Assembly: GCA_963664325.2 (NCBI GenBank)
Contig: CAXXDQ010000003.1
Coordinates: forward strand, 800,001 to 864,000
DNA from: Desulfomonilia bacterium
GTDB lineage: Bacteria > Desulfobacterota > Desulfomonilia > UBA1062
DNA: 64,000 nucleotides
Reading direction: 5' to 3'
In this document: piece after piece, positions 1 to 64,000 of the stretch
How the letters are laid out: every line of letters begins with the position of its first letter
Numbering within the stretch: position 1 is the stretch's first letter
Made by a program: the position numbers and the translations under genes
The notes under the pieces: generated by a model
What the model saw: the letters and a program-made list of their open reading frames with translations, nothing else
What the model was told of the DNA's origin: nothing
Database searches by the model: none

Positions 1-1161
1 AGTTTGCGAACCGGGCTTTGGCGTAGCATCAGGGCTGGCCAGAGCGGGCATGCCGCTTAAAACTTTTGCCACCTCTTCAGCTGTGGCATTCTGCAGATAG
101 TAGACATGGATATCCTCTTTTCCGCTTGGGGTAGGGATATCGAGTTCGGTAATAAGATCTGAAATGTCTTTTAAATCCTGTTCATTCGCAACGACGATTA
201 ATGAATTGGTCCTTTCATAAGGGAGTATTTTTGCCGGTTCTTTCGTTGAGGTTGCTCCTGGCATGCGTCTTGATATTGCTGCTCTTGAACTGGCATCTGT
301 GGCTGAAGCACCTGTAAGAATCTGGTTCAGTTTGTTTGAGAGATCGGTTGCAGAAGCATGTTCAAGACGGAGGATTTTGACCTCCTGCGCATTGCCTTTG
401 ACATCGATTATCTTTATTATCTCCATGATTTTCTTCAAATTCGAAAGCGTATCCGTAACAATCAGGATATTGCTCTGGGGGTATGACATTATCTGCGAAC
501 TGCTTTTTGAAATAAGGGGGGTAATGAGATTTTTTATGTCTTCGGCATCTGCATATTTCAATTGTATGATCTGGGTGACCAGCTTGTCCTGGGCTGATGT
601 CGAGATGGCCGTTTGTGTTTCAATTCCTTTGGTTACGGCATCCGATGACTTGACTACTTTAATTATATTGCCTGCCTTGACAGTTGTATATCCGTTTACT
701 TCGAGAATGCTCTCAAAGACTTTATAGGCTTCATCTATGGTCATTTTACGGGGGGAAACAACACTGACCTTGCCGGTGACATTATTATCTATAATGAAAT
801 TTTTCTTTGTTATATCTGCAATGAATTTGACAAGCATGCTGATATCCATCCCGTCAAAATCCATGGTTACATACTGAGTCTTTCCTTTTGTTTTCTTATC
901 CTCCTTTTTCATTTCGGAGTTGTTTTTATCAGCTGCGGAAGTGCTGAAATCCTTTGCCGATAATACATCTTCTTTGGGTGCGTTATCGTTCTCCTTTTTT
1001 ACGGTTTTCTCCTGTTGAGCGGTTTTGTCCTGGCGATTTTTGATTTCGATTGGTGTTGATGGTGCAGGCGAGTTTTTATCCACCATTCTCGCGGCGTATA
1101 TGCTGCCTATCGAAAACAGTGTAATGATTACTAACATCGCCAAAAATCGTACAGTCTTCAT
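1..1161 (-). CDS. gspD: Type II secretion secretin GspD, N-terminal part (runs off window start)
   Basis: Hand translation from ATG at 1161 (GGGGAG RBS): signal peptide MKTVRFLAMLVIITLFSIGSIYAA, N0 domain VTMDFDGMDISMLVKFIADITKKNFIIDNNVTGKVSVVSP, repeated N-domain motifs LKYADA / LEHASA / LQNATA; lies downstream of gspC and exeA. Confidence 0.9.
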   Translation of the reverse strand, partial: MKTVRFLAMLVIITLFSIGSIYAARMVDKNSPAPSTPIEIKNRQDKTAQQEKTVKKENDNAPKEDVLSAKDFSTSAADKNNSEMKKEDKKTKGKTQYVTMDFDGMDISMLVKFIADITKKNFIIDNNVTGKVSVVSPRKMTIDEAYKVFESILEVNGYTTVKAGNIIKVVKSSDAVTKGIETQTAISTSAQDKLVTQIIQLKYADAEDIKNLITPLISKSSSQIMSYPQSNILIVTDTLSNLKKIMEIIKIIDVKGNAQEVKILRLEHASATDLSNKLNQILTGASATDASSRAAISRRMPGATSTKEPAKILPYERTNSLIVVANEQDLKDISDLITELDIPTPSGKEDIHVYYLQNATAEEVAKVLSGMPALASPDATPKPGSQT

Positions 1162-1185
1162 TTCTCCCCCTTAATTATTGTCACT

Positions 1186-1881
1186 CTAGTTCCATGTACC
1201 TTTAAGGCTTTCGAGGTCGGGATCATTCTTTGCCCACTTTCTTACATCCTGTCCGTTCATTTTAATCGCAAGTTTCAGTTCCCTGAGTGCAGATGCTTTA
1301 TCTCCTTTTTTAGCATAGGCGCAAGCAAGATTATACACCGGTTCAACATTATCTTTCGAGCATTGAATTGCAATTTTAAAATACTTTATTGCGCTGTCAT
1401 AATCCGACTTTGCCAGTAGGACTGCACCGAGATTGTTTATCAGACCGGCGTCGTTTTTGTAAACAGCCAGTGCTTCCTTGTATACTGAAGCGGCTTTGTC
1501 AAGTTCACCTTTCTCAAAATACAGGTTGGCAAGCTTAATATATTCATCCTTGCTTTTATCAGGGGCGCTGACAACAGGGTCCTGGATATTTGCTGCCGGT
1601 AATTTCATTGCAGTTTCTGGAGCGACTTTTTTTTGTAATGCCACGGATTTTGCCGGGGTCTGATAAGGAGTTGTTTTAGATGCATTATGATGATTTTTAA
1701 TTGTTACAGGCGTTGAGACATAGGAATATATGCCCATTGAAACTATCGAACTGATTGTTATTGCAATAATAACAATTGCCCAGTTCTTTGGGGTGCTCCA
1801 GCTCTTCGGCTTGTCGGCGACAGGCAATATGCGAGTATCTTCATGTTGAACACGTTTCAGTGCGTCATATATGGAACTCAT
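1186..1881 (-). CDS. Membrane-anchored TPR protein, GspB/ExeB-like position
   Basis: N-terminal MSSIYDALKR resembles ExeB/GspB N-termini; one TM helix; C-terminal TPR motifs (NNLGAVLL, YNLACAYA); 4-nt overlap with exeA. Confidence 0.7.
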   Translation of the reverse strand: MSSIYDALKRVQHEDTRILPVADKPKSWSTPKNWAIVIIAITISSIVSMGIYSYVSTPVTIKNHHNASKTTPYQTPAKSVALQKKVAPETAMKLPAANIQDPVVSAPDKSKDEYIKLANLYFEKGELDKAASVYKEALAVYKNDAGLINNLGAVLLAKSDYDSAIKYFKIAIQCSKDNVEPVYNLACAYAKKGDKASALRELKLAIKMNGQDVRKWAKNDPDLESLKGTWN

Positions 1882-3380
1882 ATCTTTTTACCTTCCAGTA
1901 TATTAATGAGTGCAAGTGTTTCCGTACCGGCGATGCCGTCTTTTGCCAGACCGCATGTTTCCTGCAGTTTTTCTATGCCCTCCGAAGTTTCAATACCGTA
2001 AATACCATTCGGGTCAATAGATATATAGCCCAGATCTTTAAGTTTTTCCTGTATTTTTTTAACACTTTCTCCCGTTGATGCAATACCGAAGGTCTCTTTT
2101 ACAGTATTCCTCTTGTATATTATAACAACATGACCCTGATATATCTCTGAAAAACTTTTTATCGGTATATTTATCCTGCTCATGTCCTTTTTTATTAATT
2201 CGGCATCATTACCATTGATCCGTTCAACAATGCAGTAGCCTCCCCATACTGAAGCAACGAAAGGTTTTGAAATGCTCTTCAGCAGAGCAAAAGGCGGAAA
2301 CAGGTTTAAAACGGAATTCGTTTCAGCATTTTCAGGAAGCAATTTCAATGCGTCTAGTGCTGTCCTGTAATCTTTCATCACACAGTCATGACAGAATGGG
2401 TTTGATATTCTGTCAGCCGGTTGCAGATTCTGGGATATATGTTCATTATTTTTTGCCATACCGTTCGTTTCTTCAATGAGAGATAGAATCGGCTGCCAGA
2501 AAAATAACAGTCCTGCAATAACAGCTGCAATAACGGCACCGGCCAGGGCTTTTTTTAAGTATGAAGAACCGGGATAATTCCCTGTTATCTCCTTGATCGC
2601 CTGATAGGCAATGGAACCGGATATTGTATTTGTTCCTTTCGTAAAAGCAATCAGCAGTGATCGCTCACATGCTGCGTTAATCCTTCTTGGCAGGCCCCCT
2701 GAAAATTTAAAAATTCTATTAAGCGCCGCCCTGGAAAAATTGATATCTCCATGTGAACCTGAAACGATGAGCCTGTGCTTGATATAATTCCTTGTGTCCG
2801 GTTTGCTTAGGAGTCCCATGTGATATCTGACAGTAATGCGGTCGCTTATCTGCTTCAGGCTTGGGGTCGATAGCATCGATTTTAATTCCGGCTGTCCTAT
2901 GAGTACTATCTGAATAAGTTTTTCCTTTTCAGTTTCGAGATTTGAAATCATTCTGATCTGTTCAAGAACGTCAGGGGAAAGATTCTGGCATTCATCAATG
3001 ATCAGTACCGCATTCTTGTTTTTTGACCTGACGTCGAGAAGAAAACCGTATAACTCATCCAATAAAGCTTTTTTCGAGGTACTTGTCGAGTTGATACCGA
3101 ATTCCTGGTTTATTGTCTGCAAAAGTTCAATATCGGATAGCGCAGGGTTAAGTATCAGGGCAGTTTTTATTGTTTCCGGAAGTGTGGTCAGCAAGACACG
3201 GCACAGCGTGGTTTTGCCTGCACCGACCTCGCCTGTAATTAATATAAAGCCCTTTTTTTCATCAATGCCGTATTTCAGATGGGAGAGGGCTTCTTTATGC
3301 ACCTCTGAAAAATAGAGATATTTGGGGTCAGGCGTAAGGTTGAAAGGGTTTTCTGTCAGTCCAAAATATTTCTCAAACAT
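1878..3380 (-). CDS. exeA: ExeA/GspA-family AAA ATPase with C-terminal peptidoglycan-binding domain
   Basis: YFGLTENPFNLTPDPKYLY, Walker A GEVGAGKT, Walker B LIIDECQ, LIGQPEL, GLPRRIN; C-terminal PG-binding motif DGIAGTET. Confidence 0.9.
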   Translation of the reverse strand: MFEKYFGLTENPFNLTPDPKYLYFSEVHKEALSHLKYGIDEKKGFILITGEVGAGKTTLCRVLLTTLPETIKTALILNPALSDIELLQTINQEFGINSTSTSKKALLDELYGFLLDVRSKNKNAVLIIDECQNLSPDVLEQIRMISNLETEKEKLIQIVLIGQPELKSMLSTPSLKQISDRITVRYHMGLLSKPDTRNYIKHRLIVSGSHGDINFSRAALNRIFKFSGGLPRRINAACERSLLIAFTKGTNTISGSIAYQAIKEITGNYPGSSYLKKALAGAVIAAVIAGLLFFWQPILSLIEETNGMAKNNEHISQNLQPADRISNPFCHDCVMKDYRTALDALKLLPENAETNSVLNLFPPFALLKSISKPFVASVWGGYCIVERINGNDAELIKKDMSRINIPIKSFSEIYQGHVVIIYKRNTVKETFGIASTGESVKKIQEKLKDLGYISIDPNGIYGIETSEGIEKLQETCGLAKDGIAGTETLALINILEGKKI

Positions 3381-3438
3381 TCACTATTGCCCCAAGGTTA
3401 TTTATGTAATCTTTGTATCTTTATTTAAATGCGGACGG

Positions 3439-4284
3439 CTATTTCAGCGGGACGTTAACGGAAGTTGTTGTCCCATGGCGTTCAAGCTCAACATTTGCCG
3501 AGGAAACGTTCTGCATGTTCTGGTATAGTTTCATAGCGTCTTCAGGAGTTTTTATTGGTATCCCGTTAACTGATTTTATTACATCCCCAGAACGCACCCC
3601 AAGGCCGAACAATGGTGAACTGTTGTCAACATTGGTTACCCGGAAACCGTAAGGTTCTCCGCCTTTGAAATAAGGGACAACCCTGGCATTGCCAAGAAAC
3701 TGCTCCATATTCTGCATAGCTGATGACATGTCTGTGCCGCCTGTGGCGCTGCCGGGCATCGGTATTGCTGGACCCGAAGGACCGCCTTTTGATCCCTTTT
3801 TGGCGCTAGTATCCTCAGGAACAAGCATCTGTTCCTGGCCGTTCATTTGAAGGATTACCTTGTTCCTGAAAATTCCGATTATGTTTGCCCCAGATACGGA
3901 ATCTCCTATTTTGTAAAGCTGCTGTTTTCCTTTATCCTCGATAATAGCCCTGCTGAAGACAACTGATCCTGCTATAGTGCCTTTTAATACAAGCCCGAGA
4001 GAAGCAATAGGACGGTCTCTGTCATCGCCAGTGAGGGTCCCCTGGGGCCCTTTGCTGATTGATCCAAGGAGCTTCCTTTCTTTTATGATATCATAAGACG
4101 AAAGTGGTGCGGGCTGCCTCTTGGGTGTTTCAACAGCCGTTATATTCTGTTTGGGCGGACCGGGCATCACAAAGAGCAGCTGTCCGCTGACACTCATGAT
4201 GATACCCACGATAACCCAGGCAAAAAGTGTTATGAATATAACAGGTACAAGCCATTTGTAGCGATTAAGCATATACAGCCTCAC
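3439..4284 (-). CDS. gspC: Type II secretion protein GspC (HR + PDZ domains)
   Basis: N-terminal [22 protein letters not shown] domain, PDZ-like [13 protein letters not shown]; GTG start overlaps the fusA stop. Confidence 0.85.
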
Positions 4285-6305
4285 ATATTGTCATATCGGA
4301 AGAACTTCATATTAAAGCTGCCTCTTCCTCTGCTTATGGACCTCAACTGTGTGGAATACCCGAATGTCCTGGATAAAGGGACATATGCCTTTATGCAATG
4401 ATATTTACCCTTGATAATAACACCCTCTATATTTGCCCTGCGCGAGCTTAGATCACCTACAACATCCCCGACATATTCCTCCGGGACCATGACCTCTATA
4501 TCCATGACCGGTTCAAGGACAAGGATTCCCGCATTTTTTACCGCATCCTGCAAAGCCATTTGCGAGGCTATTTTCATTCCCTGTCCAGTAGTTTCTTCTG
4601 TAATAATAACTTTTTTTACCTGAACTGCAACATCAACTATATTGTAACCGTTAACAGGGTCGGCAAGACAGCCTTCTTCTATGCCAAGAAGGATTGAGGA
4701 TTTTATCTCTTCGCTTGTATCAGGGATGATATTGATTGTGTTCCCCGCACCTCTTTTTCCTGGGGATACATTAAGCATGACATGGCCTGAATGAAAAGCG
4801 TCCCCAAGTTTTTTGTTGAATGCCGATTCTCCATCTCCCGGGCCCCTGACGCTTGAACAGAAAAGGACCTGTGGATTCCCGACATTTATATCTACTCCGA
4901 AGGCGGTTTTAAGCCGGTCGACAGCAATTTCAAGATGAAGCTCGCCCATGCCTGCCAGGATTACCTGGCCTGTATCGGGGTCTTCATGGACCTTTATGGT
5001 GGGGTCTTCATCCATTAGTTTCGATGAGGTCGTCATCAACCTCTGATATGCGTCTCCTCCTCCGCTTTTAGGCTCAATGGCTATTGATATGACAGGTTTG
5101 AGTACTTCTATGGGTTCAAGCACGAGGGTATCGTTTCCAACAGTCAGCGTATCACCGGTGACGGCGTCTTTAAGGCCGGCAACAGCAATGATATCACCTG
5201 CTACGGCATTTTCTATCCTCTCCTTATGATGGGCATGCATCATAAACAACCTTGCAACCTTTTCTGAAGTTTCCCTTGTAGTATTGTATAGTTCGTCACC
5301 TGCATGCATCTCGCCAGAATAAAGCCTGAGGTAGACCAGCCTTCTGCCTTCCTCCATATATACCTTGAATGCATAGGCTACAAGAGGGCTTTTGGGGTCC
5401 GAGGAAATTGCGATGAGTTCACCTGTTTTCTTGTCATGTCCAAGCGGCGGTCTTATATCAGTAGGCGAGGGAAGATAATCAATAATTGCATCAACCAGGG
5501 GCTGGATGCCCTTGTTTCTAAGTGCCGCCCCAAACAGAACCGGCAGTATCCTGTTTTCAATTGTGCCTTTACGGATTGCATCTTTAATTGTCCTGATGCT
5601 AATCGCTTCCCCAGCAAGGTAGGATTCCATGAAGGAATCATCGAGTTCCGCAAGGGATTCCATCAAATGATCCCTTAATGAAGCAGCCTCTTTAAGATAA
5701 TCCCCGGAAATATCAGATTCGTTAACTTCGCTGCCCTGATCATCATCTTTCCAGACAAGCTGTTTCATACGCAGGAGATCAATTATACCTTTGAAAGAAT
5801 CGCCAGCATAATATGGAAGCTGAACGGGTATAGGCTTTATCTCGAGACGCTTTTCAATCTGGGTGAGCACTGATTTATAATCTGCCCCCGGCCTGTCAAG
5901 CTTGTTTATAAATGCGATTGTAGGAACTTCATATTTTCTTGCCTGGTGCCAGACTGTTTCTGTCTGTGCCTGCACGCCTCCGACACCGCAAAGGATCATG
6001 ACGGCGCCGTCAAGCACCCTGAGGCTTCTCTCCACCTCGATTGTGAAATCGACATGACCCGGAGTATCGATTATGTGGATTTCATGCTCATTCCATTTGC
6101 AGGTGGTAACCGCAGAGGTTATTGTTATGCCACGTTCCTGTTCCTGCGGGAGGTAATCCATGGTCGCCTGACCGTCATGCACCTCGCCCATCTTGTGGAT
6201 ACGGCCTGTATAAAAAAGGACTCTTTCAGTTACCGTGGTTTTCCCGGCGTCTATATGCGCCACAAAACCCATATTTCGAACTTTTCTAAGTCTGTCAGGT
6301 TTCAT
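4281..6305 (-). CDS. fusA: Elongation factor G, divergent paralog
   Basis: [39 protein letters not shown]; domain IV divergent; not in a str operon. Confidence 0.9.
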
Positions 6306-6484
6306 TCCCTTTTCACCCTCATAAAATTATATACCAAGATATAACTCATATACATAGTCCATTTCATTACCAAAATGGAAATCGATAAAGTTCGGAAGAG
6401 TTGATAATATAATTAAATAAAGAATTTATTTAATTCCGACGATTTTATCAAAAAGGCAACATTACTCTTCTTGGAGGGGCAATA

Positions 6485-7738
6485 ATGAAACACCGTATCG
6501 CAGTTATAGGTCTCGGCTATGTAGGATTACCGCTGGCAGTTGAGTTCGGCAAGATATATCCGACTGTCGGCTTTGATACAAATCCGGAAAGGATCGAAGA
6601 ATTATCCGGACATTATGACAGGACAAAGGAGATTGAGCCCGATGAATTCAACCCTGCAAAATATCTCAAATTTGCATTGAATAAAAAGGATATAATCGGA
6701 TGCAATATTTATATTGTAACCGTTCCGACGCCGATCGATTCCTACAACAGGCCTGATATTACACTGCTCAAAAAAGCAAGTGAAACGGTTGGGAGCGTTC
6801 TTTCCAAGGGAGATATAGTGATTTATGAATCAACCGTATATCCGGGCTGTACGGAAGAGGATTGTGTTCCTGTCCTGGAACGTTCGTCCGGACTTAAATA
6901 CAACAGGGATTTTTTCTGCGGGTACAGTCCGGAAAGGATAAATCCCGGCGACAAGGCGCACAGGCTGCCTAACATACAGAAAGTAACCTCCGGGTCCACC
7001 CCGGAAACAGCCGATATCATAGACCGGCTTTATGCATCGATTATAACGGCAGGCACACACAAAGCACCGTCAATAAGGGTTGCAGAGGCGGCAAAGGTTA
7101 TTGAGAATTCACAGAGGGATATAAATATCGCCTTCATAAACGAACTTTCCATTATTTTTTCAAAGATGGGGATAAGGACAAGGGATGTATTGGCGGCCGC
7201 CAGGACCAAATGGAATTTTCTGCCCTTTGAGCCGGGTCTGGTCGGCGGGCACTGTATCGGTGTTGATCCTTATTACCTGACGCACAAGGCTGAAGGACTG
7301 GGTTATATCCCGCAGATTATTCTTGCAGGCCGAAGGCTTAACGACAGCATGGGGCCTTATGTGGCGGGACAGACAATTAAACTGCTTATAAAAAAAGGCT
7401 GCAACATTAAAGGGGCGAAAGTGCTTGTCCTGGGGATTACATTCAAGGAGAATTGTCCCGATATCAGGAATTCAAAAGTGATTGATGTTGTGAGAGAATT
7501 AAAGGATTTCGGCTGTATTGTGGATGTATACGATCCGTATGCCGATCCCGATGAGGTTATGAAGGAATATGGCATCCATATAGTTTCACACGAAAAGAAA
7601 CTTGGTAAGTATAATGCCATCGTAGCCGCTGTCGCACACCAGAAATTCAAAAAGATGAGATTTGATAAACTAAGTGATAAGGACTGTGTCATGTATGATG
7701 TGAAGAATATTCTGGCTAGTGCCGACGGTGCGTTATAA
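6485..7738 (+). CDS. UDP-N-acetylhexosamine 6-dehydrogenase (TviB/WbpO-like)
   Basis: GLGYVGLP Rossmann motif, YESTVYPG, GYSPERINPGD, catalytic GGHCIGVDPYYL, TFKENCPD. Confidence 0.9.
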   Translation: MKHRIAVIGLGYVGLPLAVEFGKIYPTVGFDTNPERIEELSGHYDRTKEIEPDEFNPAKYLKFALNKKDIIGCNIYIVTVPTPIDSYNRPDITLLKKASETVGSVLSKGDIVIYESTVYPGCTEEDCVPVLERSSGLKYNRDFFCGYSPERINPGDKAHRLPNIQKVTSGSTPETADIIDRLYASIITAGTHKAPSIRVAEAAKVIENSQRDINIAFINELSIIFSKMGIRTRDVLAAARTKWNFLPFEPGLVGGHCIGVDPYYLTHKAEGLGYIPQIILAGRRLNDSMGPYVAGQTIKLLIKKGCNIKGAKVLVLGITFKENCPDIRNSKVIDVVRELKDFGCIVDVYDPYADPDEVMKEYGIHIVSHEKKLGKYNAIVAAVAHQKFKKMRFDKLSDKDCVMYDVKNILASADGAL

Positions 7739-7931
7739 CTATTCCATTACCTGCAGAAATTTTAATAAATTCTCAAGTATATACAATGACAGGATGCCGA
7801 TCACCGCAATACATGGATTTCAATCACACCGATTGTTTTGCTATTGAGCAATAAGACAAAAAAGACTATCCTGATTCTGAAATCTTTCTCATCTAAAGAC
7901 TTCCATAAATATGCAATAGGGGAGGATACAA

Positions 7932-9194
7932 ATGGCAGCTGATACAAATGTGAAATTCAAGCTTACAGACAGACAGAAAAAGATTTTGCCAGTCCTTATG
8001 TGCGGTTCGTTCTTCGAGGGCTTTGACTGGATGGTAATCAATATGACCCTTCCATATATTGCTAAGGATATGAATATTGGGGTCGAGGCAACCGGTCTTG
8101 TTCTTACTATCGTGGCGATAGGAACATTAGCTGCTTTCTTTTTTGTCAGAATGGGTGACAGAATAGGAAGAAGGCCTGTTTTCATCTGGGCTGTTTGCCT
8201 GTATGCCATCATGAGCATAGCTACTGCGTTTTCACCGAATATATATTTTTTCATAGCGTGCCAGTTTTTTGCAAGGGTATTTCTTGTAACTGAGTGGGCG
8301 ACAGGTTTTATTGTTGTAGCGGAAGAATTTCCTGCTGAGACTAGAGGACGCGGTCTGGCTTTATTCCAGTTCGTCGCTGGAATAGGAGCCATCTTCCCTT
8401 CAGCACTTCTTGGTGTAATGATGGCATCACGTTTTGGATGGCGTGGGCTTTTCGTTCTGGGAGGGCTGCCGCTGATAATTATTCTTCTGCTGAAAAAGAA
8501 CTTCACTGAAACCCAGAGTTTCCAGAAAGCAGCCGATACGGCAAAAAACAAGCCTGAATTCTTTGAGGTATTCAAGCCTAAATATCGCAAGTACATGATA
8601 TCAGTTTCGCTTCTCTGGTTTTTTTCCTATTTGTGCTACACGACAGCGATGAATTTCTTCTCATACCATGTTGTGAACACGCATGGATGGACACCCGGCA
8701 AGATATCTCTGGCGACTTCGGTGGCATATTTAGTCGGATTTGTCGGATATATCCTGGCCGGAAAGCTAATGGATTCCATCGGAAGGAAACCGACGGCAAT
8801 AATATTTTTCCTGTGCGGAACATTGGGAACTGTATGTGCATTCCAGATGTCGAAGTATCAACTGATATTTGCATCCCTTGTTTTCGGAACGTTTTTTATC
8901 GGCGTATTCACTGTGTTGTGCGCGTCTTTCACGAACGAACTGTTTCCAACCAGAATCAGGGCAAGCGCCTCGGCATGGGGAAACAACATATTCGGCAGGA
9001 TTGCCCAGGTTGTTGCGCCTGGTCTTGTCGGGTATCTTGCAGTGAACATCGGAGGAACAGGCAATGCTGCATCCCTGATGGCCCTTGGCCCTATTATTTC
9101 AACCATTATAGTTATATTCCTGCTTCCTGAAACAAAGGGATTCAAGGTTGAAGAGGACGATCAGGCAATGGAATCAATCGCAACCCAGGCTTAG
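7932..9194 (+). CDS. MFS transporter (sugar/aromatic acid type)
   Basis: About 12 hydrophobic segments, MFS motif A twice (GDRIGRR, MDSIGRK), EEFPAETRG, ELFPTRIR, LPETKG. Confidence 0.9.
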   Translation: MAADTNVKFKLTDRQKKILPVLMCGSFFEGFDWMVINMTLPYIAKDMNIGVEATGLVLTIVAIGTLAAFFFVRMGDRIGRRPVFIWAVCLYAIMSIATAFSPNIYFFIACQFFARVFLVTEWATGFIVVAEEFPAETRGRGLALFQFVAGIGAIFPSALLGVMMASRFGWRGLFVLGGLPLIIILLLKKNFTETQSFQKAADTAKNKPEFFEVFKPKYRKYMISVSLLWFFSYLCYTTAMNFFSYHVVNTHGWTPGKISLATSVAYLVGFVGYILAGKLMDSIGRKPTAIIFFLCGTLGTVCAFQMSKYQLIFASLVFGTFFIGVFTVLCASFTNELFPTRIRASASAWGNNIFGRIAQVVAPGLVGYLAVNIGGTGNAASLMALGPIISTIIVIFLLPETKGFKVEEDDQAMESIATQA

Positions 9195-9348
9195 AAGCAT
9201 GGGGCGATAAATGATGAACCGATAATCATAGACAGATACAGTAGTAATCCTGAATACATTATCGGCGGATAAAATGAAATTTATTGGCAAACGGTTTTTT
9301 GTGGTTTTCATAAAGCCATAATTTATTCGTTCATGATGAAGAACTGTT

Positions 9349-9380
9349 AAAGCACACTGCCTTAAAAGGCAGTGTGCTTT
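9349..9380. terminator. Intrinsic terminator-like hairpin downstream of the MFS gene
   Basis: Perfect 15-bp inverted repeat AAAGCACACTGCCTT-AA-AAGGCAGTGTGCTTT with A/T-rich ends. Confidence 0.65.
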
Positions 9381-9685
9381 TAATCGATGAGTTTGGCATC
9401 TCGGGAATAATCCTTAAAACAGCTTTTAGAAATCAAAATATCTGCGATAGTGGCCTGTTTGATGAAGCAAAACGCATAATATTTATAACGGCCATTATGG
9501 ATAATGATTTTGCAAAAGAATCAAGCAATGATAATTTCTTGCAAGAACTGCATACTCATACTGATCTTACAGATCCAATCTATGCTTTTGCACATTTATG
9601 ATACAGAGGGAATCAGGGTACTGTATTAAATATTCCGCTTTAATACTGCTGGACATAAGATGCCGGATGAGATATATAGATATAT

Positions 9686-9701
9686 AGTCATATATATGAC
9701 T
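9686..9701. promoter_or_regulatory. Perfect palindrome, candidate GntR operator
   Basis: AGTCATATATATGACT is its own reverse complement and lies about 50 bp upstream of the GntR start. Confidence 0.55.
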
Positions 9702-9752
9702 TTCAGATAACAGATAACTGCGTTTTCAGTTTCACGCCAGGGGGAACACTAT

Positions 9753-10511
9753 ATGTCGAGGGAACACCGGGAGGTATTGAATGGGGTAGGGGGGGCGCCT
9801 TTACCCGCCTATTACCGGTTGCAGGAAGCGTTGCGAGGGAAAATAGAGGACGGCCACTGGAAGCCGGGCGAGCCGATTCCATCGGAGCGGCTTATCACCG
9901 AAGAGTACAAGATAAGCGTAGGAACGGTGAAGAAGGCCCTCGGGAATCTGGTGGGCGAAGGGTATCTTTATAGGGTTCAGGGCAAGGGCACCTTTGTTGG
10001 AAGAAGTACTCTAAGGCAGGAGAGCTTGCGATACTACCGGATGGTCAGGGAGTTCAACGACGGGATGGCAGAGCTTGAAGTAAGACTCTTAGGCATTAAA
10101 GAAATCCAGGGATTCGAGCCTGCTAACCGGTTTCTCGAAATTTCAACGGACATGAAACTTTACGAGATCAAAAGAGTCTTCAGTTCAGACCAGAGGCCTG
10201 TCGTTTATGCCGTCTCATATATCTCCAGGGGGATGTTCAAGGATTTCGACCGGGTAGCCTTATCCTGCCTTGACAAAAGCACGTTATATGAAACCGTGGA
10301 AAAGAACTACGGGCTGCCTACAATCAGGAACAGAGAACTTTTCGGTGCGACTCGCGCGGATGCCCGAACTGCCGGCATTCTAAATATTGAAAAGGGCGAA
10401 CCCGTCCTCACCATTGAAATGCTTTCATACACATACAAAAGCGTGCCCTATGAATACCGCCTGAGCTATTGCGTCACATCAGCTCACAGAATACTCGCCG
10501 AAATAAGATGA
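9753..10511 (+). CDS. GntR family regulator, HutC/UTRA type
   Basis: wHTH PGEPIPSE..ISVGTVKKAL..GYLYRVQGKGTFV plus UTRA-length C-terminal domain. Confidence 0.9.
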   Translation: MSREHREVLNGVGGAPLPAYYRLQEALRGKIEDGHWKPGEPIPSERLITEEYKISVGTVKKALGNLVGEGYLYRVQGKGTFVGRSTLRQESLRYYRMVREFNDGMAELEVRLLGIKEIQGFEPANRFLEISTDMKLYEIKRVFSSDQRPVVYAVSYISRGMFKDFDRVALSCLDKSTLYETVEKNYGLPTIRNRELFGATRADARTAGILNIEKGEPVLTIEMLSYTYKSVPYEYRLSYCVTSAHRILAEIR

Positions 10512-10574
10512 CGGAAACGCCTGTCCCGATCGCATAAGGACAGGCATTTTTATAAGTTGCTTCAAGGAGATGCT

Positions 10575-12245
10575 ATGAAAAAGGACTTTCCCGAAATCGT
10601 TTGCGACGTGCTCATCATAGGGGGGGGAAGCGCGGGCGCCATGGCGGCCATACGCGCCAAGGAGTTGAACCCGTCCCAGGAAGTGGTCGTATTCGAAAAG
10701 GGGGACATCACCTATTCCGGTTGCATCGTGCGCGGAATGGATGCGCTTAATATAGTCGCCGTTCCCGGAATCTCCACGCCCGAACTTTATGTCGAGGCAA
10801 GCCGCATGGCATGCGAGGACATCCTCGACGAGCCACCCAGCTACCTGATGGCAAAGCGGAGCTGGGACATGCTGAAGAAGCTCGAGAGTTGGAACGTGTG
10901 CTTCCCTGTTGACGACAAGGGCCGGTATGAGGTTCTTCAGGTGCACCCGAAGGGACGCTTCTGCGTCACCATGAAGGAACCCGAACTCAAGACCATTCTG
11001 GCAAAGCGTCTTACGGACCTGAAGGTGCGCGTCTTCAACCGCACCATGGCCCTTGAGCTTCTTAAGGATGAGGGCCGCGTTACCGGTGCAGTCGGAACAA
11101 ATGTACGCACCGGCGAGATCATCGTCTGCGCTGCAAAATCAGTCATCCTGACTGCCGGAGGGACGGCCCGGTTCGGCCTTCCCAACAACGGCTATCTCTA
11201 CGGTGTCTACGACTATCCCGGCAACACTGGCGACGGATATTGCCTTGCATACAGGGCCGGTGCTGAACTCAGCGGATTCGAGTACACCCTCATCTACTAT
11301 ATCGTAAAAGATATAAACGCCCCTCTGCTCTACATCACACTCACAAGGGGGGCTAAGCTGTTCAACGCCTTCGGCTTCGACAAGAGCAGGGAGCACCCAT
11401 CGATAAAATCCATGCTCGTGGACCATCACCGCGAAGGCAGCGGCCCGATGCGCATTGTAATGAGCCACCTTCCCGAACAGCGCATCCGTGAGATTGAAGA
11501 GATCCTGTTCACGACAGAGCGGCCCGTTCAGGAGCGGTTCTATGAAGGCCGGGGCGTTAATTTCCGATCAGGAGAGATCGAACTCTGGCCCACCGAATGC
11601 TTCCTTTGCGGAGGCCACGGGCTCACTGGCGTACGCGTTGATGAGAATGCGGCAAGCACGGTTCCCGGCCTGTTCGCTGCAGGCGATACCTCGCTGGTGG
11701 CGCGGGGCCATTTGACAGGCGCCTTCGTATTCGGCGAGATCGCGGCCGAGAGCGCAACCAGATATGCCGAAGGCATCGGCAAGGCGGACTATGACGACGC
11801 ACAGGTGAGAAATGTCATGAAAGACCGTAACAACCGGCTCGAATGCGGGGCCAACCCGATACCGGTCGAGGAGTTCGAATACAAGGTCCGCAGAATCATT
11901 AACGACTACATCGTACCCCCGAAAAACGAGTACAAGCTCGACCGTGCATTGTGGTGGATGGAGCGCTTCAGGCAGGAGCTTAGCGAACAGGTCAGGGTGG
12001 GAAGCATTCACGATCTCTTCAAATCTTATGAGATTGAAAACATCATCCAGTGCGCAGACCTCAGTGCGCGCGCATCGATCACTCGCAAGGAGAGCCGCTG
12101 GGGCATGTGGCATTACAGGACCGATTTTCCAGAGAAAAACGACAGCGACTGGGTAAAGCACATCGTGCTGTCGCAGGGCTTTGAACCCCGCGATGTAAAC
12201 ATCAGCCTTAGAGACATCATAAAAATTCAGGAGAATTCAAAGTGA
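10575..12245 (+). CDS. Fumarate reductase/APS reductase alpha-like flavoprotein (AsfA-like)
   Basis: IIGGGSAG FAD motif, SGCIVRGMDALN, NTGDG, GLFAAGD, C-terminal RKESRWG..HYRTDFPE; AGGAG RBS before ATG 10575. Confidence 0.85.
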   Translation: MKKDFPEIVCDVLIIGGGSAGAMAAIRAKELNPSQEVVVFEKGDITYSGCIVRGMDALNIVAVPGISTPELYVEASRMACEDILDEPPSYLMAKRSWDMLKKLESWNVCFPVDDKGRYEVLQVHPKGRFCVTMKEPELKTILAKRLTDLKVRVFNRTMALELLKDEGRVTGAVGTNVRTGEIIVCAAKSVILTAGGTARFGLPNNGYLYGVYDYPGNTGDGYCLAYRAGAELSGFEYTLIYYIVKDINAPLLYITLTRGAKLFNAFGFDKSREHPSIKSMLVDHHREGSGPMRIVMSHLPEQRIREIEEILFTTERPVQERFYEGRGVNFRSGEIELWPTECFLCGGHGLTGVRVDENAASTVPGLFAAGDTSLVARGHLTGAFVFGEIAAESATRYAEGIGKADYDDAQVRNVMKDRNNRLECGANPIPVEEFEYKVRRIINDYIVPPKNEYKLDRALWWMERFRQELSEQVRVGSIHDLFKSYEIENIIQCADLSARASITRKESRWGMWHYRTDFPEKNDSDWVKHIVLSQGFEPRDVNISLRDIIKIQENSK

Positions 12246-13858
12246 GTGGGATAAACCTGTTGACGGCGCTTACGGACAACATAGTTGTCGATAAGGCAAA
12301 GTGCGTGGCATGCGGCATATGTGTGGAAAAATGTCCTATGGACAACCTCAGACTCAAGCTCTCGCCATGCAGGCAGGCATGCCCCCTGGGCGTCAATTCC
12401 CTGGGATATGTCAGACTGATAGCAATGGGCGAAGAGGAAAAGGCTATGGAACTCGTCCGCGAGAAACTGCCTTTTCCCGGCATCATGGGACGCGTCTGCT
12501 CTCAGCCCTGCGAGAATAAGTGCCATCATGCAAGCGTGGGAAGCAGCAGCTTAGCCGTACGCGCGCTCAAGCGCTACCTCGCCGATAACTTTTCAAAAGA
12601 CCTTAAGACGCCGCTTCCTGATATGGAGCCCTCCTCCGGAAAGGCAGTAGCAATAGTTGGCGCAGGACCCGCCGGTCTTATGGCCGCGTACGACCTGGCA
12701 ATGCGAGGGCACAAGGTGACCGTCTTCGATTCGGAATCCCGTCCCGGTGGCATGTTGCGCTGGGCTATACCCGAATTCAGGCTTCCCGCAGCGGTTCTCG
12801 AAAATGAAATAAACCTGCTTGAACGCATGGGAATCATCTTCAAATGCAGCGAAACCATCGACGGCGACCGCATTGCAACATTGCGGCAAGAATTCGAAGC
12901 GGTCATTATAGCCACGGGTTCGGCAGATCACAAGCAGCTCGGCATCGAGGGAGAGAATCTGCCCGGCGTATATCATGCTCTTCCATTTCTCAAGATGGTG
13001 CGCTCGGGAAATGCACCGGATGTAGGGATGCGTACTGTCGTCATCGGAGGGGGAAATGCCGCAGTGGATGCGGCCCAGACCGCCCTCAGGCTCGGGGCAT
13101 CAGCCGTAACGATGGTATGTCTCGAATCGGAACTGGAGATGCCTGCATTCCCCTGGGCGCTTGAAGGGGCTCGGGATGAAGGCGTGGCTATGGTAAATTC
13201 GCTCGGCCCGGCAAGGTTCCTCTCCGAAAACGGCAGATTAATCGCCGTTGAATTCATCAGATGCATAAGCGTGTTCGACTCATCCGGGGGGTTCAGCCCC
13301 TTGTATGATACATGCCATGTGGAAACCATGAACGCCGATACCGTAATCATCGCGGCCGGTCAAACCCCATCGACGAAGCCTTTCGAAGGGCTCGGCATCA
13401 TCCTGAACGGCAGGATAATGCATGACGCAGAAACTCTAGAAACCGCCGAAGAGGGACTGTTCTGCGCGGGAGACTCGGCAAGCGGCCCCACGTCCGTCGT
13501 CGAGGCAATGGCATCGGGTCGAGTTGCCGCCGAATCGGCCCATAGGTATCTTACCGGCTGTCATATGTTCTATGGCCGCAGTTACAGAGGACCTGTCGAA
13601 ACGGAATTCGAGATCGAGACAGGCAGCGACATCAGGCGCGACAGGATTTCCATTCCGGCACGAAAGTATACGGGCAAAGGCGATTTCTCCGAGATCGAAG
13701 CCTGCCTCGATCAGGAATCAGCCAGGAAAGAGGCCGGACGCTGCTTTTCCTGCGGCCAGGCCTTCGGGGAATACCGCACGTGCTGGTTCTGCCTGCCCTG
13801 CGAGATAGAGTGCCCTCACAAGGCGCTCAGGGTGGAGATCCCATATCTGTTGAGATAA
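12242..13858 (+). CDS. Fe-S flavoprotein: ferredoxin halves flanking a GltD-like NAD(P)H oxidoreductase module
   Basis: N-terminal CVACGICVEKCP; GltD core PCRQACP, GRVCSQPCE, VGAGPAG, IGGGNAA, AGD; C-terminal CWFCLPCEIECP..IPYLLR; GTGA overlap with the flavoprotein gene. Confidence 0.85.
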   Translation: MSGINLLTALTDNIVVDKAKCVACGICVEKCPMDNLRLKLSPCRQACPLGVNSLGYVRLIAMGEEEKAMELVREKLPFPGIMGRVCSQPCENKCHHASVGSSSLAVRALKRYLADNFSKDLKTPLPDMEPSSGKAVAIVGAGPAGLMAAYDLAMRGHKVTVFDSESRPGGMLRWAIPEFRLPAAVLENEINLLERMGIIFKCSETIDGDRIATLRQEFEAVIIATGSADHKQLGIEGENLPGVYHALPFLKMVRSGNAPDVGMRTVVIGGGNAAVDAAQTALRLGASAVTMVCLESELEMPAFPWALEGARDEGVAMVNSLGPARFLSENGRLIAVEFIRCISVFDSSGGFSPLYDTCHVETMNADTVIIAAGQTPSTKPFEGLGIILNGRIMHDAETLETAEEGLFCAGDSASGPTSVVEAMASGRVAAESAHRYLTGCHMFYGRSYRGPVETEFEIETGSDIRRDRISIPARKYTGKGDFSEIEACLDQESARKEAGRCFSCGQAFGEYRTCWFCLPCEIECPHKALRVEIPYLLR

Positions 13859-13909
13859 CGGCATGGCTCAGGCCTGCCTGAATATTAAAAGAACCGACGG
13901 AGGTGACGT

Positions 13910-15148
13910 ATGGAGCTTTATTCTTTCGAGAAATCGTACAGGATGTTCGAGGAGGCGAAAAAGATCGTGCCAAACGGAATCTACGGGCCGAGGAATCCGT
14001 ATTTCCTGACGTTCGGCTCCTACCCGTGCTTTTTTAACAGGGGCAAGGGTTCCCATGTATGGGACGTGGACGGCAACGAATATATAGACTACATGTGCTC
14101 GTTCGGCACCAACCTTCTGGGTATGTGCACTCAGGAGGTGGACGATGCCGCGATGGACCAGATGAAGAGGGGCGACTCCTTTACGCTGCCAACCGACAGG
14201 TGGAACGAGCTTGCATCCCTGCTCGTAAACCAGATTAAAGGCATGGACTGGGCCGCCTTCGGCAAGAACGGGTCCGACGTCACCACGTATGCTGTCACCA
14301 TCGCCCGACAGCAGACAGGCAGAAAAAAAATAATCTCCATTGACGGCGCATATAACGGGGCCCACTTCTGGTGTTCGCACAGCACGAACGGCGTCCCGGA
14401 AGAGTACAGGGCGCATGTGCTCTCCTTCAGATACAATGACCTCGAAGATTTAAAGAGACTCGTGGAAGAGAACAAAGGCGATGTGGCCGGGGTCATTCTC
14501 ACGCCCCATCACCATCCCGCAATGGAAGACCAGGTACTGCCAGCGCCGGGCTTCTACGGCGGCCTCACAGAGTTATGCAGAAAAGAGGGTATCGTCATCA
14601 TCATGGACGACATACGGTGCGGGTTCCGGCTCGATGCAAACGGCTCGCACTGCCATTACGGACTGGAGCCGGATATCATCTGTTTCGGCAAGGCCATGGC
14701 CAACGGCTATCCCATCTCGGCCATCACCGGAAAAGAGTGGGTCAAGTTCGCCGCAGAGTCCACCAATTTCACGGGCACACACTTCTTTTCGGCAGTGCCT
14801 ATGGCGGCATCCATCGCGACGATCAGGATAATCAACCGCGAAGGGGTAATCGAAAAGCTCTACGAAACTGGCCTCAGGCTGAGAGAGGGACTGCTTGCCC
14901 AGGCGAATGCGGCGGGCATCAATGTGCATTACACGGGACATCCCGTAATGCCTTTCATGAGATTCGACAACGACGCCGACTATTCGGTCAACCGTCTGTT
15001 CTGCGGAGAGGCTGCCAGGCGCGGCGTTTTCCTGCATCCGCACCACAACTGGTTCGTATGCAGGGAGCACACGAAGGATGATATCGACAGGACTATCGAT
15101 GTCGCGGGCGAGTGCTTTAAAATAGTGAAAGATCATTTAAACAAATGA
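13910..15148 (+). CDS. Class III PLP aminotransferase (GSA-aminomutase-like)
   Basis: GSHVWDVDGNEYIDY, KNGSD, IMDDIRCGFR, PLP lysine in FGKAMANGYPI. Confidence 0.85.
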   Translation: MELYSFEKSYRMFEEAKKIVPNGIYGPRNPYFLTFGSYPCFFNRGKGSHVWDVDGNEYIDYMCSFGTNLLGMCTQEVDDAAMDQMKRGDSFTLPTDRWNELASLLVNQIKGMDWAAFGKNGSDVTTYAVTIARQQTGRKKIISIDGAYNGAHFWCSHSTNGVPEEYRAHVLSFRYNDLEDLKRLVEENKGDVAGVILTPHHHPAMEDQVLPAPGFYGGLTELCRKEGIVIIMDDIRCGFRLDANGSHCHYGLEPDIICFGKAMANGYPISAITGKEWVKFAAESTNFTGTHFFSAVPMAASIATIRIINREGVIEKLYETGLRLREGLLAQANAAGINVHYTGHPVMPFMRFDNDADYSVNRLFCGEAARRGVFLHPHHNWFVCREHTKDDIDRTIDVAGECFKIVKDHLNK

Positions 15149-15195
15149 CCGGCATCATCTATCAATGATCGCCGATATTTTTCAGGAGGAAAGTC

Positions 15196-16894
15196 ATGAT
15201 GCAGTCCATTGGAAAGGCAGCGGTCCAGACGCTGATAGAATGCGGCGTCGAATATGTATTCGGCATCCCGGGCGGCGGTGCGCTCTTTCTCTATGACGGC
15301 CTTTACGAGCACCAGGGCAGGATAAAGAGCATTACCGTCCGCCATGAAGGTGCGGCTTCATGCATGGCCGACATGTACGGCAGGATGACAGGAAAACCCG
15401 CAGCAGTAGTCGCTCAGGGGGCCTGGGCTGTCTCCAACGCCGCCTTCGGCATTCTCGAGTCATACCTTACGGGTACGCCCATGATCATCATCACAGACAC
15501 CAGCGACTACGGCGGTTTGACGCAGTACGGACCATGGCAGAACGGCACCGGCGAATACGGGTCGTTCAACCTGCCTGAGATGATGCGCTCCATGACCAAG
15601 TACACGACTTTTGCAAACACCCCGGACGAGCTGCTGCACGGCATACGTCTGGCAGTCAAGCATTCGGTTACGGGCAGGCCCGGTCCTGCATGCGTCTGCG
15701 CAAGGATGAACGTCTTCAGCCTGCAGTTCGATACTGAAAAGGCGACTCCTCCGCTTTACCCCGCAGCCGGGCACTTGAATATCATGAAACCATGCATCGA
15801 TGATGAAACAGCAGGCCGGATCGCAGACATGCTGACAAAAGCATCGGCTCCAGTCATCATAGCGGGATCAGGCGTCCACCATTCCAAGGCCCACGATGAG
15901 CTGCGCTTGCTTGCAGAACTGACCGGCATACCCGTGGCGACAAGCTACATGGGAAAAAGCGCCATCGCTGAAACCCATGACCTGGCCCTGGGCACGATGG
16001 GCAGCATCGGGCAGAAGATAGCCAACGAGAAGATCATGGGGGCAGACCTCATATTTGCCGTCGGCACAGGACTCTCCCCGGAAAACACCATGATGCTCTC
16101 CCCGTTTTTCATAAATCCGGCCAAAACAGAAGATCATCCAGATGGATATCGAGCCTCTGAATGCAGGCTGGACTTACCCGGTCGAAATCGGCGCTGTATC
16201 GGACGCCAGTGCTGGCCTTGCCAGAATCATCGAAGCTTTGAAGATAAGAAACTTCGGAAAAGACACCTCAGGCATTATCAATGCGTTGAAAATCAGAAAA
16301 TCGGAAACGGGTTTCTTCACATGCCCGGAGTTCTCGTCGGATGAGTCCCCTATAGCGCCGGAGCGAATCGTGCACGAGGTGAACAAGGTGCTCGACGGCG
16401 ACGCCGTCCTGTGCCTCGACGCAGGTAACAACCGCCAGTGGACGGCACGCCACTTCAAGTCAAAAGGAGCCGGCCAGATTTTCGCGCCGGGCGGCGCCGG
16501 CGGCGTCGGATGGGGACTTCCGGCTGCCCTGACTGCACAGCTTCTCAGGAAAGACTCGAAAGTCGTTTGCATATGCGGTGACGGCGGGATGATGATGATG
16601 CTTCACTGCCTCGAAACGGCAATTGCAGTACGAACTGCCCGTAACATATGTGGTGCTCAACAATGCAGCATTCGGCAACATACTCGACTTTCAGGCGCCT
16701 GGACAGGCGCATCTGCACCCAGTATCCGACGCCGGATATCGAAGCATACGCACGTGCCGCCGGATGTGACGCGTTCAAGATAACAAACCCGAAAGACCTG
16801 GCTGAAGCACTCAAAACCGCCGTCAGCAGCTGCAAGCCGTCGGTTGTTGAGGTGATCACCAAAATCGATGCGCATTTTCAAGCTCATGATGTGA
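15196..16894 (+). CDS. Thiamine-diphosphate enzyme (acetolactate synthase-like), broken by several frameshifts
   Basis: VFGIPGG, VRHEGAA, GRPGP in ORF 15196..16344; ThDP motif GDGG in ORF 16142..16783; C-terminus in a third frame; removing single extra bases (e.g. GCCAAAACAG near 16125) restores the frame; end inferred. Confidence 0.75.
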
Positions 16895-16911
16895 GGAAGG
16901 AGTCCCGGCTT

Positions 16912-18339
16912 ATGGAGCATTACCGGATCTATCTGAATGGAGAATGGGTGGACAGTCAGAAAATAATCCCAGTACGGAATCCGGCCACAGGCGAGGTATT
17001 TGCCGATGTTGCTGCGGTCGGAGGGGACAATGTCCGCAAGGCGATTGAAGATGCCGGTGCTTCGTTCCCGGCATGGTCCGGACTGCCGGCGATTAAACGG
17101 GGCGATTACCTTCTGGCCATTGCCCGGGAAATGACATCGAGAGCGGATAAGATCGCAAGGACCATCACCATGGAAAACGGAAAGCCGCTCGCCCAAAGCA
17201 TGGCCGAGGTCGCCATGACCATAGACCATTTCCGCTGGTTTGCCGAAGAGGGACGCCGCGCATACGGACGCTGGGTACCGAACCAGGCAGACAGCAAGCG
17301 CCACATTGTCATGAAGAACCCCGTAGGTGTAGTCGGCGCAATCTCTCCCTGGAATTTTCCTCTCAATCTGGCTGTGCGAAAAGTGGCCCCGGCCCTTGCA
17401 GCAGGATGTCCGATCATACTGAAGCCGTCCAGCCTTACCCCGTTATCCGCGATAGAACTCGCAGAATGCGTTGATGCGGCGGGTGTTCCCAAGGGTATCT
17501 TTCAGCTTGTCGTGGGCAACTCTTCCGAGATAGCCTCGGAAATGCTGAATAATTCCGTCTGCCGTAAAGTGAGCTTCACGGGCTCAAGCGCAGTGGGCAA
17601 ACTCCTGATTGCAGGTGCTGCAAAGACCTGCACGAGCCTCTCTCTCGAACTTGGCGGAAAACGCGCCTTTGATCGTCTTCGCGGACGCCGATTTCGACAA
17701 GGCCATCGAGGGCGCTCTGATCGTAAAGTTCCGCAACACCGGACAGTCCTGCGTTGCGGCCAACCGCATATACTTACAGCGCCCGATCTACGATAGATTC
17801 ATCAAAGCCTTCTCCGAAAAGGTAAAGGTCATGAAGACCGGTAACGGCCTCGAGCCGGGGGTGGATATAGGACCCCTCATCAATGAGGAAGGCCTTCAAA
17901 CCGCCCTTGAGTTCATAGAAGGACGCCGTATCCAAAGGGGCGCGCCTAGTATGCGGAGGAAATCGCTTGAATGGTCAAGGGACCTTCCTCGAGCCGGCCG
18001 TCCTGGCCGATGTTCCCGATGCTGCCATTTGCATGAGCGAAGAGATCTTCGCGCCGGTTGCCGTCTTTGCCCCGTTCGATACCGAAGATGATGTCCTTGC
18101 AAAGGCGAACTCCACAGAATATGGTCTAGCCGCCTACATATACACGAACGATCTGAACCGCGGACTGAGGATGTCAGAAAAAACTCCAGGCAGGGAGCAT
18201 AGGTCTCAACGATGCCATACCGGCTACCAGCAACTGCCCGTTCGGCGGGTTCAAGCAGAGCGGCTGGGGACGCGAACTCGGCATCGAAGGGCTCGACGCT
18301 TACATGGAAACCAAGCATATATCTATTGGAGGAATTTAA
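16912..18339 (+). CDS. gabD: NAD(P)-dependent aldehyde dehydrogenase (succinate-semialdehyde dehydrogenase-like), frameshifted
   Basis: ISPWNFP, SFTGS, LELGG, GQSCVA, EEIFAP, PFGGFKQSG..YMETK distributed over four reading-frame segments; AAGGAG RBS before ATG 16912. Confidence 0.8.
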
Positions 18340-18399
18340 ACAGAACTGAACCGGCGAGAAAAGCGATGGTACAGATTCGAACATTCTTTAAACCATTTT

Positions 18400-20140
18400 T
18401 TACAAAATCACGACTTGCCGTATTTGAAATTTAAACAAAAGGCCTGCAAAGGAAAACAAATACATTGCAGGCTTTGAAAAGGCTTGGACTAGACGGCGTA
18501 ATTTGCAGGAATACTCTTCGACAATCTTATACTTCTGTATCTTCCCGCTTGCTGTCATGGGATAGGCCTCGACGAACTCCCAGTATTTCGGGATCTTGTG
18601 CCTGGCAATTTTACCGTTGCAGAACTCGACCATCTCTTCAGCCGAGGATTCTTCTCCATCAAGTAGCTGATAACCGCCAGCAGCTGTTCCCCGTATTTCC
18701 TGTCCGGAATTCCCACGACATATACGTCGCTGATCTTGGGGTTCTTATGCAGGAATTCTTCGATTTCGCGGGGATAGATGTTTTCTCCGCCCCTGATTTA
18801 TCATTTCCTTTATCCTTCCGGTAACCTTGAAATAGCCGTTAGCATCAACTTTACCGAGGTCTCCGGTATGAAGCCAGCCGTCCCTGTCTATGGTTTCAAG
18901 TGTCGCCTCATCCATCTTGTAATAGCCCTTCATGACGCAGGCGCTTCTGGTTACTATCTCTCCCTGTATATCGGGACCGGACATCATCTCCTGTAGCAGG
19001 GTCGATGATTTTTCCTTCGATATCTGGCAGAAGTGTTCCGACGGTCGATACCCTGAGCTCGACCGGGTCATTCCTCCTTGTCCATGGTCATGACAGGTGA
19101 ACTTTCCGTCTGGCCGAATGCTATGACGACCTCGGGGCAGTGCATCTTCGTGCGCACGTCGTTCATGACTTCAACAGGGCAGGGTGCGCCTGCCATAATG
19201 CCGGTCCTTAATGAAGGACATGTCATACTTTGAAAAGTCGGCATGGTTCAGCATTGCTATGAACATTGTCGGTACGCCGTTTATCGCCGTACATTTTTCT
19301 CTGTCGATATACTGAAGGGCTTTAAGAGGATCGAAGCTTTCCACAACAACCATTGTCGAACCATGGCTTACGGCATTCAGGGTGCTCATCACGCATCCGA
19401 AGCAGTGGAACAAAGGGGACGTGTATCAGAAGCCCTGTCTTCATGCGTCAAATCAAGAACATTTCCGACCATGATGGCATTGTTCACTACATTGTGGTGA
19501 GTAAGCATTACGCCTTTGGGAAAACCTGTTGTACCGGATGTGTACTGCATGTTTATAACATCATGCGTATCAAGGGTTTGAGCACGCTCCTGAAGTTCCT
19601 TATCGGTTACAGCCTCTCCCATGATGAATAGTTCATCGAACCTGAACATGGCCCGGGAGTGTCATTTCTTCCTCCAACATAGACGACATTTTTTAAATAA
19701 GGCATTTTATCATTTGAGTACCTTCCGCAGCCGGTTTCGCTCAATCCCGGAAGAACCTCATAGGTCATATCGACAAAGCTGGAATCCCTGTAGCCGTCCA
19801 TAAGTACAAGTGTTGTTGAATCCGACTGTTTGAGTATGTATTCAAGCTCACTTGATTTGTAGTTTGTATTGACTGTTACAAGAACAGCCCCGATCATACC
19901 GAGTCCGCACTGCATATAAATCCATTCAGGAAGATTCGTTTGTCCATACGGATACATGATCTCCTTTTTGCTATACCAAGAGCCATGAATCCCTTCGCGA
20001 CACTCACGCACTTTTCTTCGAATTCCTTCCATGTAAGCCTTATCCCTGATTCGGGAAATACAAGTGCTTCTTTATCCCGGATGTCTTAATGCTGTTTCAT
20101 GCAGAATTTTGCCTACTGTGACATTGCGAAAACCACTCAT
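18400..20140 (-). pseudogene. AMP-binding acyl-CoA synthetase, multiply frameshifted (probably sequencing error)
   Basis: Fragments in order: [45 protein letters not shown]; ATG at 20140 after a G-rich RBS; 3' end uncertain. Confidence 0.75.
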
Positions 20141-20205
20141 CTGATCCCCCCCCATTTATAGTTTTATTATTATCTGAAAACCAACCCTTTTTCATTCGCA
20201 TAAAT

Positions 20206-20221
20206 AGCCAGATGCATGCCA
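20206..20221 (-). promoter_or_regulatory. Candidate sigma-54 promoter for the acyl-CoA synthetase
   Basis: Minus strand TGGCATGCATCTGGCT = GG-N10-GC, about 65 bp upstream of the start. Confidence 0.5.
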
Positions 20222-20425
20222 AAATGTTTGTATTTATTGAGAAAATTGATAACCTTCTGATAATTCGGAATATTTATTTAAGCTCTTGTTTGTACATGAT
20301 TATTTTTAAGGTAAACAAACCATAAATATACCAGGAATTTGTGGGGTTGCCAACCATAGCTCCAATTGTAAAGAAATCAACGGTCACTTTTTTAAAAAGG
20401 ATTTTGTTTAAGGGATATTTTAGAC

Positions 20426-20500
20426 TGGAGCGGGAAACGGGATTCGAACCCGCGACTTTAACCTTGGCAAGGTTACACTCTACCACTGAGTTATTCCCGC
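20426..20500 (-). tRNA. tRNA-Gly (GCC)
   Basis: Reverse complement GCGGGAATAACTCAGTGGTAGAGTGTAACCTTGCCAAGGTTAAAGTCGCGGGTTCGAATCCCGTTTCCCGCTCCA: cloverleaf, anticodon GCC, TTCGAAT loop, encoded CCA. Confidence 0.97.
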
Positions 20501-20575
20501 ACCGTGCGCCCCTTTATATGCAAGAGATTGTACCTTGTCAAGATTCTTTGAGATTCTTTGGAAAAAACAGTGACA

Positions 20576-20600
20576 GGGACAGGTTATATAAACCTGTCCC
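20576..20600 (-). terminator. Hairpin downstream of the saccharopine dehydrogenase-like gene
   Basis: GGGACAGGTT-ATATA-AACCTGTCCC perfect 10-bp stem; T-run shortly after on the minus strand. Confidence 0.5.
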
Positions 20601-20608
20601 CGGGATTG

Positions 20609-21718
20609 CTAATAAAGGCCGTCTTCGTAATAGAATATCTCGACGCCTTTTTTCTCGATTTCAGCAAGAAATGCCTCTGGTTTCTCGAGCAGCCTTTCAC
20701 ATGAATATACCCCTCCAGGCATATCATTGAATTTTCCCTCCAGTATCCACAGAGCGCCTGTCACGCACGGAATGGATGTGATCAGACCGATATGACCTAT
20801 ATATGAATAAGTGCGGTGAGCGGTTTTGCCTTTGTCAAAACCATAAACGTCAATTCTGCCGACCGATTTGTCCAGCCCGCCTTTCCCAAAAATACTTTCA
20901 ATCTTGTAAAAGAAGTTGGCAGCCTTTCTCCTGCTTTCGTGAGTATTGAACAGGCCGGTTTTTTCAATGACCATAAGAAGGAGAGGTATGTATGGGGGTT
21001 GAACTCCGCCATGAAGGGTGACTTCTGTCAATCCCTTGAGGTTTCTGGGAATGGAAACGCTTTCGGCGTGTCCGGTATAATATACGGGGAGTTCTCCCAT
21101 CGGGAACGGGAAATGAACAACCTTTCTGCCGTCTCCTGTTTTAACTTTCTGCTCAGTGCTCCTGATTGTCTGCAGTGTTGTACCGTGGAATATGTTGAAA
21201 AGGTGTGTAAGGTTTGCCGGGCCTGCAGCCTCGTTGGAACCTGCTGCCCAGTGTATATTTATACGTTTCGGATTATCCATGGAGTTGTAGCCTTTTCGTG
21301 CAAGCGCCTGTGTTATTCCTGGAGAATTGCCCCAGCCGGTCAGGATCTTAATGCCCTTTTCCTTTGCCTTTGCATCGAGCTCGATTACGTCAAGGTATGC
21401 CTCATAGTCATCTGCTATAGATACATAAGGTTTTCCTGCTTCAAGCGCTGCCTCGGCCAGGGGTTTTTCAAATACATAGAAAGGCCCGACAAAACCCAGT
21501 GATACATCGTGCTTTTTCATGAGCTCAACAACCTGGGCTCTGTTAGTTGCATCCAGTTTTGCCGCCTCGAATCTTGCATCTCTCCTTGCCGCCTCATCCT
21601 TTGCCTTGTCGAGGTTGAGGTCTGCGATTGTGACTTTCGTTACCTTGGTTTCTTTCTGAAGTTCATCAAGGGCATCCCTTGCCATATCGCCTGCGCCGCC
21701 AAGAACAACAACTTTCAT
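20609..21718 (-). CDS. Saccharopine dehydrogenase-family oxidoreductase
   Basis: VVLGGAGDMA Rossmann fold, VGPFY, GWGNSPGIT, GHAES, PGGVY. Confidence 0.8.
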   Translation of the reverse strand: MKVVVLGGAGDMARDALDELQKETKVTKVTIADLNLDKAKDEAARRDARFEAAKLDATNRAQVVELMKKHDVSLGFVGPFYVFEKPLAEAALEAGKPYVSIADDYEAYLDVIELDAKAKEKGIKILTGWGNSPGITQALARKGYNSMDNPKRINIHWAAGSNEAAGPANLTHLFNIFHGTTLQTIRSTEQKVKTGDGRKVVHFPFPMGELPVYYTGHAESVSIPRNLKGLTEVTLHGGVQPPYIPLLLMVIEKTGLFNTHESRRKAANFFYKIESIFGKGGLDKSVGRIDVYGFDKGKTAHRTYSYIGHIGLITSIPCVTGALWILEGKFNDMPGGVYSCERLLEKPEAFLAEIEKKGVEIFYYEDGLY

Positions 21719-21920
21719 AATCTTTACCTCCTCTCCTGATAAGTTATATTTTTCAAGGGGGTAATTTAAACCCAGTTGACAAAACAGGCAAGCAGGATTT
21801 CATGACATAACTTTTTATTCAAATTCAGATATATTGCTTCTTGAGGGCTTATAAAATATATTGGTTATGGGAAATACAGGATCAATTAATCTTGTTGAAA
21901 ATTTTGAAAATGGAGATTTT

Positions 21921-22790
21921 ATGAAAGATTACAAATCGATCAGTACAAGCACTCAATTCTGTGCTGTTATTGGAAATCCGGTTGCACACAGCCTTTCGCC
22001 GGCTATCCATAACGCCGCCTATGAGCATCTTGGACTTGACTTCGTCTATGTCTCGTCAAAAGTTGAGGATGTAAAAAGTGCACTGGCCGGTGTCAGGGCT
22101 TTGAGCAATTTCAGAGGATTGAGTGTTACCATCCCTCACAAGATCGAAATCATGAAATATGTGGATGAAATATCAGATGCAGACAGGGCGATAGGCTCCA
22201 TCAATACTGTCATACATGAAGGCAACAGACTTATCGGTCTGGGGACAGATGGTCCTGGAGCAATGAAAGCACTTATCGACGGCGGCGTCGAACTAGAAGG
22301 GCGGAATATCCTCATACTTGGCGCCGGAGGAGCGGCCAGGGCCATTTCTTTTACGTTGTCCATGAAAGCCGGAGTTGCTGGTATATTTCTGCTTGATATT
22401 AACAAAGGTCTGCTCACCAATCTGACAAAAGACCTCGTCTCGGAGACAAAAACTCATGTCAGTGCTGAACTTATTACTGAAAGGACTCTGACGGATGCTA
22501 TGAAAAGGTCCGATGTGGTCATCAACTGTACATCAGTCGGCATGCACCCGAATGAAGATGTGTCCCTTGTACCTACCGGAATGTTCAGGCATGGCCAGAT
22601 TGTCTTTGACATCGTGTATACGCCGCTTGAAACAAAACTTATCAAAGACGCAAAAGCCTGCGGCCTTAAAATTGTCCCGGGGGTTGAACTGTTCATTAAC
22701 CAGGCGGCTCTTCAGTTTGAGCATTTCACGGGCACCAAGGCTCCGGTGGGAGTCATGAGAAGGGTTGTTCTTGAAAAACTGAAGACATGA
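21921..22790 (+). CDS. aroE: Shikimate dehydrogenase
   Basis: GNPVAHSLSP, VTIPHK, GSINT, GAGGAARA, NCTSVGM, DIVYTP; GGAG RBS before ATG 21921. Confidence 0.92.
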   Translation: MKDYKSISTSTQFCAVIGNPVAHSLSPAIHNAAYEHLGLDFVYVSSKVEDVKSALAGVRALSNFRGLSVTIPHKIEIMKYVDEISDADRAIGSINTVIHEGNRLIGLGTDGPGAMKALIDGGVELEGRNILILGAGGAARAISFTLSMKAGVAGIFLLDINKGLLTNLTKDLVSETKTHVSAELITERTLTDAMKRSDVVINCTSVGMHPNEDVSLVPTGMFRHGQIVFDIVYTPLETKLIKDAKACGLKIVPGVELFINQAALQFEHFTGTKAPVGVMRRVVLEKLKT

Positions 22791-22825
22791 AACCGGGGGC
22801 TGAATTATTGCCGCTCAGGCTTCAA

Positions 22826-23978
22826 TCAATATAAGAACAACGGCTTGCCTTCAAGGTTCTTTATGTTCGGCCTGTATTTGTCAATATCATAGAATTCGTC
22901 GACATTCACCCTTTTGATGCCTGTTGTGACCATGCTTAGAGGGATATGGGTGTAAACACCCTGCTTGATTGCTAGCATCCGTCCGTAAACCTGTTTGCCT
23001 ATGAGGTCAAGCGCCAGGTTTGCAAAGTTGAATCCCACCATAAGGTCAACAGAATCGGGGGCGCCGCTTCTCATCATGTATCCGATCGACTGGTAGATCA
23101 CTTCCTGTCCAGTTATCTTTTTCAGGATATCGGCTGTAACCTGGCCTATGCCCCCGAGTTTTTTATGACCGTAAGGGTCTGCCTCACCGCTTTCAACGAT
23201 ATTGCCGCCCTTTATCATTGAGCCTTCGGAAATTGTCAGCATTGCATAGTTGCTCGGGTTTGACCTTTTGTCTTCCATAATAAGTGCCGCCAGTTTTTCA
23301 GGTTCAAACGGAACTTCTGAAATAAGTGCCCTGTCGACTGACGAAAGATAGGCAGCCATTAAACATGTTTCTCCGGAATTTCTTCCGAAAAGCTCAATCA
23401 CACCTATCCTTTCATGGGAGCCGACACTCGAACGCATGTTCGTTATCAGCTGCTCGCTCCGGCTGACCGCTGTTGAAAAACCGATGCAGTAGTCTGTTCC
23501 GAACACATCATTGTCCATTGTCTTAGGGATTGCCACTACCTTGACCCCTTCGCTGTGAAGCCGCTCACTATAGCTCTGAGTGTCATCACCTCCTAATGGG
23601 CACCAGGACATCCAGATTAAGGGATTCGACTACTTTCAGTGCATGCGGCGTCATATCAAACCTGTCGCCATCAGTTACCTTGTCTTTAAGGTGGGCAGGA
23701 ATATCTTTGGCTTTAACCTTTGAAGGATTAGTACGTGATGTGTGTAAAAACGTACCGCCTGACCGGTCCACCGTTCTGACGGTTTGCTTGTTCAATGGGA
23801 TTGCATTAAGCGCGTTATCCTTAAGGCTTAAATCCGGGTTGTAATTAAGGACGCCGAACCAGCCTCTTCTTATGCCTATCACTTCATGACCTTCGTCAAC
23901 CGCTCTGTAAACAAGGGCCTTGATGCATGGATTAAGCCCCGGTACATCCCCGCCCCCTGTAAGTATACCTATCCTCAT
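22826..23978 (-). CDS. pfkA: 6-phosphofructokinase, PPi-type signature, one frameshift near 23595
   Basis: [10 protein letters not shown] in ORF 23586..23978; GGDD, PKTMDND, ELFGR in ORF 22826..23611; removing one T from CCCATTAGGAGGT joins them. Confidence 0.85.
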
Positions 23979-24080
23979 ACCTTTCCCTCCCCAAAAAAGT
24001 GTGTTTATGTTTACTTGCAGATTAAAAATTTTGTCAAGGGCCGTGTTTCTGTGCTTTTTCGTAGGGATTGATTTAAAGGG

Positions 24081-24926
24081 ATGTCTCTGTTAGAACTCTT
24101 TTTTAATATGGACCCGCTTCTGATTGAAAAAGCTGCAGATATTATTATAAATTCCCATCATGCAATAGCTCTCACCGGTGCCGGGATTTCCACCGAATCC
24201 GGTATCCCTGATTTCAGATCTCCAGGCGGAATTTGGGAAAGATATGATCCGATGATATTTTTCTTTGACAGATTTATTTCCCATCCTGAGAGTGTCTGGC
24301 GTTCTTTTATCGAAATGTTCACTGCAGGAGATCTGAACCTGTGGGATGCGAAGCCTAACCGCGGGCATGAGGCCTTATCGATACTTGAACAGGCTGGCCT
24401 TATCAAGACAGTCATCACACAGAACATTGATAATCTTCACCAGAAAGCGGGAAGCAGAAACGTTGTTGATTTCCATGGGAATATGCTTTTTGCAAAGTGT
24501 ATGAGCTGCTCGAATAAATTCTGGTATGAAGAGGTGATTGAAAAGGTTGTACATGCCATACCGCCTTTGTGCACTTGCGGAGGCCTTTTGAAACCGGATG
24601 CAGTATTCTTTGGAGAACCTATCCCGGCCGATGCGATGAGAAAATCAATCGACGAGGCCGACATATGCGATCTGATGCTTGTTATTGGGACCTCGGCACA
24701 GGTTGAACCGGCGGCTTCTCTACCCCTGATTGCAAAAGGAATGAAATCCGCCTCAAGAAGGCTAAGCGGTTTTTATGCATCCATCAAAGAATGCAGGATT
24801 ATAGAAATTAACAGGGAACCTACGCCGTTGACAGGCAGGGTATCGGATTTTATTATACAGGGATCAACAGGGGCCGTTCTTCAATCTATTGTTGAGAGTA
24901 TCAGGAAGGTAAAGAGAATAAAATGA
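24081..24926 (+). CDS. cobB: Sir2-family NAD-dependent deacylase
   Basis: [21 protein letters not shown], Zn motifs CMSC and [15 protein letters not shown]; true start may be 24108. Confidence 0.92.
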
Positions 24927-25090
24927 AAAATTACATCACTTGTCCCAATAGAAAAGGCAATCCAAAAATATCAGTGGAGGTGTGTGCGAGTTCCTGCAGA
25001 AGGAGAAAGACCTGCAAAGATTTTTATATATTCAGAAACCCGCCGTTAACCCCGGAACTTGCAAATGTGGTATTGCGTCAAAGGGCTTAA
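24923..25090 (+). CDS. Small four-Cys protein, 55 aa, not in the ORF track
   Basis: ATGA overlap with the cobB stop; [55 protein letters not shown]. Confidence 0.55.
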   Translation: MKNYITCPNRKGNPKISVEVCASSCRRRKTCKDFYIFRNPPLTPELANVVLRQRA

Positions 25091-25162
25091 TGTTACCCTG
25101 GGGTTTTTGCCGGTCTTTTCTTTCAATCCCGATCCTTAATAAAGAAAAAAGGAGACTCTGGC

Positions 25163-26281
25163 ATGGAAATTAAAAGAAGAGATTTTATCAGGATAACCGG
25201 CGGATTCATGCTGCTTTCGAGCATGCCGGCGCTTTACGGATTCGGTGATCTAACGAGAAAAGATATCAAAGAGGATGATTATGGCAGGCTTTCCGGGCTT
25301 TTAAGCAAGGATGAATTTGATATCCTCTCTCTTGCATCATTAGCGCCTAGCGGACATAACACCCAGCCATGGAGAATAAGGGTAATGGAACCCGGGAAAT
25401 GGATGCTGGGTTCCGTAAGGCAGAGATGGCTTCCGGGAGTTGATCCCGCAAACAGGGAATTGATGCTTTCCATAGGGGCTTTCCTGAGAAATCTGGAGAT
25501 TGCTGCTAATACAAAAGGTTACAGTTTGAGTATCGATGTTCTTTCCATTGACCCCAAAGACAATTCAATCGCAGAAATAACACTGAAAAAAGCCAAGCCC
25601 GCATCTTTCAATATTGAAAAGATTAAGTCAAGGCGTACAGTCAGAAACGGTCTTTCAAACCAGTCTCTGTCGTCAGCGGATTTATCTTTCATAACCAGCG
25701 GCAATAAAGATGATTTTATTCATATTCCCAGGGGATCGAAGGAGGCATCATATCTACAGACTGCAACTGTTGAGGCAAACCGCACTCAATCCAACCGCAA
25801 GCCAGCGTGGGAAGAACTTTCAAACTGGATAAGGTGGTCTAACGGCGATGCGAGAAAATATAGAAACGGACTTACGCCGGCGGCAATGGATATTAAAGGA
25901 CTTGCAGGATGGTTTGTAAGGCATTTTTACAACCAAAAGACGGTTCTGACTGACGATTTCAGAAAAAAATCGATTGAGATGGTAACAGAACAGGTTTCAA
26001 ACTATGGAGGCTGGATAATAATGAATTCTCAGAAGTCTGATATTGATTCTCTCATCTCTACCGGGTCGAAATTTCAGGATATGTTCCTTAATACAAGAGA
26101 AAAGATGATTGCCATACACCCCATGACACAGATACTTGAAGAACTTCCGTTTAAGGATTCCGTTAACAAAGAGCTTGGCATCGGAAAGAAAATCCAGTTT
26201 ATTTTAAGAGCCGGCTATCTGAAAAAATATCCTGAACCTGTAAGCCTGAGGATGCCTGTTTCCTGGTTTGTAAGCTCTTAG
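25163..26281 (+). CDS. Acg-family nitroreductase-like FMN oxidoreductase with Tat signal
   Basis: KRRDFI twin-arginine motif, APSGHNTQPW, RRTVR, HPMTQILE. Confidence 0.8.
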   Translation: MEIKRRDFIRITGGFMLLSSMPALYGFGDLTRKDIKEDDYGRLSGLLSKDEFDILSLASLAPSGHNTQPWRIRVMEPGKWMLGSVRQRWLPGVDPANRELMLSIGAFLRNLEIAANTKGYSLSIDVLSIDPKDNSIAEITLKKAKPASFNIEKIKSRRTVRNGLSNQSLSSADLSFITSGNKDDFIHIPRGSKEASYLQTATVEANRTQSNRKPAWEELSNWIRWSNGDARKYRNGLTPAAMDIKGLAGWFVRHFYNQKTVLTDDFRKKSIEMVTEQVSNYGGWIIMNSQKSDIDSLISTGSKFQDMFLNTREKMIAIHPMTQILEELPFKDSVNKELGIGKKIQFILRAGYLKKYPEPVSLRMPVSWFVSS

Positions 26282-26284
26282 AAT

Positions 26285-28369
26285 ATGCACGGATTTGTTG
26301 ATACTTTCCTTACCTTCATCCAGCTTCACAGGGAACTTGGTTATCTGGCCATGTTCCTTATTTCTGTTCTGGAGTCGGTCGCCTTTGTAGGGGAAATAAT
26401 TCCCGGCACTACACTGCTGGTTGTTATCGGGGCCATGGCAGCAAAGGGAGTACTGGACCCGGAAATACTTATTCTGGTGTCCTCGCTCGGGGCAATTGCC
26501 GGAGATGTCTTCAGCTTCTGGCTTGGCAGGAAAGGGGAAGGGGTCCTCGGCAGGTTCGGGAGATTTGTAAAACAAGAGCACCTTGAAAAGGGAAGGTCAT
26601 TCGTAAAAAGGCATGGCAGCAAGAGCATCTTTCTTGGAAGATTCATAGGCCCCTTAAGACCCATTGTGCCCTTTGTTGCCGGTCTTTTCAGCATGGGAGT
26701 TAAAAAATTTATTATCTGGGATGTAATAAGCGCAATAAGCTGGTCAATGGTATATATATATCTAGGAAATGCCCTCTGGATTGTATGGGAATTTGCAAAG
26801 TTGTGGAGCACAAGGGGCGGGGTGATCGCACTCCTTCTTCTGGCAACGGTAATTACCATATATCTTCTCCGTGAATACATAGCCCATCAGAGCATGGTTT
26901 TCCTGATGCATACCGGGAATGCATGGGACAGGCTGGTCGGTTATTTCCAAGCCAGTTCTTCAGGTATAATCCGGTTCCTGGGCCGTAGAATTGACAGGAC
27001 CCGTTTCACGGGATTCAAGCTTACACTGGCCTCTTCTGTTTTCCTTTTGTTTCTTGCCATGCTCACAGCAATAGCGGTGGAAGTTGTCGGAACCGATATA
27101 GTTCCCGATTCCGATCTGAGATTTGCCAGTTATCTCTACATTTTCAGGACACCCGGCATGGTGAAGTTTTTCTCATGGACAGGAATCCTTGGAAATTTGT
27201 GGGCGATTGTTACACTGGGTATTGTCGTAATGGCAATGATGTGGCTGGTTAAAGAAGCCGGGTATATATTCCCCATGTGGGTGGGAATTGTCGGCAGTTA
27301 TATCTGTACCCTGGCCGGCGGCATATTTTTTAAACGCCCGGTTCCTGCAATGCCGGCTGTTGCAGAGCATGTCCATTACTTCCCCAGCGCCTACTCCAGC
27401 GTATCCATAATGTTTTACGGCTATATTATTTACTTTGTTCTCAAGACCTCTGAAAATTTGAGAACCAGGCTCAATACGGTATTTTTAATTGTACCAGTTA
27501 TTATTCTTATAGGCATTTCAAGGATATACCTGGGCATACAATATTTTACGGATATAGAGGCCGGATGGGCCCTGGGGATTTTGTGGCTTGTTATGTCCAT
27601 TCTGATTGCCGAATATTTGGAGTATACCCATCCGCATGGGCATATCCATGCATTACCCCCTAAAATCAAGGCGTTATGTAGTGCTCTTGTCGCATGCTGG
27701 ATTGTGCTGTTTTTCCTATATGGAATAAGCGAATATTCAAAATTTGTTCATGAGGAACAGACTTCTTTTTTTAAAGAATTAAATAATCCGGAAGATATTT
27801 TCATTAAGGAACATCTTCCAAGATACTCGGAATCCTTGTTTGGTGATAGACGGGAACCAATCAACATAATAATTTCGGCGGTAAATTCGGACGAACTAAA
27901 GAATTCCATGGAAAAAGCAGGCTGGAAACTTGCGGATATGTCAAGTTTTTCAAATGTTCTCAAAAGGGCCAAGGCTATCATAACGAAAGAAGACTACTAT
28001 AATGCACCGGTAACTCCTGCTTTCTGGTGTTCGAAAATCCAGGATATTTCCTTTGAAAAGCCTGCCCTTAAAGAGGGAATTGCTGAAATGCATTGGGTGA
28101 GATTATGGAAAACTGGTATAAAAACATACGATAATAAGGAGATATTTGCAGGATATGCCTCGTATGACATCAGCCTTGGTTCAAAGATTATCCATCAGAT
28201 AAAACCTGATATTGATGCGGAGAGGGATGCACTCTTCAATTCCCTTAAACAATCAGGGGCAGCCCAGTCTTATGACAGAATAAAATTGATCGGCAAAGTC
28301 AGTAAAAAGAAACTCTTTGAACGTACATACTTTACAGACGGCATGGCTGTTGTAATTGTCCTGAGATGA
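26285..28369 (+). CDS. DedA / PAP2-like / LssY C-terminal fusion membrane protein
   Basis: DedA motifs ESVAFVGEIIPG, GDVFSFWLG, GRFIGPLR; PAP2-like KRPVP, FPSAYS, SRIYLG; LssY-C-like EPINII and HQIKPDIDAERD. Confidence 0.8.
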   Translation: MHGFVDTFLTFIQLHRELGYLAMFLISVLESVAFVGEIIPGTTLLVVIGAMAAKGVLDPEILILVSSLGAIAGDVFSFWLGRKGEGVLGRFGRFVKQEHLEKGRSFVKRHGSKSIFLGRFIGPLRPIVPFVAGLFSMGVKKFIIWDVISAISWSMVYIYLGNALWIVWEFAKLWSTRGGVIALLLLATVITIYLLREYIAHQSMVFLMHTGNAWDRLVGYFQASSSGIIRFLGRRIDRTRFTGFKLTLASSVFLLFLAMLTAIAVEVVGTDIVPDSDLRFASYLYIFRTPGMVKFFSWTGILGNLWAIVTLGIVVMAMMWLVKEAGYIFPMWVGIVGSYICTLAGGIFFKRPVPAMPAVAEHVHYFPSAYSSVSIMFYGYIIYFVLKTSENLRTRLNTVFLIVPVIILIGISRIYLGIQYFTDIEAGWALGILWLVMSILIAEYLEYTHPHGHIHALPPKIKALCSALVACWIVLFFLYGISEYSKFVHEEQTSFFKELNNPEDIFIKEHLPRYSESLFGDRREPINIIISAVNSDELKNSMEKAGWKLADMSSFSNVLKRAKAIITKEDYYNAPVTPAFWCSKIQDISFEKPALKEGIAEMHWVRLWKTGIKTYDNKEIFAGYASYDISLGSKIIHQIKPDIDAERDALFNSLKQSGAAQSYDRIKLIGKVSKKKLFERTYFTDGMAVVIVLR

Positions 28370-28379
28370 TGAAACAGGA

Positions 28380-29063
28380 TTAACCTGGTTTTTTTGTCCC
28401 CTTTTCTATGTCGATTATCACATGGCCTCCCGGGAATTCCTTGGTTACAAATGGATCCAGGGAATCCATCTTGCGGATGATGTCCCTGATCTTTCTTGAT
28501 TCGTTAAGAATTTCACCTGCCATTGACCTTATATCATCATTCTGCGTGGCTCTCTGTATTTCATGTGCGAGTCCCATCAGAACTGTGAGCGGCTGGAAAA
28601 CCTCATGCGACATGGTAGTTGCAAGCTCTGCGACAAGTCCCACCTGACTCAGACGATCCAGATCGTCGCGCTTGGAAATGAAATCAAACGCCCTTAGTAC
28701 GGTATTGAGGAGAAATTCAGGGACAAATGGTTTTATGATGTAGTCATATGCCCCAAGCCTTAGTGCCACGATAACACTGTCAATACTTGCATGGTCCGTC
28801 ATAACGATAATCAGGCTGTCTTTTTTCTTTTTTTTAAGGAAATCGATGATGCCGAAACCGTCTATATCGGACATTTCCAGATTTGTTATCACGATCGGGA
28901 AATTTTCTTCGCTCAGGATTTCCAAAGCCTCTTTCCCGCCTTCGGCACGTATGACTTCCAAACCTTGGGATACAAGTAATTCTTCGATCAGATATGCATT
29001 GGTATCATCCTGTTCGATAACTAGAGTTTTTCTTGTGAGGATATCTTTCTTTCTATCCGGCAT
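28380..29063 (-). CDS. Receiver-domain protein with C-terminal HisKA-like helix pair
   Basis: REC fold (GAYDYIIKPF) followed by H-box SHEVFQPL; no ATPase domain; start taken at MPDRKK. Confidence 0.75.
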   Translation of the reverse strand: MPDRKKDILTRKTLVIEQDDTNAYLIEELLVSQGLEVIRAEGGKEALEILSEENFPIVITNLEMSDIDGFGIIDFLKKKKKDSLIIVMTDHASIDSVIVALRLGAYDYIIKPFVPEFLLNTVLRAFDFISKRDDLDRLSQVGLVAELATTMSHEVFQPLTVLMGLAHEIQRATQNDDIRSMAGEILNESRKIRDIIRKMDSLDPFVTKEFPGGHVIIDIEKGTKKPG

Positions 29064-29158
29064 GAAGAACACAATAAATAAGGCTTTATAATAAATCAAT
29101 AAGCAAGTCTGAAAGTATATAGATAAACGGCAGAGAAAAGCTGAAGTTTAATGCCTGC

Positions 29159-29347
29159 CTAGTGGAGGCAGCTTGTGATTCCTGAACTGCCTATGTATGC
29201 ATGAACCAGGGCGACGATAGGGGAGGACATGCGATTCGGGTGTTCACCGTATTCGACGACAAACCTTTCTCCTGCGAAGTAAATTACGACAGGCCTCACG
29301 CCTTCCCAATTTCCTTTGCTCTGGTTTAGAGTTTCTGTCATCATCAT
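29159..29347 (-). CDS. Small hypothetical protein
   Basis: 62-aa ORF with GAGGAG RBS upstream, fills the gap after mutS. Confidence 0.45.
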   Translation of the reverse strand: MMMTETLNQSKGNWEGVRPVVIYFAGERFVVEYGEHPNRMSSPIVALVHAYIGSSGITSCLH

Positions 29348-29437
29348 ACTCGCCTGTCTCCTCTTTCGTGTCCTGCTGTTATGTATCGGCGGTAATTAAA
29401 ATCCCTTAACAGGGATAATTGAATAATTGTAAATCTA

Positions 29438-32011
29438 TCAGGTTTTGCTGATGCGTTCTTTGATTCTATTAAGGATGTTCAGGGCTTCAAGAGGGGTCGT
29501 GCTTGAAAGGTCTATCTCTCTTATCCGGTTTATTATTTCTGTTTCAAGCGAGGGTTCTTCAGTATCAGGTTTTGACGAATCGAAAATACTTGTCTGTGTC
29601 ATGGTGCCGGAGCCCGAGGATAAGCCCACGGTCTTTGCCTTTCTGTCTATGCTGCCTAAAACCAGCCTGGCATTTGCGATAACCTCTTCTGGGATGCCTG
29701 CAAGCTTGGCCACATGGATGCCGTAGCTTCTGCCTGTTGAACCCCGCCTGACCTCTCTGATAAATACGACATCATGGCCGCTTTCTTCGACAGCCATGTG
29801 ATAGTTTTTGATGCCCTTGTTCTTCCGGGCAAGATCGGCAAGTTCATGATAGTGGGTGGCGAAGAAAGTTTTTGCGCCAAGCCTGTCGAGATATTCCGAA
29901 ACCGCCCAGGCCAGAGACATGCCGTCATACGTTGATGTTCCCCGGCCGATTTCATCCAGGATCACAAGGGAAGACTGAGTTGCATTCTTGAGAATATCGG
30001 CAGTTTCACTCATTTCGACCATAAACGTACTCTGTCCTGTAGAAAGGTTGTCGGAGGCGCCGATGCGTGTGAAAATCCTGTCGGTAATTCCGAGAGAAGC
30101 ATATTTTGCCGGCACAAACGAACCTATCTGGGCCATTATTGCAATAAGGGCAATCTGGCGCATGTATGTTGATTTTCCGGCCATGTTGGGCCCTGTAATG
30201 ATATGAATAGTGTCGGTCCCGGGATCGAACCTGCAGTCATTGGGGACGAATTCCCCGGGTCTCAGAACCTTTTCGACAACAGGGTGCCGCCCGGCTTTTA
30301 TCTCGATTACCCGTCCCCATTCCACAACTGGTCTTGTATAAGCGTTTTCAAGTGCCAGCTGCGCAAGAGATGATATGGTGTCAAGTATTGTAATCTCGTC
30401 GATCGTCTTCCTGAGCCCACTCTGATTAGAAGCGGCGAATTCCTTCAGCTCGTTGAAGATTCTGGCCTCGATTTTTAGGATCAGGTCCTGTGCATTAAGA
30501 AGTCTTACTTCATACTCCTTCAGCTCCGGCGTAATATAGCGTTCGGCATTGACAAGGGTTTGCTTGCGTATGTAGCTCTCGGGAACCTTGTCGGAATGGG
30601 CCTTGGTAACCTCGATATAATAACCGAAAACGCGGTTGTATCCTATCTTGAGAGACGCAATACCAGTTGTTGATTTTTGTTCCGTCTCATGCGCTGCAAT
30701 CCATTTTCTGGAATCTCTTCTTATTTCCCTCAATTCGTCAAGTTCTGCGTCAACTCCGTTTCCGATGACAGGTGCATCTCCAAGTTTGGCAGGAGGGTCG
30801 CTGACAAGAGTTTCCTTTATCCTCTTTATTATATGTTCAAGAGGGTCAAGCCCCAGATTTTTTAAAAGGTGGTTTGAACATCCTCCAAGGGGTGATTTAA
30901 GAAAAGGGACCTGTTCAAGTCCCTGGGCCAGGGAATACAAATCCCTTGGGGTCGCCCTGTCTGAAACTATCCTGCCCAGGATACGTTCAAGATCATACAC
31001 GGTTTTCAGGGCTTCGCGGATATCTGACAATGCTTTTTGATTATCTTTCAGTTCACTCAGGGCATCGAGCCTTTCATTGATCGCCCCCTCATCCATTAAC
31101 GGGAAATTGAGCCAGTCGGTGAGCCTTCTTGAACCCATTGCAGTTTTTGTCCTGTTGATTATGTAAAAAAGACAATCCTCTTTTGATTTCGACAAGGACT
31201 CGAACAGCTCGAGATTGCGCTTTGTGTTTGCCCCGAGCATCATGTAAAGGCCGGGGTTGTAGAATTTCAGAGATGTGATGTTGCCGGATGCGGATTTTTG
31301 TTTTTCCTTTACGTAATTCAAAACCATAACCGCTGCAGCAGCTGCGGCATGATGATCACCAAGGCCTAACCCGGACAGGGAAGCTGTCCTGAAATGCGAG
31401 CATAGTATTTCCCGGCTTTTATCAGATGAAGGCATATTTTCTACGATGCTCGTATAAAAACCTTGCGGGACTATGGTCGCATCGTGGCATAGAATCTCAC
31501 TCGGTGATATGCGGGAGACCTCGCTTATAAAATCATCATGGCTCATCATCTCCGTGACGCGAAAATCTCCCGTAGTGATATCCGTAAAGGCTATACCATA
31601 AGGGCTCATTTTATCATCGTGAAAGACAGCCATCAGATAATTCGGCCTGTTGCTGTCAAGGTGCGGTTCTTCGTTAACGAGACCTGGGGTTAAGACCTGT
31701 ACGACTTCGCGTCTGACAAGTCCTTTGCCGTTTATCTCTCCCTGCTCGCATACCGCAACCTTTTTGCCTGCCTTTATCAGTTTTGCGACATAAGAGGTTG
31801 CGCTGTGGTACGGCACACCGCACATCGGAACGGGATTCTCTTTTGCCTTGTCACGGGTTGTCAGGACAATGCCTAGGATTTTTGAAGCCTCTACAGCATC
31901 CTGATAGAACATTTCGTAGAAATCACCCATGCGGTAAAACAGAATGGCATCCATATGCTGATTTTTGATCTCATGATACTGCTGCATCATGGGAGTAAAC
32001 TTTTCGGTCAT
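29438..32011 (-). CDS. mutS: DNA mismatch repair protein MutS
   Basis: TPMMQQY, RMGDFYEMF, GPNMAGKST, STFMVEM, DEIGRGTST, ATHYHEL. Confidence 0.98.
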   Translation of the reverse strand: MTEKFTPMMQQYHEIKNQHMDAILFYRMGDFYEMFYQDAVEASKILGIVLTTRDKAKENPVPMCGVPYHSATSYVAKLIKAGKKVAVCEQGEINGKGLVRREVVQVLTPGLVNEEPHLDSNRPNYLMAVFHDDKMSPYGIAFTDITTGDFRVTEMMSHDDFISEVSRISPSEILCHDATIVPQGFYTSIVENMPSSDKSREILCSHFRTASLSGLGLGDHHAAAAAAVMVLNYVKEKQKSASGNITSLKFYNPGLYMMLGANTKRNLELFESLSKSKEDCLFYIINRTKTAMGSRRLTDWLNFPLMDEGAINERLDALSELKDNQKALSDIREALKTVYDLERILGRIVSDRATPRDLYSLAQGLEQVPFLKSPLGGCSNHLLKNLGLDPLEHIIKRIKETLVSDPPAKLGDAPVIGNGVDAELDELREIRRDSRKWIAAHETEQKSTTGIASLKIGYNRVFGYYIEVTKAHSDKVPESYIRKQTLVNAERYITPELKEYEVRLLNAQDLILKIEARIFNELKEFAASNQSGLRKTIDEITILDTISSLAQLALENAYTRPVVEWGRVIEIKAGRHPVVEKVLRPGEFVPNDCRFDPGTDTIHIITGPNMAGKSTYMRQIALIAIMAQIGSFVPAKYASLGITDRIFTRIGASDNLSTGQSTFMVEMSETADILKNATQSSLVILDEIGRGTSTYDGMSLAWAVSEYLDRLGAKTFFATHYHELADLARKNKGIKNYHMAVEESGHDVVFIREVRRGSTGRSYGIHVAKLAGIPEEVIANARLVLGSIDRKAKTVGLSSGSGTMTQTSIFDSSKPDTEEPSLETEIINRIREIDLSSTTPLEALNILNRIKERISKT

Positions 32012-32074
32012 GGAGAAATGATATAGACGAAAGAATAGATCAGGACAAGCGGGCAGTTAATTTCCGGCTATTAT

Positions 32075-32542
32075 TTACCCCAGTCTTTTAACCCTTTCCG
32101 AGGGGCTGATTATGTCGATTATCCTTACGCCGAATTTCTCGCCTGAAACCACGACTTCTCCCCTGGCAATGAGTTTGTTGTTGACAAAAATATCGACGGG
32201 TTCGCCCGAGAGTCTGTTAAGCTCGATCACCGAACCCTGTCCAAGCTTAAGCATATCCCCTATCAGCATCCTAGCCCTTCCTATTTCAACAGATATCTCA
32301 AGGGGAATATCCATGACAAAATCGAGCTCTCTGGATCGTTCCTTCTCATCGGAGGTTTTTTTGAGTTCCCTGAACCTGGGCTCCTCAAGCGACTCGCCAA
32401 GCCGGTCCCTTGTCTGGTTCGTATCAGTGGATTCCCTGTCTATTTCTGTGAAATTGAGTTCATCAGCCCGGTCCCTCGATAGAAGTGACTGGACTTCATT
32501 AACATTTCCTGCACTTTCAAAAATCCTGTCTTCATCTGCCAT
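32075..32542 (-). CDS. fliN: Flagellar motor switch protein FliN
   Basis: DIPLEISVEIG, GSVIEL, IARGEVVV..FGVRI. Confidence 0.92.
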   Translation of the reverse strand: MADEDRIFESAGNVNEVQSLLSRDRADELNFTEIDRESTDTNQTRDRLGESLEEPRFRELKKTSDEKERSRELDFVMDIPLEISVEIGRARMLIGDMLKLGQGSVIELNRLSGEPVDIFVNNKLIARGEVVVSGEKFGVRIIDIISPSERVKRLG

Positions 32543-32556
32543 AATAATCCTCCGAA

Positions 32557-33555
32557 TTATACTTTACCGTCATATGTCCTTACTATCTCAACCGCCAGAT
32601 TCTCACCAAGGGTTCCCGCCTTGCCATAAAATTTGGTTTCACCCTGCACGCTCACTGCGAGTTCACCGCCGGATGAATTTTCAAGCATTATAATATCACC
32701 TTTCTTAAGTTTTGCTATCTGTCTCCCCGTGAGCTTGGAACTGCCCAGTTCAACAGATATTTCTATCGGTACGGATTTAAGGTTTCCCCTGAACTTTTCG
32801 GTCCATAAACTATCGGACGGCGGTGACGAAAGGCCTGATAGGACTGCGCCAAGACCGGGTTTTATAAGCTCGATCAGCATATACGGGATGCATATCATGA
32901 CCGAGCCGTTTGCATGTTCAAGTCCTACTTCGAACTCGGCTACGATTACGGCGTCATTTTCATTGATGACCCCTGTAAACTGCGGATTGGATTCGCTTCT
33001 GACATAATTAAAACCAAGATCCTCAACAGGTTTGAAAGCCTCGTTCAGATCTTTTACGGCCCCGTCGGCCACCTTTCTGAGCATGTTTTTTTCAATGGAA
33101 GTAAATTCCCTCCCTTCCATCCTGTAGCCGCTTCCTGCGCCGCCTCTTCCGCCGAAGAAAAGGTCGACCAGGGAAATTACCAGTTTGGTCTCAAGTATTA
33201 TAAGGGCGCTTATATTGAATTTTTCCGAACGGATTATGCTGATGCTTGAAGGTACCGAGATAGAACGCATGAAATTGCCGAACCTGAGTGTTTCCAGCGA
33301 TGCATAGGAGATATCACCCATCCGCCTCAGCATGTTTGAAAGCCTTACCCTGAAAAGTTTGCAGAACCTGTCGTTGACGGCATCCAGTTGAGGCAGCTTG
33401 CCCCGCACGATCTTATCCTGCGCGGCGAAGTCATAGGGCCTGGTGATCCATATCTCATCCCGGTTGCCCTTTTCAGAAGATTCTTTGGAGATATCTCCAC
33501 CGATCATGCCTCTAAGAAGGGCATCAACTTCTTCCTGGCTCAATATCTGTCCCAT
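32557..33555 (-). CDS. fliM: Flagellar motor switch protein FliM
   Basis: ILSQEEVDALL CheY-binding peptide, PYDF, REFTSIE, SESNPQF, C-terminal SpoA domain. Confidence 0.93.
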   Translation of the reverse strand: MGQILSQEEVDALLRGMIGGDISKESSEKGNRDEIWITRPYDFAAQDKIVRGKLPQLDAVNDRFCKLFRVRLSNMLRRMGDISYASLETLRFGNFMRSISVPSSISIIRSEKFNISALIILETKLVISLVDLFFGGRGGAGSGYRMEGREFTSIEKNMLRKVADGAVKDLNEAFKPVEDLGFNYVRSESNPQFTGVINENDAVIVAEFEVGLEHANGSVMICIPYMLIELIKPGLGAVLSGLSSPPSDSLWTEKFRGNLKSVPIEISVELGSSKLTGRQIAKLKKGDIIMLENSSGGELAVSVQGETKFYGKAGTLGENLAVEIVRTYDGKV

Positions 33556-33563
33556 TTTTCCCT

Positions 33564-34283
33564 CTATTCTTTTAATGCCGTACCGGCAGTATCAGTATAA
33601 GGCCTTAACTTCAGGATTACTATTTCCAGGCGGTTATTATCCGACACCGGCATCTTGGTGTTTTTATCAATATTAGGTCTTTTGCTGCCGTAACCTGTTA
33701 TGCTGAATCTTGTAGGGCTCATACCCGATTCATAAATAAAATAATCAAGAACGGAAGCGGCCATTCCAAGGGAAAGACTCGCGTCTGCATCATCAGCCCC
33801 GGATCTGGCAGTATGCCCCTCAATTGATATAAAATCCCGGGTATCTTTCAATAAAAATGTGATTCTATCCAGATATTTCGAAGCATTTTTATTAAGATTT
33901 CTCCCGGAAGCATCAAAGATTGAAGATGCAGGAATGCTCAGAACCAGACCGCGTTCGCTCTCTGAAATAAAGAGCCCTTTTTCCTCTTCGGAGAATGACA
34001 ATTTTATCTTGTTCAGGAGCTCGGCTGAAAGAGCGTTTTGTCCCGACAGCAGCTTTTCTTTACTGCCCGGCAACACTTCTTCTGGCATATTAAAGACAGC
34101 GGCCTTGCCCTTGTTCAAACTCAACCTGTCCATAACGGTTTTTTCATTGAACCCGCTCATTGCCACGATCATGACAAAAAAGGTCATCAGCAGGGTTATC
34201 ATATCGGAAAATGTGATCCTCCAATTATCCATGGGGGATATGCTGAGAAAGCTTTCTTCCTGTTTAATTCTCCTGCTCATCAC
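33564..34283 (-). CDS. motB: Flagellar stator MotB
   Basis: WRITFSDMITLLMTFF with the conserved Asp; OmpA-like C-terminus (IEGHT, GYGSKRP, NNRLEI). Confidence 0.85.
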   Translation of the reverse strand: MMSRRIKQEESFLSISPMDNWRITFSDMITLLMTFFVMIVAMSGFNEKTVMDRLSLNKGKAAVFNMPEEVLPGSKEKLLSGQNALSAELLNKIKLSFSEEEKGLFISESERGLVLSIPASSIFDASGRNLNKNASKYLDRITFLLKDTRDFISIEGHTARSGADDADASLSLGMAASVLDYFIYESGMSPTRFSITGYGSKRPNIDKNTKMPVSDNNRLEIVILKLRPYTDTAGTALKE

Positions 34284-35044
34284 TTTTCCTCAATGGGTAT
34301 TTCATATCCCTTGTAATGATAAACCGGCGGAGGAGGGGTCTCTTCCTTCTTGATATCTTTCGCCCTTGCACCGGCTTCCCCCGGCATCTTGCCTGCTATT
34401 GTGATCTCAACTCTGGAATTTATATTTCTTCCGGCCTCGGTTGAATTGGATGATATCGGATGTTCGGGGCCCATGCCGTATGCCCGCATCCTCTTGTAAT
34501 CAACGCCTTTCGAAGCCAGGTAATTCATGACTGCCATCGCTCTGGCAGCCGAAAGCGTCCAGTTCGAGCGGAATGGTGCGGTTTCGACAGGCCTGGAATC
34601 CGTAAAGCCAGTGATGACGATATCATTAGGTATGCCTTTTATTAGTGATGCGACGGTGTCGACCTTTTCAAGGGAATCAGTTTTGAGCCTGGCTGAATCC
34701 TTCTCGAAGAGCAGGCTTGCCTTTATTGCAAGCGTTGTTCCCAGACTGCTTGAATAGACGCCCGTGTCCCTTATGACTCCTCCTGCCTGAAGGGCTTTCC
34801 TGAATTTTATTATATCAAGCCTGTCCGTATCCGTCATGGTAATGCCTGTAAAACCTTTAATTTGCGACGAGGTCATGCCGAAGCCTTCGAAAATGGAATT
34901 GATGCCCAGTCTTGCCTTTCTTGCGTCCGGCAGGGATATTGAGGCGAGTGCCACGAAGAAACTCATCAGGAGAAGGCTTATCGATGTCATGATCACAAGG
35001 TTTGATTTTCTCCTGAGAGACAAATTTTGTGTACTGCTGTCCAT
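34280..35044 (-). CDS. MotB-like OmpA-domain protein lacking the TM Asp
   Basis: TM IMTSISLLLMSFFVAL; ITGFTD, NWTLSAARA, GRNINSRVEI. Confidence 0.8.
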   Translation of the reverse strand: MDSSTQNLSLRRKSNLVIMTSISLLLMSFFVALASISLPDARKARLGINSIFEGFGMTSSQIKGFTGITMTDTDRLDIIKFRKALQAGGVIRDTGVYSSSLGTTLAIKASLLFEKDSARLKTDSLEKVDTVASLIKGIPNDIVITGFTDSRPVETAPFRSNWTLSAARAMAVMNYLASKGVDYKRMRAYGMGPEHPISSNSTEAGRNINSRVEITIAGKMPGEAGARAKDIKKEETPPPPVYHYKGYEIPIEEK

Positions 35045-35046
35045 CG

Positions 35047-35829
35047 TTATTCCCTGGATTTAGCCTTTTCTCTCTCCCGCAACCTTGGGGCGAGATATGC
35101 ATGCAGCTTTCTCTCTACTATCCTCGGGTTGTCGCCCGTGGATATCGACATTATCCCTTCAACGACGATTCCTCTTATAAGCATTTCTTCATTTGAACGG
35201 GAGGACAGTTTGCCGGCCATGGGCAGGGCAAAGAGGTTGGCGATCAGGGCACCGTAAAATGTTGTTATCAGGGCCACGGCCATTGCCGGTCCTATGCTTG
35301 AGGGGTCGTTCATGGACTGCAGCATCTGGACAAGTCCTATTAAAGTACCGACCATTCCCATTGCAGGCGCATATGTGGCAATGGAGTTTAAAATGTCCGT
35401 GCCCTTTTTATGCCTGATCCCGAGATTTTCCATCTCGCTTTCGAGGATATCGCGAATCGACTGGGGTTCAAGGCCGTCAATGACCAGTTCAAGTCCCTGC
35501 TTGAGAAATGGGTCTTTTATATCGGTTGCAGCGGACTCAAGCGCCAGGATGCCCTCACGACGGGCTTTCGTGGCGAATGTTACAAAGGCGGTTATCAGGC
35601 CTTTAGGGTCGTATGCCGATGATTTGAACGCATTTTTGATAACACCGAGAACGCCGCCGATGTCTTTCAGGGGGAAATTGATAAATACGATTCCGAGCGT
35701 GCCCCCGATGACAATGAGCGCACTCGGCAAGTCCCAGAACAGACTCAAAGGGCTGCCCATGAGGATTCCATAGAGGATCATCCCCAGGGCAACAACCAGT
35801 CCGATAATAGTTGCAAGGTCCATATTCAC
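35047..35829 (-). CDS. motA: Flagellar stator MotA/PomA
   Basis: ARREGILALE, APAMGMVGTLIGLVQML, AVALITTFYG, GDNPR. Confidence 0.93.
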   Translation of the reverse strand: MNMDLATIIGLVVALGMILYGILMGSPLSLFWDLPSALIVIGGTLGIVFINFPLKDIGGVLGVIKNAFKSSAYDPKGLITAFVTFATKARREGILALESAATDIKDPFLKQGLELVIDGLEPQSIRDILESEMENLGIRHKKGTDILNSIATYAPAMGMVGTLIGLVQMLQSMNDPSSIGPAMAVALITTFYGALIANLFALPMAGKLSSRSNEEMLIRGIVVEGIMSISTGDNPRIVERKLHAYLAPRLREREKAKSRE

Positions 35830-35854
35830 ACCTGCCGTTTAATTCACTTATATA

Positions 35855-35870
35855 AGCAAGCATGATGCCA
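35855..35870 (-). promoter_or_regulatory. Sigma-54 (-24/-12) promoter of the mot/fli operon
   Basis: Minus strand TGGCATCATGCTTGCT fits TGGCAC-N5-TTGCW with one mismatch, about 25-30 bp upstream of motA. Confidence 0.75.
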
Positions 35871-35995
35871 TCTGTTGATAAAAAGGCAAAAGCCTGTATC
35901 CGCCTGCATTCTTATAAGTGTTACATCCCTTATCGGCGTTTACCCCTGAACAGTTTATTGACGGTTTGATGAATTTTTTATGGCGGTCGGGTTAA

Positions 35996-36030
35996 CAGTA
36001 GTGAGTGATGAGTTATCAGGGATGAGTTAA
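35996..36030. repeat. Degenerate heptamer tandem repeat
   Basis: CAGTAGT GAGTGAT GAGTTAT CAGGGAT GAGTTAA. Confidence 0.55.
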
Positions 36031-36062
36031 AGCAAAATATCAGGGCTGACGATAGAAAACAT

Positions 36063-37019
36063 GTGATGAATGAATTAAGGAGAATAGCCCAGAACGGTCT
36101 GCACAGGAATGGAAATGGATTCAGAAATCCTTTGCTTTCAGGCACCGAGAGGAATTTCTTTGATGTTCTCAAATGGAAACTTACCGGCAGGAACGGGTAC
36201 AGGGATTTGTACAGATATGAAAGGGTAAAGCCTGTGAAGATTGATTTCAAGACAATCGAGGGTAAGGACGGGTTGTCCGTCACCTTTGTTAAACATGCCT
36301 CCATATTTATAAATGACGGAGATGCCACAATACTTGTCGATCCGGTGTTTTTTTTCCTGCCGGGAGTCAGAAACTTTACACCCTTTGCATTCAAACCTCA
36401 GGAATTTCCTCCACCTGATTATGTGCTTATCACCCATGATCATTATGACCATCTCAGTTTGAGGACACTGAAACTCTTCAGAGATAAATCGAGGCTGATT
36501 ACGCCGCTGGGGTATAAAGGCCTGATAAAAGGTTATCGGAAAAGGCGTGAGGAGCTTGACTGGTTCGGCTCATACAATGACGGCAAAAGGGAGATCATTT
36601 CGGTGCCGAGCAATCACTGGTGTTTCAGAAATCCGGTAAGAGGCCGGAACAGTTCGCTCTGGTGTTCATACCTCATCAAAACTTCAAAGTCACAGAACAT
36701 TTTCATTGCAGGCGATACGGCCTATCATGATTATTTTGCCGATATCGGCAGGGATTTTAAAATCGACCTGGCCATATTCAATCTGGGAGCATATGAACCG
36801 GAATGGTTCATGAACCCGGCCCATATCAATCCTGAAGACACCGTCAAGGCCTTTCAGGAGCTTAAGGCGGACAGGCTGATGATAGTTCACTGGGGAAGCT
36901 TCAGGCTGGGCGACGACCCCGTATGGCTTCCGCCGGTGGATATTGCCCATAACATGAAAAAGGCCGGTCTATCTGAAAAGCTCGTTCACCTTGAACACGG
37001 AGAGACGCTGTTTTTGTAA
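36063..37019 (+). CDS. MBL-fold metallo-hydrolase (NAPE-PLD/RomA-like)
   Basis: THDHYDH, NHW, AGDTAY, GAYEP, HINPED, VHWGSF. Confidence 0.88.
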   Translation: MMNELRRIAQNGLHRNGNGFRNPLLSGTERNFFDVLKWKLTGRNGYRDLYRYERVKPVKIDFKTIEGKDGLSVTFVKHASIFINDGDATILVDPVFFFLPGVRNFTPFAFKPQEFPPPDYVLITHDHYDHLSLRTLKLFRDKSRLITPLGYKGLIKGYRKRREELDWFGSYNDGKREIISVPSNHWCFRNPVRGRNSSLWCSYLIKTSKSQNIFIAGDTAYHDYFADIGRDFKIDLAIFNLGAYEPEWFMNPAHINPEDTVKAFQELKADRLMIVHWGSFRLGDDPVWLPPVDIAHNMKKAGLSEKLVHLEHGETLFL

Positions 37020-37150
37020 AATAACCTGCAGTTTTCTCCGGATCAGGCCTATTTCAGTCAGGAATTTTTTTCTTGATAAAAAAGACCTCTTTCTATAACC
37101 ATTATGCCTACATATTTTTCCACAATAAACTTCCTTGAAAAGGAGAACTC

Positions 37151-39817
37151 ATGCTTAAAAAATACGTGTACCTTTTTGGCGGAAGGGCAACCAAAGCAGA
37201 AGGCAGTGCGGACATGAAGGCCCTTCTTGGAGGCAAAGGCGCAAACCTGGCAGAGATGACAAACCTGAGCATCCCTGTTCCTCCCGGATTCACAATCTCG
37301 ACCGAAGTATGTTCTGTTTATTATGAGACCGACGGGATTCCCAAAGAGGTGAGGACCCAGGTGAAGGAAGCCCTTAGAAAAGTGGAAAAGATGATGGAGC
37401 TTTCCTTTGGCGACCCGGAAGCGCCCCTCTTGTTTTCGGTACGTTCGGGTGCACGGGCATCCATGCCGGGCATGATGGATACGGTTCTCAATCTGGGCAT
37501 CAACGATGAAACCGTTCATGGACTCATCAAGATGAGCGGAAACGAGCGCTTTGCATGGGACTGCTACAGGAGGTTCATCCAGATGTATTCCGATGTCGTC
37601 ATGGAAGCGGATTCACAGGTGCTTGAAGAAGAGCTTGAGAAGATGAAGGAGAAGAAAGGCGTCAGACTCGATACGGAGCTCGATGCAAACGACCTTAAAA
37701 AGCTTGTAAGGATATTCAAGGAAAAAGTCGAAAAACTCGTGGGCAGGCCTGTCCCTACCGACCCGATAGAGCAGCTCTGGGGAGGTATTGAAGCGGTCTT
37801 CAAGTCATGGAACACGCCGCGCGCCATTACCTACCGAAAACTGAACGGCATCCCGGACTGGTGGGGGACCGCGGTCAACGTGCAGGCCATGGTCTTTGGA
37901 AACATGGGCAACAGTTCGGCTACCGGCGTATGCTTTACGCGGGATCCATCCACGGGTGAAAAAATATTCTATGGTGAATACCTCATAAACGCCCAGGGAG
38001 AGGACGTCGTTGCAGGTATCCGCACGCCGCAGCCCATGAACGAGAAAGGCAAACGGGAAAAAGACCAGGTCTCCATGGAAAAGGCGATGCCTGACCAGTA
38101 CAAGCAGCTTGTCGAGATATACAAGACCCTTGAAAAGCACTACAAGGACATGCAGGATATGGAATTCACGGTCCAGGAAAATAACCTGTGGATGCTTCAG
38201 ACCAGGACCGGTAAAAGAACAGCTACGGCGGCAGTCAAGATTGCAGCCGACATGGTTGATGAAGGACTTATCGACAAGGAAGAGGCGGTTCTCAGGATTG
38301 ATCCGGAACAGATAAATCAGCTCCTTCACCCGGCGATAGACCCGAAGGCGAAGAGGAATATAATCGGCAAGGGTCTGCCTGCATCCCCGGGCGCAGCAGT
38401 GGGGAAGGTCGTGTTTTCCGCTGAGGATGCGGAGGTCGAGGCAAAACACGGCCAGAAGGTCATACTGGTCCGTGTCGAGACATCACCTGAAGATATTCAC
38501 GGCATGAATGTCGCCCAGGGCGTTCTCACCGCCAGGGGCGGCATGACGTCGCATGCTGCTGTTGTCGCCCGCGGTATGGGGAAATGCTGCGTTGCCGGCT
38601 GCAGTGCGCTTACCGTCGACTACAAGAAACAGGTCTGTTCCATAGGAGGGCAGAAAGTCAAGAAAGGAGACTGGCTGACTCTTGACGGGTCCAAGGGCGA
38701 AGTGATACTGGGCCAGTGCCCGACGGTCGATCCGACACTCTCGGGCGCATTCGGTATAATCATGGAATGGGCCGACAAGTTCAGAAAACTTAAGGTCAGG
38801 ACAAACGCCGACACACCCAAGGATACAAAGGTTGCGCGTGAATTTGGCGCCGAAGGCATAGGCCTGTGCCGCACTGAGCACATGTTCTTTGAAGGTAACC
38901 GCATTCTGGCTGTGCGCGAGATGATCCTGGCGGAGGACGAGAAAGGGCGTCGCAAGGCGCTTGCCAAACTGGCGCCCATGCAGAAGGGCGACTTCAAGGG
39001 CATATTCGCTGAAATGGACGGATTCCCGGTGACCATAAGGCTCCTTGACCCGCCGCTGCATGAATTCCTGCCGCATACGGACGAAGAAATTGCCGACGTC
39101 GCCAAGGCGATGAAGAAGGGTGTCGCTGAAATTAAAGCAAAGAACGAACAGTTGCACGAGGCCAATCCCATGCTTGGCCACAGGGGTTGCAGGCTGGGGA
39201 TAACCTTCCCTGAAATATACGAAATGCAGGTCAGGGCCATAATGGAAGCGGCCTGCGAATGTAAAAAAGAGGGCATCGAGGTTGAACCGGAAATCATGAT
39301 CCCTCTTGTTGCATTGGCAAAAGAGTTGGAAGTCTTGAGGGAAATGACGGTTGCTGTATGTGAAGAAGTGCTGAAAGCTGCAAAGGTAAAGCTGAAATAC
39401 ATGGTAGGTACCATGATAGAGCTTCCGCGTGCCGCCGTTACCGCAGATACCATTGCAAGGCATGCAGAGTTTTTCTCGTTCGGTACGAACGACCTGACGC
39501 AGACGACATTCGGCCTGTCACGAGATGATGCAGGCAAGTTCCTGCCGGATTATGTAGCCAAAAAAATACTCCCGGCCGATCCTTTCATGACGCTGGATAC
39601 GGAAGGTGTGGGAGAGCTTATAAGGATAGGCATTACAAAAGGCCGGGCTGCACGTGAAAACCTCAAGGTAGGCATTTGCGGCGAACACGGCGGGGACCCT
39701 GCTTCGGTGGAATTCTGCCATGGCGCAGGCATGAACTATGTCAGCTGTTCACCTTACAGGGTGCCGATTGCAAGGCTGGCCGCGGCTCAGGCTGCACTGA
39801 AAGCAGACAAAAAATGA
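37151..39817 (+). CDS. ppdK: Pyruvate, phosphate dikinase
   Basis: LLGGKGANLAEM, SVRSGA, phospho-His GGMTSHAAVVAR, GLCRTEHMF, GICGEHGG. Confidence 0.98.
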   Translation: MLKKYVYLFGGRATKAEGSADMKALLGGKGANLAEMTNLSIPVPPGFTISTEVCSVYYETDGIPKEVRTQVKEALRKVEKMMELSFGDPEAPLLFSVRSGARASMPGMMDTVLNLGINDETVHGLIKMSGNERFAWDCYRRFIQMYSDVVMEADSQVLEEELEKMKEKKGVRLDTELDANDLKKLVRIFKEKVEKLVGRPVPTDPIEQLWGGIEAVFKSWNTPRAITYRKLNGIPDWWGTAVNVQAMVFGNMGNSSATGVCFTRDPSTGEKIFYGEYLINAQGEDVVAGIRTPQPMNEKGKREKDQVSMEKAMPDQYKQLVEIYKTLEKHYKDMQDMEFTVQENNLWMLQTRTGKRTATAAVKIAADMVDEGLIDKEEAVLRIDPEQINQLLHPAIDPKAKRNIIGKGLPASPGAAVGKVVFSAEDAEVEAKHGQKVILVRVETSPEDIHGMNVAQGVLTARGGMTSHAAVVARGMGKCCVAGCSALTVDYKKQVCSIGGQKVKKGDWLTLDGSKGEVILGQCPTVDPTLSGAFGIIMEWADKFRKLKVRTNADTPKDTKVAREFGAEGIGLCRTEHMFFEGNRILAVREMILAEDEKGRRKALAKLAPMQKGDFKGIFAEMDGFPVTIRLLDPPLHEFLPHTDEEIADVAKAMKKGVAEIKAKNEQLHEANPMLGHRGCRLGITFPEIYEMQVRAIMEAACECKKEGIEVEPEIMIPLVALAKELEVLREMTVAVCEEVLKAAKVKLKYMVGTMIELPRAAVTADTIARHAEFFSFGTNDLTQTTFGLSRDDAGKFLPDYVAKKILPADPFMTLDTEGVGELIRIGITKGRAARENLKVGICGEHGGDPASVEFCHGAGMNYVSCSPYRVPIARLAAAQAALKADKK

Positions 39818-39929
39818 GTATTCCTTTTGCATTCAAGATGATGCCAAGGAGGCAAGGAGGAAGCAACGCAGGCATACATATAAGTATGGCGAGGAGCATT
39901 CTGACGCAGCTGACAATGGCAGGGCTTGA

Positions 39930-40544
39930 ATGCGAACAGGAATAATAACTTTCGAGGGCGGCGAGGGTGCGGGCAAAACCACCCAGGCCGCTCTGCTCAA
40001 AGAATATCTGGAAAAAACCGGCCGCCGGGTTGTCTCAATCAGGGATCCCGGCGGGTCGGAACTGTCTGAAAATATAAGGAAACTCTTTCTGGGCTGCCAG
40101 ATGGATGCGATGACCGAACTGATGCTGCTCCTGGCGGCCAGACGAAATAATATAACTGCTGTCATAAAGCCTGCGCTTGATGCCGGTTCAGTTGTCATAA
40201 TCGACCGTTTCATCGATTCGACCCTGGTCTATCAGGGTGTTGCAGGAGGGCTTGGAACGGATAAAGTCAGAGCCATGATGACAGATACGGGCACATGGCT
40301 TGAACCGGACATTACGTTCCTCTTGGATATCGACCCTGAAATTGCTTGTACCCGGTATGTCCCATCGGACAGGTTCGAAACAAGGGGAATAAAGATGCAG
40401 AAAATTATCCGGCAGGGTTTTCTGAATATCTGCATAAAGAAAAGGCATCATATAATAAATGCGGGCATGACGAAGGAAGTTATATTTGAAGAAATAAAGA
40501 AAGTTATGGAGAATATGATTCATATAACAGGAAATAAGAGATAA
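39930..40544 (+). CDS. tmk: Thymidylate kinase
   Basis: FEGGEGAGKTTQ, RDPGG, DRFIDSTLVYQG, PDITFLLD, DRFE. Confidence 0.93.
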   Translation: MRTGIITFEGGEGAGKTTQAALLKEYLEKTGRRVVSIRDPGGSELSENIRKLFLGCQMDAMTELMLLLAARRNNITAVIKPALDAGSVVIIDRFIDSTLVYQGVAGGLGTDKVRAMMTDTGTWLEPDITFLLDIDPEIACTRYVPSDRFETRGIKMQKIIRQGFLNICIKKRHHIINAGMTKEVIFEEIKKVMENMIHITGNKR

Positions 40545-40953
40545 TATCATTTTATGAATTGCGGGGATTAGCTCTCGAGAATTTAAATAACCGGCCTTTT
40601 ATTTGTCTTGTCCTTTTTTATTTTTAACTCCGTTTTATTTCTTATCCTTATTTTAAACTTCAGGTTAGATCGGCTTATAGAGGCGGATTTCATCAGGCGA
40701 CGATTCTGAAAGCGCTTTCTGTCCTGTTCGCTAAAAAAAGGCATTCTTAATTTCATTGTCCCTGCTTGTAAAAAGATAAAAGCTCCCCCGATAACTTATC
40801 CTTAAAGGTAGACATAACAATGTCCGCTCGATCTAAAAGCCGATTTGTTTGCTATAGGAAGATGCCTGGAAGATTATTTACTGTTTGTCAATTGTTGGGA
40901 TCTGAACCACTATGGTTCTCCGCAATCCCTTATTTTGTTACTGATTTTACCAG

Positions 40954-42798
40954 TTACCAGCCTTTTGTTCCTAACTCATCGATCGTATAAATGTTTCTCT
41001 GGCTGGGCTGGCCGTTATAGATCTGAGCGGCGATCGGATGAATGAACAGGTCCTCGTATATGAAACCGAAGCCGTCGTTAATGGAATTGGCTCCCTTCGT
41101 CTTATAATCGTTGCCGGCGGCTGCGAAAGTCCAGTTAATGGCACATTTCATATTCATAATCGAACTCAAGCCTGCCCAGGCGAACAATGCTTCTCTCCAT
41201 GAAACGGATGCAGAGTCACTCAGGAACGTAATTTGAGTAGATTTTGCTCCGAGGTGAACCCAGGTAAACCTGTTATTATTCAGGTAAGTCGAGATAAACG
41301 CCTGCATGACCGGGTGAAGGTTTTCGATATTGTCATACAGATTTTTCGGGACCTCGATACACCCGGATTTGGGCTGCACCTGATTTGGGGTGAGTCCCCT
41401 GTCCTGCAGCCGATAGGTTCGCATGGTCTGGGTCGAATGCAGCACCAGGTCATAATAAGCGGCATTATCGCCATTCCCCACATAAACACGCAACAGAGCA
41501 GGTGACACATAACACCCGAAATTGAGGAGTTCCACCGCGAAGTCAGAGGCGGTTATGCTGTCGACCGTATCCGGCAGCCTGCCGATATTACCGGTATTAT
41601 GCGTGTAACAGACGTCTTCAGTCCCACCCAGGGTTTCATCCGAGCTGTCATAGGGCTTGTTCATGATCTCGGTTCCCTTGATCGGTTGATCGGTTAAAAC
41701 AAAAGTCCATCTGGTATTGCCGGGATCTTCCATATTATCAAACATGTCTTTTTGATAATATCCTGTCCGGCCCTTTTCGTTCCAGCCTTCAACACGCATC
41801 ATGGCATGATGGCCTTCATTCCCAATGCGGTTCAGACTAATTCTGTCGGTAATCCGGCCTGAAATCTTGGGCTGCTGATGCCATGACCATACAGGGAGTT
41901 GAAATTTGCGCAAACTGTCATCGGTAATACACCTCTGGTCTTCATAGGTATAATCGAAATAGTCGTTGTCGTTCGGGCTGTGACCTGAACTGTCATAGTC
42001 ATACATCCTGGTGAATATATCGCCGTATTCATTTATGAGCATATGTCGGCCGCCTGTTGAAGACAGGTTGACCGAAATGAATCGCCCTCGTTTGGGAGAA
42101 CACATCTCAAAACCCCAGTCCGAGGGCTGCCAGCCGTCCATCCATGTGATATGCTGTCCGTCCTTTTGCAGCACGAACACATGCGTACATCCACCTGCAC
42201 CGATTGTCCTAGGCCACATGGTGGTGTCTGTATAGGTTCCATCCGCCGCATTCGATATTGACCATGCTTTATACCCTTCGGGGAGGAAGTTTTTCATGCC
42301 CATGCTGAACGGGAACCCCCTGTGCCGTATCCATGCTATATCACTTATACCGTATTCAATGAGGGGTGAGGGCAGGTACTCGAGTACTTTGCGCTCAATT
42401 GAAGACATATCGCTTATATCGCCCAGGGCATGGGGGGTAAACCAGAATTCCCGGTCCGCATTAGCGAGCTCGAGAAAATTATGGTCCATTGTAAGGGTTA
42501 TTGCTTTTCCTTCAAGTCCGTCAGGCAACGGCACCTGCTGCCAACTACCGCCGCTTGTCTCTCTTAAATAAAGATGCCCGTCGCGCAATTTTGCGTAGTA
42601 TCTCTCGTTGAATGACTCTGTCGGCCCTTTGATGCAGACTTCCGAAAGATCCTGTACTGCTTCTTCAGCAGTCTCTTCTTTAACGGCCTGCTCTTCAGCA
42701 ATATTTTCAGTATTTTCTTCAGCAGCACATGCCGTTAAGATTGCCGTAATAAGGATGAAGATTAAATAATTAAGAAGTCTGACTTTTTCTTTTTTCAT
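40954..42798 (-). CDS. Large hypothetical lipoprotein
   Basis: Signal MKKEKVRLLNYLIFILITAILTA-C lipobox, acidic linker, Trp/Tyr-rich body; no family recognised. Confidence 0.7.
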   Translation of the reverse strand: MKKEKVRLLNYLIFILITAILTACAAEENTENIAEEQAVKEETAEEAVQDLSEVCIKGPTESFNERYYAKLRDGHLYLRETSGGSWQQVPLPDGLEGKAITLTMDHNFLELANADREFWFTPHALGDISDMSSIERKVLEYLPSPLIEYGISDIAWIRHRGFPFSMGMKNFLPEGYKAWSISNAADGTYTDTTMWPRTIGAGGCTHVFVLQKDGQHITWMDGWQPSDWGFEMCSPKRGRFISVNLSSTGGRHMLINEYGDIFTRMYDYDSSGHSPNDNDYFDYTYEDQRCITDDSLRKFQLPVWSWHQQPKISGRITDRISLNRIGNEGHHAMMRVEGWNEKGRTGYYQKDMFDNMEDPGNTRWTFVLTDQPIKGTEIMNKPYDSSDETLGGTEDVCYTHNTGNIGRLPDTVDSITASDFAVELLNFGCYVSPALLRVYVGNGDNAAYYDLVLHSTQTMRTYRLQDRGLTPNQVQPKSGCIEVPKNLYDNIENLHPVMQAFISTYLNNNRFTWVHLGAKSTQITFLSDSASVSWREALFAWAGLSSIMNMKCAINWTFAAAGNDYKTKGANSINDGFGFIYEDLFIHPIAAQIYNGQPSQRNIYTIDELGTKGW

Positions 42799-42931
42799 GA
42801 CATTCCCTCTAATTAAACTCACATAAAATTACACACTATATTTTATTATACCTTATATTTCGATCAAAAACAAAAAGATTGGAAATCCGGGGACATTGGA
42901 ATTTCTTCAGGTAAAAAAATGGAATCAAAGA

Positions 42932-42990
42932 GGGGTCATACGCCGATAGTTGACAAATTGAAATCCGAGCTGAAAGGCGTCAGTCCTTGA
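42932..42990 (-). repeat. Two short motif copies at the RAYT 3' end
   Basis: Minus strand TGTCAACTATCGGCGTATGACCCC (42932-42955) and TCAAGGACTGACGCC (42976-42990, contains the RAYT stop codon). Confidence 0.7.
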
Positions 42991-43924
42991 GACGGGACAT
43001 AATCTCCCTGATCTTTTTTGACATCTCTGCGTCACCGGCCAGCCTCTCCTCAAACCGTGAACATGTTTTGCTTATTGCAGTGAAATGCATCCCCCCGAAG
43101 AGTTCTCCAATCTCCCTGTTGCCCAAACCGGAGTATCTCTTCATTAAATATATCGCTGCATTTCTCTGCGGGCCTTTCTTGAAAAGCTCTTCCCTCGAAA
43201 TTTTGAATGCCTCACAGCAAATTTTTATTATTGTCCCGGGTTCCGTTTCCGCGCCGAGCCTTTTCCTGTAATGTACTCCGTCGTTAGGACCTTTGCCGAT
43301 CAATTTCTTTACCTTACCTATAAACTCATCGGTCCCCAAAATAATCTGGCTGTGCAATTTATCAAAAAGCTTCCCCCCTTTTGTTTCTTTATCAACATAT
43401 TTTTTATACTTTCTCCGGGATGCCTTTTCTTCACCGAATATCCCCAGTATCCATGAATACTCGATCCAGGGTTTTGACCTGCCTGCCTTGATGTAACCGG
43501 CATAACTGCTCCATATATATTCTTCCGGTTTTTCCGTCATGCCCGCCCTTACCGGATTAAGATGAACATATCTGCTGAGTTCAAGAAGATAGTTTTCCTT
43601 ATCCACGATTACAGCCTTGTATCTTCCCTGGAACAGGTGGCCTGAACGGTTGTACTTCCTATTGAAATATCCCGTGTATCCGCTGTTCAGACCGTGCATC
43701 ACCTTTAAAAGATTACCCTGCGGAGTCTCAATGACTATATGGTAGTGGTTGTCCATCAGGACATAGCAGTGGATCAATATGCCGAATCTGTCATGATAAT
43801 CAGCCAGCATATCAATAAACTTAAGCCGGTCTTTATCATCGAGAAAGATTTCCCTTCTCTCGTTGCCCCGGCTGATTATGTGATAAACAGCCCCGGGGTA
43901 CTCAATCCTCAATGGCCTTCCCAT
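42980..43924 (-). mobile_element. REP-associated tyrosine transposase (RAYT, Y1 HUH) with C-terminal DnaA-like HTH
   Basis: MGRPLRIEYPGAVYHIISRGNER, HUH motif LMDNHYHIV, GHLFQGRYKA, YVHLNPVRAG, WSSY; C-terminal EIGELFGGMHFTAIS. Confidence 0.9.
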
Positions 43925-43954
43925 GCAAAATCCAATACCCGTCAAAATCTCATT

Positions 43955-43978
43955 TGTCAAGCTTCAAGGCCTGACACC
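43955..43978 (+). repeat. Terminal motif upstream of the RAYT
   Basis: TGTCAAGCTTCAAGGCCTGACACC, identical to 44630-44653 and inverted relative to 42976-42999 and 44482-44505. Confidence 0.85.
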
Positions 43979-44018
43979 ATCTTGGAACGTCCCTTAGGAT
44001 TCTCTCTTCCTTCATTTT

Positions 44019-44231
44019 TCATCGACCATAATTTATTATAATAAATAGAGCTATACCAATAACACTGATAATTCCTAAAATTATTAGCCCCATAGACAGT
44101 GTATAATCTGCATCATTGAGTTCAGGGTTGGAATATTTTTTCTTGTTTTTTATATCATGCCATCCCCATACAATCATAAGGACTGCCAATACCAAGGTAA
44201 TTGAAAGATAAATTATATTATCTTTGCTCAT
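44019..44231 (-). CDS. Small two-TM protein (immunity-like cargo)
   Basis: 70 aa, two hydrophobic helices, AT-rich, GAGA RBS, directly follows the truncated ORF. Confidence 0.55.
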   Translation of the reverse strand: MSKDNIIYLSITLVLAVLMIVWGWHDIKNKKKYSNPELNDADYTLSMGLIILGIISVIGIALFIIINYGR

Positions 44232-44241
44232 CTCATTCTCT

Positions 44242-44481
44242 CTAATTATTGTCCGTAGCTTTAAATGGAATTGATACTAATCCCTCAATACCAGGTTCGA
44301 GTTGAAAGGAACTTCGACCAATATCATTTGTAACATACCACCCCTTCTTTACAGTGGTTGTTGTGACTAGAGAACGATATCGCAAAGATTTTACACAATA
44401 ACTTGTTTCTACCAAACCTGCCGCTTTTACAGCTAATTTACCTCCCACTATACCTGCTCCAGCTTCAATTAATGACAAAAA
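44242..44481 (-). pseudogene. 5'-truncated gene fragment (possible polymorphic toxin C-terminus)
   Basis: Open frame runs from the repeat boundary without its own ATG/RBS: FLSLIEAGAGIVGGKLAVKAAGLVE...KATDNN; toxin identity is inference. Confidence 0.4.
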
Positions 44482-44653
44482 GGTGTCAGGCCTTGAACCA
44501 TGACAAATCACATTCACACTCAGTCTCTTTTCACTCGTTGCCTCGGCTGATTATGTGATAAACTGTGCCTGGATACTCAATCCTTAATGGTCTTCCCATA
44601 CGAAATCTAATACCCGCTAAAATCTCATTTGTCAAGCTTCAAGGCCTGACACC
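44482..44653. mobile_element. Miniature non-autonomous derivative of the RAYT element (172 bp)
   Basis: Perfect terminal inverted repeats GGTGTCAGGCCTTGA / TCAAGGCCTGACACC; 44535-44653 is a diverged copy of 43860-43978 (RAYT upstream region and first ~20 codons, ATG retained). Confidence 0.8.
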
Positions 44654-44732
44654 TTTGGGATCGGGAAATTGATTTGTGAAACAGGGGACAACAGTTAATC
44701 TTTTTAATTTGTTCTGACCGATTAATGTCTGC

Positions 44733-45206
44733 TTATTTGCGCCTGTAAGGTCCGCTCTTGCCGCCTGATTTTTCCATTAGGCGAATATCCGTGATTGTCA
44801 TGGATTTATCTATGGCCTTGGCCATGTCGTATATCGTTATGAGTGCTATACTGACGGCGTGTATTGCCTCCATCTCGACACCTGTTTTGCCTGAAACGTT
44901 CACTATGGCCTCGGCTTCGATGGAATTTGTATCCTCATCAGGGAAAAAATCTATCGATACCTTTTCGATTTGAAGGGGATGGCAAAGAGGAATTACAGAT
45001 GAGGTGTTTTTTGCAGCCATGACACCGGCGATTTTTGCAGTTGCAAGGACATTCCCCTTGGAAACGCTGCCCGCCGTGATAGCCTGGAAGGCCTCCCTGC
45101 TCATTGAAATTTTACCGCGGGCCGCGGCGATGCGCTTTGTCGGGTCTTTTTTACCGACGTCCACCATATTGATGTCGCCGTTTCTGTCTATATGCGTAAG
45201 CGGCAA
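44733..45206 (-). CDS. moaC: Cyclic pyranopterin monophosphate synthase
   Basis: LTHID..MVDV, IPLCHP, KTGVEMEA, IYDMAKA, KSGGKSG. Confidence 0.95.
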   Translation of the reverse strand: MPLTHIDRNGDINMVDVGKKDPTKRIAAARGKISMSREAFQAITAGSVSKGNVLATAKIAGVMAAKNTSSVIPLCHPLQIEKVSIDFFPDEDTNSIEAEAIVNVSGKTGVEMEAIHAVSIALITIYDMAKAIDKSMTITDIRLMEKSGGKSGPYRRK

Positions 45207-45217
45207 CCTGCTGTTAC

Positions 45218-45496
45218 CTATTCCGGGTCGGAAGATGATGAAGTTGTCGGCTTTGTTTCGCTTGCGGGTGTTGTCGGAGTGCTTTCCTTTTTTTCCGGAG
45301 ACGGATTGCTTGAGTTCTTCTTGGCATAGTCAGTCATGTACCAGCCTGAACCCTTCAAATGGAACGACGTGTTTGACATCTTCTTTTTTACCTTGCCTCC
45401 GCATGCGGGGCAGGCCTTTATCGGCGCATCGGAAAATTTCTGCATGGCCTCGAAGTCGTTGCTGCATTTCAGGCATTTATACTCATAGATAGGCAT
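45218..45496 (-). CDS. FmdB-family zinc ribbon protein
   Basis: [26 protein letters not shown]. Confidence 0.9.
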
Positions 45497-46004
45497 CGAA
45501 GCTTCCTCCTGTTTCAAATATTGTGCGGTGATTATATAGTGGCGGCGGGGTCAGTTTGTCAAGCAGCCTGAAAACCTTTTCCCTTCCGGCAGGCGGGGTT
45601 TTTGCCAGAAACAGGCGCGTAAGGTTGTCGACCACGATCTCCTCGTCATAACAGACCTTCTCGAAATCGGCCTCGCCTCTTGAAAAACGGTGTATATGAA
45701 CAAGTTCATGCATCATGACGAATACAAAAAAAGTGAGCATGTCTATATCCGTATTTTTTTCAAGGAATTTCATGATGTCTTCATCATTGAGGCTGATTCT
45801 GTAATGGAGAACCTTGTTGCCGGACTCGCAACGAAGAAGCCTTGCAAAGGCATCAGTTATGCCTGCATTCTCATTCCCGTCGGCCGAAGTCGAGACATCA
45901 TACCTGTTTTTGAAATCCGTCCTGGTATTATGAAAAACTATCCTGTCGGCCATATCGGAACCGACCCTCAAAACATTTCTATGGAAAGGATTAAACTGTC
46001 CCAT
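45483..46004 (-). CDS. Hypothetical protein with HExxH motif
   Basis: HELVHIHRF followed by DEE; co-oriented between aroF and the FmdB gene. Confidence 0.6.
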
Positions 46005-46057
46005 AACTGTAATAATATAGTCTCCTGTTCATTAAATCAAGTCAGGGCCGAAATGTT

Positions 46058-46939
46058 TCAGATATCCCGGCCCATGACCTTCGCCATCTGCCTGATCCCT
46101 TTCATCAGTGTTTCGAATTCTGCGGGTCGAAGAGATTGCGGACCGTCCGAAAGAGCCTTGTCAGGATCGGGATGTATCTCTATCATCAGCCCGTCGGCAC
46201 CTGCGGCAATTGCCGCATATGCCATGGGCCCCACATACCTTGCATGACCTGTTGCATGAGACGGATCAACTATAACCGGCAGGTGGGTCCTTTCCTTGAG
46301 TACCGGGATGGCGCTCAGATCAAGTGTGTTGCGGGTTGCGGTTTCGAATGTCCTGATGCCGCGTTCGCACAGGATCACCTGATCGTTGCCGCCGGCAAGC
46401 ACATACTCGGCCGACATGAGCAGCTCATCAATGGTTGATGCAAGGCCTCGCTTTATCAGGACCGGTTTTTTTATCTTGCCGACCTCTTTCAGGAGCGCGA
46501 AATTCTGGATGTTCCTGGCCCCTATCTGCAGGCAGTCGGCGTATTCTGATACCATGCCGATATGCTCTATGTCCATTACCTCTGTCACGACAGGTGTTCT
46601 GTATTTGTTCCTTGCGGAAAAAAGAAGCCTGAGGCCTTCCTCCTCCAGTCCCTGGAACGCATACGGTGATGTCCTGGGTTTGAATGCGCCGCCCCTTAGA
46701 ACATGGGCCCCGCAGGTTTTTATCGACAGGCAGACCTCGTCTATCTGCCCGGGCGATTCCACAGCGCAGGGTCCGGCCATTATTACTATTTTTTTGCCGC
46801 CGACCGTCACCCCGAACCCCAGCTCCACATGTGTCGTTTCATTCCTGCTTTCTATCGAGGCTAGTCTGTAAGGATGAGTTTGAACGGCCTGGGACAACAG
46901 GGTGTTTCCAGGTGTTTCTTTTCTCAAGGGTAGAATCAT
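46058..46939 (-). CDS. aroF: DAHP synthase type I-beta
   Basis: [52 protein letters not shown]; GGAGG RBS. Confidence 0.95.
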
Positions 46940-46991
46940 ACGGCCTCCGTCATTTTTAGCCGCCCGGCCTGTCCCCCTTGTATCCGGCCTG

Positions 46992-47033
46992 AAATAGAAA
47001 AGGCCGCGGGGGCTTGAGCCTCCCGCGGCCTTT
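46992..47033 (-). terminator. Attenuator terminator in the aroF leader
   Basis: Minus strand AAAGGCCGCGGGAGGCTCAAGCCCCCGCGGCCTTTTCTATTT: GC-rich stem plus U-tract, about 50 bp before the aroF ATG. Confidence 0.85.
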
Positions 47034-47055
47034 GTGTTCTTTCTTGAGGAACACC

Positions 47056-47130
47056 TCAGCCCACAGGCGGCTCCTGGATAAAATACCAGAAATAAAAGCT
47101 AAAAAACCTGTTTGCTGTAATGTTCATCAT
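47056..47130 (-). CDS. Aromatic-rich attenuator leader peptide MMNITANRFFSFYFWYFIQEPPVG
   Basis: Hand translation; TAAGGA RBS; 8 of 9 consecutive codons are Phe/Tyr/Trp; stop lies just upstream of the terminator. Confidence 0.85.
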   Translation of the reverse strand: MMNITANRFFSFYFWYFIQEPPVG

Positions 47131-47550
47131 TTAATCCTTATATCCCATATTCAGATAATGAGCAACAGGGATGTTTTATTTGATGACGAGCTCTTTGAAC
47201 AATAATGGATATTCGCGGATTGCGAACATCGAAATTGAGAAGATGTAATAAATTTACCTTGAGGTGAATGCTGCAGTTGACATTGACAATATGGTCTATC
47301 ATTATAAATATAGTTGATATGGGTTTATTATTATAAAAGGAATATATGGTTTTTTTGATATCAGACCTTCATTCTCGGTGTTGCCTGACTTAAAGGCATT
47401 AAGACACACTATTCAGGTTAAGTTGAGATTATCGATATAAGAAACCTCGAACATTGAGGGTAATAAGAACTTCATATTGTATTGAACAGGCAGGATATTG
47501 AGGACTTTCTGATACTGCCTTATATATTTGATGTAAAAGAGGAGGAGATA

Positions 47551-48693
47551 ATGAAAAGATTGATGTCATTGTACTGTCTGCTGGCAGCAACAGCCATGGC
47601 CATAGGGTTATCGGGATGTATAATCGTTTCGGCCTCTCCGGATCCCAAAACGATCGTGGAGATGAAACCTGGTGAGAAAAAAATCTTCAAGGTGGTGGGA
47701 CCGGTGAATACTCCCATCACTAAGTGCAAGTGGTCCGTGCAGAGGATGGGTGTGGATGACTTTGCAGTGTCGGTTCTGGAAGGAGCGAATGAATTCATGT
47801 TTGAAGCCGATCCCAAAGGCGATAAAACCAATCGTATCCTTATTATATGCAGTGTCTATTCTTATGGATTATATGAAGAATGTAGGGAAGCGTGTTTGCC
47901 TGTTCTCGGCTGGAATTGTACAGGCGAAAGAAAATGGGAAGTTAGAATACGCCAGGACAACTCTCCCATCTGGCAGGGGAATTATTATATCCGCGATAAC
48001 AAAGACATACAGTTGCTGAACGGATACACGGCAGTTGCGGGTAATGTAGAGATCGGCAGTATAACTCAATTGCCTCTATACAGTGATATAAAAAACCTGG
48101 AAGGTCTGAATTCACTCAATACGATTGAAGGGGACCTGATAATCTTTAACAATGAAAATTTGGCAAGCCTCTCAGGCCTTCAGAATCTCAACACAGTGGG
48201 AGGAGGTCTGTATATCATATCCAACTATGCGCTCACAAACCTATCGGGTCTGAGAAATCTCTCAGAAATCGGAGCCGGCCTCAATATTATGTACAATAGT
48301 ATCCTCACGGACCTGTCGGGCCTTAACAATATCACAAGGATCGGAGATCAGCTTCACATTTGCTACAACGGCTCCCTCGCAAGCCTGTCAGGTCTGAACA
48401 GTATCACCGAGATTGCAGGCGGCCTCCAAATTTTGAGCAACATTGAACTTAAGTGTCTGTCTGACCTGGGCAACCTGACTACGATAGGGGCTGATATCGA
48501 TATCACTGGTAACGCAGCCCTTACAAGCCTCGGGCTTGTGGCGTTACGCTCTGTTGGCGGTTTGTTTAAAATCAGTTGCAATAACGAACTATGCAACGGA
48601 CTGGTCGAAGGTTTGCGGGATCAGGTTGAAAACTTGGATGGGATAAAGGGGGAGATTTACATTTATCTAAACAGGGACTGCACAACACCCTGA
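47551..48693 (+). CDS. Lipoprotein with receptor-L-domain/LRR-like repeats, paralog 1
   Basis: GGAGGAG RBS, LSGC lipobox, ~25-aa repeats LxGLxNLxxIGGxLxIxxNxxL, C-terminal two-Cys cap. Confidence 0.8.
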   Translation: MKRLMSLYCLLAATAMAIGLSGCIIVSASPDPKTIVEMKPGEKKIFKVVGPVNTPITKCKWSVQRMGVDDFAVSVLEGANEFMFEADPKGDKTNRILIICSVYSYGLYEECREACLPVLGWNCTGERKWEVRIRQDNSPIWQGNYYIRDNKDIQLLNGYTAVAGNVEIGSITQLPLYSDIKNLEGLNSLNTIEGDLIIFNNENLASLSGLQNLNTVGGGLYIISNYALTNLSGLRNLSEIGAGLNIMYNSILTDLSGLNNITRIGDQLHICYNGSLASLSGLNSITEIAGGLQILSNIELKCLSDLGNLTTIGADIDITGNAALTSLGLVALRSVGGLFKISCNNELCNGLVEGLRDQVENLDGIKGEIYIYLNRDCTTP

Positions 48694-48711
48694 GGCTACA
48701 GGAAGACTTAT

Positions 48712-48747
48712 CACCGGCTCTAGGGTCTGATTCCCGGGCCGGTATTG
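48712..48747 (+). repeat. Intergenic hairpin duplicated at 49669-49703
   Basis: CACCGGCTCTAGGGTCTGATTCCCGGGCCGGTATTG versus CACCGGCTCCCGGGCCTGACCCGGGGCCGGTATTG. Confidence 0.7.
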
Positions 48748-48774
48748 AAAATCCATTTCTTGAGGGAGGTAAAA

Positions 48775-49650
48775 ATGAAGAGAGGCAGATTGATTGTTAT
48801 CGGATTGGTTGGATTGGTTCTGGCATTAGGTTTGTCCGGGTGTATTATCACTTCGGCATCACCTGACCCGAAGCAGATCGTCGAAATAAGGCCGGGTGAA
48901 AAAGTCATATTTAAGGTTGAGGGTCCGGTGAACACGCCCATCAGCAGATGTGTTTGGACCGTCGAGACATATTTAACCGCGCCTGAAGTTGTCAGCATAG
49001 GGAAGAATGAGTTTGAATTGAATTTCAATGCCGATTCTTGGATGTCAAACAAGAAAAATATAGTTACCTGTGAGTACCAAACCTATGTATGGGATCCGAT
49101 TGGTGTAGGAAATAGTACGATCTATATCAGTTTTGAATGTTTCTGGATAACAGTCAACTCCATATCCTGGGAGGTTAGTATAAACCCGGACAGCTCCACT
49201 GTGATGCCAGGTAATTATTATATTCAGAACATTTCTGACCTTCAGTCGCTGAGGGGATATACTACTGTTACAGGATCTTTAAAAATCATTCCAATTGATG
49301 TTAATGGCGACTTAACCAGCTTGTCCGGGCTTGAGAACATCACATCGATTGGCGGAAGTCTGATTATTTCGCATAATGACGCCTTAACAAACCTGTCCGG
49401 TCTTCAGAACCTTGCATCGGTTGGTGGAGACTTGGCAATCGGGGGGGGGAGGTCTGGGTATAATGGAAATGTCGCCTTAACGGAATTGGGAATGTCAGGC
49501 TTACAAAGGGTTAATGGGGAATTTTCAATATCTTATAACCCACTGCTTTGTACATCTTTAGCTGAGGAGCTTATGAACCAGGTTCTCGCAGGGGAAGGCA
49601 TCGGCGGCACCATCGATATTAGTGGAAACAAGGCTTGCACCATGCCCTGA
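48775..49650 (+). CDS. Lipoprotein with L-domain/LRR-like repeats, paralog 2
   Basis: GGGAGG RBS, LSGC lipobox, same N-domain (SASPDPK, GPVNTPI), fewer repeats. Confidence 0.8.
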   Translation: MKRGRLIVIGLVGLVLALGLSGCIITSASPDPKQIVEIRPGEKVIFKVEGPVNTPISRCVWTVETYLTAPEVVSIGKNEFELNFNADSWMSNKKNIVTCEYQTYVWDPIGVGNSTIYISFECFWITVNSISWEVSINPDSSTVMPGNYYIQNISDLQSLRGYTTVTGSLKIIPIDVNGDLTSLSGLENITSIGGSLIISHNDALTNLSGLQNLASVGGDLAIGGGRSGYNGNVALTELGMSGLQRVNGEFSISYNPLLCTSLAEELMNQVLAGEGIGGTIDISGNKACTMP

Positions 49651-49668
49651 GACGATCAAAAGATTGAG

Positions 49669-49703
49669 CACCGGCTCCCGGGCCTGACCCGGGGCCGGTA
49701 TTG
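49669..49703 (+). repeat. Second copy of the intergenic hairpin
   Basis: ACCGGCTCCCGGG-CCTGA-CCCGGGGCCGGT stem-loop. Confidence 0.7.
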
Positions 49704-49731
49704 TTTAATATGTATTTAAAAGGGGGAAAGA

Positions 49732-51126
49732 ATGAAAAGAAGAATGTTTCTGATCTTGTTGTTAGCGGGATTGGTTATAGCTGCAGGGCTATCTGGGTGC
49801 ATTTTCTCGACCTCTCCTGACTCCAGCAAGGGCATATTGATGAAGCCCGGAGAGACAAAGGTTTTCAAGGTCAACGGCGCGAACCTCAATTCGTCCGTGA
49901 CCCAGTGCAGCTGGTTTATCGACAGGAAGGACGGGAGTCCCAAAGAGGTCATCGAGAGAACAGACCATATAGAATTCACAGCCAATCCCGAAGGCGAAAA
50001 GTACAACAGGGTAGTAATCGAGTGTGCTTTTTACAGGTTGATGTGGGTCCCTCCCGAAGGCGGAGGCGGCGGAGGCTGGGTTTTCATAGAAACAAGCAGA
50101 AAGACATGGAACGTCTGTGTAGCCAGGAACACCGCCCCTGTATGGCAAGGCGATTTCTACTTGAGTAACAGTGCGGATATGCAGGCGCTGGATGGCTATT
50201 CTGAAATCACCGGCTCGGTGTATGTCATGGAAACAAAATTGAAAAGCCTGGAGGGATTGATTGCTCCCAGCAGGATTGATGGAAGCCTTGTAATAATTGA
50301 AAACCCTGTCTTGAAAAACCTTGCCGGTCTTGAAGGTCTTGCGTCAGTAGGAGAAGATCTGAGAATCAGCTCCAATGATTCTTTGAAGAGCCTTTCCGGT
50401 CTGGAAAATCTTTCATCTGTCGGCCGTTTTGCCAGAATCGAGTGGAATGACTCGCTGGAAAACGTGTCCGGCCTTGAAGGTCTGACGGTTGGCGATACGC
50501 TTTGGATCGAAGTAAACAATGACCTGAAAAGCCTTTCAGGCATGAAAAACGTCACGGCTTCTGATTTGTTTATTATGAATAATGACTCTTTAACAAGCCT
50601 TTCGGGTCTAGAGAACATAACCGCACGGTATATGTGGATATACAACAATCAGAGTATGGCGGACCTGTCCGGCGCAGCTAATGTCAAAGCCTGGCAACTC
50701 GACATCGACAACAACTACAGCCTGGCAAGCCTGTCCGGCATCGGGAATATTGAATTCGACTCGTTGAGCCTAAAGGAGAACCATAGTTTGACGAGCCTGT
50801 CCGGCCTTGAGTATCTGACATCCGCACCCGTAAGTATAACTATTGAAGACAATATGGCTTTGACAGATCTTTCCGGCCTCAGAAATCTGACCTTTGCCTG
50901 GTGCCTGGAGATAAGAGGAAATTCCTCCCTGGCGGCATTGGGGATGGACTCTCTTCAGAGAGTGGATTGTTTATTCGAGATAACTGACAACCCCAAGCTT
51001 TGCACATCACTGGCCGAGGCTTTCAGGGACCAGCTCCTTGCGAGGGGAGGCATCGGGGGAGGTGAAGGATGCTTCATATCACCCTTTGTAATAATTGATT
51101 CCAACAAGGACTGCAGCGGGTCTTGA
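49732..51126 (+). CDS. Lipoprotein with L-domain/LRR-like repeats, paralog 3
   Basis: LSGC lipobox, MKPGETKVFKV, most repeats of the three, C-terminal NPKLC..NKDC cap. Confidence 0.8.
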   Translation: MKRRMFLILLLAGLVIAAGLSGCIFSTSPDSSKGILMKPGETKVFKVNGANLNSSVTQCSWFIDRKDGSPKEVIERTDHIEFTANPEGEKYNRVVIECAFYRLMWVPPEGGGGGGWVFIETSRKTWNVCVARNTAPVWQGDFYLSNSADMQALDGYSEITGSVYVMETKLKSLEGLIAPSRIDGSLVIIENPVLKNLAGLEGLASVGEDLRISSNDSLKSLSGLENLSSVGRFARIEWNDSLENVSGLEGLTVGDTLWIEVNNDLKSLSGMKNVTASDLFIMNNDSLTSLSGLENITARYMWIYNNQSMADLSGAANVKAWQLDIDNNYSLASLSGIGNIEFDSLSLKENHSLTSLSGLEYLTSAPVSITIEDNMALTDLSGLRNLTFAWCLEIRGNSSLAALGMDSLQRVDCLFEITDNPKLCTSLAEAFRDQLLARGGIGGGEGCFISPFVIIDSNKDCSGS

Positions 51127-51163
51127 TGCAGGTATGAAGGGACTGTGATGATATCAGACCCGT

Positions 51164-51691
51164 TTATTTGATCGCGAATCTTATGATATTCCTTATGGAA
51201 TCAAATGCGATATCATCGGCGTTTATGCTTTGAGGAGCCATGAAGACGATATCTTCAACATCATCGGCCGGTTCAATCTTTGAGATGTCATCTATGCTGC
51301 ATATGAACGCCAGGTCGATGGTGAAGTATGTAAGCCCGGAATAGACATATTGGTTCGGGAAGGAGCACAGGTACTTTGCGTCAGAAACGGCCACGCCGAG
51401 CTCCTCTCTGAGTTCCCTTTCCAAGGCCTCCTCGACGCTCTCGAACGGGTCAACGAATCCGCCGGGGAGGTCGAGCATGCCTTTCTTTGGGTCCTTGGCC
51501 CTTCTGGTAACAAGAAGTTTTCCTTCAGAATCAAGGATCAATGCACAGACTGCCGCGCATGCGTTGCTGAAGAAATGCATGCCGCAGTCTCTGCAAATAA
51601 AAGAAAAATCATGCTGAGGTACGAAAGGCCCGGAGCACCTGGGACAGAACTTCAATATCTTTTCCGGATAGGTATCTGTTTCCGGCATCAA
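51164..51691 (-). CDS. NUDIX hydrolase with N-terminal zinc ribbon
   Basis: CPRC..CRDC and Nudix box [23 protein letters not shown]. Confidence 0.9.
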
Positions 51692-54600
51692 AGGTTCCTG
51701 TAGAATTCCTGGAGAGGGTTCACATCCCAGTTGCCTGACTTTAGCGCGAGAATAGCCTCGGCTATTGCTCGCGAGGCTTCGAGCGTTGTCGTGTACGGGA
51801 TATTATACCTGATGGCGCTCTGGCGAATGTTTATGGCGTCGGCCGAAGGCCTTCTGCCTATGCTTGTATTGATTATCAGCTGAACTTCGCCGTTCTTGAT
51901 ATGGTCCACGATGTTCGGCCGTCCTTCACTGACCTTTATAACGACCCTGGCCGGGATCCCGGCCTGATTGAGTTCGTGTGCCGTACCGCCGGTTGCCAGC
52001 AGGCTGAACCCCATGTCAACAAAACGCCGTGCAGTCTCAAGCACGCGTTTTTTATGGGTGTCATGGACGCTGATAAAGACATTACCTGATAAGGGCAGCT
52101 TGAAGCCCGTTGCCATCTGCGCCTTTGCGAAGGCGAGGCCGAAAGAGGAATCTATGCCCATGACTTCGCCTGTGGAACGCATTTCTGGGCCGAGTATGAC
52201 ATTGACATTAGGGAAACGAGAGAAGGGGAAGACGGACTCCTTGACAGAGATGTGCTTGGGCCAGACCTGTTCCGTGAACCCGAGTTCTGGAAGAGTCTTT
52301 CCCATCATGACCTTTGTCGCAAGCTGGGCGAGCGGCCTGCCTATGGCCTTGCTGACGAACGGGGCTGTCCTTGACGCGCGCGGGTTTACTTCCAGGACAT
52401 ATACAGTCCCGTCTTTTATCGCAAACTGGATATTCATCAGTCCCACGACATTCAATTCGGCAGCGATCATCTTTGTCTGGTGCTGTATCGTTTCTATCAG
52501 TGCGGAAGAAATTGTCACATGCGGAAGCACGCAGGCGCTGTCGCCCGAATGTATGCCGGCTTCTTCTATGTGTTCCATTATCCCGCCTATGACTGTCATT
52601 GTGCCGTCGCTGATCGCATCGACATCGACCTCAACGGCGTCCTCGAGGAATTTGTCGATCAGTATGGCGTTATCCGGAAATGTTTCAAATACCCTTGCCA
52701 TGAATTCCTGAAGCGTCCTGGTGTCATAAATGATTTCCATCGAGCGCCCGCCCAGCACGTATGACGGCCTGACCAGTACCGGGTAGCCGATGCGCTTGGC
52801 TGACTCGACAGCTTTTTCTGTTGTGAAAGCAATATCGCTGTCCGGCTGTTTGAGCCCGAGTTTTTTTACAATCTCATTGAAGCGCTCCCTGTCCTCAGCC
52901 CTGTCGATCGAGTCGGGCGAAGTACCAAGAATCTTAACACCGGCGGCGGCAAGGCCTTTTGCAAGGTTGAGCGGTGTCTGTCCCCCGAACTGCACTATCA
53001 CTCCGAGGGGTTTTTCCTTTCTTATTATATGCAGCACATCTTCATGGGTGAGGGGCTCGAAGAAAAGCTTGTCCGATATGTCATAATCGGTACTCACTGT
53101 TTCGGGATTCGAATTGACCATGATGCTCTCGTAGCCCATATCTCTAAGGGCGAAAGAGGCATGCGTGCAGCAGTAGTCGAATTCTATGCCCTGACCGATG
53201 CGGTTGGGGCCACCGCCCAGTATTACGACCTTCCTGTTCGGGCTGGGCTTTGCCTCGCATTCCGTCTCATAGGTCGAATAGTAATACGGGGTATAGGCCT
53301 CGAATTCTGCGGCGCAGGTATCGACCAGCTTGTAGACAGGTTCAATGCCCTCATCGTATCGCCACTGTCTGATTTCCTCTTCTTTCCTGCCCCATATTTC
53401 GGCAAGCCGTTTATCGGAAAAACCCATGCGTTTGGCGGTTTTCAGCGTCCGGGCATCGGGTTTGTGGTTTTTCAGCTCCTCTTCGGCATCAACAATGTTC
53501 CTCATCTGAGTAAGGAACCAGGGATCGATGCCTGTCAGGCGGTGTATGGATTCATCGTCCATTCCGAATCGCATGGCCTCTGCTATTGCAAAAAGTCTTT
53601 TCGAGTTGGGCGTGGAAAGAAGGCCCATGAGGTTCTTCTTGCTCGCCGGGGTCTTCTCCACATTAAGCGAGCCGAGTCCGAACCGGCCGATTTCAAGCGA
53701 GCGCACGGCCTTCTGAAGCGCTTCCTTGAAGGTTCGGCCTATGGCCATTGTCTCGCCGACTGATTTCATGGATGTTGTAAGAAGGTCTTCGGTTTCAGGG
53801 AATTTTTCAAATGTCCAGCGCGGGAATTTGACGACGCAGTAATCTATCGTGGGCTCGAATGATGCGAATGTTTCTTTGGTTATGTCATTCGGGATTTCAT
53901 CCAGCGTATAACCGCAGGCAAGCTTTGCGGCGATCCTGGCGATCGGGAAGCCGGTCGCCTTTGATGCCAGTGCGGACGAGCGCGACACGCGGGGATTCAT
54001 CTCGATGATTACCAGTTCTCCGTCCCTGGGGTTTATTGCGAACTGAACATTTGAACCGCCTGTTTCCACGCCTATCTCGCGCATGATCTTTATGGCAGCA
54101 TCCCTCATGCGCTGGTATTCGATATCGGTCAGCGTCTGGGCGGGCGCCACGGTAATGGAATCGCCAGTATGAACACCCATCGGGTCAAAGTTTTCAATCG
54201 AGCAGATGATAACGACGTTGTCCGCCTTGTCGCGCATGACCTCAAGCTCGAATTCCTTCCAGCCGATAACGGATTCTTCGAGCATGATCTCGCCTATCAT
54301 GCTTGCATCGAGCCCCATCTTGGCCTGCAGGCTCAGATCTTCCAGATTGTAGGCCACGCCGCCGCCGATGCCCCCCAGTGTAAACGACGGCCTGACTATT
54401 ATCGGGAAGCCGATTTCGTTGGCGACTCCAAACGCCTCGTCCATGTTTCTTGCAAATCCGCTTCTGGGAACCCTGAGCCCGATATTTCTCATGGCATCAC
54501 GGAATTTTTCCCTGTCTTCGGCCTTGTGGATTACGTCGATTGATGCCCCGATCATCTCTACGCCGAATTTTTCCAGCACACCCATCTCGGCCACTTCAAC

Positions 54601-54897
54601 GGCGGTATTAAGGCCGGTCTGGCCGCCTAAAGTCGGAAGCAGGGCATCGGGCCTTTCCTTTTCGATTATTTTTGCAACCGCTTCTGCGGTTACTGGTTCA
54701 ATATACGTCCTGTCCGACATGTCTGGGTCTGTCATGATTGTCGCGGGATTCGAGTTTATGAGAATTACCTCATATCCTTCCTCCCTGAGAGCCTTGCAGG
54801 CCTGTGAGCCTGAATAATCGAATTCGCAGGCCTGGCTTATAACAATCGGACCGGCGCCGATTATGAGGATTTTCTTCATGTCAGTACGCTTCGGCAT
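51688..54897 (-). CDS. carB: Carbamoyl-phosphate synthase large subunit
   Basis: [32 protein letters not shown], duplicated ATP-grasp, MGS tail. Confidence 0.98.
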
Positions 54898-56028
54898 CTA
54901 TTTCTCCTCCATAAGCGCAATGAAATCCCTGAAGAGATAGTTGGAATCAAAAGGCCCGGGTGCAGCCTCAGGATGATACTGGACGCTGAAGGCCTTTCTC
55001 CTGGGATAAACAAGACCTTCAAGCGAATTGTCGTTAAGGTTGATATGGGTAACAATTGCGTCATCGGGCAAGGTTTCGGTGACCACGACAAAACCGTGAT
55101 TCTGTGACGTTATTTCGATTCTTCCTGTCCGCAGGTTCTTGACAGGCTGATTCACCCCATGATGGCCGAATTTTAGCTTTGACGTCTTTCCGCCTGCGGC
55201 AATCCCCATAAGCTGATGCCCGAGGCATATCCCGAAAACCGGGACCCGGCCGAGAATGGTTCTTACGGTTTCGATTATATAATCAAGCGGTTCAGGGTCT
55301 CCAGGACCGTTTGACAGCATGATGCCGTCAGGTTCCCAGTTCATGATATCTGATGCCTGCGTTGTCGACGGCACAACAACGACCTGGCAGCCGTGTCCTT
55401 CCAAGTGTCTGAGTATATTGTATTTCACGCCGCAGTCCAGCACGACAACCCGCTTTCTCCGGCCCCTTGAGCCTGCTTCCGAAATAGGTTTTTTACCGCC
55501 TTCATCCCACAGGTACGCAACTTTACCTGTTACATGCCGGACCATGTCCTGGCCGACCAGGCCGGGATAGGCACGGAGCCTTTCGAGGAGTCCATTCGGG
55601 TCACTGATATTGTTTGATATCACACCCTTCATGGCGCCCGCGGTACGGAGCTTTTTTGTTATGGCCCTTATATCGACATCATCGAGTCCGGGTTTGCCGA
55701 ATTTTTCAAGGAAGCTTTTAAGCGTTCTTGTTGAACGGAAATTGCTCGGGGCACCTTGATATTCACGGACTACAAAGCCTTCCATGTGAATTGCATCCGA
55801 TTCCATGTCTTCCTGGTTTATTCCGTAATTGCCTATCAGGGGGTAGGTCATTACCAGTATCTGGCCCTTGTAGGATGGGTCGGTAAGAACCTCCTGATAG
55901 CCTGCCATTCCGGTATTGAAAACGACTTCCCCGAATACCTCACCGCTGCCTGCAAAGGCATATCCGTCATATACGCTGCCATCCTCAAGCATGAGCAGGG
56001 CCGGCGGGTCAGTCCTGAAAAGAGGCAA
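54898..56028 (-). CDS. carA: Carbamoyl-phosphate synthase small subunit
   Basis: GEVVFNTG, TDPSY, SNGPGDP, GICLGHQ, SQNHGF, QYHPE. Confidence 0.98.
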   Translation of the reverse strand: MPLFRTDPPALLMLEDGSVYDGYAFAGSGEVFGEVVFNTGMAGYQEVLTDPSYKGQILVMTYPLIGNYGINQEDMESDAIHMEGFVVREYQGAPSNFRSTRTLKSFLEKFGKPGLDDVDIRAITKKLRTAGAMKGVISNNISDPNGLLERLRAYPGLVGQDMVRHVTGKVAYLWDEGGKKPISEAGSRGRRKRVVVLDCGVKYNILRHLEGHGCQVVVVPSTTQASDIMNWEPDGIMLSNGPGDPEPLDYIIETVRTILGRVPVFGICLGHQLMGIAAGGKTSKLKFGHHGVNQPVKNLRTGRIEITSQNHGFVVVTETLPDDAIVTHINLNDNSLEGLVYPRRKAFSVQYHPEAAPGPFDSNYLFRDFIALMEEK

Positions 56029-56157
56029 AATTTCCTCCTGGTTAAAATCCGCGGAAGGGATTTTTGAGACTCCTGTTTAATCGGGCGGCATGCCTTTTGT
56101 CAACAATATTAAGCTGGTCCTTCATACTTATTTCATATTTGAATCATTATGGTCTTT

Positions 56158-57420
56158 TCAAGACAAGCTTGATATTACAGTTTTTATGAGTTTAGTCAGA
56201 TTGGAAAGCCCGCCTGATAATCTTTTTATATACAGCATTGAGATGCTTTTTGATTTTTGATCCTTGTAACGTTTTTTCATAAAGGAGGACGAAGGGAAGG
56301 CCGCTTCAAAAACAAACTTCACCTTCTGCTTCAAAGGCAGCTGTTTTATTACGTACAGGTACTGCCTGGTCGATGTCTTCATCGGCTGGGAGTTGAGCTT
56401 GAGGATGAATGCATTTCTGTTTGAATTCAGGCGGCTTTCAACCGGAAGGGCTTTGCCGAAAAGTTCTTCACAGATACGTGATGCAAACATGAGGATATCC
56501 GTCAGGCCGAGCTTTTCAAAAATGCCTGAAAGCTCGTCCCAGTCGATCAGGTGATTCCATTTTTCCGCGATGAAATATGTTTCATAAAAGTGAAACAGTC
56601 CCGAGACAGCTGTGCCGTGGCAGTAATATACGTGCAGTATCTGATGGATAAGGCAGACCGTATGCGAAAGCATAAAAAGCCCCGGGATATTTTGGAAAAA
56701 TCTGTTATCCGGTATGGGCACAAGCTGTTCAAAAACCCAGCTGTTAAAGTCAAATCCTTTTTGCTGATATTGCTTGAGGAGCTTCCAGTGAAGTTCGATG
56801 ATCAGACCGTTTGCTGCAGTATTTCTTATCATCAGGTGTTTATCTTCAAGGATAGAGGATGACACGGGCCCCGAATGGGTTTTGTCTTCAACTAAAACAC
56901 TGTATCCGGCATTCTTCAGCTTGTCAGCAACCGCATTCAGGTTTTCATCACTGACGAGCAGGTCTGTATCGCACATATTTCTCAGAGATGTGTCTTCATA
57001 AAGAGTTAAAGCCATTACGCTGCCTTTGAGCATAATGACAGGCTGAAACACAGGCAGGACAGCAGGGAAGACGTTTCCTGAGAGCTCTTTATAGCGCAGT
57101 TCGTTTGTATGCTTTATTCGCATTCTCATGGCGCTGAAATTAAGCCATATATCCATGGGAATCTGTTCAAGAAGGGTTTTCAATTCGGGTTTTTTGCTGT
57201 TCATCAATGCCGCAACACCTTCACCAAGCGCTACTCTTTCAAAAAGCCGCCAGTCGTCAGCCGAGTACTCGGTCCAGGCAGCTTCATTGCACCTGTCCGA
57301 GAGGCATTTGCAGATGTCGAGGTAGACCTTCAGCAGATTATCTGCATTGTCATAACGCTCTTCAAGGGCCTCAAGAGGAATGTTCGTATTCTTTGGTCTG
57401 CTCTTTCCATGATCTGGCAT
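56158..57420 (-). CDS. Nucleotidyltransferase family protein (NTP_transf_5-like)
   Basis: MLKG..LY..LRNMCDTDLLV (DxD), IELHW, ILH; start uncertain, overlaps the ABC gene end. Confidence 0.8.
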   Translation of the reverse strand: MPDHGKSRPKNTNIPLEALEERYDNADNLLKVYLDICKCLSDRCNEAAWTEYSADDWRLFERVALGEGVAALMNSKKPELKTLLEQIPMDIWLNFSAMRMRIKHTNELRYKELSGNVFPAVLPVFQPVIMLKGSVMALTLYEDTSLRNMCDTDLLVSDENLNAVADKLKNAGYSVLVEDKTHSGPVSSSILEDKHLMIRNTAANGLIIELHWKLLKQYQQKGFDFNSWVFEQLVPIPDNRFFQNIPGLFMLSHTVCLIHQILHVYYCHGTAVSGLFHFYETYFIAEKWNHLIDWDELSGIFEKLGLTDILMFASRICEELFGKALPVESRLNSNRNAFILKLNSQPMKTSTRQYLYVIKQLPLKQKVKFVFEAAFPSSSFMKKRYKDQKSKSISMLYIKRLSGGLSNLTKLIKTVISSLS

Positions 57421-59242
57421 ACATGCCGCCCTTTTTTATGAGTTCATCATGAGTTCCTGATTCAACAATACTGCCTTTATCCATTACATGTATAATATCA
57501 GCCTGCATGGCCGTGGTGAACCTGTGGGTTATGATCAACGAGGTCTTTCCCCGAGCAAGAGCTTTAAACCTTTTGAGCCAGTCGTTTTCAGCCCACGAAT
57601 CCATGGAGCTTGTCGGTTCGTCAAGCATCAGGATTGCCGAGTTTCTCAAAAAAGCCCTCGCAAGGGCAACCCTCTGCCATTCCCCCAGGCTCAGGTCCGA
57701 ACCGCCGAACCACTTTCCGAGAACGGTTTCATAACCATTGGGAAGTCTTGAAATCGGGACATCGGCACCCGATGAGACCGCAGCCCTTTTTATATCATCC
57801 AGACCAGGTCCGGATTCCATACTGCCAAAGGCGATATTATCAAATGCCGTTGCATTGAAATGAACCGGTTCCTGAAAGAGCACGCTTATCCTTCCCCTGT
57901 GCCTTTTCAAATCCAGATCCTTCATATCGACACCGTCTAGAAGCACCCTGCCGCTTTCAGGGTCATAGAACCTGCATATGAGTCTGGTAAGAGTGCTCTT
58001 GCCCGCTCCGTTCGGGCCTACAATGGCTGTAGTTATGCCTGCTGGTATCTTAATGCTGAATTTCTTTATGACGTGATCTGCGCCGCAGGGGTATCTGAAA
58101 GTTGCATTGTCGAATACGATACCGTCTTTAAGGGAAGAATCGAATTCCAAGGGTTCAGCAGGGTTCTTCACCGTTGGCTCGATGCCGAAGAATACGAAGA
58201 GGTCGTCAACGAACATGCTGTTCTTGTATATAGTTCCAACATTGCCCAGTACATTTTTCATCAGACCCTGACCCTGGTTGAATGCCTGGTAGAGCATTGC
58301 GACTTCTCCCAGGTTGGCCTTTCCGTGTGCAGCCCTTAAAAGAATCCATATAACTGCAATTCCTATCACTGCCATGCCGAAAAGTTGAGCAGCGAATTCT
58401 GCCACGGCCTGCTCCCTGGTAAGCGCAATCTTTTCGTTTCTCAATACGGCCCTCAAGTTCTGATAACTTTTCCTGAAACTGTCACCCAGGCCGTAAAGCC
58501 TTATTTCCTGTGCGGAGTTCCTGTGGGTAATCATATGGTCGTAATAACCGGCCATCCTGGAGTCGGGCGTTCTCATTATTCTCCAGCTGTTCATCTTCCT
58601 CGAGTAGTAGCCTATTATGAACAGTGCGGGAATTGTGCCCACGAATAAGAGGACAGGCAGCAGAACTCCGAATGAAAAAAGTATGCCTGCCATTGCAAAA
58701 AGGGTGATGCAGCTCTGTACGAGCATGCCCAGGTTGTCGAGCAGAGTCTGCGGCATGTTCTTGGCATCGTTCTGCGCCCTGTAAAGCTTATCGAACGATT
58801 CCGGGGATTCGAAAAAGGCCATGTCCATCTCAAGGGCTTTTTCGTGGATCCTGTTTGTCATGGTGTCCTGTATGATTTCCGTCTGCTTTATTTTTACAAG
58901 TTTCTGTGCAAAACCGGCGATACTGTTTGCCAGATATATGATAATAAACAGCAGGGCCAGAGATACTGTTTTCGAGGCGTCGGTTCCCCTCCCCGAAATA
59001 GTAATGGTCAGGCTGTTTATGAAGGCTTTTGTCAGATACACGGTTGCAACCGGAAGAATGCCCTGAACGATAAGAAGGCACGCCCACAGTATCGTCCATT
59101 TACGGGCGATGTCCCAGACAAGGGCGGTAGCCTTGAAGAGGTTCCTTGTCAGCAAACTTATATTGTCCCAGATTTCTTTCGGGCTTTTGAATATCTTTTC
59201 ATCCACAAAGAAAACTATCTCATTAGATTTGATTCGATACAA
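57371..59242 (-). CDS. ABC exporter, fused permease + ATPase, no C39 peptidase domain
   Basis: TM domain then GPNGAGKST, LSLGEWQR, LDEPTS, ITHR; real start may be slightly downstream. Confidence 0.92.
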   Translation of the reverse strand: MYRIKSNEIVFFVDEKIFKSPKEIWDNISLLTRNLFKATALVWDIARKWTILWACLLIVQGILPVATVYLTKAFINSLTITISGRGTDASKTVSLALLFIIIYLANSIAGFAQKLVKIKQTEIIQDTMTNRIHEKALEMDMAFFESPESFDKLYRAQNDAKNMPQTLLDNLGMLVQSCITLFAMAGILFSFGVLLPVLLFVGTIPALFIIGYYSRKMNSWRIMRTPDSRMAGYYDHMITHRNSAQEIRLYGLGDSFRKSYQNLRAVLRNEKIALTREQAVAEFAAQLFGMAVIGIAVIWILLRAAHGKANLGEVAMLYQAFNQGQGLMKNVLGNVGTIYKNSMFVDDLFVFFGIEPTVKNPAEPLEFDSSLKDGIVFDNATFRYPCGADHVIKKFSIKIPAGITTAIVGPNGAGKSTLTRLICRFYDPESGRVLLDGVDMKDLDLKRHRGRISVLFQEPVHFNATAFDNIAFGSMESGPGLDDIKRAAVSSGADVPISRLPNGYETVLGKWFGGSDLSLGEWQRVALARAFLRNSAILMLDEPTSSMDSWAENDWLKRFKALARGKTSLIITHRFTTAMQADIIHVMDKGSIVESGTHDELIKKGGMYARSWKEQTKEYEHSS

Positions 59243-59344
59243 CCTGTTTTTGGGGACATGATTGTTTCATGGTATTGCCATCCGGGTATAAATTCTGTAA
59301 GTCTGAATTTGTTGGGACGCAAATGATAATATTTGAGGGTTATT

Positions 59345-59527
59345 ATGAAGAAGGAACCATGGAAAAAACCTGAATTGATTGTCCTGGTGAAAAACCAGGC
59401 TGAAGAGGCCGTATTGAACGGATGCAAAGGTGGCGGTTCCACAACAAGCTTTTTATCACATAATGATAATTGTCATTCAGATGCTCCAGCCTGCACAACA
59501 TTATGCAGTTCTCCGCTAGCAAGCTGA
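59345..59527 (+). CDS. RiPP precursor peptide 1
   Basis: MKKEPWKKPELIVLVKNQAEEAVLNGCKGGGSTTSFLSHNDNCHSDAPACTTLCSSPLAS; GAGG RBS; homologous to three other peptides in the cluster. Confidence 0.85.
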   Translation: MKKEPWKKPELIVLVKNQAEEAVLNGCKGGGSTTSFLSHNDNCHSDAPACTTLCSSPLAS

Positions 59528-59591
59528 ATCGTGGATCAAATTCTGTTTCAATCTGAATTTGATAAGCAAAATCATATGGAGATAAAATAAG

Positions 59592-59795
59592 ATGAGAAAA
59601 GTAAGCAGAAAGAAAATAAGGACCGAGCCAGAGATGACCGTAATAGTCAGGAACATGCCTGAAGAAGCCGTTTTAACGGGATGCAAGAATGGCCCTGTAT
59701 ACACCGTGTCGGCTAATGATTACTGAGGGGGCTGTTATGCCCTTGGGGCATACAATCCTTGTCAGAACATATGCAATGCTTTGCAGGCTTCATAG
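59592..59795 (+). CDS. RiPP precursor peptide 2 with in-frame TGA at 59724-59726
   Basis: MRKVSRKKIRTEPEMTVIVRNMPEEAVLTGCKNGPVYTVSANDY*GGCYALGAYNPCQNICNALQAS; GGAG RBS; homology continues past the TGA to TAG. Confidence 0.7.
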
Positions 59796-59822
59796 ATACG
59801 ACCATAAAAATGTCTTGAAATA

Positions 59823-60881
59823 TTGAATCGCTCCACGGCATGCATGAAGATGAATATTAAGATGGATCAAACTATTCAGGAAGACCGGCCTTCGCAATAT
59901 ATATTTCAGGGAGGAGAACTTCATCTTTCAAACTTAGGCCAGCTCGAGTTGCTGCGAGCAATGATGGAGCGCCGTGTTCCATTGCGCACGATGGTCCGCG
60001 GATTCAGCATGCATCCGTTCATCAGGGACGGGGATGTGCTCGTTATTTCGCCTCTAAACGGAAGGAAGCCTTCTCACGGTGATGTGGTTGCATTTACACA
60101 ACCGGTTATGGGAAGGCTCGCAGTTCACCGCATTGTCGGCAGATCAAAGTCGGGCCTGATTATACGCGGAGACAATTGCCATGAAGCGGACAGCGTCGTA
60201 ATGGCGGATCGCATACTGGGGAGAGTGACGCGCATCGAACGTTGCGGACGGACTGTCCGTACCGGTCTGGGCTATTCCGGCATGCTGATTGCAGCATTAA
60301 ATAAAGGTGATCGTTTGATGCGTGTAAAACATGTCATCAATACTCCCCGCCGGGCAGCAAGCTATGCGCTCAGGTACCTGCAGGCGGTTTCCTGCTATCG
60401 ACTTCTTCTCAGAAGACTGGCATTGGCAACTGTTATCGAAAAGGCCGATGAAAGCGATATGGAAGCCGTTCATAAGCGCTTCAATCCGTATAGTCCGTAT
60501 CGAAAGCAGCCAGATAATCCAGAAGTAACCAACTGGGTTGCCAGGCGCTCAGGCAAAGTACTTGGCTTCATACAGCTTGTGTATCATCCCGAAAAGCATT
60601 TCCCATGGGTTGGGTTCTGGCTTTTTTCTCTTCATGTATGGAGTTTATACCGAGGGTTTGGCGTAGGCGAAAAGCTTGCCCGCCGGGTTATTGAAAAAGC
60701 TGTCGAAATGGGTGCCCAAGAGCTCAACCTTGTTGTTTATGAAGACAACCTGAGCGCCATCAGGCTATATGGTAAACTCGGATTTGTGCATGCAACACTG
60801 CCAGGTCTCGAACCGATGTTTTTATCCGAACAGCAAAGGACCGGGCGAAGAAGAATAGTCATGCAAAAGCAATTGGGTTGA
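59823..60881 (+). CDS. S24/S26 signal-peptidase-like domain fused to GNAT acetyltransferase
   Basis: GFSMHPFIRDGD, GDVVAF, VHR, RGDN (S26-like Ser/His); C-terminal YRGFGVGEKL and NLSAIRLYGKLGF (GNAT motifs); start uncertain. Confidence 0.8.
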   Translation: MNRSTACMKMNIKMDQTIQEDRPSQYIFQGGELHLSNLGQLELLRAMMERRVPLRTMVRGFSMHPFIRDGDVLVISPLNGRKPSHGDVVAFTQPVMGRLAVHRIVGRSKSGLIIRGDNCHEADSVVMADRILGRVTRIERCGRTVRTGLGYSGMLIAALNKGDRLMRVKHVINTPRRAASYALRYLQAVSCYRLLLRRLALATVIEKADESDMEAVHKRFNPYSPYRKQPDNPEVTNWVARRSGKVLGFIQLVYHPEKHFPWVGFWLFSLHVWSLYRGFGVGEKLARRVIEKAVEMGAQELNLVVYEDNLSAIRLYGKLGFVHATLPGLEPMFLSEQQRTGRRRIVMQKQLG

Positions 60882-61044
60882 ATACCCTATAAGCATAACA
60901 CCAGATGGATGTTGTTTCCTGCAGCTTCAATTATCCGGCAGTAATTTTTTTGTTTTCCTCGATCATCAGAGCTAACCTTCACTCCATGACTCGTTTCGAT
61001 TTCTGCCGGTGTTTCGGCTCTCGACGAGGTGCTTCTGGAAGAGA

Positions 61045-61221
61045 TTATGATTGCACATCCCCACTGCAAACAGGACATTCTTCTTCGCCGCTGATCTGGC
61101 ATTCTACATTCGTGTTATTCGGGCCCTCAAGCAAATATGGCCTTTTGCACGCGGCGAGTATACTTTCAGCACTCTTAATACGCACTAACGCAATCAATTG
61201 GGGAACATGCCACTGCCTCAT
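61045..61221 (-). CDS. RiPP precursor peptide 3
   Basis: MRQWHVPQLIALVRIKSAESILAACKRPYLLEGPNNTNVECQISGEEECPVCSGDVQS; GGGAG upstream; same leader and Cys pattern. Confidence 0.82.
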   Translation of the reverse strand: MRQWHVPQLIALVRIKSAESILAACKRPYLLEGPNNTNVECQISGEEECPVCSGDVQS

Positions 61222-61340
61222 ACAAGCAATCATCTCCCTTACGCTTTAAGATACCATATGCTGTTAATTGATATTCCTTCCGACAAAAATCAACGATAAG
61301 TATAAAATATCAATCGATCGTCAGAAAGCAAGAAAAAACA

Positions 61341-61382
61341 GAGTTCACAGTTCAGGGTTAAAGGCTGAAGGTTCACAGTTCG
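61341..61382. repeat. Degenerate heptamer tandem repeat
   Basis: GAGTTCA CAGTTCA GGGTTAA AGGCTGA AGGTTCA CAGTTCG. Confidence 0.55.
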
Positions 61383-61433
61383 TATTATATGGGTGGTCGG
61401 CGGGGACGGTCCCGGTTGCGGTGCGCTAAGCGT

Positions 61434-62546
61434 TTAAGGGCTGTTTCCTCCGTCCCTAATCGCTGCTGCCCTTGCGTGAGCCAACTCGCAGAAGTAGGGA
61501 GTTGCGCCGTCCAGTTCGCCTGTCTCCAAGTGCGCATGGGCAGGGCACCACAGGCACAGGTTTACTATTGGGCATTTGCGGCATGAGTCGAGGAAAGATC
61601 TTTTGTCAGAACGCATATCCCGGATTTTCGGAACAGCTTCCCAAGCGTCTTTCAGTGCGACCTTTCTTAGATCGCGGGTCGTTTCATCGGCCCACAACGA
61701 TGAGCAGAGGCGGAACCTTCCGTCATAGCTTACATTAAAGCTCCCGTTGCCTGCACCGCAGTGGAACAGGTGGTTGCAGTCGATGTGGCCGAACTTATCG
61801 TTTATCAATAAGCTGCAATTTTTTATCAAAGCGCCGAACCGCTCTTCATCTGACTTTTCCAGCTCGATCATCTCTGCAGGGGTCAAACGTTCAGAACGGA
61901 TTTCAGCGTTTCTTTTCTCGTCGCCGTCGAAACGCAGATGAAGCTGCGGATCGAACCTGAAAAAGTCTTTTGTCCGGGCGCGGCAGAAATCGGCAATTCT
62001 TTTCTGCTCGTGCAGGTTTGACCTGATTGCCATTGTCTTAAGCCTGATCCTGATGCCGTTTTTTATAAGCAGGTCAAGTCCAGTCATGAATTTTCCGAAT
62101 GATCCGGGGCGTCTGGTAACGCACTCATATGTTTCCTTTGTCACGCCGTATACTGTCGTTTCAATGTCACGCGGCGGGAATTTTTTAAAAAGCCTGATGT
62201 GTTCTTCATTCAGCAGGGCGGCGTTTGTAAAAACCGAAACCAGCAGTCCCTTTTTCTTCAGCATCATATAAATTTCGGTAAAATCCTGCCTTAGAAGAGG
62301 TTCTCCACCTGTTAACAAACACCAGACGGCTCCCATATCCACGGCCTGTGCGGCTATATCCGCGATCTCTCCGACGCTTAATTCTCCGGATAGGGCATCA
62401 TTGTCGCCGGCGGGCAGATTGATATAGCAGTGGCGGCAGTTCATATTGCATCTGGCGGTTATTTCGATATCAAAGGATATCGGAGAACGTTTTGACTTAA
62501 GCCTGTCCCAGAGGCCGAATCGCTGTATCTCAATCTTTTCAGACAC
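61434..62546 (-). CDS. Radical SAM/SPASM peptide maturase 1
   Basis: CNMNCRHC, TGGEPLL, FTN; SPASM-type cysteines CGAG..C..CRKC..C..CPA..C. Confidence 0.92.
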   Translation of the reverse strand: MSEKIEIQRFGLWDRLKSKRSPISFDIEITARCNMNCRHCYINLPAGDNDALSGELSVGEIADIAAQAVDMGAVWCLLTGGEPLLRQDFTEIYMMLKKKGLLVSVFTNAALLNEEHIRLFKKFPPRDIETTVYGVTKETYECVTRRPGSFGKFMTGLDLLIKNGIRIRLKTMAIRSNLHEQKRIADFCRARTKDFFRFDPQLHLRFDGDEKRNAEIRSERLTPAEMIELEKSDEERFGALIKNCSLLINDKFGHIDCNHLFHCGAGNGSFNVSYDGRFRLCSSLWADETTRDLRKVALKDAWEAVPKIRDMRSDKRSFLDSCRKCPIVNLCLWCPAHAHLETGELDGATPYFCELAHARAAAIRDGGNSP

Positions 62547-62555
62547 TTGTGAGGT

Positions 62556-62855
62556 TCAATTTTTTATGGAAAGGATGCGGCGGTTGACCATCTCAGAGGC
62601 AAAGCCTATTACATCCTTTTCTATCTCACCGGTATCAGATGAAAACTCGTCGGAAAGTTCAGCCGCAACTTGTCCAAGTGATTTCCCTCCGTCAAGCTTC
62701 TTCCATATGGCCTTGCCGGTATCGTTCAATGTGTACAATTCGTCGTCCGCATCTCCAATGCCTGCGATGAGCGGTACGATGATGATATCGCCCTCGATCT
62801 CCCGTGAAACTATGTCATCCGATAGTGTACAGATAGTTTTAGCATCAATATTCAT
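62556..62855 (-). CDS. PqqD-family RiPP recognition element
   Basis: VSREIEGDIIIVP, LYTLNDTGKAIWKKLDG, DVIGFASEM; GGGAG RBS. Confidence 0.9.
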   Translation of the reverse strand: MNIDAKTICTLSDDIVSREIEGDIIIVPLIAGIGDADDELYTLNDTGKAIWKKLDGGKSLGQVAAELSDEFSSDTGEIEKDVIGFASEMVNRRILSIKN

Positions 62856-62881
62856 ATTTAGCAGTCTCCCGTTCCAATATA

Positions 62882-63058
62882 TTATGAAGGATTCCAGGTG
62901 CTGCAGTTAGGGCAACCAGGCCCCGTGTCGTTACATAGCCTGTCACTGATTGATGGACCCTCGTGGCCTCCGCCTTCGTCCTTGCAGGTGGCAAGGACAT
63001 TTTCTTCCGTATTGCTTCTCGCCAGTACTATAAGCTCGGGCTTCTTCCATCTTTTCAT
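62882..63058 (-). CDS. RiPP precursor peptide 4 (not in the ORF track)
   Basis: MKRWKKPELIVLARSNTEENVLATCKDEGGGHEGPSISDRLCNDTGPGCPNCSTWNPS; GGGAG RBS; directly upstream of PqqD. Confidence 0.88.
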   Translation of the reverse strand: MKRWKKPELIVLARSNTEENVLATCKDEGGGHEGPSISDRLCNDTGPGCPNCSTWNPS

Positions 63059-63113
63059 CAGATATCTCCCTTTATTATAAATTAATTTTCAGTATCAAAA
63101 TTTCATTGTTTGT

Positions 63114-64000
63114 TCAATTGTGAACATATTCATCGGACTGACCGATTCTCTCCTTCCAATCCTCAACCTCCCAGCCGAATTCATTTTTAGCAAGCCAGCC
63201 CATCCACCGCGCCTGAGCATGTGCAGCCTCACAGAGATATTTGACTGGGGTATCAAGAGTCTGATGTTCGCTCCATGACTTTGCGGGGCACTGTTCGCAG
63301 AGTCCCTTCAGAAAACATAATGCACAGCGTTTCAGATATTCCGGGTTTTTCGCACGCATTTCTCTCAGATCCCTAAATTTGTCCAGGATTGTTTCAAGTG
63401 AATACTTGCATGTATCATATGTCAATTCAGGCGCCCGTACACCCATGCAGGGTTGTGCGGTGCCGTATGCATCGATGCACATGCCGCAGCCTGCCCCGCA
63501 CCTGAACAGATTTTCGCCCGGCGGTCCCATGAATTTCGATGCGAACTCGCTTGTGCTCTTTCTGAATTTATCAGCATCCCTTGTGAGGATTCTCAAGCCC
63601 TCCTCAGGTGACAGGCGGATTGATCTGATCATTGCGTTTTTTTCAACGTCATCGCATCTGTTCCTTAGGTCGAAGAACATCGAATAGCTCGGCCTTTTCG
63701 TCATCCATCGTATTGTCTCGGCCCATGCCTCAAACTCGTCCATCTCGTATCTGTTCTGAGGCAGAAGCGCCGACTTTATAATGAACGGGACTCCACGCTT
63801 GATAAGCAGATCGACACCGCGCCGGTACTGTTTGAACGAGCCTTTCGAGCGTGTCACAGCTTCATAGGATTTCTCATGCATGCCGTAGGAGGTTATTTCG
63901 ATTGTCACAAGCGGCGGGACGCGTTTGAAAAGCTCGGCAAGTCTCTCATCGATAAGCCTGGCATTAGTGAAAACAAGGACTTTCATGCCCAGCTTTCTTG
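63114..64000 (-). CDS. Radical SAM/SPASM peptide maturase 2 (5' end outside window)
   Basis: Paralog of 61434..62546: VFTNARL, IEITSYG, CGAG..PC, CALC..LCEQCPA..LCEAAHA. Confidence 0.88.
   Translation of the reverse strand, partial: RKLGMKVLVFTNARLIDERLAELFKRVPPLVTIEITSYGMHEKSYEAVTRSKGSFKQYRRGVDLLIKRGVPFIIKSALLPQNRYEMDEFEAWAETIRWMTKRPSYSMFFDLRNRCDDVEKNAMIRSIRLSPEEGLRILTRDADKFRKSTSEFASKFMGPPGENLFRCGAGCGMCIDAYGTAQPCMGVRAPELTYDTCKYSLETILDKFRDLREMRAKNPEYLKRCALCFLKGLCEQCPAKSWSEHQTLDTPVKYLCEAAHAQARWMGWLAKNEFGWEVEDWKERIGQSDEYVHN

Follow-up and report, generated by a model that had tools for sequence, protein, structure and literature searches.

Close to the end of the analysed stretch of DNA from a Desulfomonilia bacterium (64,000 nucleotides, here called the window) lies a genuine gene cluster which is spread over bacteria and archaea and has hitherto not been studied. 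It probably encodes a RiPP-type pathway that combines cross-linking by radical SAM (rSAM) enzymes with the tailoring enzymes known from phosphorylated lasso peptides and linear polyphosphorylated peptides (LPP). The products are most likely small secreted peptides with cross-linked cysteines and a phosphate on the last serine. The analysis establishes the genes at domain level, the kinase fold, the precursors as a family with invariant features, and the co-occurrence of these components across phyla, whereas the chemistry is inferred. The gene set and its distribution agree with the preliminary description, which had proposed a pathway of recognition, cross-linking, leader cleavage, acetylation, tail modification and export.

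Organization of the gene cluster

All ten features listed in the preliminary description were found in place in the 64-kb window, among them its NTP_transf_5-like gene, ABC exporter and peptidase-GNAT fusion. The nucleotidyltransferase gene (56158–57420, minus strand; 420 aa) matched PF14907 with 93.3 bits (cut-off, 31.2), while an NCBIfam search gave no match; its product is the counterpart of LppN and PsmN. The MsbA-like exporter (57371–59242, minus strand; 623 aa) showed Pfam matches to ABC_membrane and ABC_tran only, a C39 peptidase domain being absent from its seven Pfam matches, and its top NCBIfam match, MsbA with 279.9 bits, was below the MsbA cut-off. The plus strand carries precursor A (59345–59527), listed as an open reading frame of 59333–59527 but comprising 60 aa from the second ATG, with GAGGG 7 nt upstream of this start; precursor B (59592–59795), discussed below; and a gene for a signal-peptidase-I-like leader peptidase of the S24/S26 type fused to a GNAT domain (59823–60881; 352 aa). 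The fusion protein matched Peptidase_S24 (24.5 vs. a cut-off of 23.3) and Acetyltransf_1 (57.2), and the archaeal-type signal peptidase I model TIGR02228 below its cut-off (42.4 vs. 51.85).

The remaining genes are on the minus strand. Precursor C (61045–61233) probably starts at its second ATG, at position 61219. It is followed by rSAM/SPASM enzyme 1 (61434–62546; 370 aa; Radical_SAM 75.4 bits, SPASM 21.9 bits), a discrete PqqD-type RiPP recognition element (RRE) (62556–62855; 99 aa; PF05402, 52.9 bits), whose profile matched PqqD, the lasso B1 proteins TbiB1 and TfuB1 and PqqD-family chaperones in the PDB, and precursor D (62882–63058; 58 aa), with AGGGAG 8 nt upstream of its start. Only the 3' part of the gene of rSAM/SPASM enzyme 2 is within the window (open reading frame 63114–63998), which truncates it at position 64000. 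Sequence retrieved beyond this point extends the cluster by 2.5 kb and contains the rest of rSAM enzyme 2 (full length 387 aa; 63114–64277 in window numbering, 114–1277 of locus L002), precursor E (58 aa; 64294–64470, L002 1294–1470) and an rSAM/SPASM enzyme 3 with a C-terminal HprK/PEPCK-type kinase domain (673 aa; 64487–66508, L002 1487–3508; Radical_SAM 87.4 bits). Thus, the two rSAM/SPASM genes, PqqD gene and precursor noted initially are all present, but the count of rSAM enzymes is three, and there is a kinase as well; the third enzyme with its kinase domain lies outside the window and so was out of view for the preliminary description. Promoter and terminator scans gave results at chance level.

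Precursor peptides and their genomic neighborhoods

The four small open reading frames of the window (59333–59527, 59592–59726, 61045–61233 and 62882–63058), which had been taken for homologous precursors, are indeed all mutually homologous, with the qualification that precursor B has a premature TGA. Four further orphan precursor genes occur in other parts of the genome, bringing the number to nine, five of them in the cluster. Of 190 candidates, 182 proteins matched a precursor profile at E ≤0.01, and a further search gave 3450 representative clusters at E ≤0.001. The precursors matched no family of Pfam or of NCBIfam (SCIFF included), in line with the initial statement that these are not SCIFF peptides. 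They form a large family that has no name and fits none of the named RiPP classes.

The leader follows the consensus W-x-K-P-E-L-I-V-L-V-R..PEEAVL..CK, and the hypervariable core mostly contains three cysteines and has a fixed tail C-x5-Ser-COOH (core pattern, C-x4-8-C-x2-3-C-x5-Ser-COOH). Among the 120 family members listed, the last residue is Ser in 107, Thr in 12 and Gly in one; 119 have the leader motif, 96 of these with three core cysteines, and exactly six residues follow the last cysteine in 108 of the 118 listed members having core cysteines. Conservation in the core is found mainly at the cysteines and at the terminal Ser; beyond these, only a G/S-P pair is noticeable, and more weakly. 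If the invariant CK of the leader is counted, the precursor has four conserved cysteines.

The preliminary description had suggested a test for co-occurrence. Among 50 precursor loci of other genomes, which cover many phyla and include archaea, 29 showed an rSAM enzyme of the cassette, matched with >300 bits, beside the precursor. Orthologues of rSAM1 were present in 25 loci, those of rSAM2 in 20, PqqD in 24, the peptidase in 19, the kinase in 18, the rSAM3-kinase fusion in 11, NTP_transf_5 in 10, and the ABC exporter in 9; these counts are minima, as 20 of the 50 loci are shorter than 10 kb. No cassette gene was found in the DNA fetched for 19 loci. The gene order conserved across loci is kinase, rSAM2, precursor, PqqD, peptidase, rSAM1, ABC exporter, NTP_transf_5; the NTP_transf_5 homologues of the 10 loci occupy the same end of the cassette, with scores of only 24–45 bits in distant loci. 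Seven loci (L017, L024, L026, L028, L031, L042, L061) matched the S24-GNAT fusion with at least 260 bits and are read as carrying the GNAT half, too. In a sample of the phylum, a kinase-like gene was located within 5 kb of the precursor in five of eight other precursor-bearing genomes. Given the profile matches (182 proteins; 3450 representatives) and the rSAM orthologues adjoining the precursor in 29/50 loci, the association of precursors and enzymes exceeds chance. The number of rSAM enzymes may go with that of cysteines, as suggested by about 20 loci, but there are exceptions.

Radical SAM enzymes

As read from their sequences, all three rSAM enzymes contain CX3CX2C and a C-terminal cysteine-rich CX2CX5CX2C motif; enzymes 1 and 2 are 38% identical. 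An N-terminal RRE is absent from all three, consistent with their relying on the discrete PqqD protein. When their family was checked against curated models, no enzyme reached the cut-off of a characterised family: the top matches, heme b synthase, ScmE/F, mycofactocin maturase and StsB, scored 73–107 bits against cut-offs of 265–625, and the thioether-maturase models PapB, StsB and AlbA scored 42.7, 77 and 60 against 340, 625 and 850, respectively. Among solved structures, SkfB and MoaA are the closest in sequence, though only at E 1e-8. With no curated cut-off reached and the solved relatives distant, the proposal of thioether formation rests on the conserved cysteines and on analogy.

Thioether bonds of the sactionine or ranthionine type at each cysteine would be the most probable modification, possibly with one enzyme per cysteine. 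SPASM enzymes catalyze many different reactions, and a RiPP cluster without thioethers, in which the rSAM enzymes would epimerize residues, introduce C-C or C-O bonds or alter cysteines in another way, and the cysteines would serve in disulfides or metal binding, is conceivable though clearly less probable. The scores of the thioether-maturase models would agree with it, as would the four conserved cysteines (CK included), an even number suiting two disulfides. On the other hand, the cysteines are obvious enzyme targets because they are, with the terminal Ser, the main conserved core positions; three paralogous enzymes and three core cysteines fit one link per cysteine, and the sactipeptide maturases StsB and SkfB are among the matches.

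In-frame TGA codon of precursor B

Codon 45 of precursor B is an in-frame TGA (59724–59726). Readthrough yields a 67-aa peptide in which the pattern of the family is complete, with the cysteines and the terminal Ser restored. All four orthologues (P0009, P0010, P0012, L042) have Trp (TGG) at this codon, so the TGA is probably a nonsense mutation. We consider it unlikely that precursor B is a selenopeptide precursor in which the TGA is read as selenocysteine, creating a U-G-G-C motif. The genome does contain tRNA-Sec and SelB above cut-off as well as three genes with one in-frame TGA each (two fdhA and selD), the frame stays open for 22 codons past the TGA with all family features kept, and a 7-bp hairpin starting 9 nt past the TGA (z –2.1) is missing in a TGG-bearing orthologue (z –0.26). 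However, the residue in the orthologues is Trp, one transition away, and not Cys; the hairpin has a UUG loop, as compared to GGUCU, GGUCU and GGU in the three genuine elements of the genome, and lacks an Rfam match; and an internal TGA occurs in no other family member (50 loci, 301 genomes).

Kinase domain of the third radical SAM enzyme

The C-terminal 313 aa of rSAM enzyme 3 matched ScmC (E 1e-7) and HprK_rel_B (E 0.003), and HprK by sequence alone at E 0.019 only. A structure model of the domain (pLDDT 91.3, pTM 0.88) was aligned by VIA-align with four HprK/P entries (Z 11.1–11.6, rmsd 2.9–3.5 Å), the alignments spanning 118–127 residues over model residues 148–313. PEPCK gave Z 12.4, with further PEPCK entries at 10.9 and 6.3, a complex I subunit 9.4, and other P-loop proteins ≤5.6. 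Foldseek likewise returned PEPCK (E 5.6e-8) and HprK/P (1kkl_B, E 9.1e-6). The motifs GHSxAGK and LCDD are invariant in 16/16 kinase sequences, and the model indicates an HprK/PEPCK-type kinase fold.

Relationship to the SynChlorMet cassette

The preliminary description had asked for a check of overlap with SynChlorMet (SCM; NCBIfam TIGR04248–04251), a cassette which was defined bioinformatically and for which a literature search found no paper. In layout, the two agree: both contain an HprK-like protein together with PqqD and at least two rSAM/SPASM enzymes, and ScmE, ScmF, ScmC and ScmD are among the matches of the corresponding proteins. The SCM-type precursors bear cysteines and a leader Y-x-x-P-K-V of the same [Y/W]xxP kind; the kinase of the true SCM cassette of this genome is likewise fused, to an S24-type peptidase, and in genome G033 the true ScmC is accompanied by an S24 peptidase, an ABC pump and NTP_transf_5. 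That the cluster is a plain SCM cassette without need of a separate description is nevertheless quite improbable, and this identity was rejected. All scores are far below the cut-offs (ScmE 86, 56 and 54, ScmF 79, 82 and 78, each vs. 400; ScmC 31.6 vs. 125; ScmD 26.5 vs. 100), as are those of 14 orthologues from four other phyla. The true ScmC (154 bits) is encoded on another contig of the same genome, in a cassette whose rSAM enzymes are only 23–30% identical to those of the window and whose precursors are a different family, and precursors of the window's family are absent from all 12 other genomes that carry a true ScmC.

Proposed pathway

The steps below are inferred, and so are their order, the site of cleavage and what the product does. 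The discrete PqqD protein would bind the W-x-x-P-x-L motif of the leader and hand the precursor to the enzymes. A predicted PqqD-precursor complex scored 0.47 (best control, 0.00), with at least 93% of contacts agreeing between runs and a partner pLDDT of at least 48. Of 80 solved complexes, 58 attained the mark, as did 2 of 110 mismatched pairs, with scores ≤0.60 in only 7 of the 80 solved complexes and in both mismatches that passed; since similar RRE-leader complexes have already been solved, the pass may reflect their memorization by the predictor, and the prediction lends weak support to binding. Next, the three paralogous rSAM/SPASM enzymes would act on the conserved cysteines of the hypervariable core, the HprK-type domain of the third would phosphorylate the near-invariant C-terminal Ser/Thr, and the NTP_transf_5 enzyme would attach a further group, e.g. 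a hexose, to the phosphate. The signal-peptidase-like domain would then cut off the leader, the fused GNAT domain would acetylate either the amine freed by this cut or the invariant Lys, and the MsbA-like pump would secrete the product. A single enzyme set would serve all nine precursor genes. Although PqqD takes its name from the PQQ pathway and PqqE and mycofactocin maturase are among the rSAM matches, their scores (83 and 88 bits vs. 265), the hypervariable cores of nine different precursors in one genome, and the dedicated exporter and leader peptidase make it very improbable that the peptides are precursors of an intracellular redox cofactor in the manner of PQQ or mycofactocin.

Comparison with known systems

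With sactipeptides and ranthipeptides (AlbA, SkfB, StsB, PapB, CteB/SCIFF, CrpC), the cluster shares rSAM/SPASM enzymes and an RRE acting on leader-bearing, cysteine-containing peptides, and StsB, AlbA, PapB and, as nearest solved structure by sequence, SkfB are among the relatives of its enzymes. PMC13692751 reports a SPASM rSAM enzyme that introduces ranthionine links into a cysteine-rich substrate. The present system differs in reaching no maturase model, in precursors outside the NCBIfam families, SCIFF included, in a discrete instead of a fused RRE, and in its additional kinase, nucleotidyltransferase, serine peptidase and GNAT domain.

Phosphorylated lasso peptides (paeninodin, PadeK; pseudomycoidin, PsmK/PsmN) resemble it in an HprK-type kinase acting on the C-terminal Ser, an NTP_transf-like enzyme decorating the phosphate, a discrete PqqD-type RRE, a WxxP leader and an ABC exporter; according to PMC6993621, PsmK phosphorylates the C-terminal Ser of pseudomycoidin, and PsmN, an "uncharacterized nucleotidyltransferase", adds a hexose to the phosphate. 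Domain searches found neither a lasso cyclase, as the preliminary description had noted, nor a B2 cysteine peptidase in the cluster; rSAM enzymes replace the former and a serine peptidase the latter.

The genes for the RRE, peptidase, kinase, nucleotidyltransferase and exporter correspond to the LPP toolkit, which was published in 2026 (Popov et al., Nat Commun; PMC13381572), so the initial designation as an undescribed system stands for the precursors, which are in no named class, but not for this part. [quoted passage not shown] Shared features are the RRE-bound [Y/W]xxPx[L/V] motif and one to several precursors per cluster that are conserved at the N-terminus and variable at the C-terminus. 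Beyond this motif, the leaders differ (KPELIVLVR..PEEAVL..CK vs. YxxPxVLxHQxIxFETxxS in LPP). LPP clusters have been reported from Bacillota, and radical SAM enzymes are nowhere mentioned in PMC13381572 (0 occurrences), whereas the present cluster, found also in archaea, adds three rSAM/SPASM enzymes and a GNAT domain and has its kinase fused to an rSAM enzyme. Its cores are short and cysteine-bearing, and the conserved Ser is the last residue, in contrast to LPP, which are phosphorylated at core Ser3 and not at the C-terminal residue.

Gene content and extent of the cluster

The genes of the cluster were checked with an ORF list together with Pfam and NCBIfam scans, and all those named in the preliminary description proved to be present in the window (G000:C3:800001–864000, where G000 denotes this genome). 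An NTP_transf_5 gene (56158–57420, minus strand; PF14907, 93.3 bits) adjoins the gene of a 623-aa ABC exporter (57371–59242, minus), which consists of membrane and ATPase domains only and has MsbA as its best NCBIfam match. Two small ORFs coding for homologous peptides, A (59333–59527, plus) and B (59592–59726, plus), are located beside a gene for an S24/S26 peptidase with a GNAT domain (59823–60881, plus; Pfam and NCBIfam). Among NCBIfam models the peptidase matches archaeal-type signal peptidase I best, at 42.4 bits and thus below the cut-off of 51.85, and Pfam Peptidase_S24 scores 24.5 against a cut-off of 23.3. Next come a third homologous peptide gene, C (61045–61233, minus), a radical SAM/SPASM gene with Radical_SAM and SPASM domains (rSAM1; 61434–62546, minus), a pqqD gene (62556–62855, minus; PF05402), a fourth homologous peptide gene, D (62882–63058, minus), and a second radical SAM gene (rSAM2; 63114–63998, minus), truncated at the window end.

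The proposed retrieval of sequence beyond position 64000 was carried out for the next 17 kb (L002), where the cluster continues with a fifth precursor and a third radical SAM/SPASM enzyme. The full-length rSAM2 protein comprises 387 aa; its gene is preceded by that of the fifth homologous peptide, E (64294–64470 in window numbering). Upstream of E, a 673-aa protein is encoded (64487–66508), the N-terminal half of which is the third radical SAM/SPASM enzyme (rSAM3), while its C-terminal 313 residues contain a P-loop. The three radical SAM enzymes are 29–38% identical to one another and share a CX3CX2C motif and a C-terminal CX2CX5CX2C motif; none of them has an RRE of its own.

The next downstream genes (L002 3885–5366 and 5412–7064) were considered as cluster members and excluded, as homologues occurred in none of the 50 related loci searched. 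On the opposite flank, carA/carB and a NUDIX gene are found. The cluster is therefore taken to extend from about 56158 to 66508 in window numbering. Operon boundaries were not drawn from the promoter and terminator scan, because its counts were at chance level. Elsewhere in the window, and unrelated to the cluster, 49732–51126 (plus) codes for a predicted lipoprotein with leucine-rich/receptor-L-type repeats and a Gly run.

The precursor family

The five precursors A–E align over their whole length and have in common a leader W-x-K-P-E-L-I-V-L-V-R-x-x-x-E-E-x-V-L-x-x-C-K, a variable middle part, three Cys and Ser as the last residue. With a profile built from these peptides, 182 of 190 candidate proteins matched at E ≤ 0.01, all of the 182 unnamed or “hypothetical” and none with a Pfam domain; the matches of precursor D in the ESM Atlas were likewise unnamed “hypothetical protein” clusters only. 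None of the five matched any NCBIfam family, the six-Cys-in-45 SCIFF model included, in agreement with the initial view that they are not SCIFF peptides. An exhaustive search of 1.84 billion representatives (clusters of public data at 50% identity) returned 3450 at E ≤ 0.001 and 1263 at E ≤ 1e-10. A very large family of 3450 clusters from bacteria and archaea of anoxic habitats thus stands without family model, name or known product.

Among the 120 family members listed, two of which are the window's own, the leader motif is present in 119, and a C-terminal Ser or Thr is near-invariant (119 of 120; Ser 107, Thr 12, Gly 1). The core, mostly 28–35 residues long past the CK, contains three Cys in 96 of 119 sequences and two in 20. 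Exactly six residues follow the last Cys in 108 of the 118 sequences with core Cys, and the last two Cys are 2 or 3 residues apart in 95 of 117. N-terminal to the first Cys, at a distance of seven to eight residues, a weaker G/S-P pair recurs; elsewhere the core varies freely.

Of the nine family genes in this genome, five belong to the cluster, and the other four lie dispersed far from it (G000:C3:1033103–1033282, plus; C5:185584–185757, plus; C5:181907–182080, minus; C2:160031–160198, minus). Near these four, which occupy three loci, no radical SAM genes were apparent on inspection of the ORF lists by eye, and we treat them as orphans served in trans. Orphan precursors were also observed in other genomes; for example, three such loci (L020, L028 and L032) all come from one MAG. 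About 0.2 kb from the orphan at C3:1033103, a 351-aa ORF (L014 7829–8884, minus) might code for a transposase.

ORF B stops at an in-frame TGA (window 59724–59726); read-through restores three Cys with the family's spacing as well as the terminal Ser. We read this codon as a recent TGG-to-TGA nonsense change. Insertion of selenocysteine would be conceivable in an organism that possesses tRNA-Sec and SelB and reads as Sec the single in-frame TGA in each of its two FdhA genes and its SelD gene, the more so as a 7-bp hairpin (window 59736–59752), lacking in the TGG orthologue, is located 9 nt downstream of the TGA. It is nevertheless judged quite improbable, because Trp, not Cys or Sec, is encoded at that codon in four out of four orthologues, and the loop of the hairpin (UUG) is unlike those of the genome's three genuine SECIS elements (GGUCU, GGUCU and GGU). 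Besides, Rfam gave no match, and an internal TGA occurred in no other family member examined, so that the nonsense change remains our reading of B.

Conservation of the gene cluster across genomes

The pattern WxKPELIVL, scanned for in a single genome of each species, yielded 65 matching stretches, of which 53 were confirmed, representing 50 distinct loci. They derive from MAGs labelled Anaeromyxobacter, Desulfomonile, Syntrophaceae, Smithella, Desulfatiglandales, Planctomycetota, Bacillota, Chloroflexota/Anaerolineae, Actinomycetota/Thermoleophilia, Aminicenantes, Omnitrophota and Gammaproteobacteria, and from the archaea Methanothrix and Methanomicrobiales. The 50 loci contain 69 precursor ORFs, 65 of which end in Ser or Thr and 67 of which match W..P[EDQK][LM].

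All ORFs of these loci were searched with the window's proteins. The co-occurrence of precursor homologues with the enzyme genes, suggested as a check on the initial proposal, was borne out in that 29 of the 50 loci encode at least one radical SAM enzyme scoring >300 bits to one of the window's. Counts for the individual genes were 25 (rSAM1), 24 (PqqD), 20 (rSAM2), 19 (peptidase), 18 (kinase domain), 11 (rSAM3-kinase fusion), 10 (NTP_transf_5) and 9 (ABC exporter), and are minima, since twenty of the loci are shorter than 10 kb. The other loci resemble the orphan precursors of this genome. The conserved order is (rSAM3-)kinase, rSAM2, precursor, PqqD, peptidase(-GNAT), rSAM1, ABC, NTP_transf_5; the window departs from it only by an inverted A-B-peptidase block, which is also inverted in a close relative (L042, L061). 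Cassettes with a free-standing kinase and two radical SAM enzymes tend to be associated with two-Cys cores, and those with the rSAM3-kinase fusion with three-Cys cores, albeit in a small sample with exceptions. Precursors of the window type were found in 9 of 301 sampled genomes of the same phylum, this one included, and in none of three genomes of the same family, indicating a patchy distribution.

Kinase domain and PqqD protein

At the sequence level, the C-terminal domain of the 673-aa protein matched ScmC of the SynChlorMet cassette (E 1e-7, 31.6 bits) and HprK-related kinase B (E 0.003), and an alignment of 16 homologues showed GHSxAGK and LCDD to be invariant. In a profile search of the PDB, P-loop matches to ABC proteins predominated and HprK was matched at E 0.019 only, so that the domain had to be placed by its fold. 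Its confident AlphaFold model (pLDDT 91.3, pTM 0.88) matched PEP carboxykinases (E 5.6e-8) and HprK/P (1kkl_B, E 9.1e-6) in Foldseek. In an independent search with VIA-align, a PEPCK scored Z 12.4 across the whole model and four HprK/P entries scored Z 11.1–11.6 (rmsd 2.9–3.5 Å, 118–127 residues) over residues 148–313. Additional PEPCK entries reached Z 10.9 and 6.3 and a complex I subunit Z 9.4, whereas the other P-loop proteins stayed at Z ≤5.6. We conclude that the domain is a kinase of the HprK/PEPCK superfamily.

A profile of the window's PqqD, searched against the PDB, matched PqqD, lasso B1 proteins and PqqD-family chaperones. Complex prediction for PqqD and precursor gave a score of 0.47, the best control reaching 0.00, with contact agreement between runs of at least 93% and a partner pLDDT of at least 48. 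Of 80 solved complexes, 58 attain the mark applied, compared with 2 of 110 mismatched pairs; scores ≤0.60 were seen in only 7 of the 80 solved complexes and in both passing mismatches. As similar complexes have already been solved, the prediction may reflect likeness only; it weakly favours binding of the precursor by PqqD.

Proposed pathway

The pathway proposed here is built on the demonstrated parts, the kinase fold, the invariant substrate features and the conserved gene linkage. PqqD would bind the WxxPxL motif of the leader, and the three radical SAM/SPASM enzymes would modify core Cys. Thioethers, by analogy to sactipeptide and ranthipeptide maturases, are the most likely product. The kinase would phosphorylate the terminal Ser/Thr, the sole conserved hydroxyl residue, whose spacing from the last Cys is fixed, and the NTP_transf_5 protein may then decorate the phosphate. 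Removal of the leader by the peptidase is expected either after the conserved CK or, by register with the precursor LppA of linear polyphosphorylated peptides (LPP), about 16 residues past the Trp. The GNAT domain, which could acetylate the new amine or the invariant Lys, is regarded as accessory, because it is inferred, from high scores to the fusion, in only about 7 of the 19 peptidase genes found. Export of the product would be mediated by the ABC pump.

Comparison with known systems

The absence of a lasso cyclase, noted at the outset, holds: compared with lasso clusters of the paeninodin type, the cluster lacks the Asn-synthetase-like cyclase (C) and the transglutaminase-like B2 peptidase, neither domain occurring among the Pfam hits of all genes from 56158 to L002 3508. 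Sactipeptide and ranthipeptide maturases form thioethers. The cluster possesses the gene set by which these peptides are recognized (a radical SAM enzyme with SPASM domain, an RRE and core Cys), but its enzymes fall far below the cut-offs of the characterized maturase families PapB (42.7 versus 340), StsB (77.1 versus 625) and AlbA (59.9 versus 850). PMC13692751 describes ranthionine formation by a SPASM radical SAM enzyme on a Cys-rich substrate.

An overlap with the NCBIfam-defined SynChlorMet cassette, to which the two-radical-SAM-plus-PqqD layout had been likened, was not confirmed, the matches scoring 26–86 bits against cut-offs of 100–400. The three radical SAM enzymes score 86.2, 56.2 and 54.4 bits against ScmE (TIGR04250) and 79.1, 82.1 and 77.6 bits against ScmF (TIGR04251), both with a cut-off of 400; the kinase domain remains at 31.6 bits for ScmC (TIGR04249, cut-off 125) and PqqD at 26.5 bits for ScmD (TIGR04248, cut-off 100). 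Fourteen orthologues from four other loci were likewise below the cut-offs, those from other phyla scoring 84–91 bits against ScmE. ScmC occurs above cut-off in 13 of the 301 genomes of the phylum, one of them this genome, which carries a separate, true cassette outside the window (G000:C7:475000–481100; L073 9199–15083). There, ScmC (154 bits; C7:475913–476506) is fused to an S24-type peptidase and accompanied by two radical SAM/SPASM enzymes, only 23–30% identical to the window's, two PqqD proteins and two or three precursor genes. These precursors, with a Y-E-A-P-K-V leader not found in the window's peptides and a longer Cys-repeat core, form a different family. The other 12 genomes with true ScmC contain no window-type precursor; in five of the eight other genomes with window-type precursors, an ScmC-like gene scoring under the threshold lies no more than 5 kb from a precursor. 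Given the sub-cut-off scores, the different precursors and the lack of shared genomes among these 12, the two systems are best regarded as sisters rather than as one family. Literature searches for SynChlorMet by name or by the four TIGR accessions found no paper.

In another locus of the phylum (L074; G033:C1:368000–373000), a true ScmC (301 bits) is encoded together with an S24 peptidase, an NTP_transf_5 protein and an ABC pump closely similar to that of the window (471 bits). A peptide that contains Cys and whose leader reads Y-T-E-P-K-L is encoded there as well. Homologues of the window's radical SAM enzymes were not found within 20 kb (phmmer, E ≤ 1e-3), and the locus looks like an LPP-like version lacking radical SAM enzymes.

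The closest counterpart of the remaining parts is the LPP system described in 2026 (PMC13381572). According to that paper, the RRE binds a [Y/W]xxPx[L/V/I/F/A] leader motif, cleavage by LppS depends on presentation of the precursor by the RRE, the kinase adds several phosphates to core Ser3, and LppN was inactive in the heterologous host. In pseudomycoidin biosynthesis, as reported in PMC6993621, PsmK phosphorylates the C-terminal Ser, and the phosphate receives one or two hexoses through PsmN, a member of a “family of uncharacterized nucleotidyltransferases”; a literature search on PF14907 found only an unrelated phosphonate paper. All five components of the LPP core set (SpI-like peptidase, discrete RRE, HprK-like kinase, NTP transferase and MsbA-like transporter) are present in the cluster, and the RRE-binding motif recurs in the leaders as W-K-K-P-E-L in A and D and as variants in B, C and E. 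However, LPP are defined as linear products of clusters without cyclizing or cross-linking enzymes, whereas three radical SAM/SPASM enzymes are conserved with window-type precursors; radical SAM is nowhere mentioned in the text of PMC13381572. Literature searches joining HPr kinase with radical SAM, RiPP and nucleotidyltransferase, or HprK with PqqD and radical SAM, found no paper.

The domains, the precursor family and its linkage with the enzymes thus support the initial interpretation as a RiPP pathway. Its description as an undescribed system stands for the unnamed precursor family, but not for the recognition, peptidase, kinase, nucleotidyltransferase and exporter parts, which match the LPP toolkit (PMC13381572).

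We tentatively propose, granting the reading as a whole slightly less than an even chance, a new RiPP class of many bacterial phyla and methanogenic archaea. In it, the hypervariable core, kept in register by a fixed C-x5-Ser tail, would receive one Cys-derived cross-link from each of up to three dedicated radical SAM/SPASM enzymes. Phosphorylation of the terminal Ser and decoration of the phosphate would follow, one enzyme set would serve up to nine different precursors per genome, and the product would be a cross-linked phospho-(glyco)sylated peptide without described counterpart. If so, radical SAM cross-linking and phosphorylation with phosphate decoration, two well-studied chemistries, would be united in one pathway, and analogy would give the SynChlorMet cassette, as its sister, a function open to testing. 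With Cys and Ser as fixed anchors, the hypervariable cores constitute a natural scaffold library, and the small, well-defined gene set is amenable to direct testing. Leader recognition as in LPP and lasso peptides would be a portable chassis for quite different core chemistries, and the new class and the SynChlorMet cassette would form one superfamily with LPP and phosphorylated lasso peptides on a common leader/RRE/kinase/peptidase/nucleotidyltransferase chassis. The cluster itself is an LPP/lasso chassis joined to radical SAM/SPASM enzymes, that is, a new combination of known modules with a predicted chemistry.

Follow-up and report, generated by a model that had tools for sequence, protein, structure and literature searches.

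A seemingly undescribed family of cysteine-rich peptides ending in serine, with a probable tail kinase

The window, a stretch of 64,000 nucleotides from a Desulfomonilia bacterium, carries a cluster belonging to a widespread bacterial and archaeal family of modified peptides, whose variable, Cys-rich precursors almost always end in Ser and which is seemingly undescribed. A kinase carried by most of these clusters probably phosphorylates that terminal residue. The cluster is read as a RiPP pathway joining radical-SAM cysteine chemistry to the tailoring set of paeninodin and the linear polyphosphorylated peptides (LPPs), an assignment that we consider reasonably likely. The kinase/transferase tail module would then be transferable to one more scaffold, the third next to those of lasso peptides and LPPs.

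The genes of the window are listed in Table 1. Related loci (80) were recruited by the radical-SAM enzyme RS1; loci of the family occur in 16 named phyla, methanogens included. The precursor-like sequences amounted to 2,351 representatives at 50% identity, and a large uncharacterised RiPP family is indicated. Promoter and terminator scans remained at or below shuffle level.

Table 1. Cluster features in the window
Feature	Position	Strand	Remarks
NTP_transf_5 nucleotidyltransferase, PsmN/LppN-like, 420 aa	56158..57420	-	PF14907 93.3 bits, cut-off 31.2; DxD at 56962-56970
MsbA-like ABC exporter, without peptidase domain	57371..59242	-	ABC_membrane + ABC_tran; MsbA-like models below cut-offs
Precursor A1	59345..59527	+	WxxP leader; ends CSSPLAS, Ser codon 59522-59524
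Precursor A2, broken	59592..59795	+	TGA at 59724-59726 ahead of Cys-rich tail CNALQAS
S24/S26 signal-peptidase-like domain fused to GNAT acetyltransferase	59823..60881	+	TIGR02228, PF00717, PF00583
Precursor A3	61045..61221	-	core Cys 1/17/25/28; ends CSGDVQS
RS1, radical SAM/SPASM, family marker	61434..62546	-	PF04055 + PF13186
PqqD/RRE, stand-alone	62556..62855	-	PF05402 52.9 bits, cut-off 23.4
Precursor A4	62882..63058	-	core Cys 1/18/25/28; ends CSTWNPS
RS2, radical SAM/SPASM	63114..64000	-	about 90 N-terminal residues lost at window end

Precursors and their terminal serine

The sequence-only reading had pointed to a Ser placed six residues past the last Cys. This holds for all four precursor tails of the window, but three of the four genes are intact, the copy ending in LQAS (A2) being interrupted by an in-frame TGA. 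A2 is probably a dead, decaying copy, since its orthologs in loci L001 and L011 carry TGG at that position and the leader Trp of the WxxP motif is also missing from it. On the same grounds, selenocysteine incorporation or other recoding at the TGA was ruled out. The predicted core of A1 comprises 34 aa with Cys at positions 1, 17, 24 and 28, and P0130, a homolog of A3, likewise ends in C-x5-S.

As the four precursors are paralogs, a chance origin of the shared Ser was tested on the other loci. A profile of the leader only, cut before the first Cys and therefore blind to the tail, retrieved 98 precursors in 59 of the 80 loci (matches scoring 8 or more were kept and 4 weaker ones were dropped). 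The last residue was Ser in 89 and Thr in three; the remaining six look truncated or frameshifted. By way of background, Ser accounts for 11% of core residues and is the last residue in 64 of 709 long ORFs. The conservation of this residue in homologous precursors, on which the sequence-only reading had let its proposal stand or fall, was thereby confirmed. A profile containing the tail gave counts that agree (61 Ser and 8 Thr of 74; 131 and 14 of 150), and the claim rests on the tail-blind set because this other profile includes the tail itself. A repetitive 536-aa match in the precursor search, P0338, was set aside as unrelated.

Upstream of the core, the leader follows the pattern WxxPxLxxLxR...EExVL, with Glu, Val and Leu at -6, -4 and -3 in 91, 86 and 90 of 92 precursors, respectively; Cys comes directly after the leader and is followed by Lys in 89 of them. 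Three to five Cys were counted in 88 of the 98 cores. No internal core position showed a conserved Ser/Thr (position 3 is Gly in 16, Thr in 12 and Ser in 11 of 92). Apart from the cysteines, one Lys and the terminal Ser, which are fixed, the cores are hypervariable, so the enzymes look sequence-tolerant, a property that would be useful for peptide engineering.

The tail also has a fixed geometry. Cys occupies position -7 in 84 of the 98 tail-blind precursors and the full C-x5-S spacing is kept in 83, with positions -2 to -5 varying freely. Such a spacing is more than a tail kinase on its own would require. It would suit a different explanation, in which the Ser is kept chiefly to serve the core radical-SAM enzymes, RS1 or RS2 either linking Cys(-7) to the terminal Ser in a seven-residue ring or reading the C-terminus to find that Cys. 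Phosphorylation would then be a secondary or optional step, and the tail might be anchored for a third enzyme, RS3, partly by the kinase domain. RS1 was the basis of recruitment and is hence in every one of the 80 loci; RS2 is present in 59. We regard this explanation as rather unlikely, given that no other conserved Ser/Thr is available as kinase substrate and that the catalytic residues of the kinase are nearly always intact, as described below. It is compatible with a phosphoserine tail.

The kinase domain and its fusion to a radical-SAM enzyme

An HPrK-like kinase had been predicted just beyond the window and, more generally, in homologous loci. The profile search found no kinase inside the window. 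A kinase domain of the HPrK/ScmC fold was present in 30 of the 35 related loci having at least 7 kb of upstream DNA, and in 35 of 43 loci it lies directly upstream of RS2, which the window end truncates here. The expectation for homologous loci was thus borne out. The domain is mostly fused to RS3, an arrangement that the earlier reading had not foreseen. The protein P0202 is such a fusion of 660 aa with an intact His-Lys-Asp-Asp set (H501, K522, D545, D546); judging from synteny, its gene would follow RS2 beyond position 64000.

In the fold search the kinase matched HPrK (Z 10.1-10.4) and PEPCK (Z 12.6). At the sequence level HPrK proper is only weakly similar (TIGR00679, 21.6 bits vs 240). 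P0202 carries the precomputed Pfam family PF27840 (ScmC), and the kinase domain reached only 22-41 bits vs 125 with TIGR04249. Searching the sequences of solved structures with the kinase profile returned only P-loop matches to ABC transporters, and the plasmid collection contained no match for kinase or transferase.

His-Lys-Asp-Asp are the catalytic residues of the lasso kinases (PMC9266682), among which PadeK, ThcoK, SyanK and PsmK put the phosphate on a C-terminal Ser. They are intact in 44 of the 47 kinase genes found here. Together with the conserved tail, this makes phosphorylation of the terminal Ser likely. Other HPrK-like RiPP kinases, BsfK and LppK, target an internal residue, Ser3; a SynChlorMet-like cassette in L078 pairs a related kinase with a candidate precursor whose last residue is not Ser, and PEPCK is among the best fold matches. 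These observations would fit a kinase domain whose target is an internal Ser/Thr, some protein of the pathway or a small molecule, the terminal Ser serving export or proteolysis. This is improbable, as the cores have no conserved internal Ser/Thr and Thr is the only tolerated substitute at the end, pointing to use of the hydroxyl group.

Terminal Ser/Thr was retained in nine loci without an intact kinase nearby, representing about four independent lineages. In seven of them no kinase lies within the DNA covered (L009, L010, L014, L016 and L040, which form one clade, L023 and L065), and in L050 and L060 the domain has lost its His and Asp-Asp. This suggests that the radical-SAM enzymes may need the terminal Ser too. 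On the other hand, clusters are often split, and in L020, L055 and L076 the kinase lies at a distance of 9-10 kb, so that a kinase acting in trans is possible in the kinase-less loci.

The fusion partner appears to be connected with a further cysteine. In 30 of 32 RS3 loci a precursor has an extra Cys, placed three or four residues ahead of its last Cys. RS3 has been lost and the kinase kept as a stand-alone gene in five loci, one of them by a visible internal deletion (L022), and none of the five has such a precursor. Only five independent pairs underlie this link, four in the same direction and none in the opposite one (p 0.125).

The nucleotidyltransferase and the proposed pathway

It had been claimed that the cluster encodes an NTP_transf_5-like protein with an intact DxD, and this proved correct: the PF14907 score is far above cut-off, and D151-T-D153 is invariant in 29 aligned cluster homologs, as are K132, G133, R147 and H211. 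The model matched MenT1 (Z 13.4) and ANT(2'') (Z 12.6) in the fold search; by sequence, a single, non-significant match to solved structures was obtained. The transferase occurs in 34 of the 80 loci, and in 26 of the 43 whose downstream DNA is at least 6 kb long; the latter figure is a maximum, as some copies belong to neighbouring cassettes. The idea of a kinase/transferase module on a radical-SAM scaffold is partly supported. Its weaker points are the transferase, which is patchy and divergent, the Ser kept in the nine loci mentioned above, the broken A2 and the earlier publication of the module on the LPPs.

It is possible, if the less probable case, that the Ser is phosphorylated and the transferase is a repeatedly recruited neighbour acting on surface polysaccharide or another substrate. 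Its median pairwise identity is 22% vs 45-67% for the core genes, it is found in both orientations, and many clusters that look complete lack it (of 24 loci with 7 kb on either side, 8 have the kinase and no transferase). It also leans towards polysaccharide loci (10/12 vs 11/24; Fisher p 0.04, without correction for kinship), and deletion of lppN caused no change in the LPP system (PMC13381572). Against this, 26 of the 34 copies lie at most 800 bp from a core gene, their distances track those of RS1, weakly (rho 0.21, 3 of 500 shuffles), and the same pairing is kept in the psm, bsf and lpp clusters. The window copy overlaps the ABC gene and has carA as its flanking gene instead of polysaccharide genes. 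Action of the transferase on the peptide is given slightly less than an even chance.

Two to three intact rSAM/SPASM genes are among the core genes of the related clusters. The CxxxCxxC motif was found in 76 of 76 RS1 and 56 of 58 RS2 sequences, and in RS1 it is invariant in 29 sequences together with eight C-terminal Cys. The signal-peptidase-like domain scored 42.4 bits with TIGR02228 (cut-off 51.85) and keeps S62, H102 and D117; by analogy with LppS it is likely the leader peptidase.

Genes, motifs and folds were observed, as were the conserved tail and the co-occurrence; from these we infer the following chemical steps. The RRE would bind the WxxPxL leader, and RS1, RS2 and RS3 would modify the conserved cysteines, RS3 handling the extra Cys. 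Thioether cross-links are the most likely outcome, and their formation is somewhat favoured. The signal-peptidase domain would cleave after E-x-V-L-x-x to give a core starting with Cys-Lys, which the GNAT domain may acetylate. The kinase would phosphorylate the terminal Ser; where present, NTP_transf_5 would optionally decorate the phosphate with a nucleotide or, like its pseudomycoidin counterpart, with a hexose, and the ABC transporter would export the product.

A bolder version, which we consider unlikely, sees a new class of RiPP: as many as three rSAMs would each take one Cys, indexing from the C-terminus. The rSAM3-kinase would both phosphorylate and grip the terminal Ser, and one rSAM would tie Cys(-7) to it, possibly by phosphate-driven decarboxylation to an aminovinyl-type link; NTP_transf_5 would act at the phospho-Ser, either glycosylating the peptide through it or anchoring the peptide to surface polysaccharide. 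Clusters that have naturally lost RS3, kinase or transferase, set beside those that keep them, make the role of PsmN-type NTP_transf_5 proteins and the gain from the rSAM-kinase fusion testable.

Relation to known peptide classes

With paeninodin and pseudomycoidin the family shares a WxxP leader, an RRE, the conserved C-terminal Ser, a His-Lys-Asp-Asp kinase (in related loci and P0202, outside the window), a DxD transferase modelled on ANT(2'') and an adjoining ABC exporter. PsmN requires its DxD for hexose addition. In contrast to those systems, the scaffold enzymes here are radical SAM/SPASM proteins and the kinase is mostly rSAM-fused. No lasso cyclase (macrolactam synthetase, C) or B2 leader peptidase was found among the 10 cluster proteins of the window, and no such family recurs in the 80 loci.

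In the LPPs, a kinase and a transferase occur with a signal peptidase, an RRE and an ABC transporter on a non-lasso peptide (Popov et al. 2026, PMC13381572), so this use of the module was already known; the literature searched contained no version with three rSAM enzymes and a C-terminal Ser. Both are non-lasso RiPPs with an RRE, an archaeal-type signal peptidase (here below the TIGR02228 cut-off), an HprK-like kinase, an NTP transferase plus a transporter of the MsbA-like kind; both have a [Y/W]xxP leader and clusters often near capsule genes. The LPPs, mostly from Bacillota, differ in being phosphorylated at Ser3, with variable C-termini and a leader YxxPxVLxHQxIxFET. The full motif with the phospho-site, YxxPxVLxHQxIxFETxxS, is absent here, core position 3 being seldom Ser. 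LPPs are linear, with a core set that has no scaffold-forming enzyme, and no radical SAM appears in the text of the LPP paper (PMC13381572), whereas the present clusters have two to three rSAM enzymes as core genes, a Cys-rich core and an invariant terminal Ser, and occur in anaerobic bacteria and methanogens. Membership in both the LPP and the lasso class was rejected on these leader, Ser3, scaffold-enzyme, cyclase and B2 features.

RRE-dependent rSAM/SPASM enzymes beside Cys-rich precursors are also typical of ranthipeptides and sactipeptides, and this combination is present. The PapB, AlbA and StsB models scored far below cut-off, no conserved acceptor residue was seen, and the linkage here is a predicted one. 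To our knowledge, kinase and transferase are not part of these two classes. CrpC, which forms methanogen thioethers (PMC13692751), represents a different system.

SynChlorMet (TIGR04248-04251: ScmD, ScmC, ScmE, ScmF) resembles the family in its paired rSAM/SPASM enzymes and PqqD, and possibly in its ScmC-type protein, to which the PF27840 assignment of P0202 points and the low TIGR04249 score does not. All four models were far below cut-off: ScmE 86/400, ScmF 79/400, ScmD 26.5/100 and ScmC 22-41/125. RS1 reached 86.2 and 79.1 with ScmE and ScmF, and P0202 54.4 and 77.7, vs 400. Scores of 333-521 were reached by the ScmE/F-like genes of L019 and L078. Membership was rejected on ScmE, ScmF and ScmD; SynChlorMet and the present family are sister systems that differ in precursor type.

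Terminal serine of the precursor peptides

All four precursor peptides of the window (A1-A4) were found to end in C-x5-S, but in A2 this ending occurs only downstream of an in-frame TGA. The sequence-only reading, which had placed a terminal Ser six residues after the last Cys in four precursors, is right about the tails, with the correction that the A2 copy is interrupted. The TGA codon is TGG in the orthologs of two related loci (L001 and L011), which also retain a leader Trp lost from A2; on these grounds A2 is most plausibly a copy in decay. Scans of the window's cluster proteins with family models named none of the precursors.

Related loci were recruited via RS1, a radical SAM/SPASM enzyme of the cluster. 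In GTDB genomes 318 loci were confirmed, and the best 80 of these were analysed; they came from 73 bacterial and 6 archaeal records, with one more unassigned, and covered 16 named phyla. A leader-only profile, ending before the first Cys, gave 102 matches, and the 98 scoring at least 8, from 59 loci, were counted. The last residue was Ser in 89 and Thr in 3 of these 98, a count that includes kin, although the median identity of the RS1 sequences is only 67%. Cys occupied position -7 in 84 precursors and both features were combined in 83, while the commonest residue at positions -2 to -5 reached at most 18 of 98. Background Ser was about 11% within cores and 9% as the last residue of long ORFs. 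The terminal Ser is kept in homologous precursors. Precursors of this kind form a large family, of which 2,351 representatives were matched with an E-value of 0.001 or better.

A kinase gene upstream of RS2 in related loci

A domain of 300 residues with the motif H..GxSxxGKS..DD was present at strong score in 45 of the best 80 loci (solely as a fusion in 36, solely as a stand-alone gene in 5, in both forms in 2, and cut in 2), and in 30 of the 35 having at least 7 kb of upstream DNA. In most cases it belongs to a protein of 650-700 aa, where it makes up the C-terminal half and a third radical SAM enzyme, RS3, the N-terminal half. In 35 of the 43 loci that hold both the kinase and RS2, another radical SAM/SPASM enzyme of the cluster, the kinase lies upstream on the same strand, and its end is no more than 1.2 kb from RS2. 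HprK-related models matched its sequence weakly, below cut-off; PF27840, a newer Pfam family found on it, bears the name ScmC. The predicted model (pLDDT 84) resembled three HPr kinases (Z 10.1-10.4) and PEPCK (Z 12.6). Of the top eight rows of the fold search, most were HPrK or PEPCK entries and one was a subunit of complex I; the ninth fell to Z 4.6. Of 47 kinase genes, 44 retain His-Lys-Asp-Asp, the residues to which a review attributes catalysis in lasso kinases (PMC9266682).

A search with the RS3-kinase of L001 returned P0202, an intact 660-aa fusion whose record gives a longest contig of 1,210,899 bases, the same figure as the records of window RS1 and A4. L001 has the gene order of the window down to carA, with the RS3-kinase upstream of RS2. 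The prediction of a kinase was borne out: P0202 is taken here to be the HPrK-like gene expected beyond the window end, at a presumed place on this contig.

The terminal Ser is likely to be phosphorylated. A serious rival is that this residue serves radical-SAM chemistry, since the fixed Cys-to-Ser distance suggests a radical SAM enzyme reading or linking the C-terminus. The available DNA of seven loci (L009, L010, L014, L016 and L040, which form one clade, as well as L023 and L065) held no kinase, and the kinase domain of L050 and L060 lacks His and Asp-Asp. All nine retain a terminal Ser or Thr, as the rival would have it, although a kinase elsewhere in their genomes is possible.

The transferase and known tailoring systems

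The NTP_transf_5-like protein with an intact DxD, proposed in the sequence-only reading, was confirmed: it passes the PF14907 cut-off, and an alignment of 29 homologs shows no change at D151-x-D153. The observation of terminal Ser tails and a transferase is real. The transferase model matched MenT1 over 184 aligned residues (Z 13.4, rmsd 3.1) and ANT(2'') over 164 (Z 12.6, rmsd 3.1); entry 4xje of ANT(2'') is also named as a template for PsmN (PMC6993621). That study reports phosphorylation of the terminal Ser by PsmK and a requirement for PsmN, with its DxD, in placing hexose on the phosphate; it leaves the mechanism open.

The transferase occurred in 34 of the best 80 loci and in 26 of 43 with at least 6 kb downstream, some copies (L019, L058, L078) possibly belonging to neighbouring cassettes. 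For 24 loci the DNA extended 7 kb to either side; of these, 12 held both enzymes, 8 the kinase only, 1 the transferase only and 3 neither. Median pairwise identity was 22%, versus 45-67% for other cluster genes, and distances tracked RS1 weakly (rho 0.21); 26 of the 34 copies have a core gene no more than 800 bp away. The transferase leans to polysaccharide-gene loci (10/12 versus 11/24, among 36 loci of at least 15 kb); this census, drawn from seven seed proteins, gives a lower bound. It is the weak link of the proposed tail, and the chances of the predicted glyco step on the terminal Ser are about even.

According to PMC13381572, LPPs are a non-lasso peptide with the same five accessory genes, phosphorylated at Ser3, and lppN deletion was without effect; radical SAM is absent from its text and appears in one column heading of a supplement matrix. 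The kinases PadeK/ThcoK/SyanK and BsfK are covered by PMC9266682 and PMC10368454. The paeninodin/LPP module would work alike here, yet the cluster belongs to neither class. In the open-access literature covered, a description of the family was not found. PMC13692751 describes another system. Radical-SAM RiPP atlases may already list the family.

RS3, leader cleavage and neighbouring genes

For this comparison the 92 Ser/Thr-ending precursors were used and the other 6 of the 98 dropped. A precursor whose extra Cys lies three or four positions ahead of the last one was present in 30 of 32 loci with RS3 and in none of the five with a stand-alone kinase only (1 of 12 after adding seven hand-assigned RS3-less loci). 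On the RS1 tree, four of five independent pairs supported the link and none the opposite (p 0.125). These data do no more than suggest a division of labour that pairs RS3 with the extra Cys. All three intact precursors of the window carry this Cys, as expected with P0202 present. The L022 kinase apparently arose by internal deletion, so the kinase was retained on loss of RS3. Leaders end in E-x-V-L-x-x, then Cys-Lys, which fits cleavage after this motif, the presumed site, by the signal-peptidase domain; LppS is described as cleaving with a hydrophobic -3 residue (PMC13381572).

Gene order of the window cluster and features of the window and related loci
Location	Strand	Feature
Window, ends 56028		carA, left flank of cluster
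Window	-	RS2 (cut by window end), A4, PqqD/RRE, RS1, A3, in that order
Window	-	MsbA-like ABC exporter and NTP_transf_5 gene, further down after A3
Window	+	A1 and A2; signal-peptidase/GNAT fusion
Window 47482-51126		Three tandem genes, lipoprotein-like N-termini, leucine-rich repeats; two scanned, both matching Receptor L domain
Window 10557-18434		GC about 55% vs 42-48%; several seemingly frameshifted genes (thiamine-dependent enzyme and aldehyde dehydrogenase-like, authors' reading)
L022:2077-3042		Stand-alone kinase beginning with first RS3 residues, then jumping to kinase
L050:5427-7568; L060:5032-7140; L078:8273-10252		RS3 fusions, kinase domain without catalytic residues
L078:12226-16124	-	SynChlorMet-like cassette (ScmE 368/400, ScmF 333/400 bits) with ScmC-like kinase, signal peptidase, NTP_transf_5
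L078:12884-13168	-	Candidate precursor of that cassette: YxxP leader, Cys-rich, Arg C-terminus
L019:391-1485		Close upstream neighbour of the genes of this peptide family: a true ScmE (521 bits)
L019:7023-10461		HprK-related kinase A-like gene; the adjacent 671-aa gene may encode a lasso cyclase
L058:6251-10914		Second cassette: YxxP-leader, Ser-rich, Cys-free peptide; signal peptidase, two rSAM genes, another kinase, PqqD
L004:9168-9986		SAM methyltransferase, optional tailoring (with 9 others, 10 loci)
L017:3744-4331		Sulfotransferase, optional tailoring (with 3 others, 4 loci)
L009:9068-9967; L004:8230-9168		Signal-peptidase domain fused to unnamed domain of about 170 aa, not GNAT

Several RRE systems appear to cluster together in L019. 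The frameshifted look of the genes in the GC-richer stretch of the window suggests that this contig can contain sequence errors.
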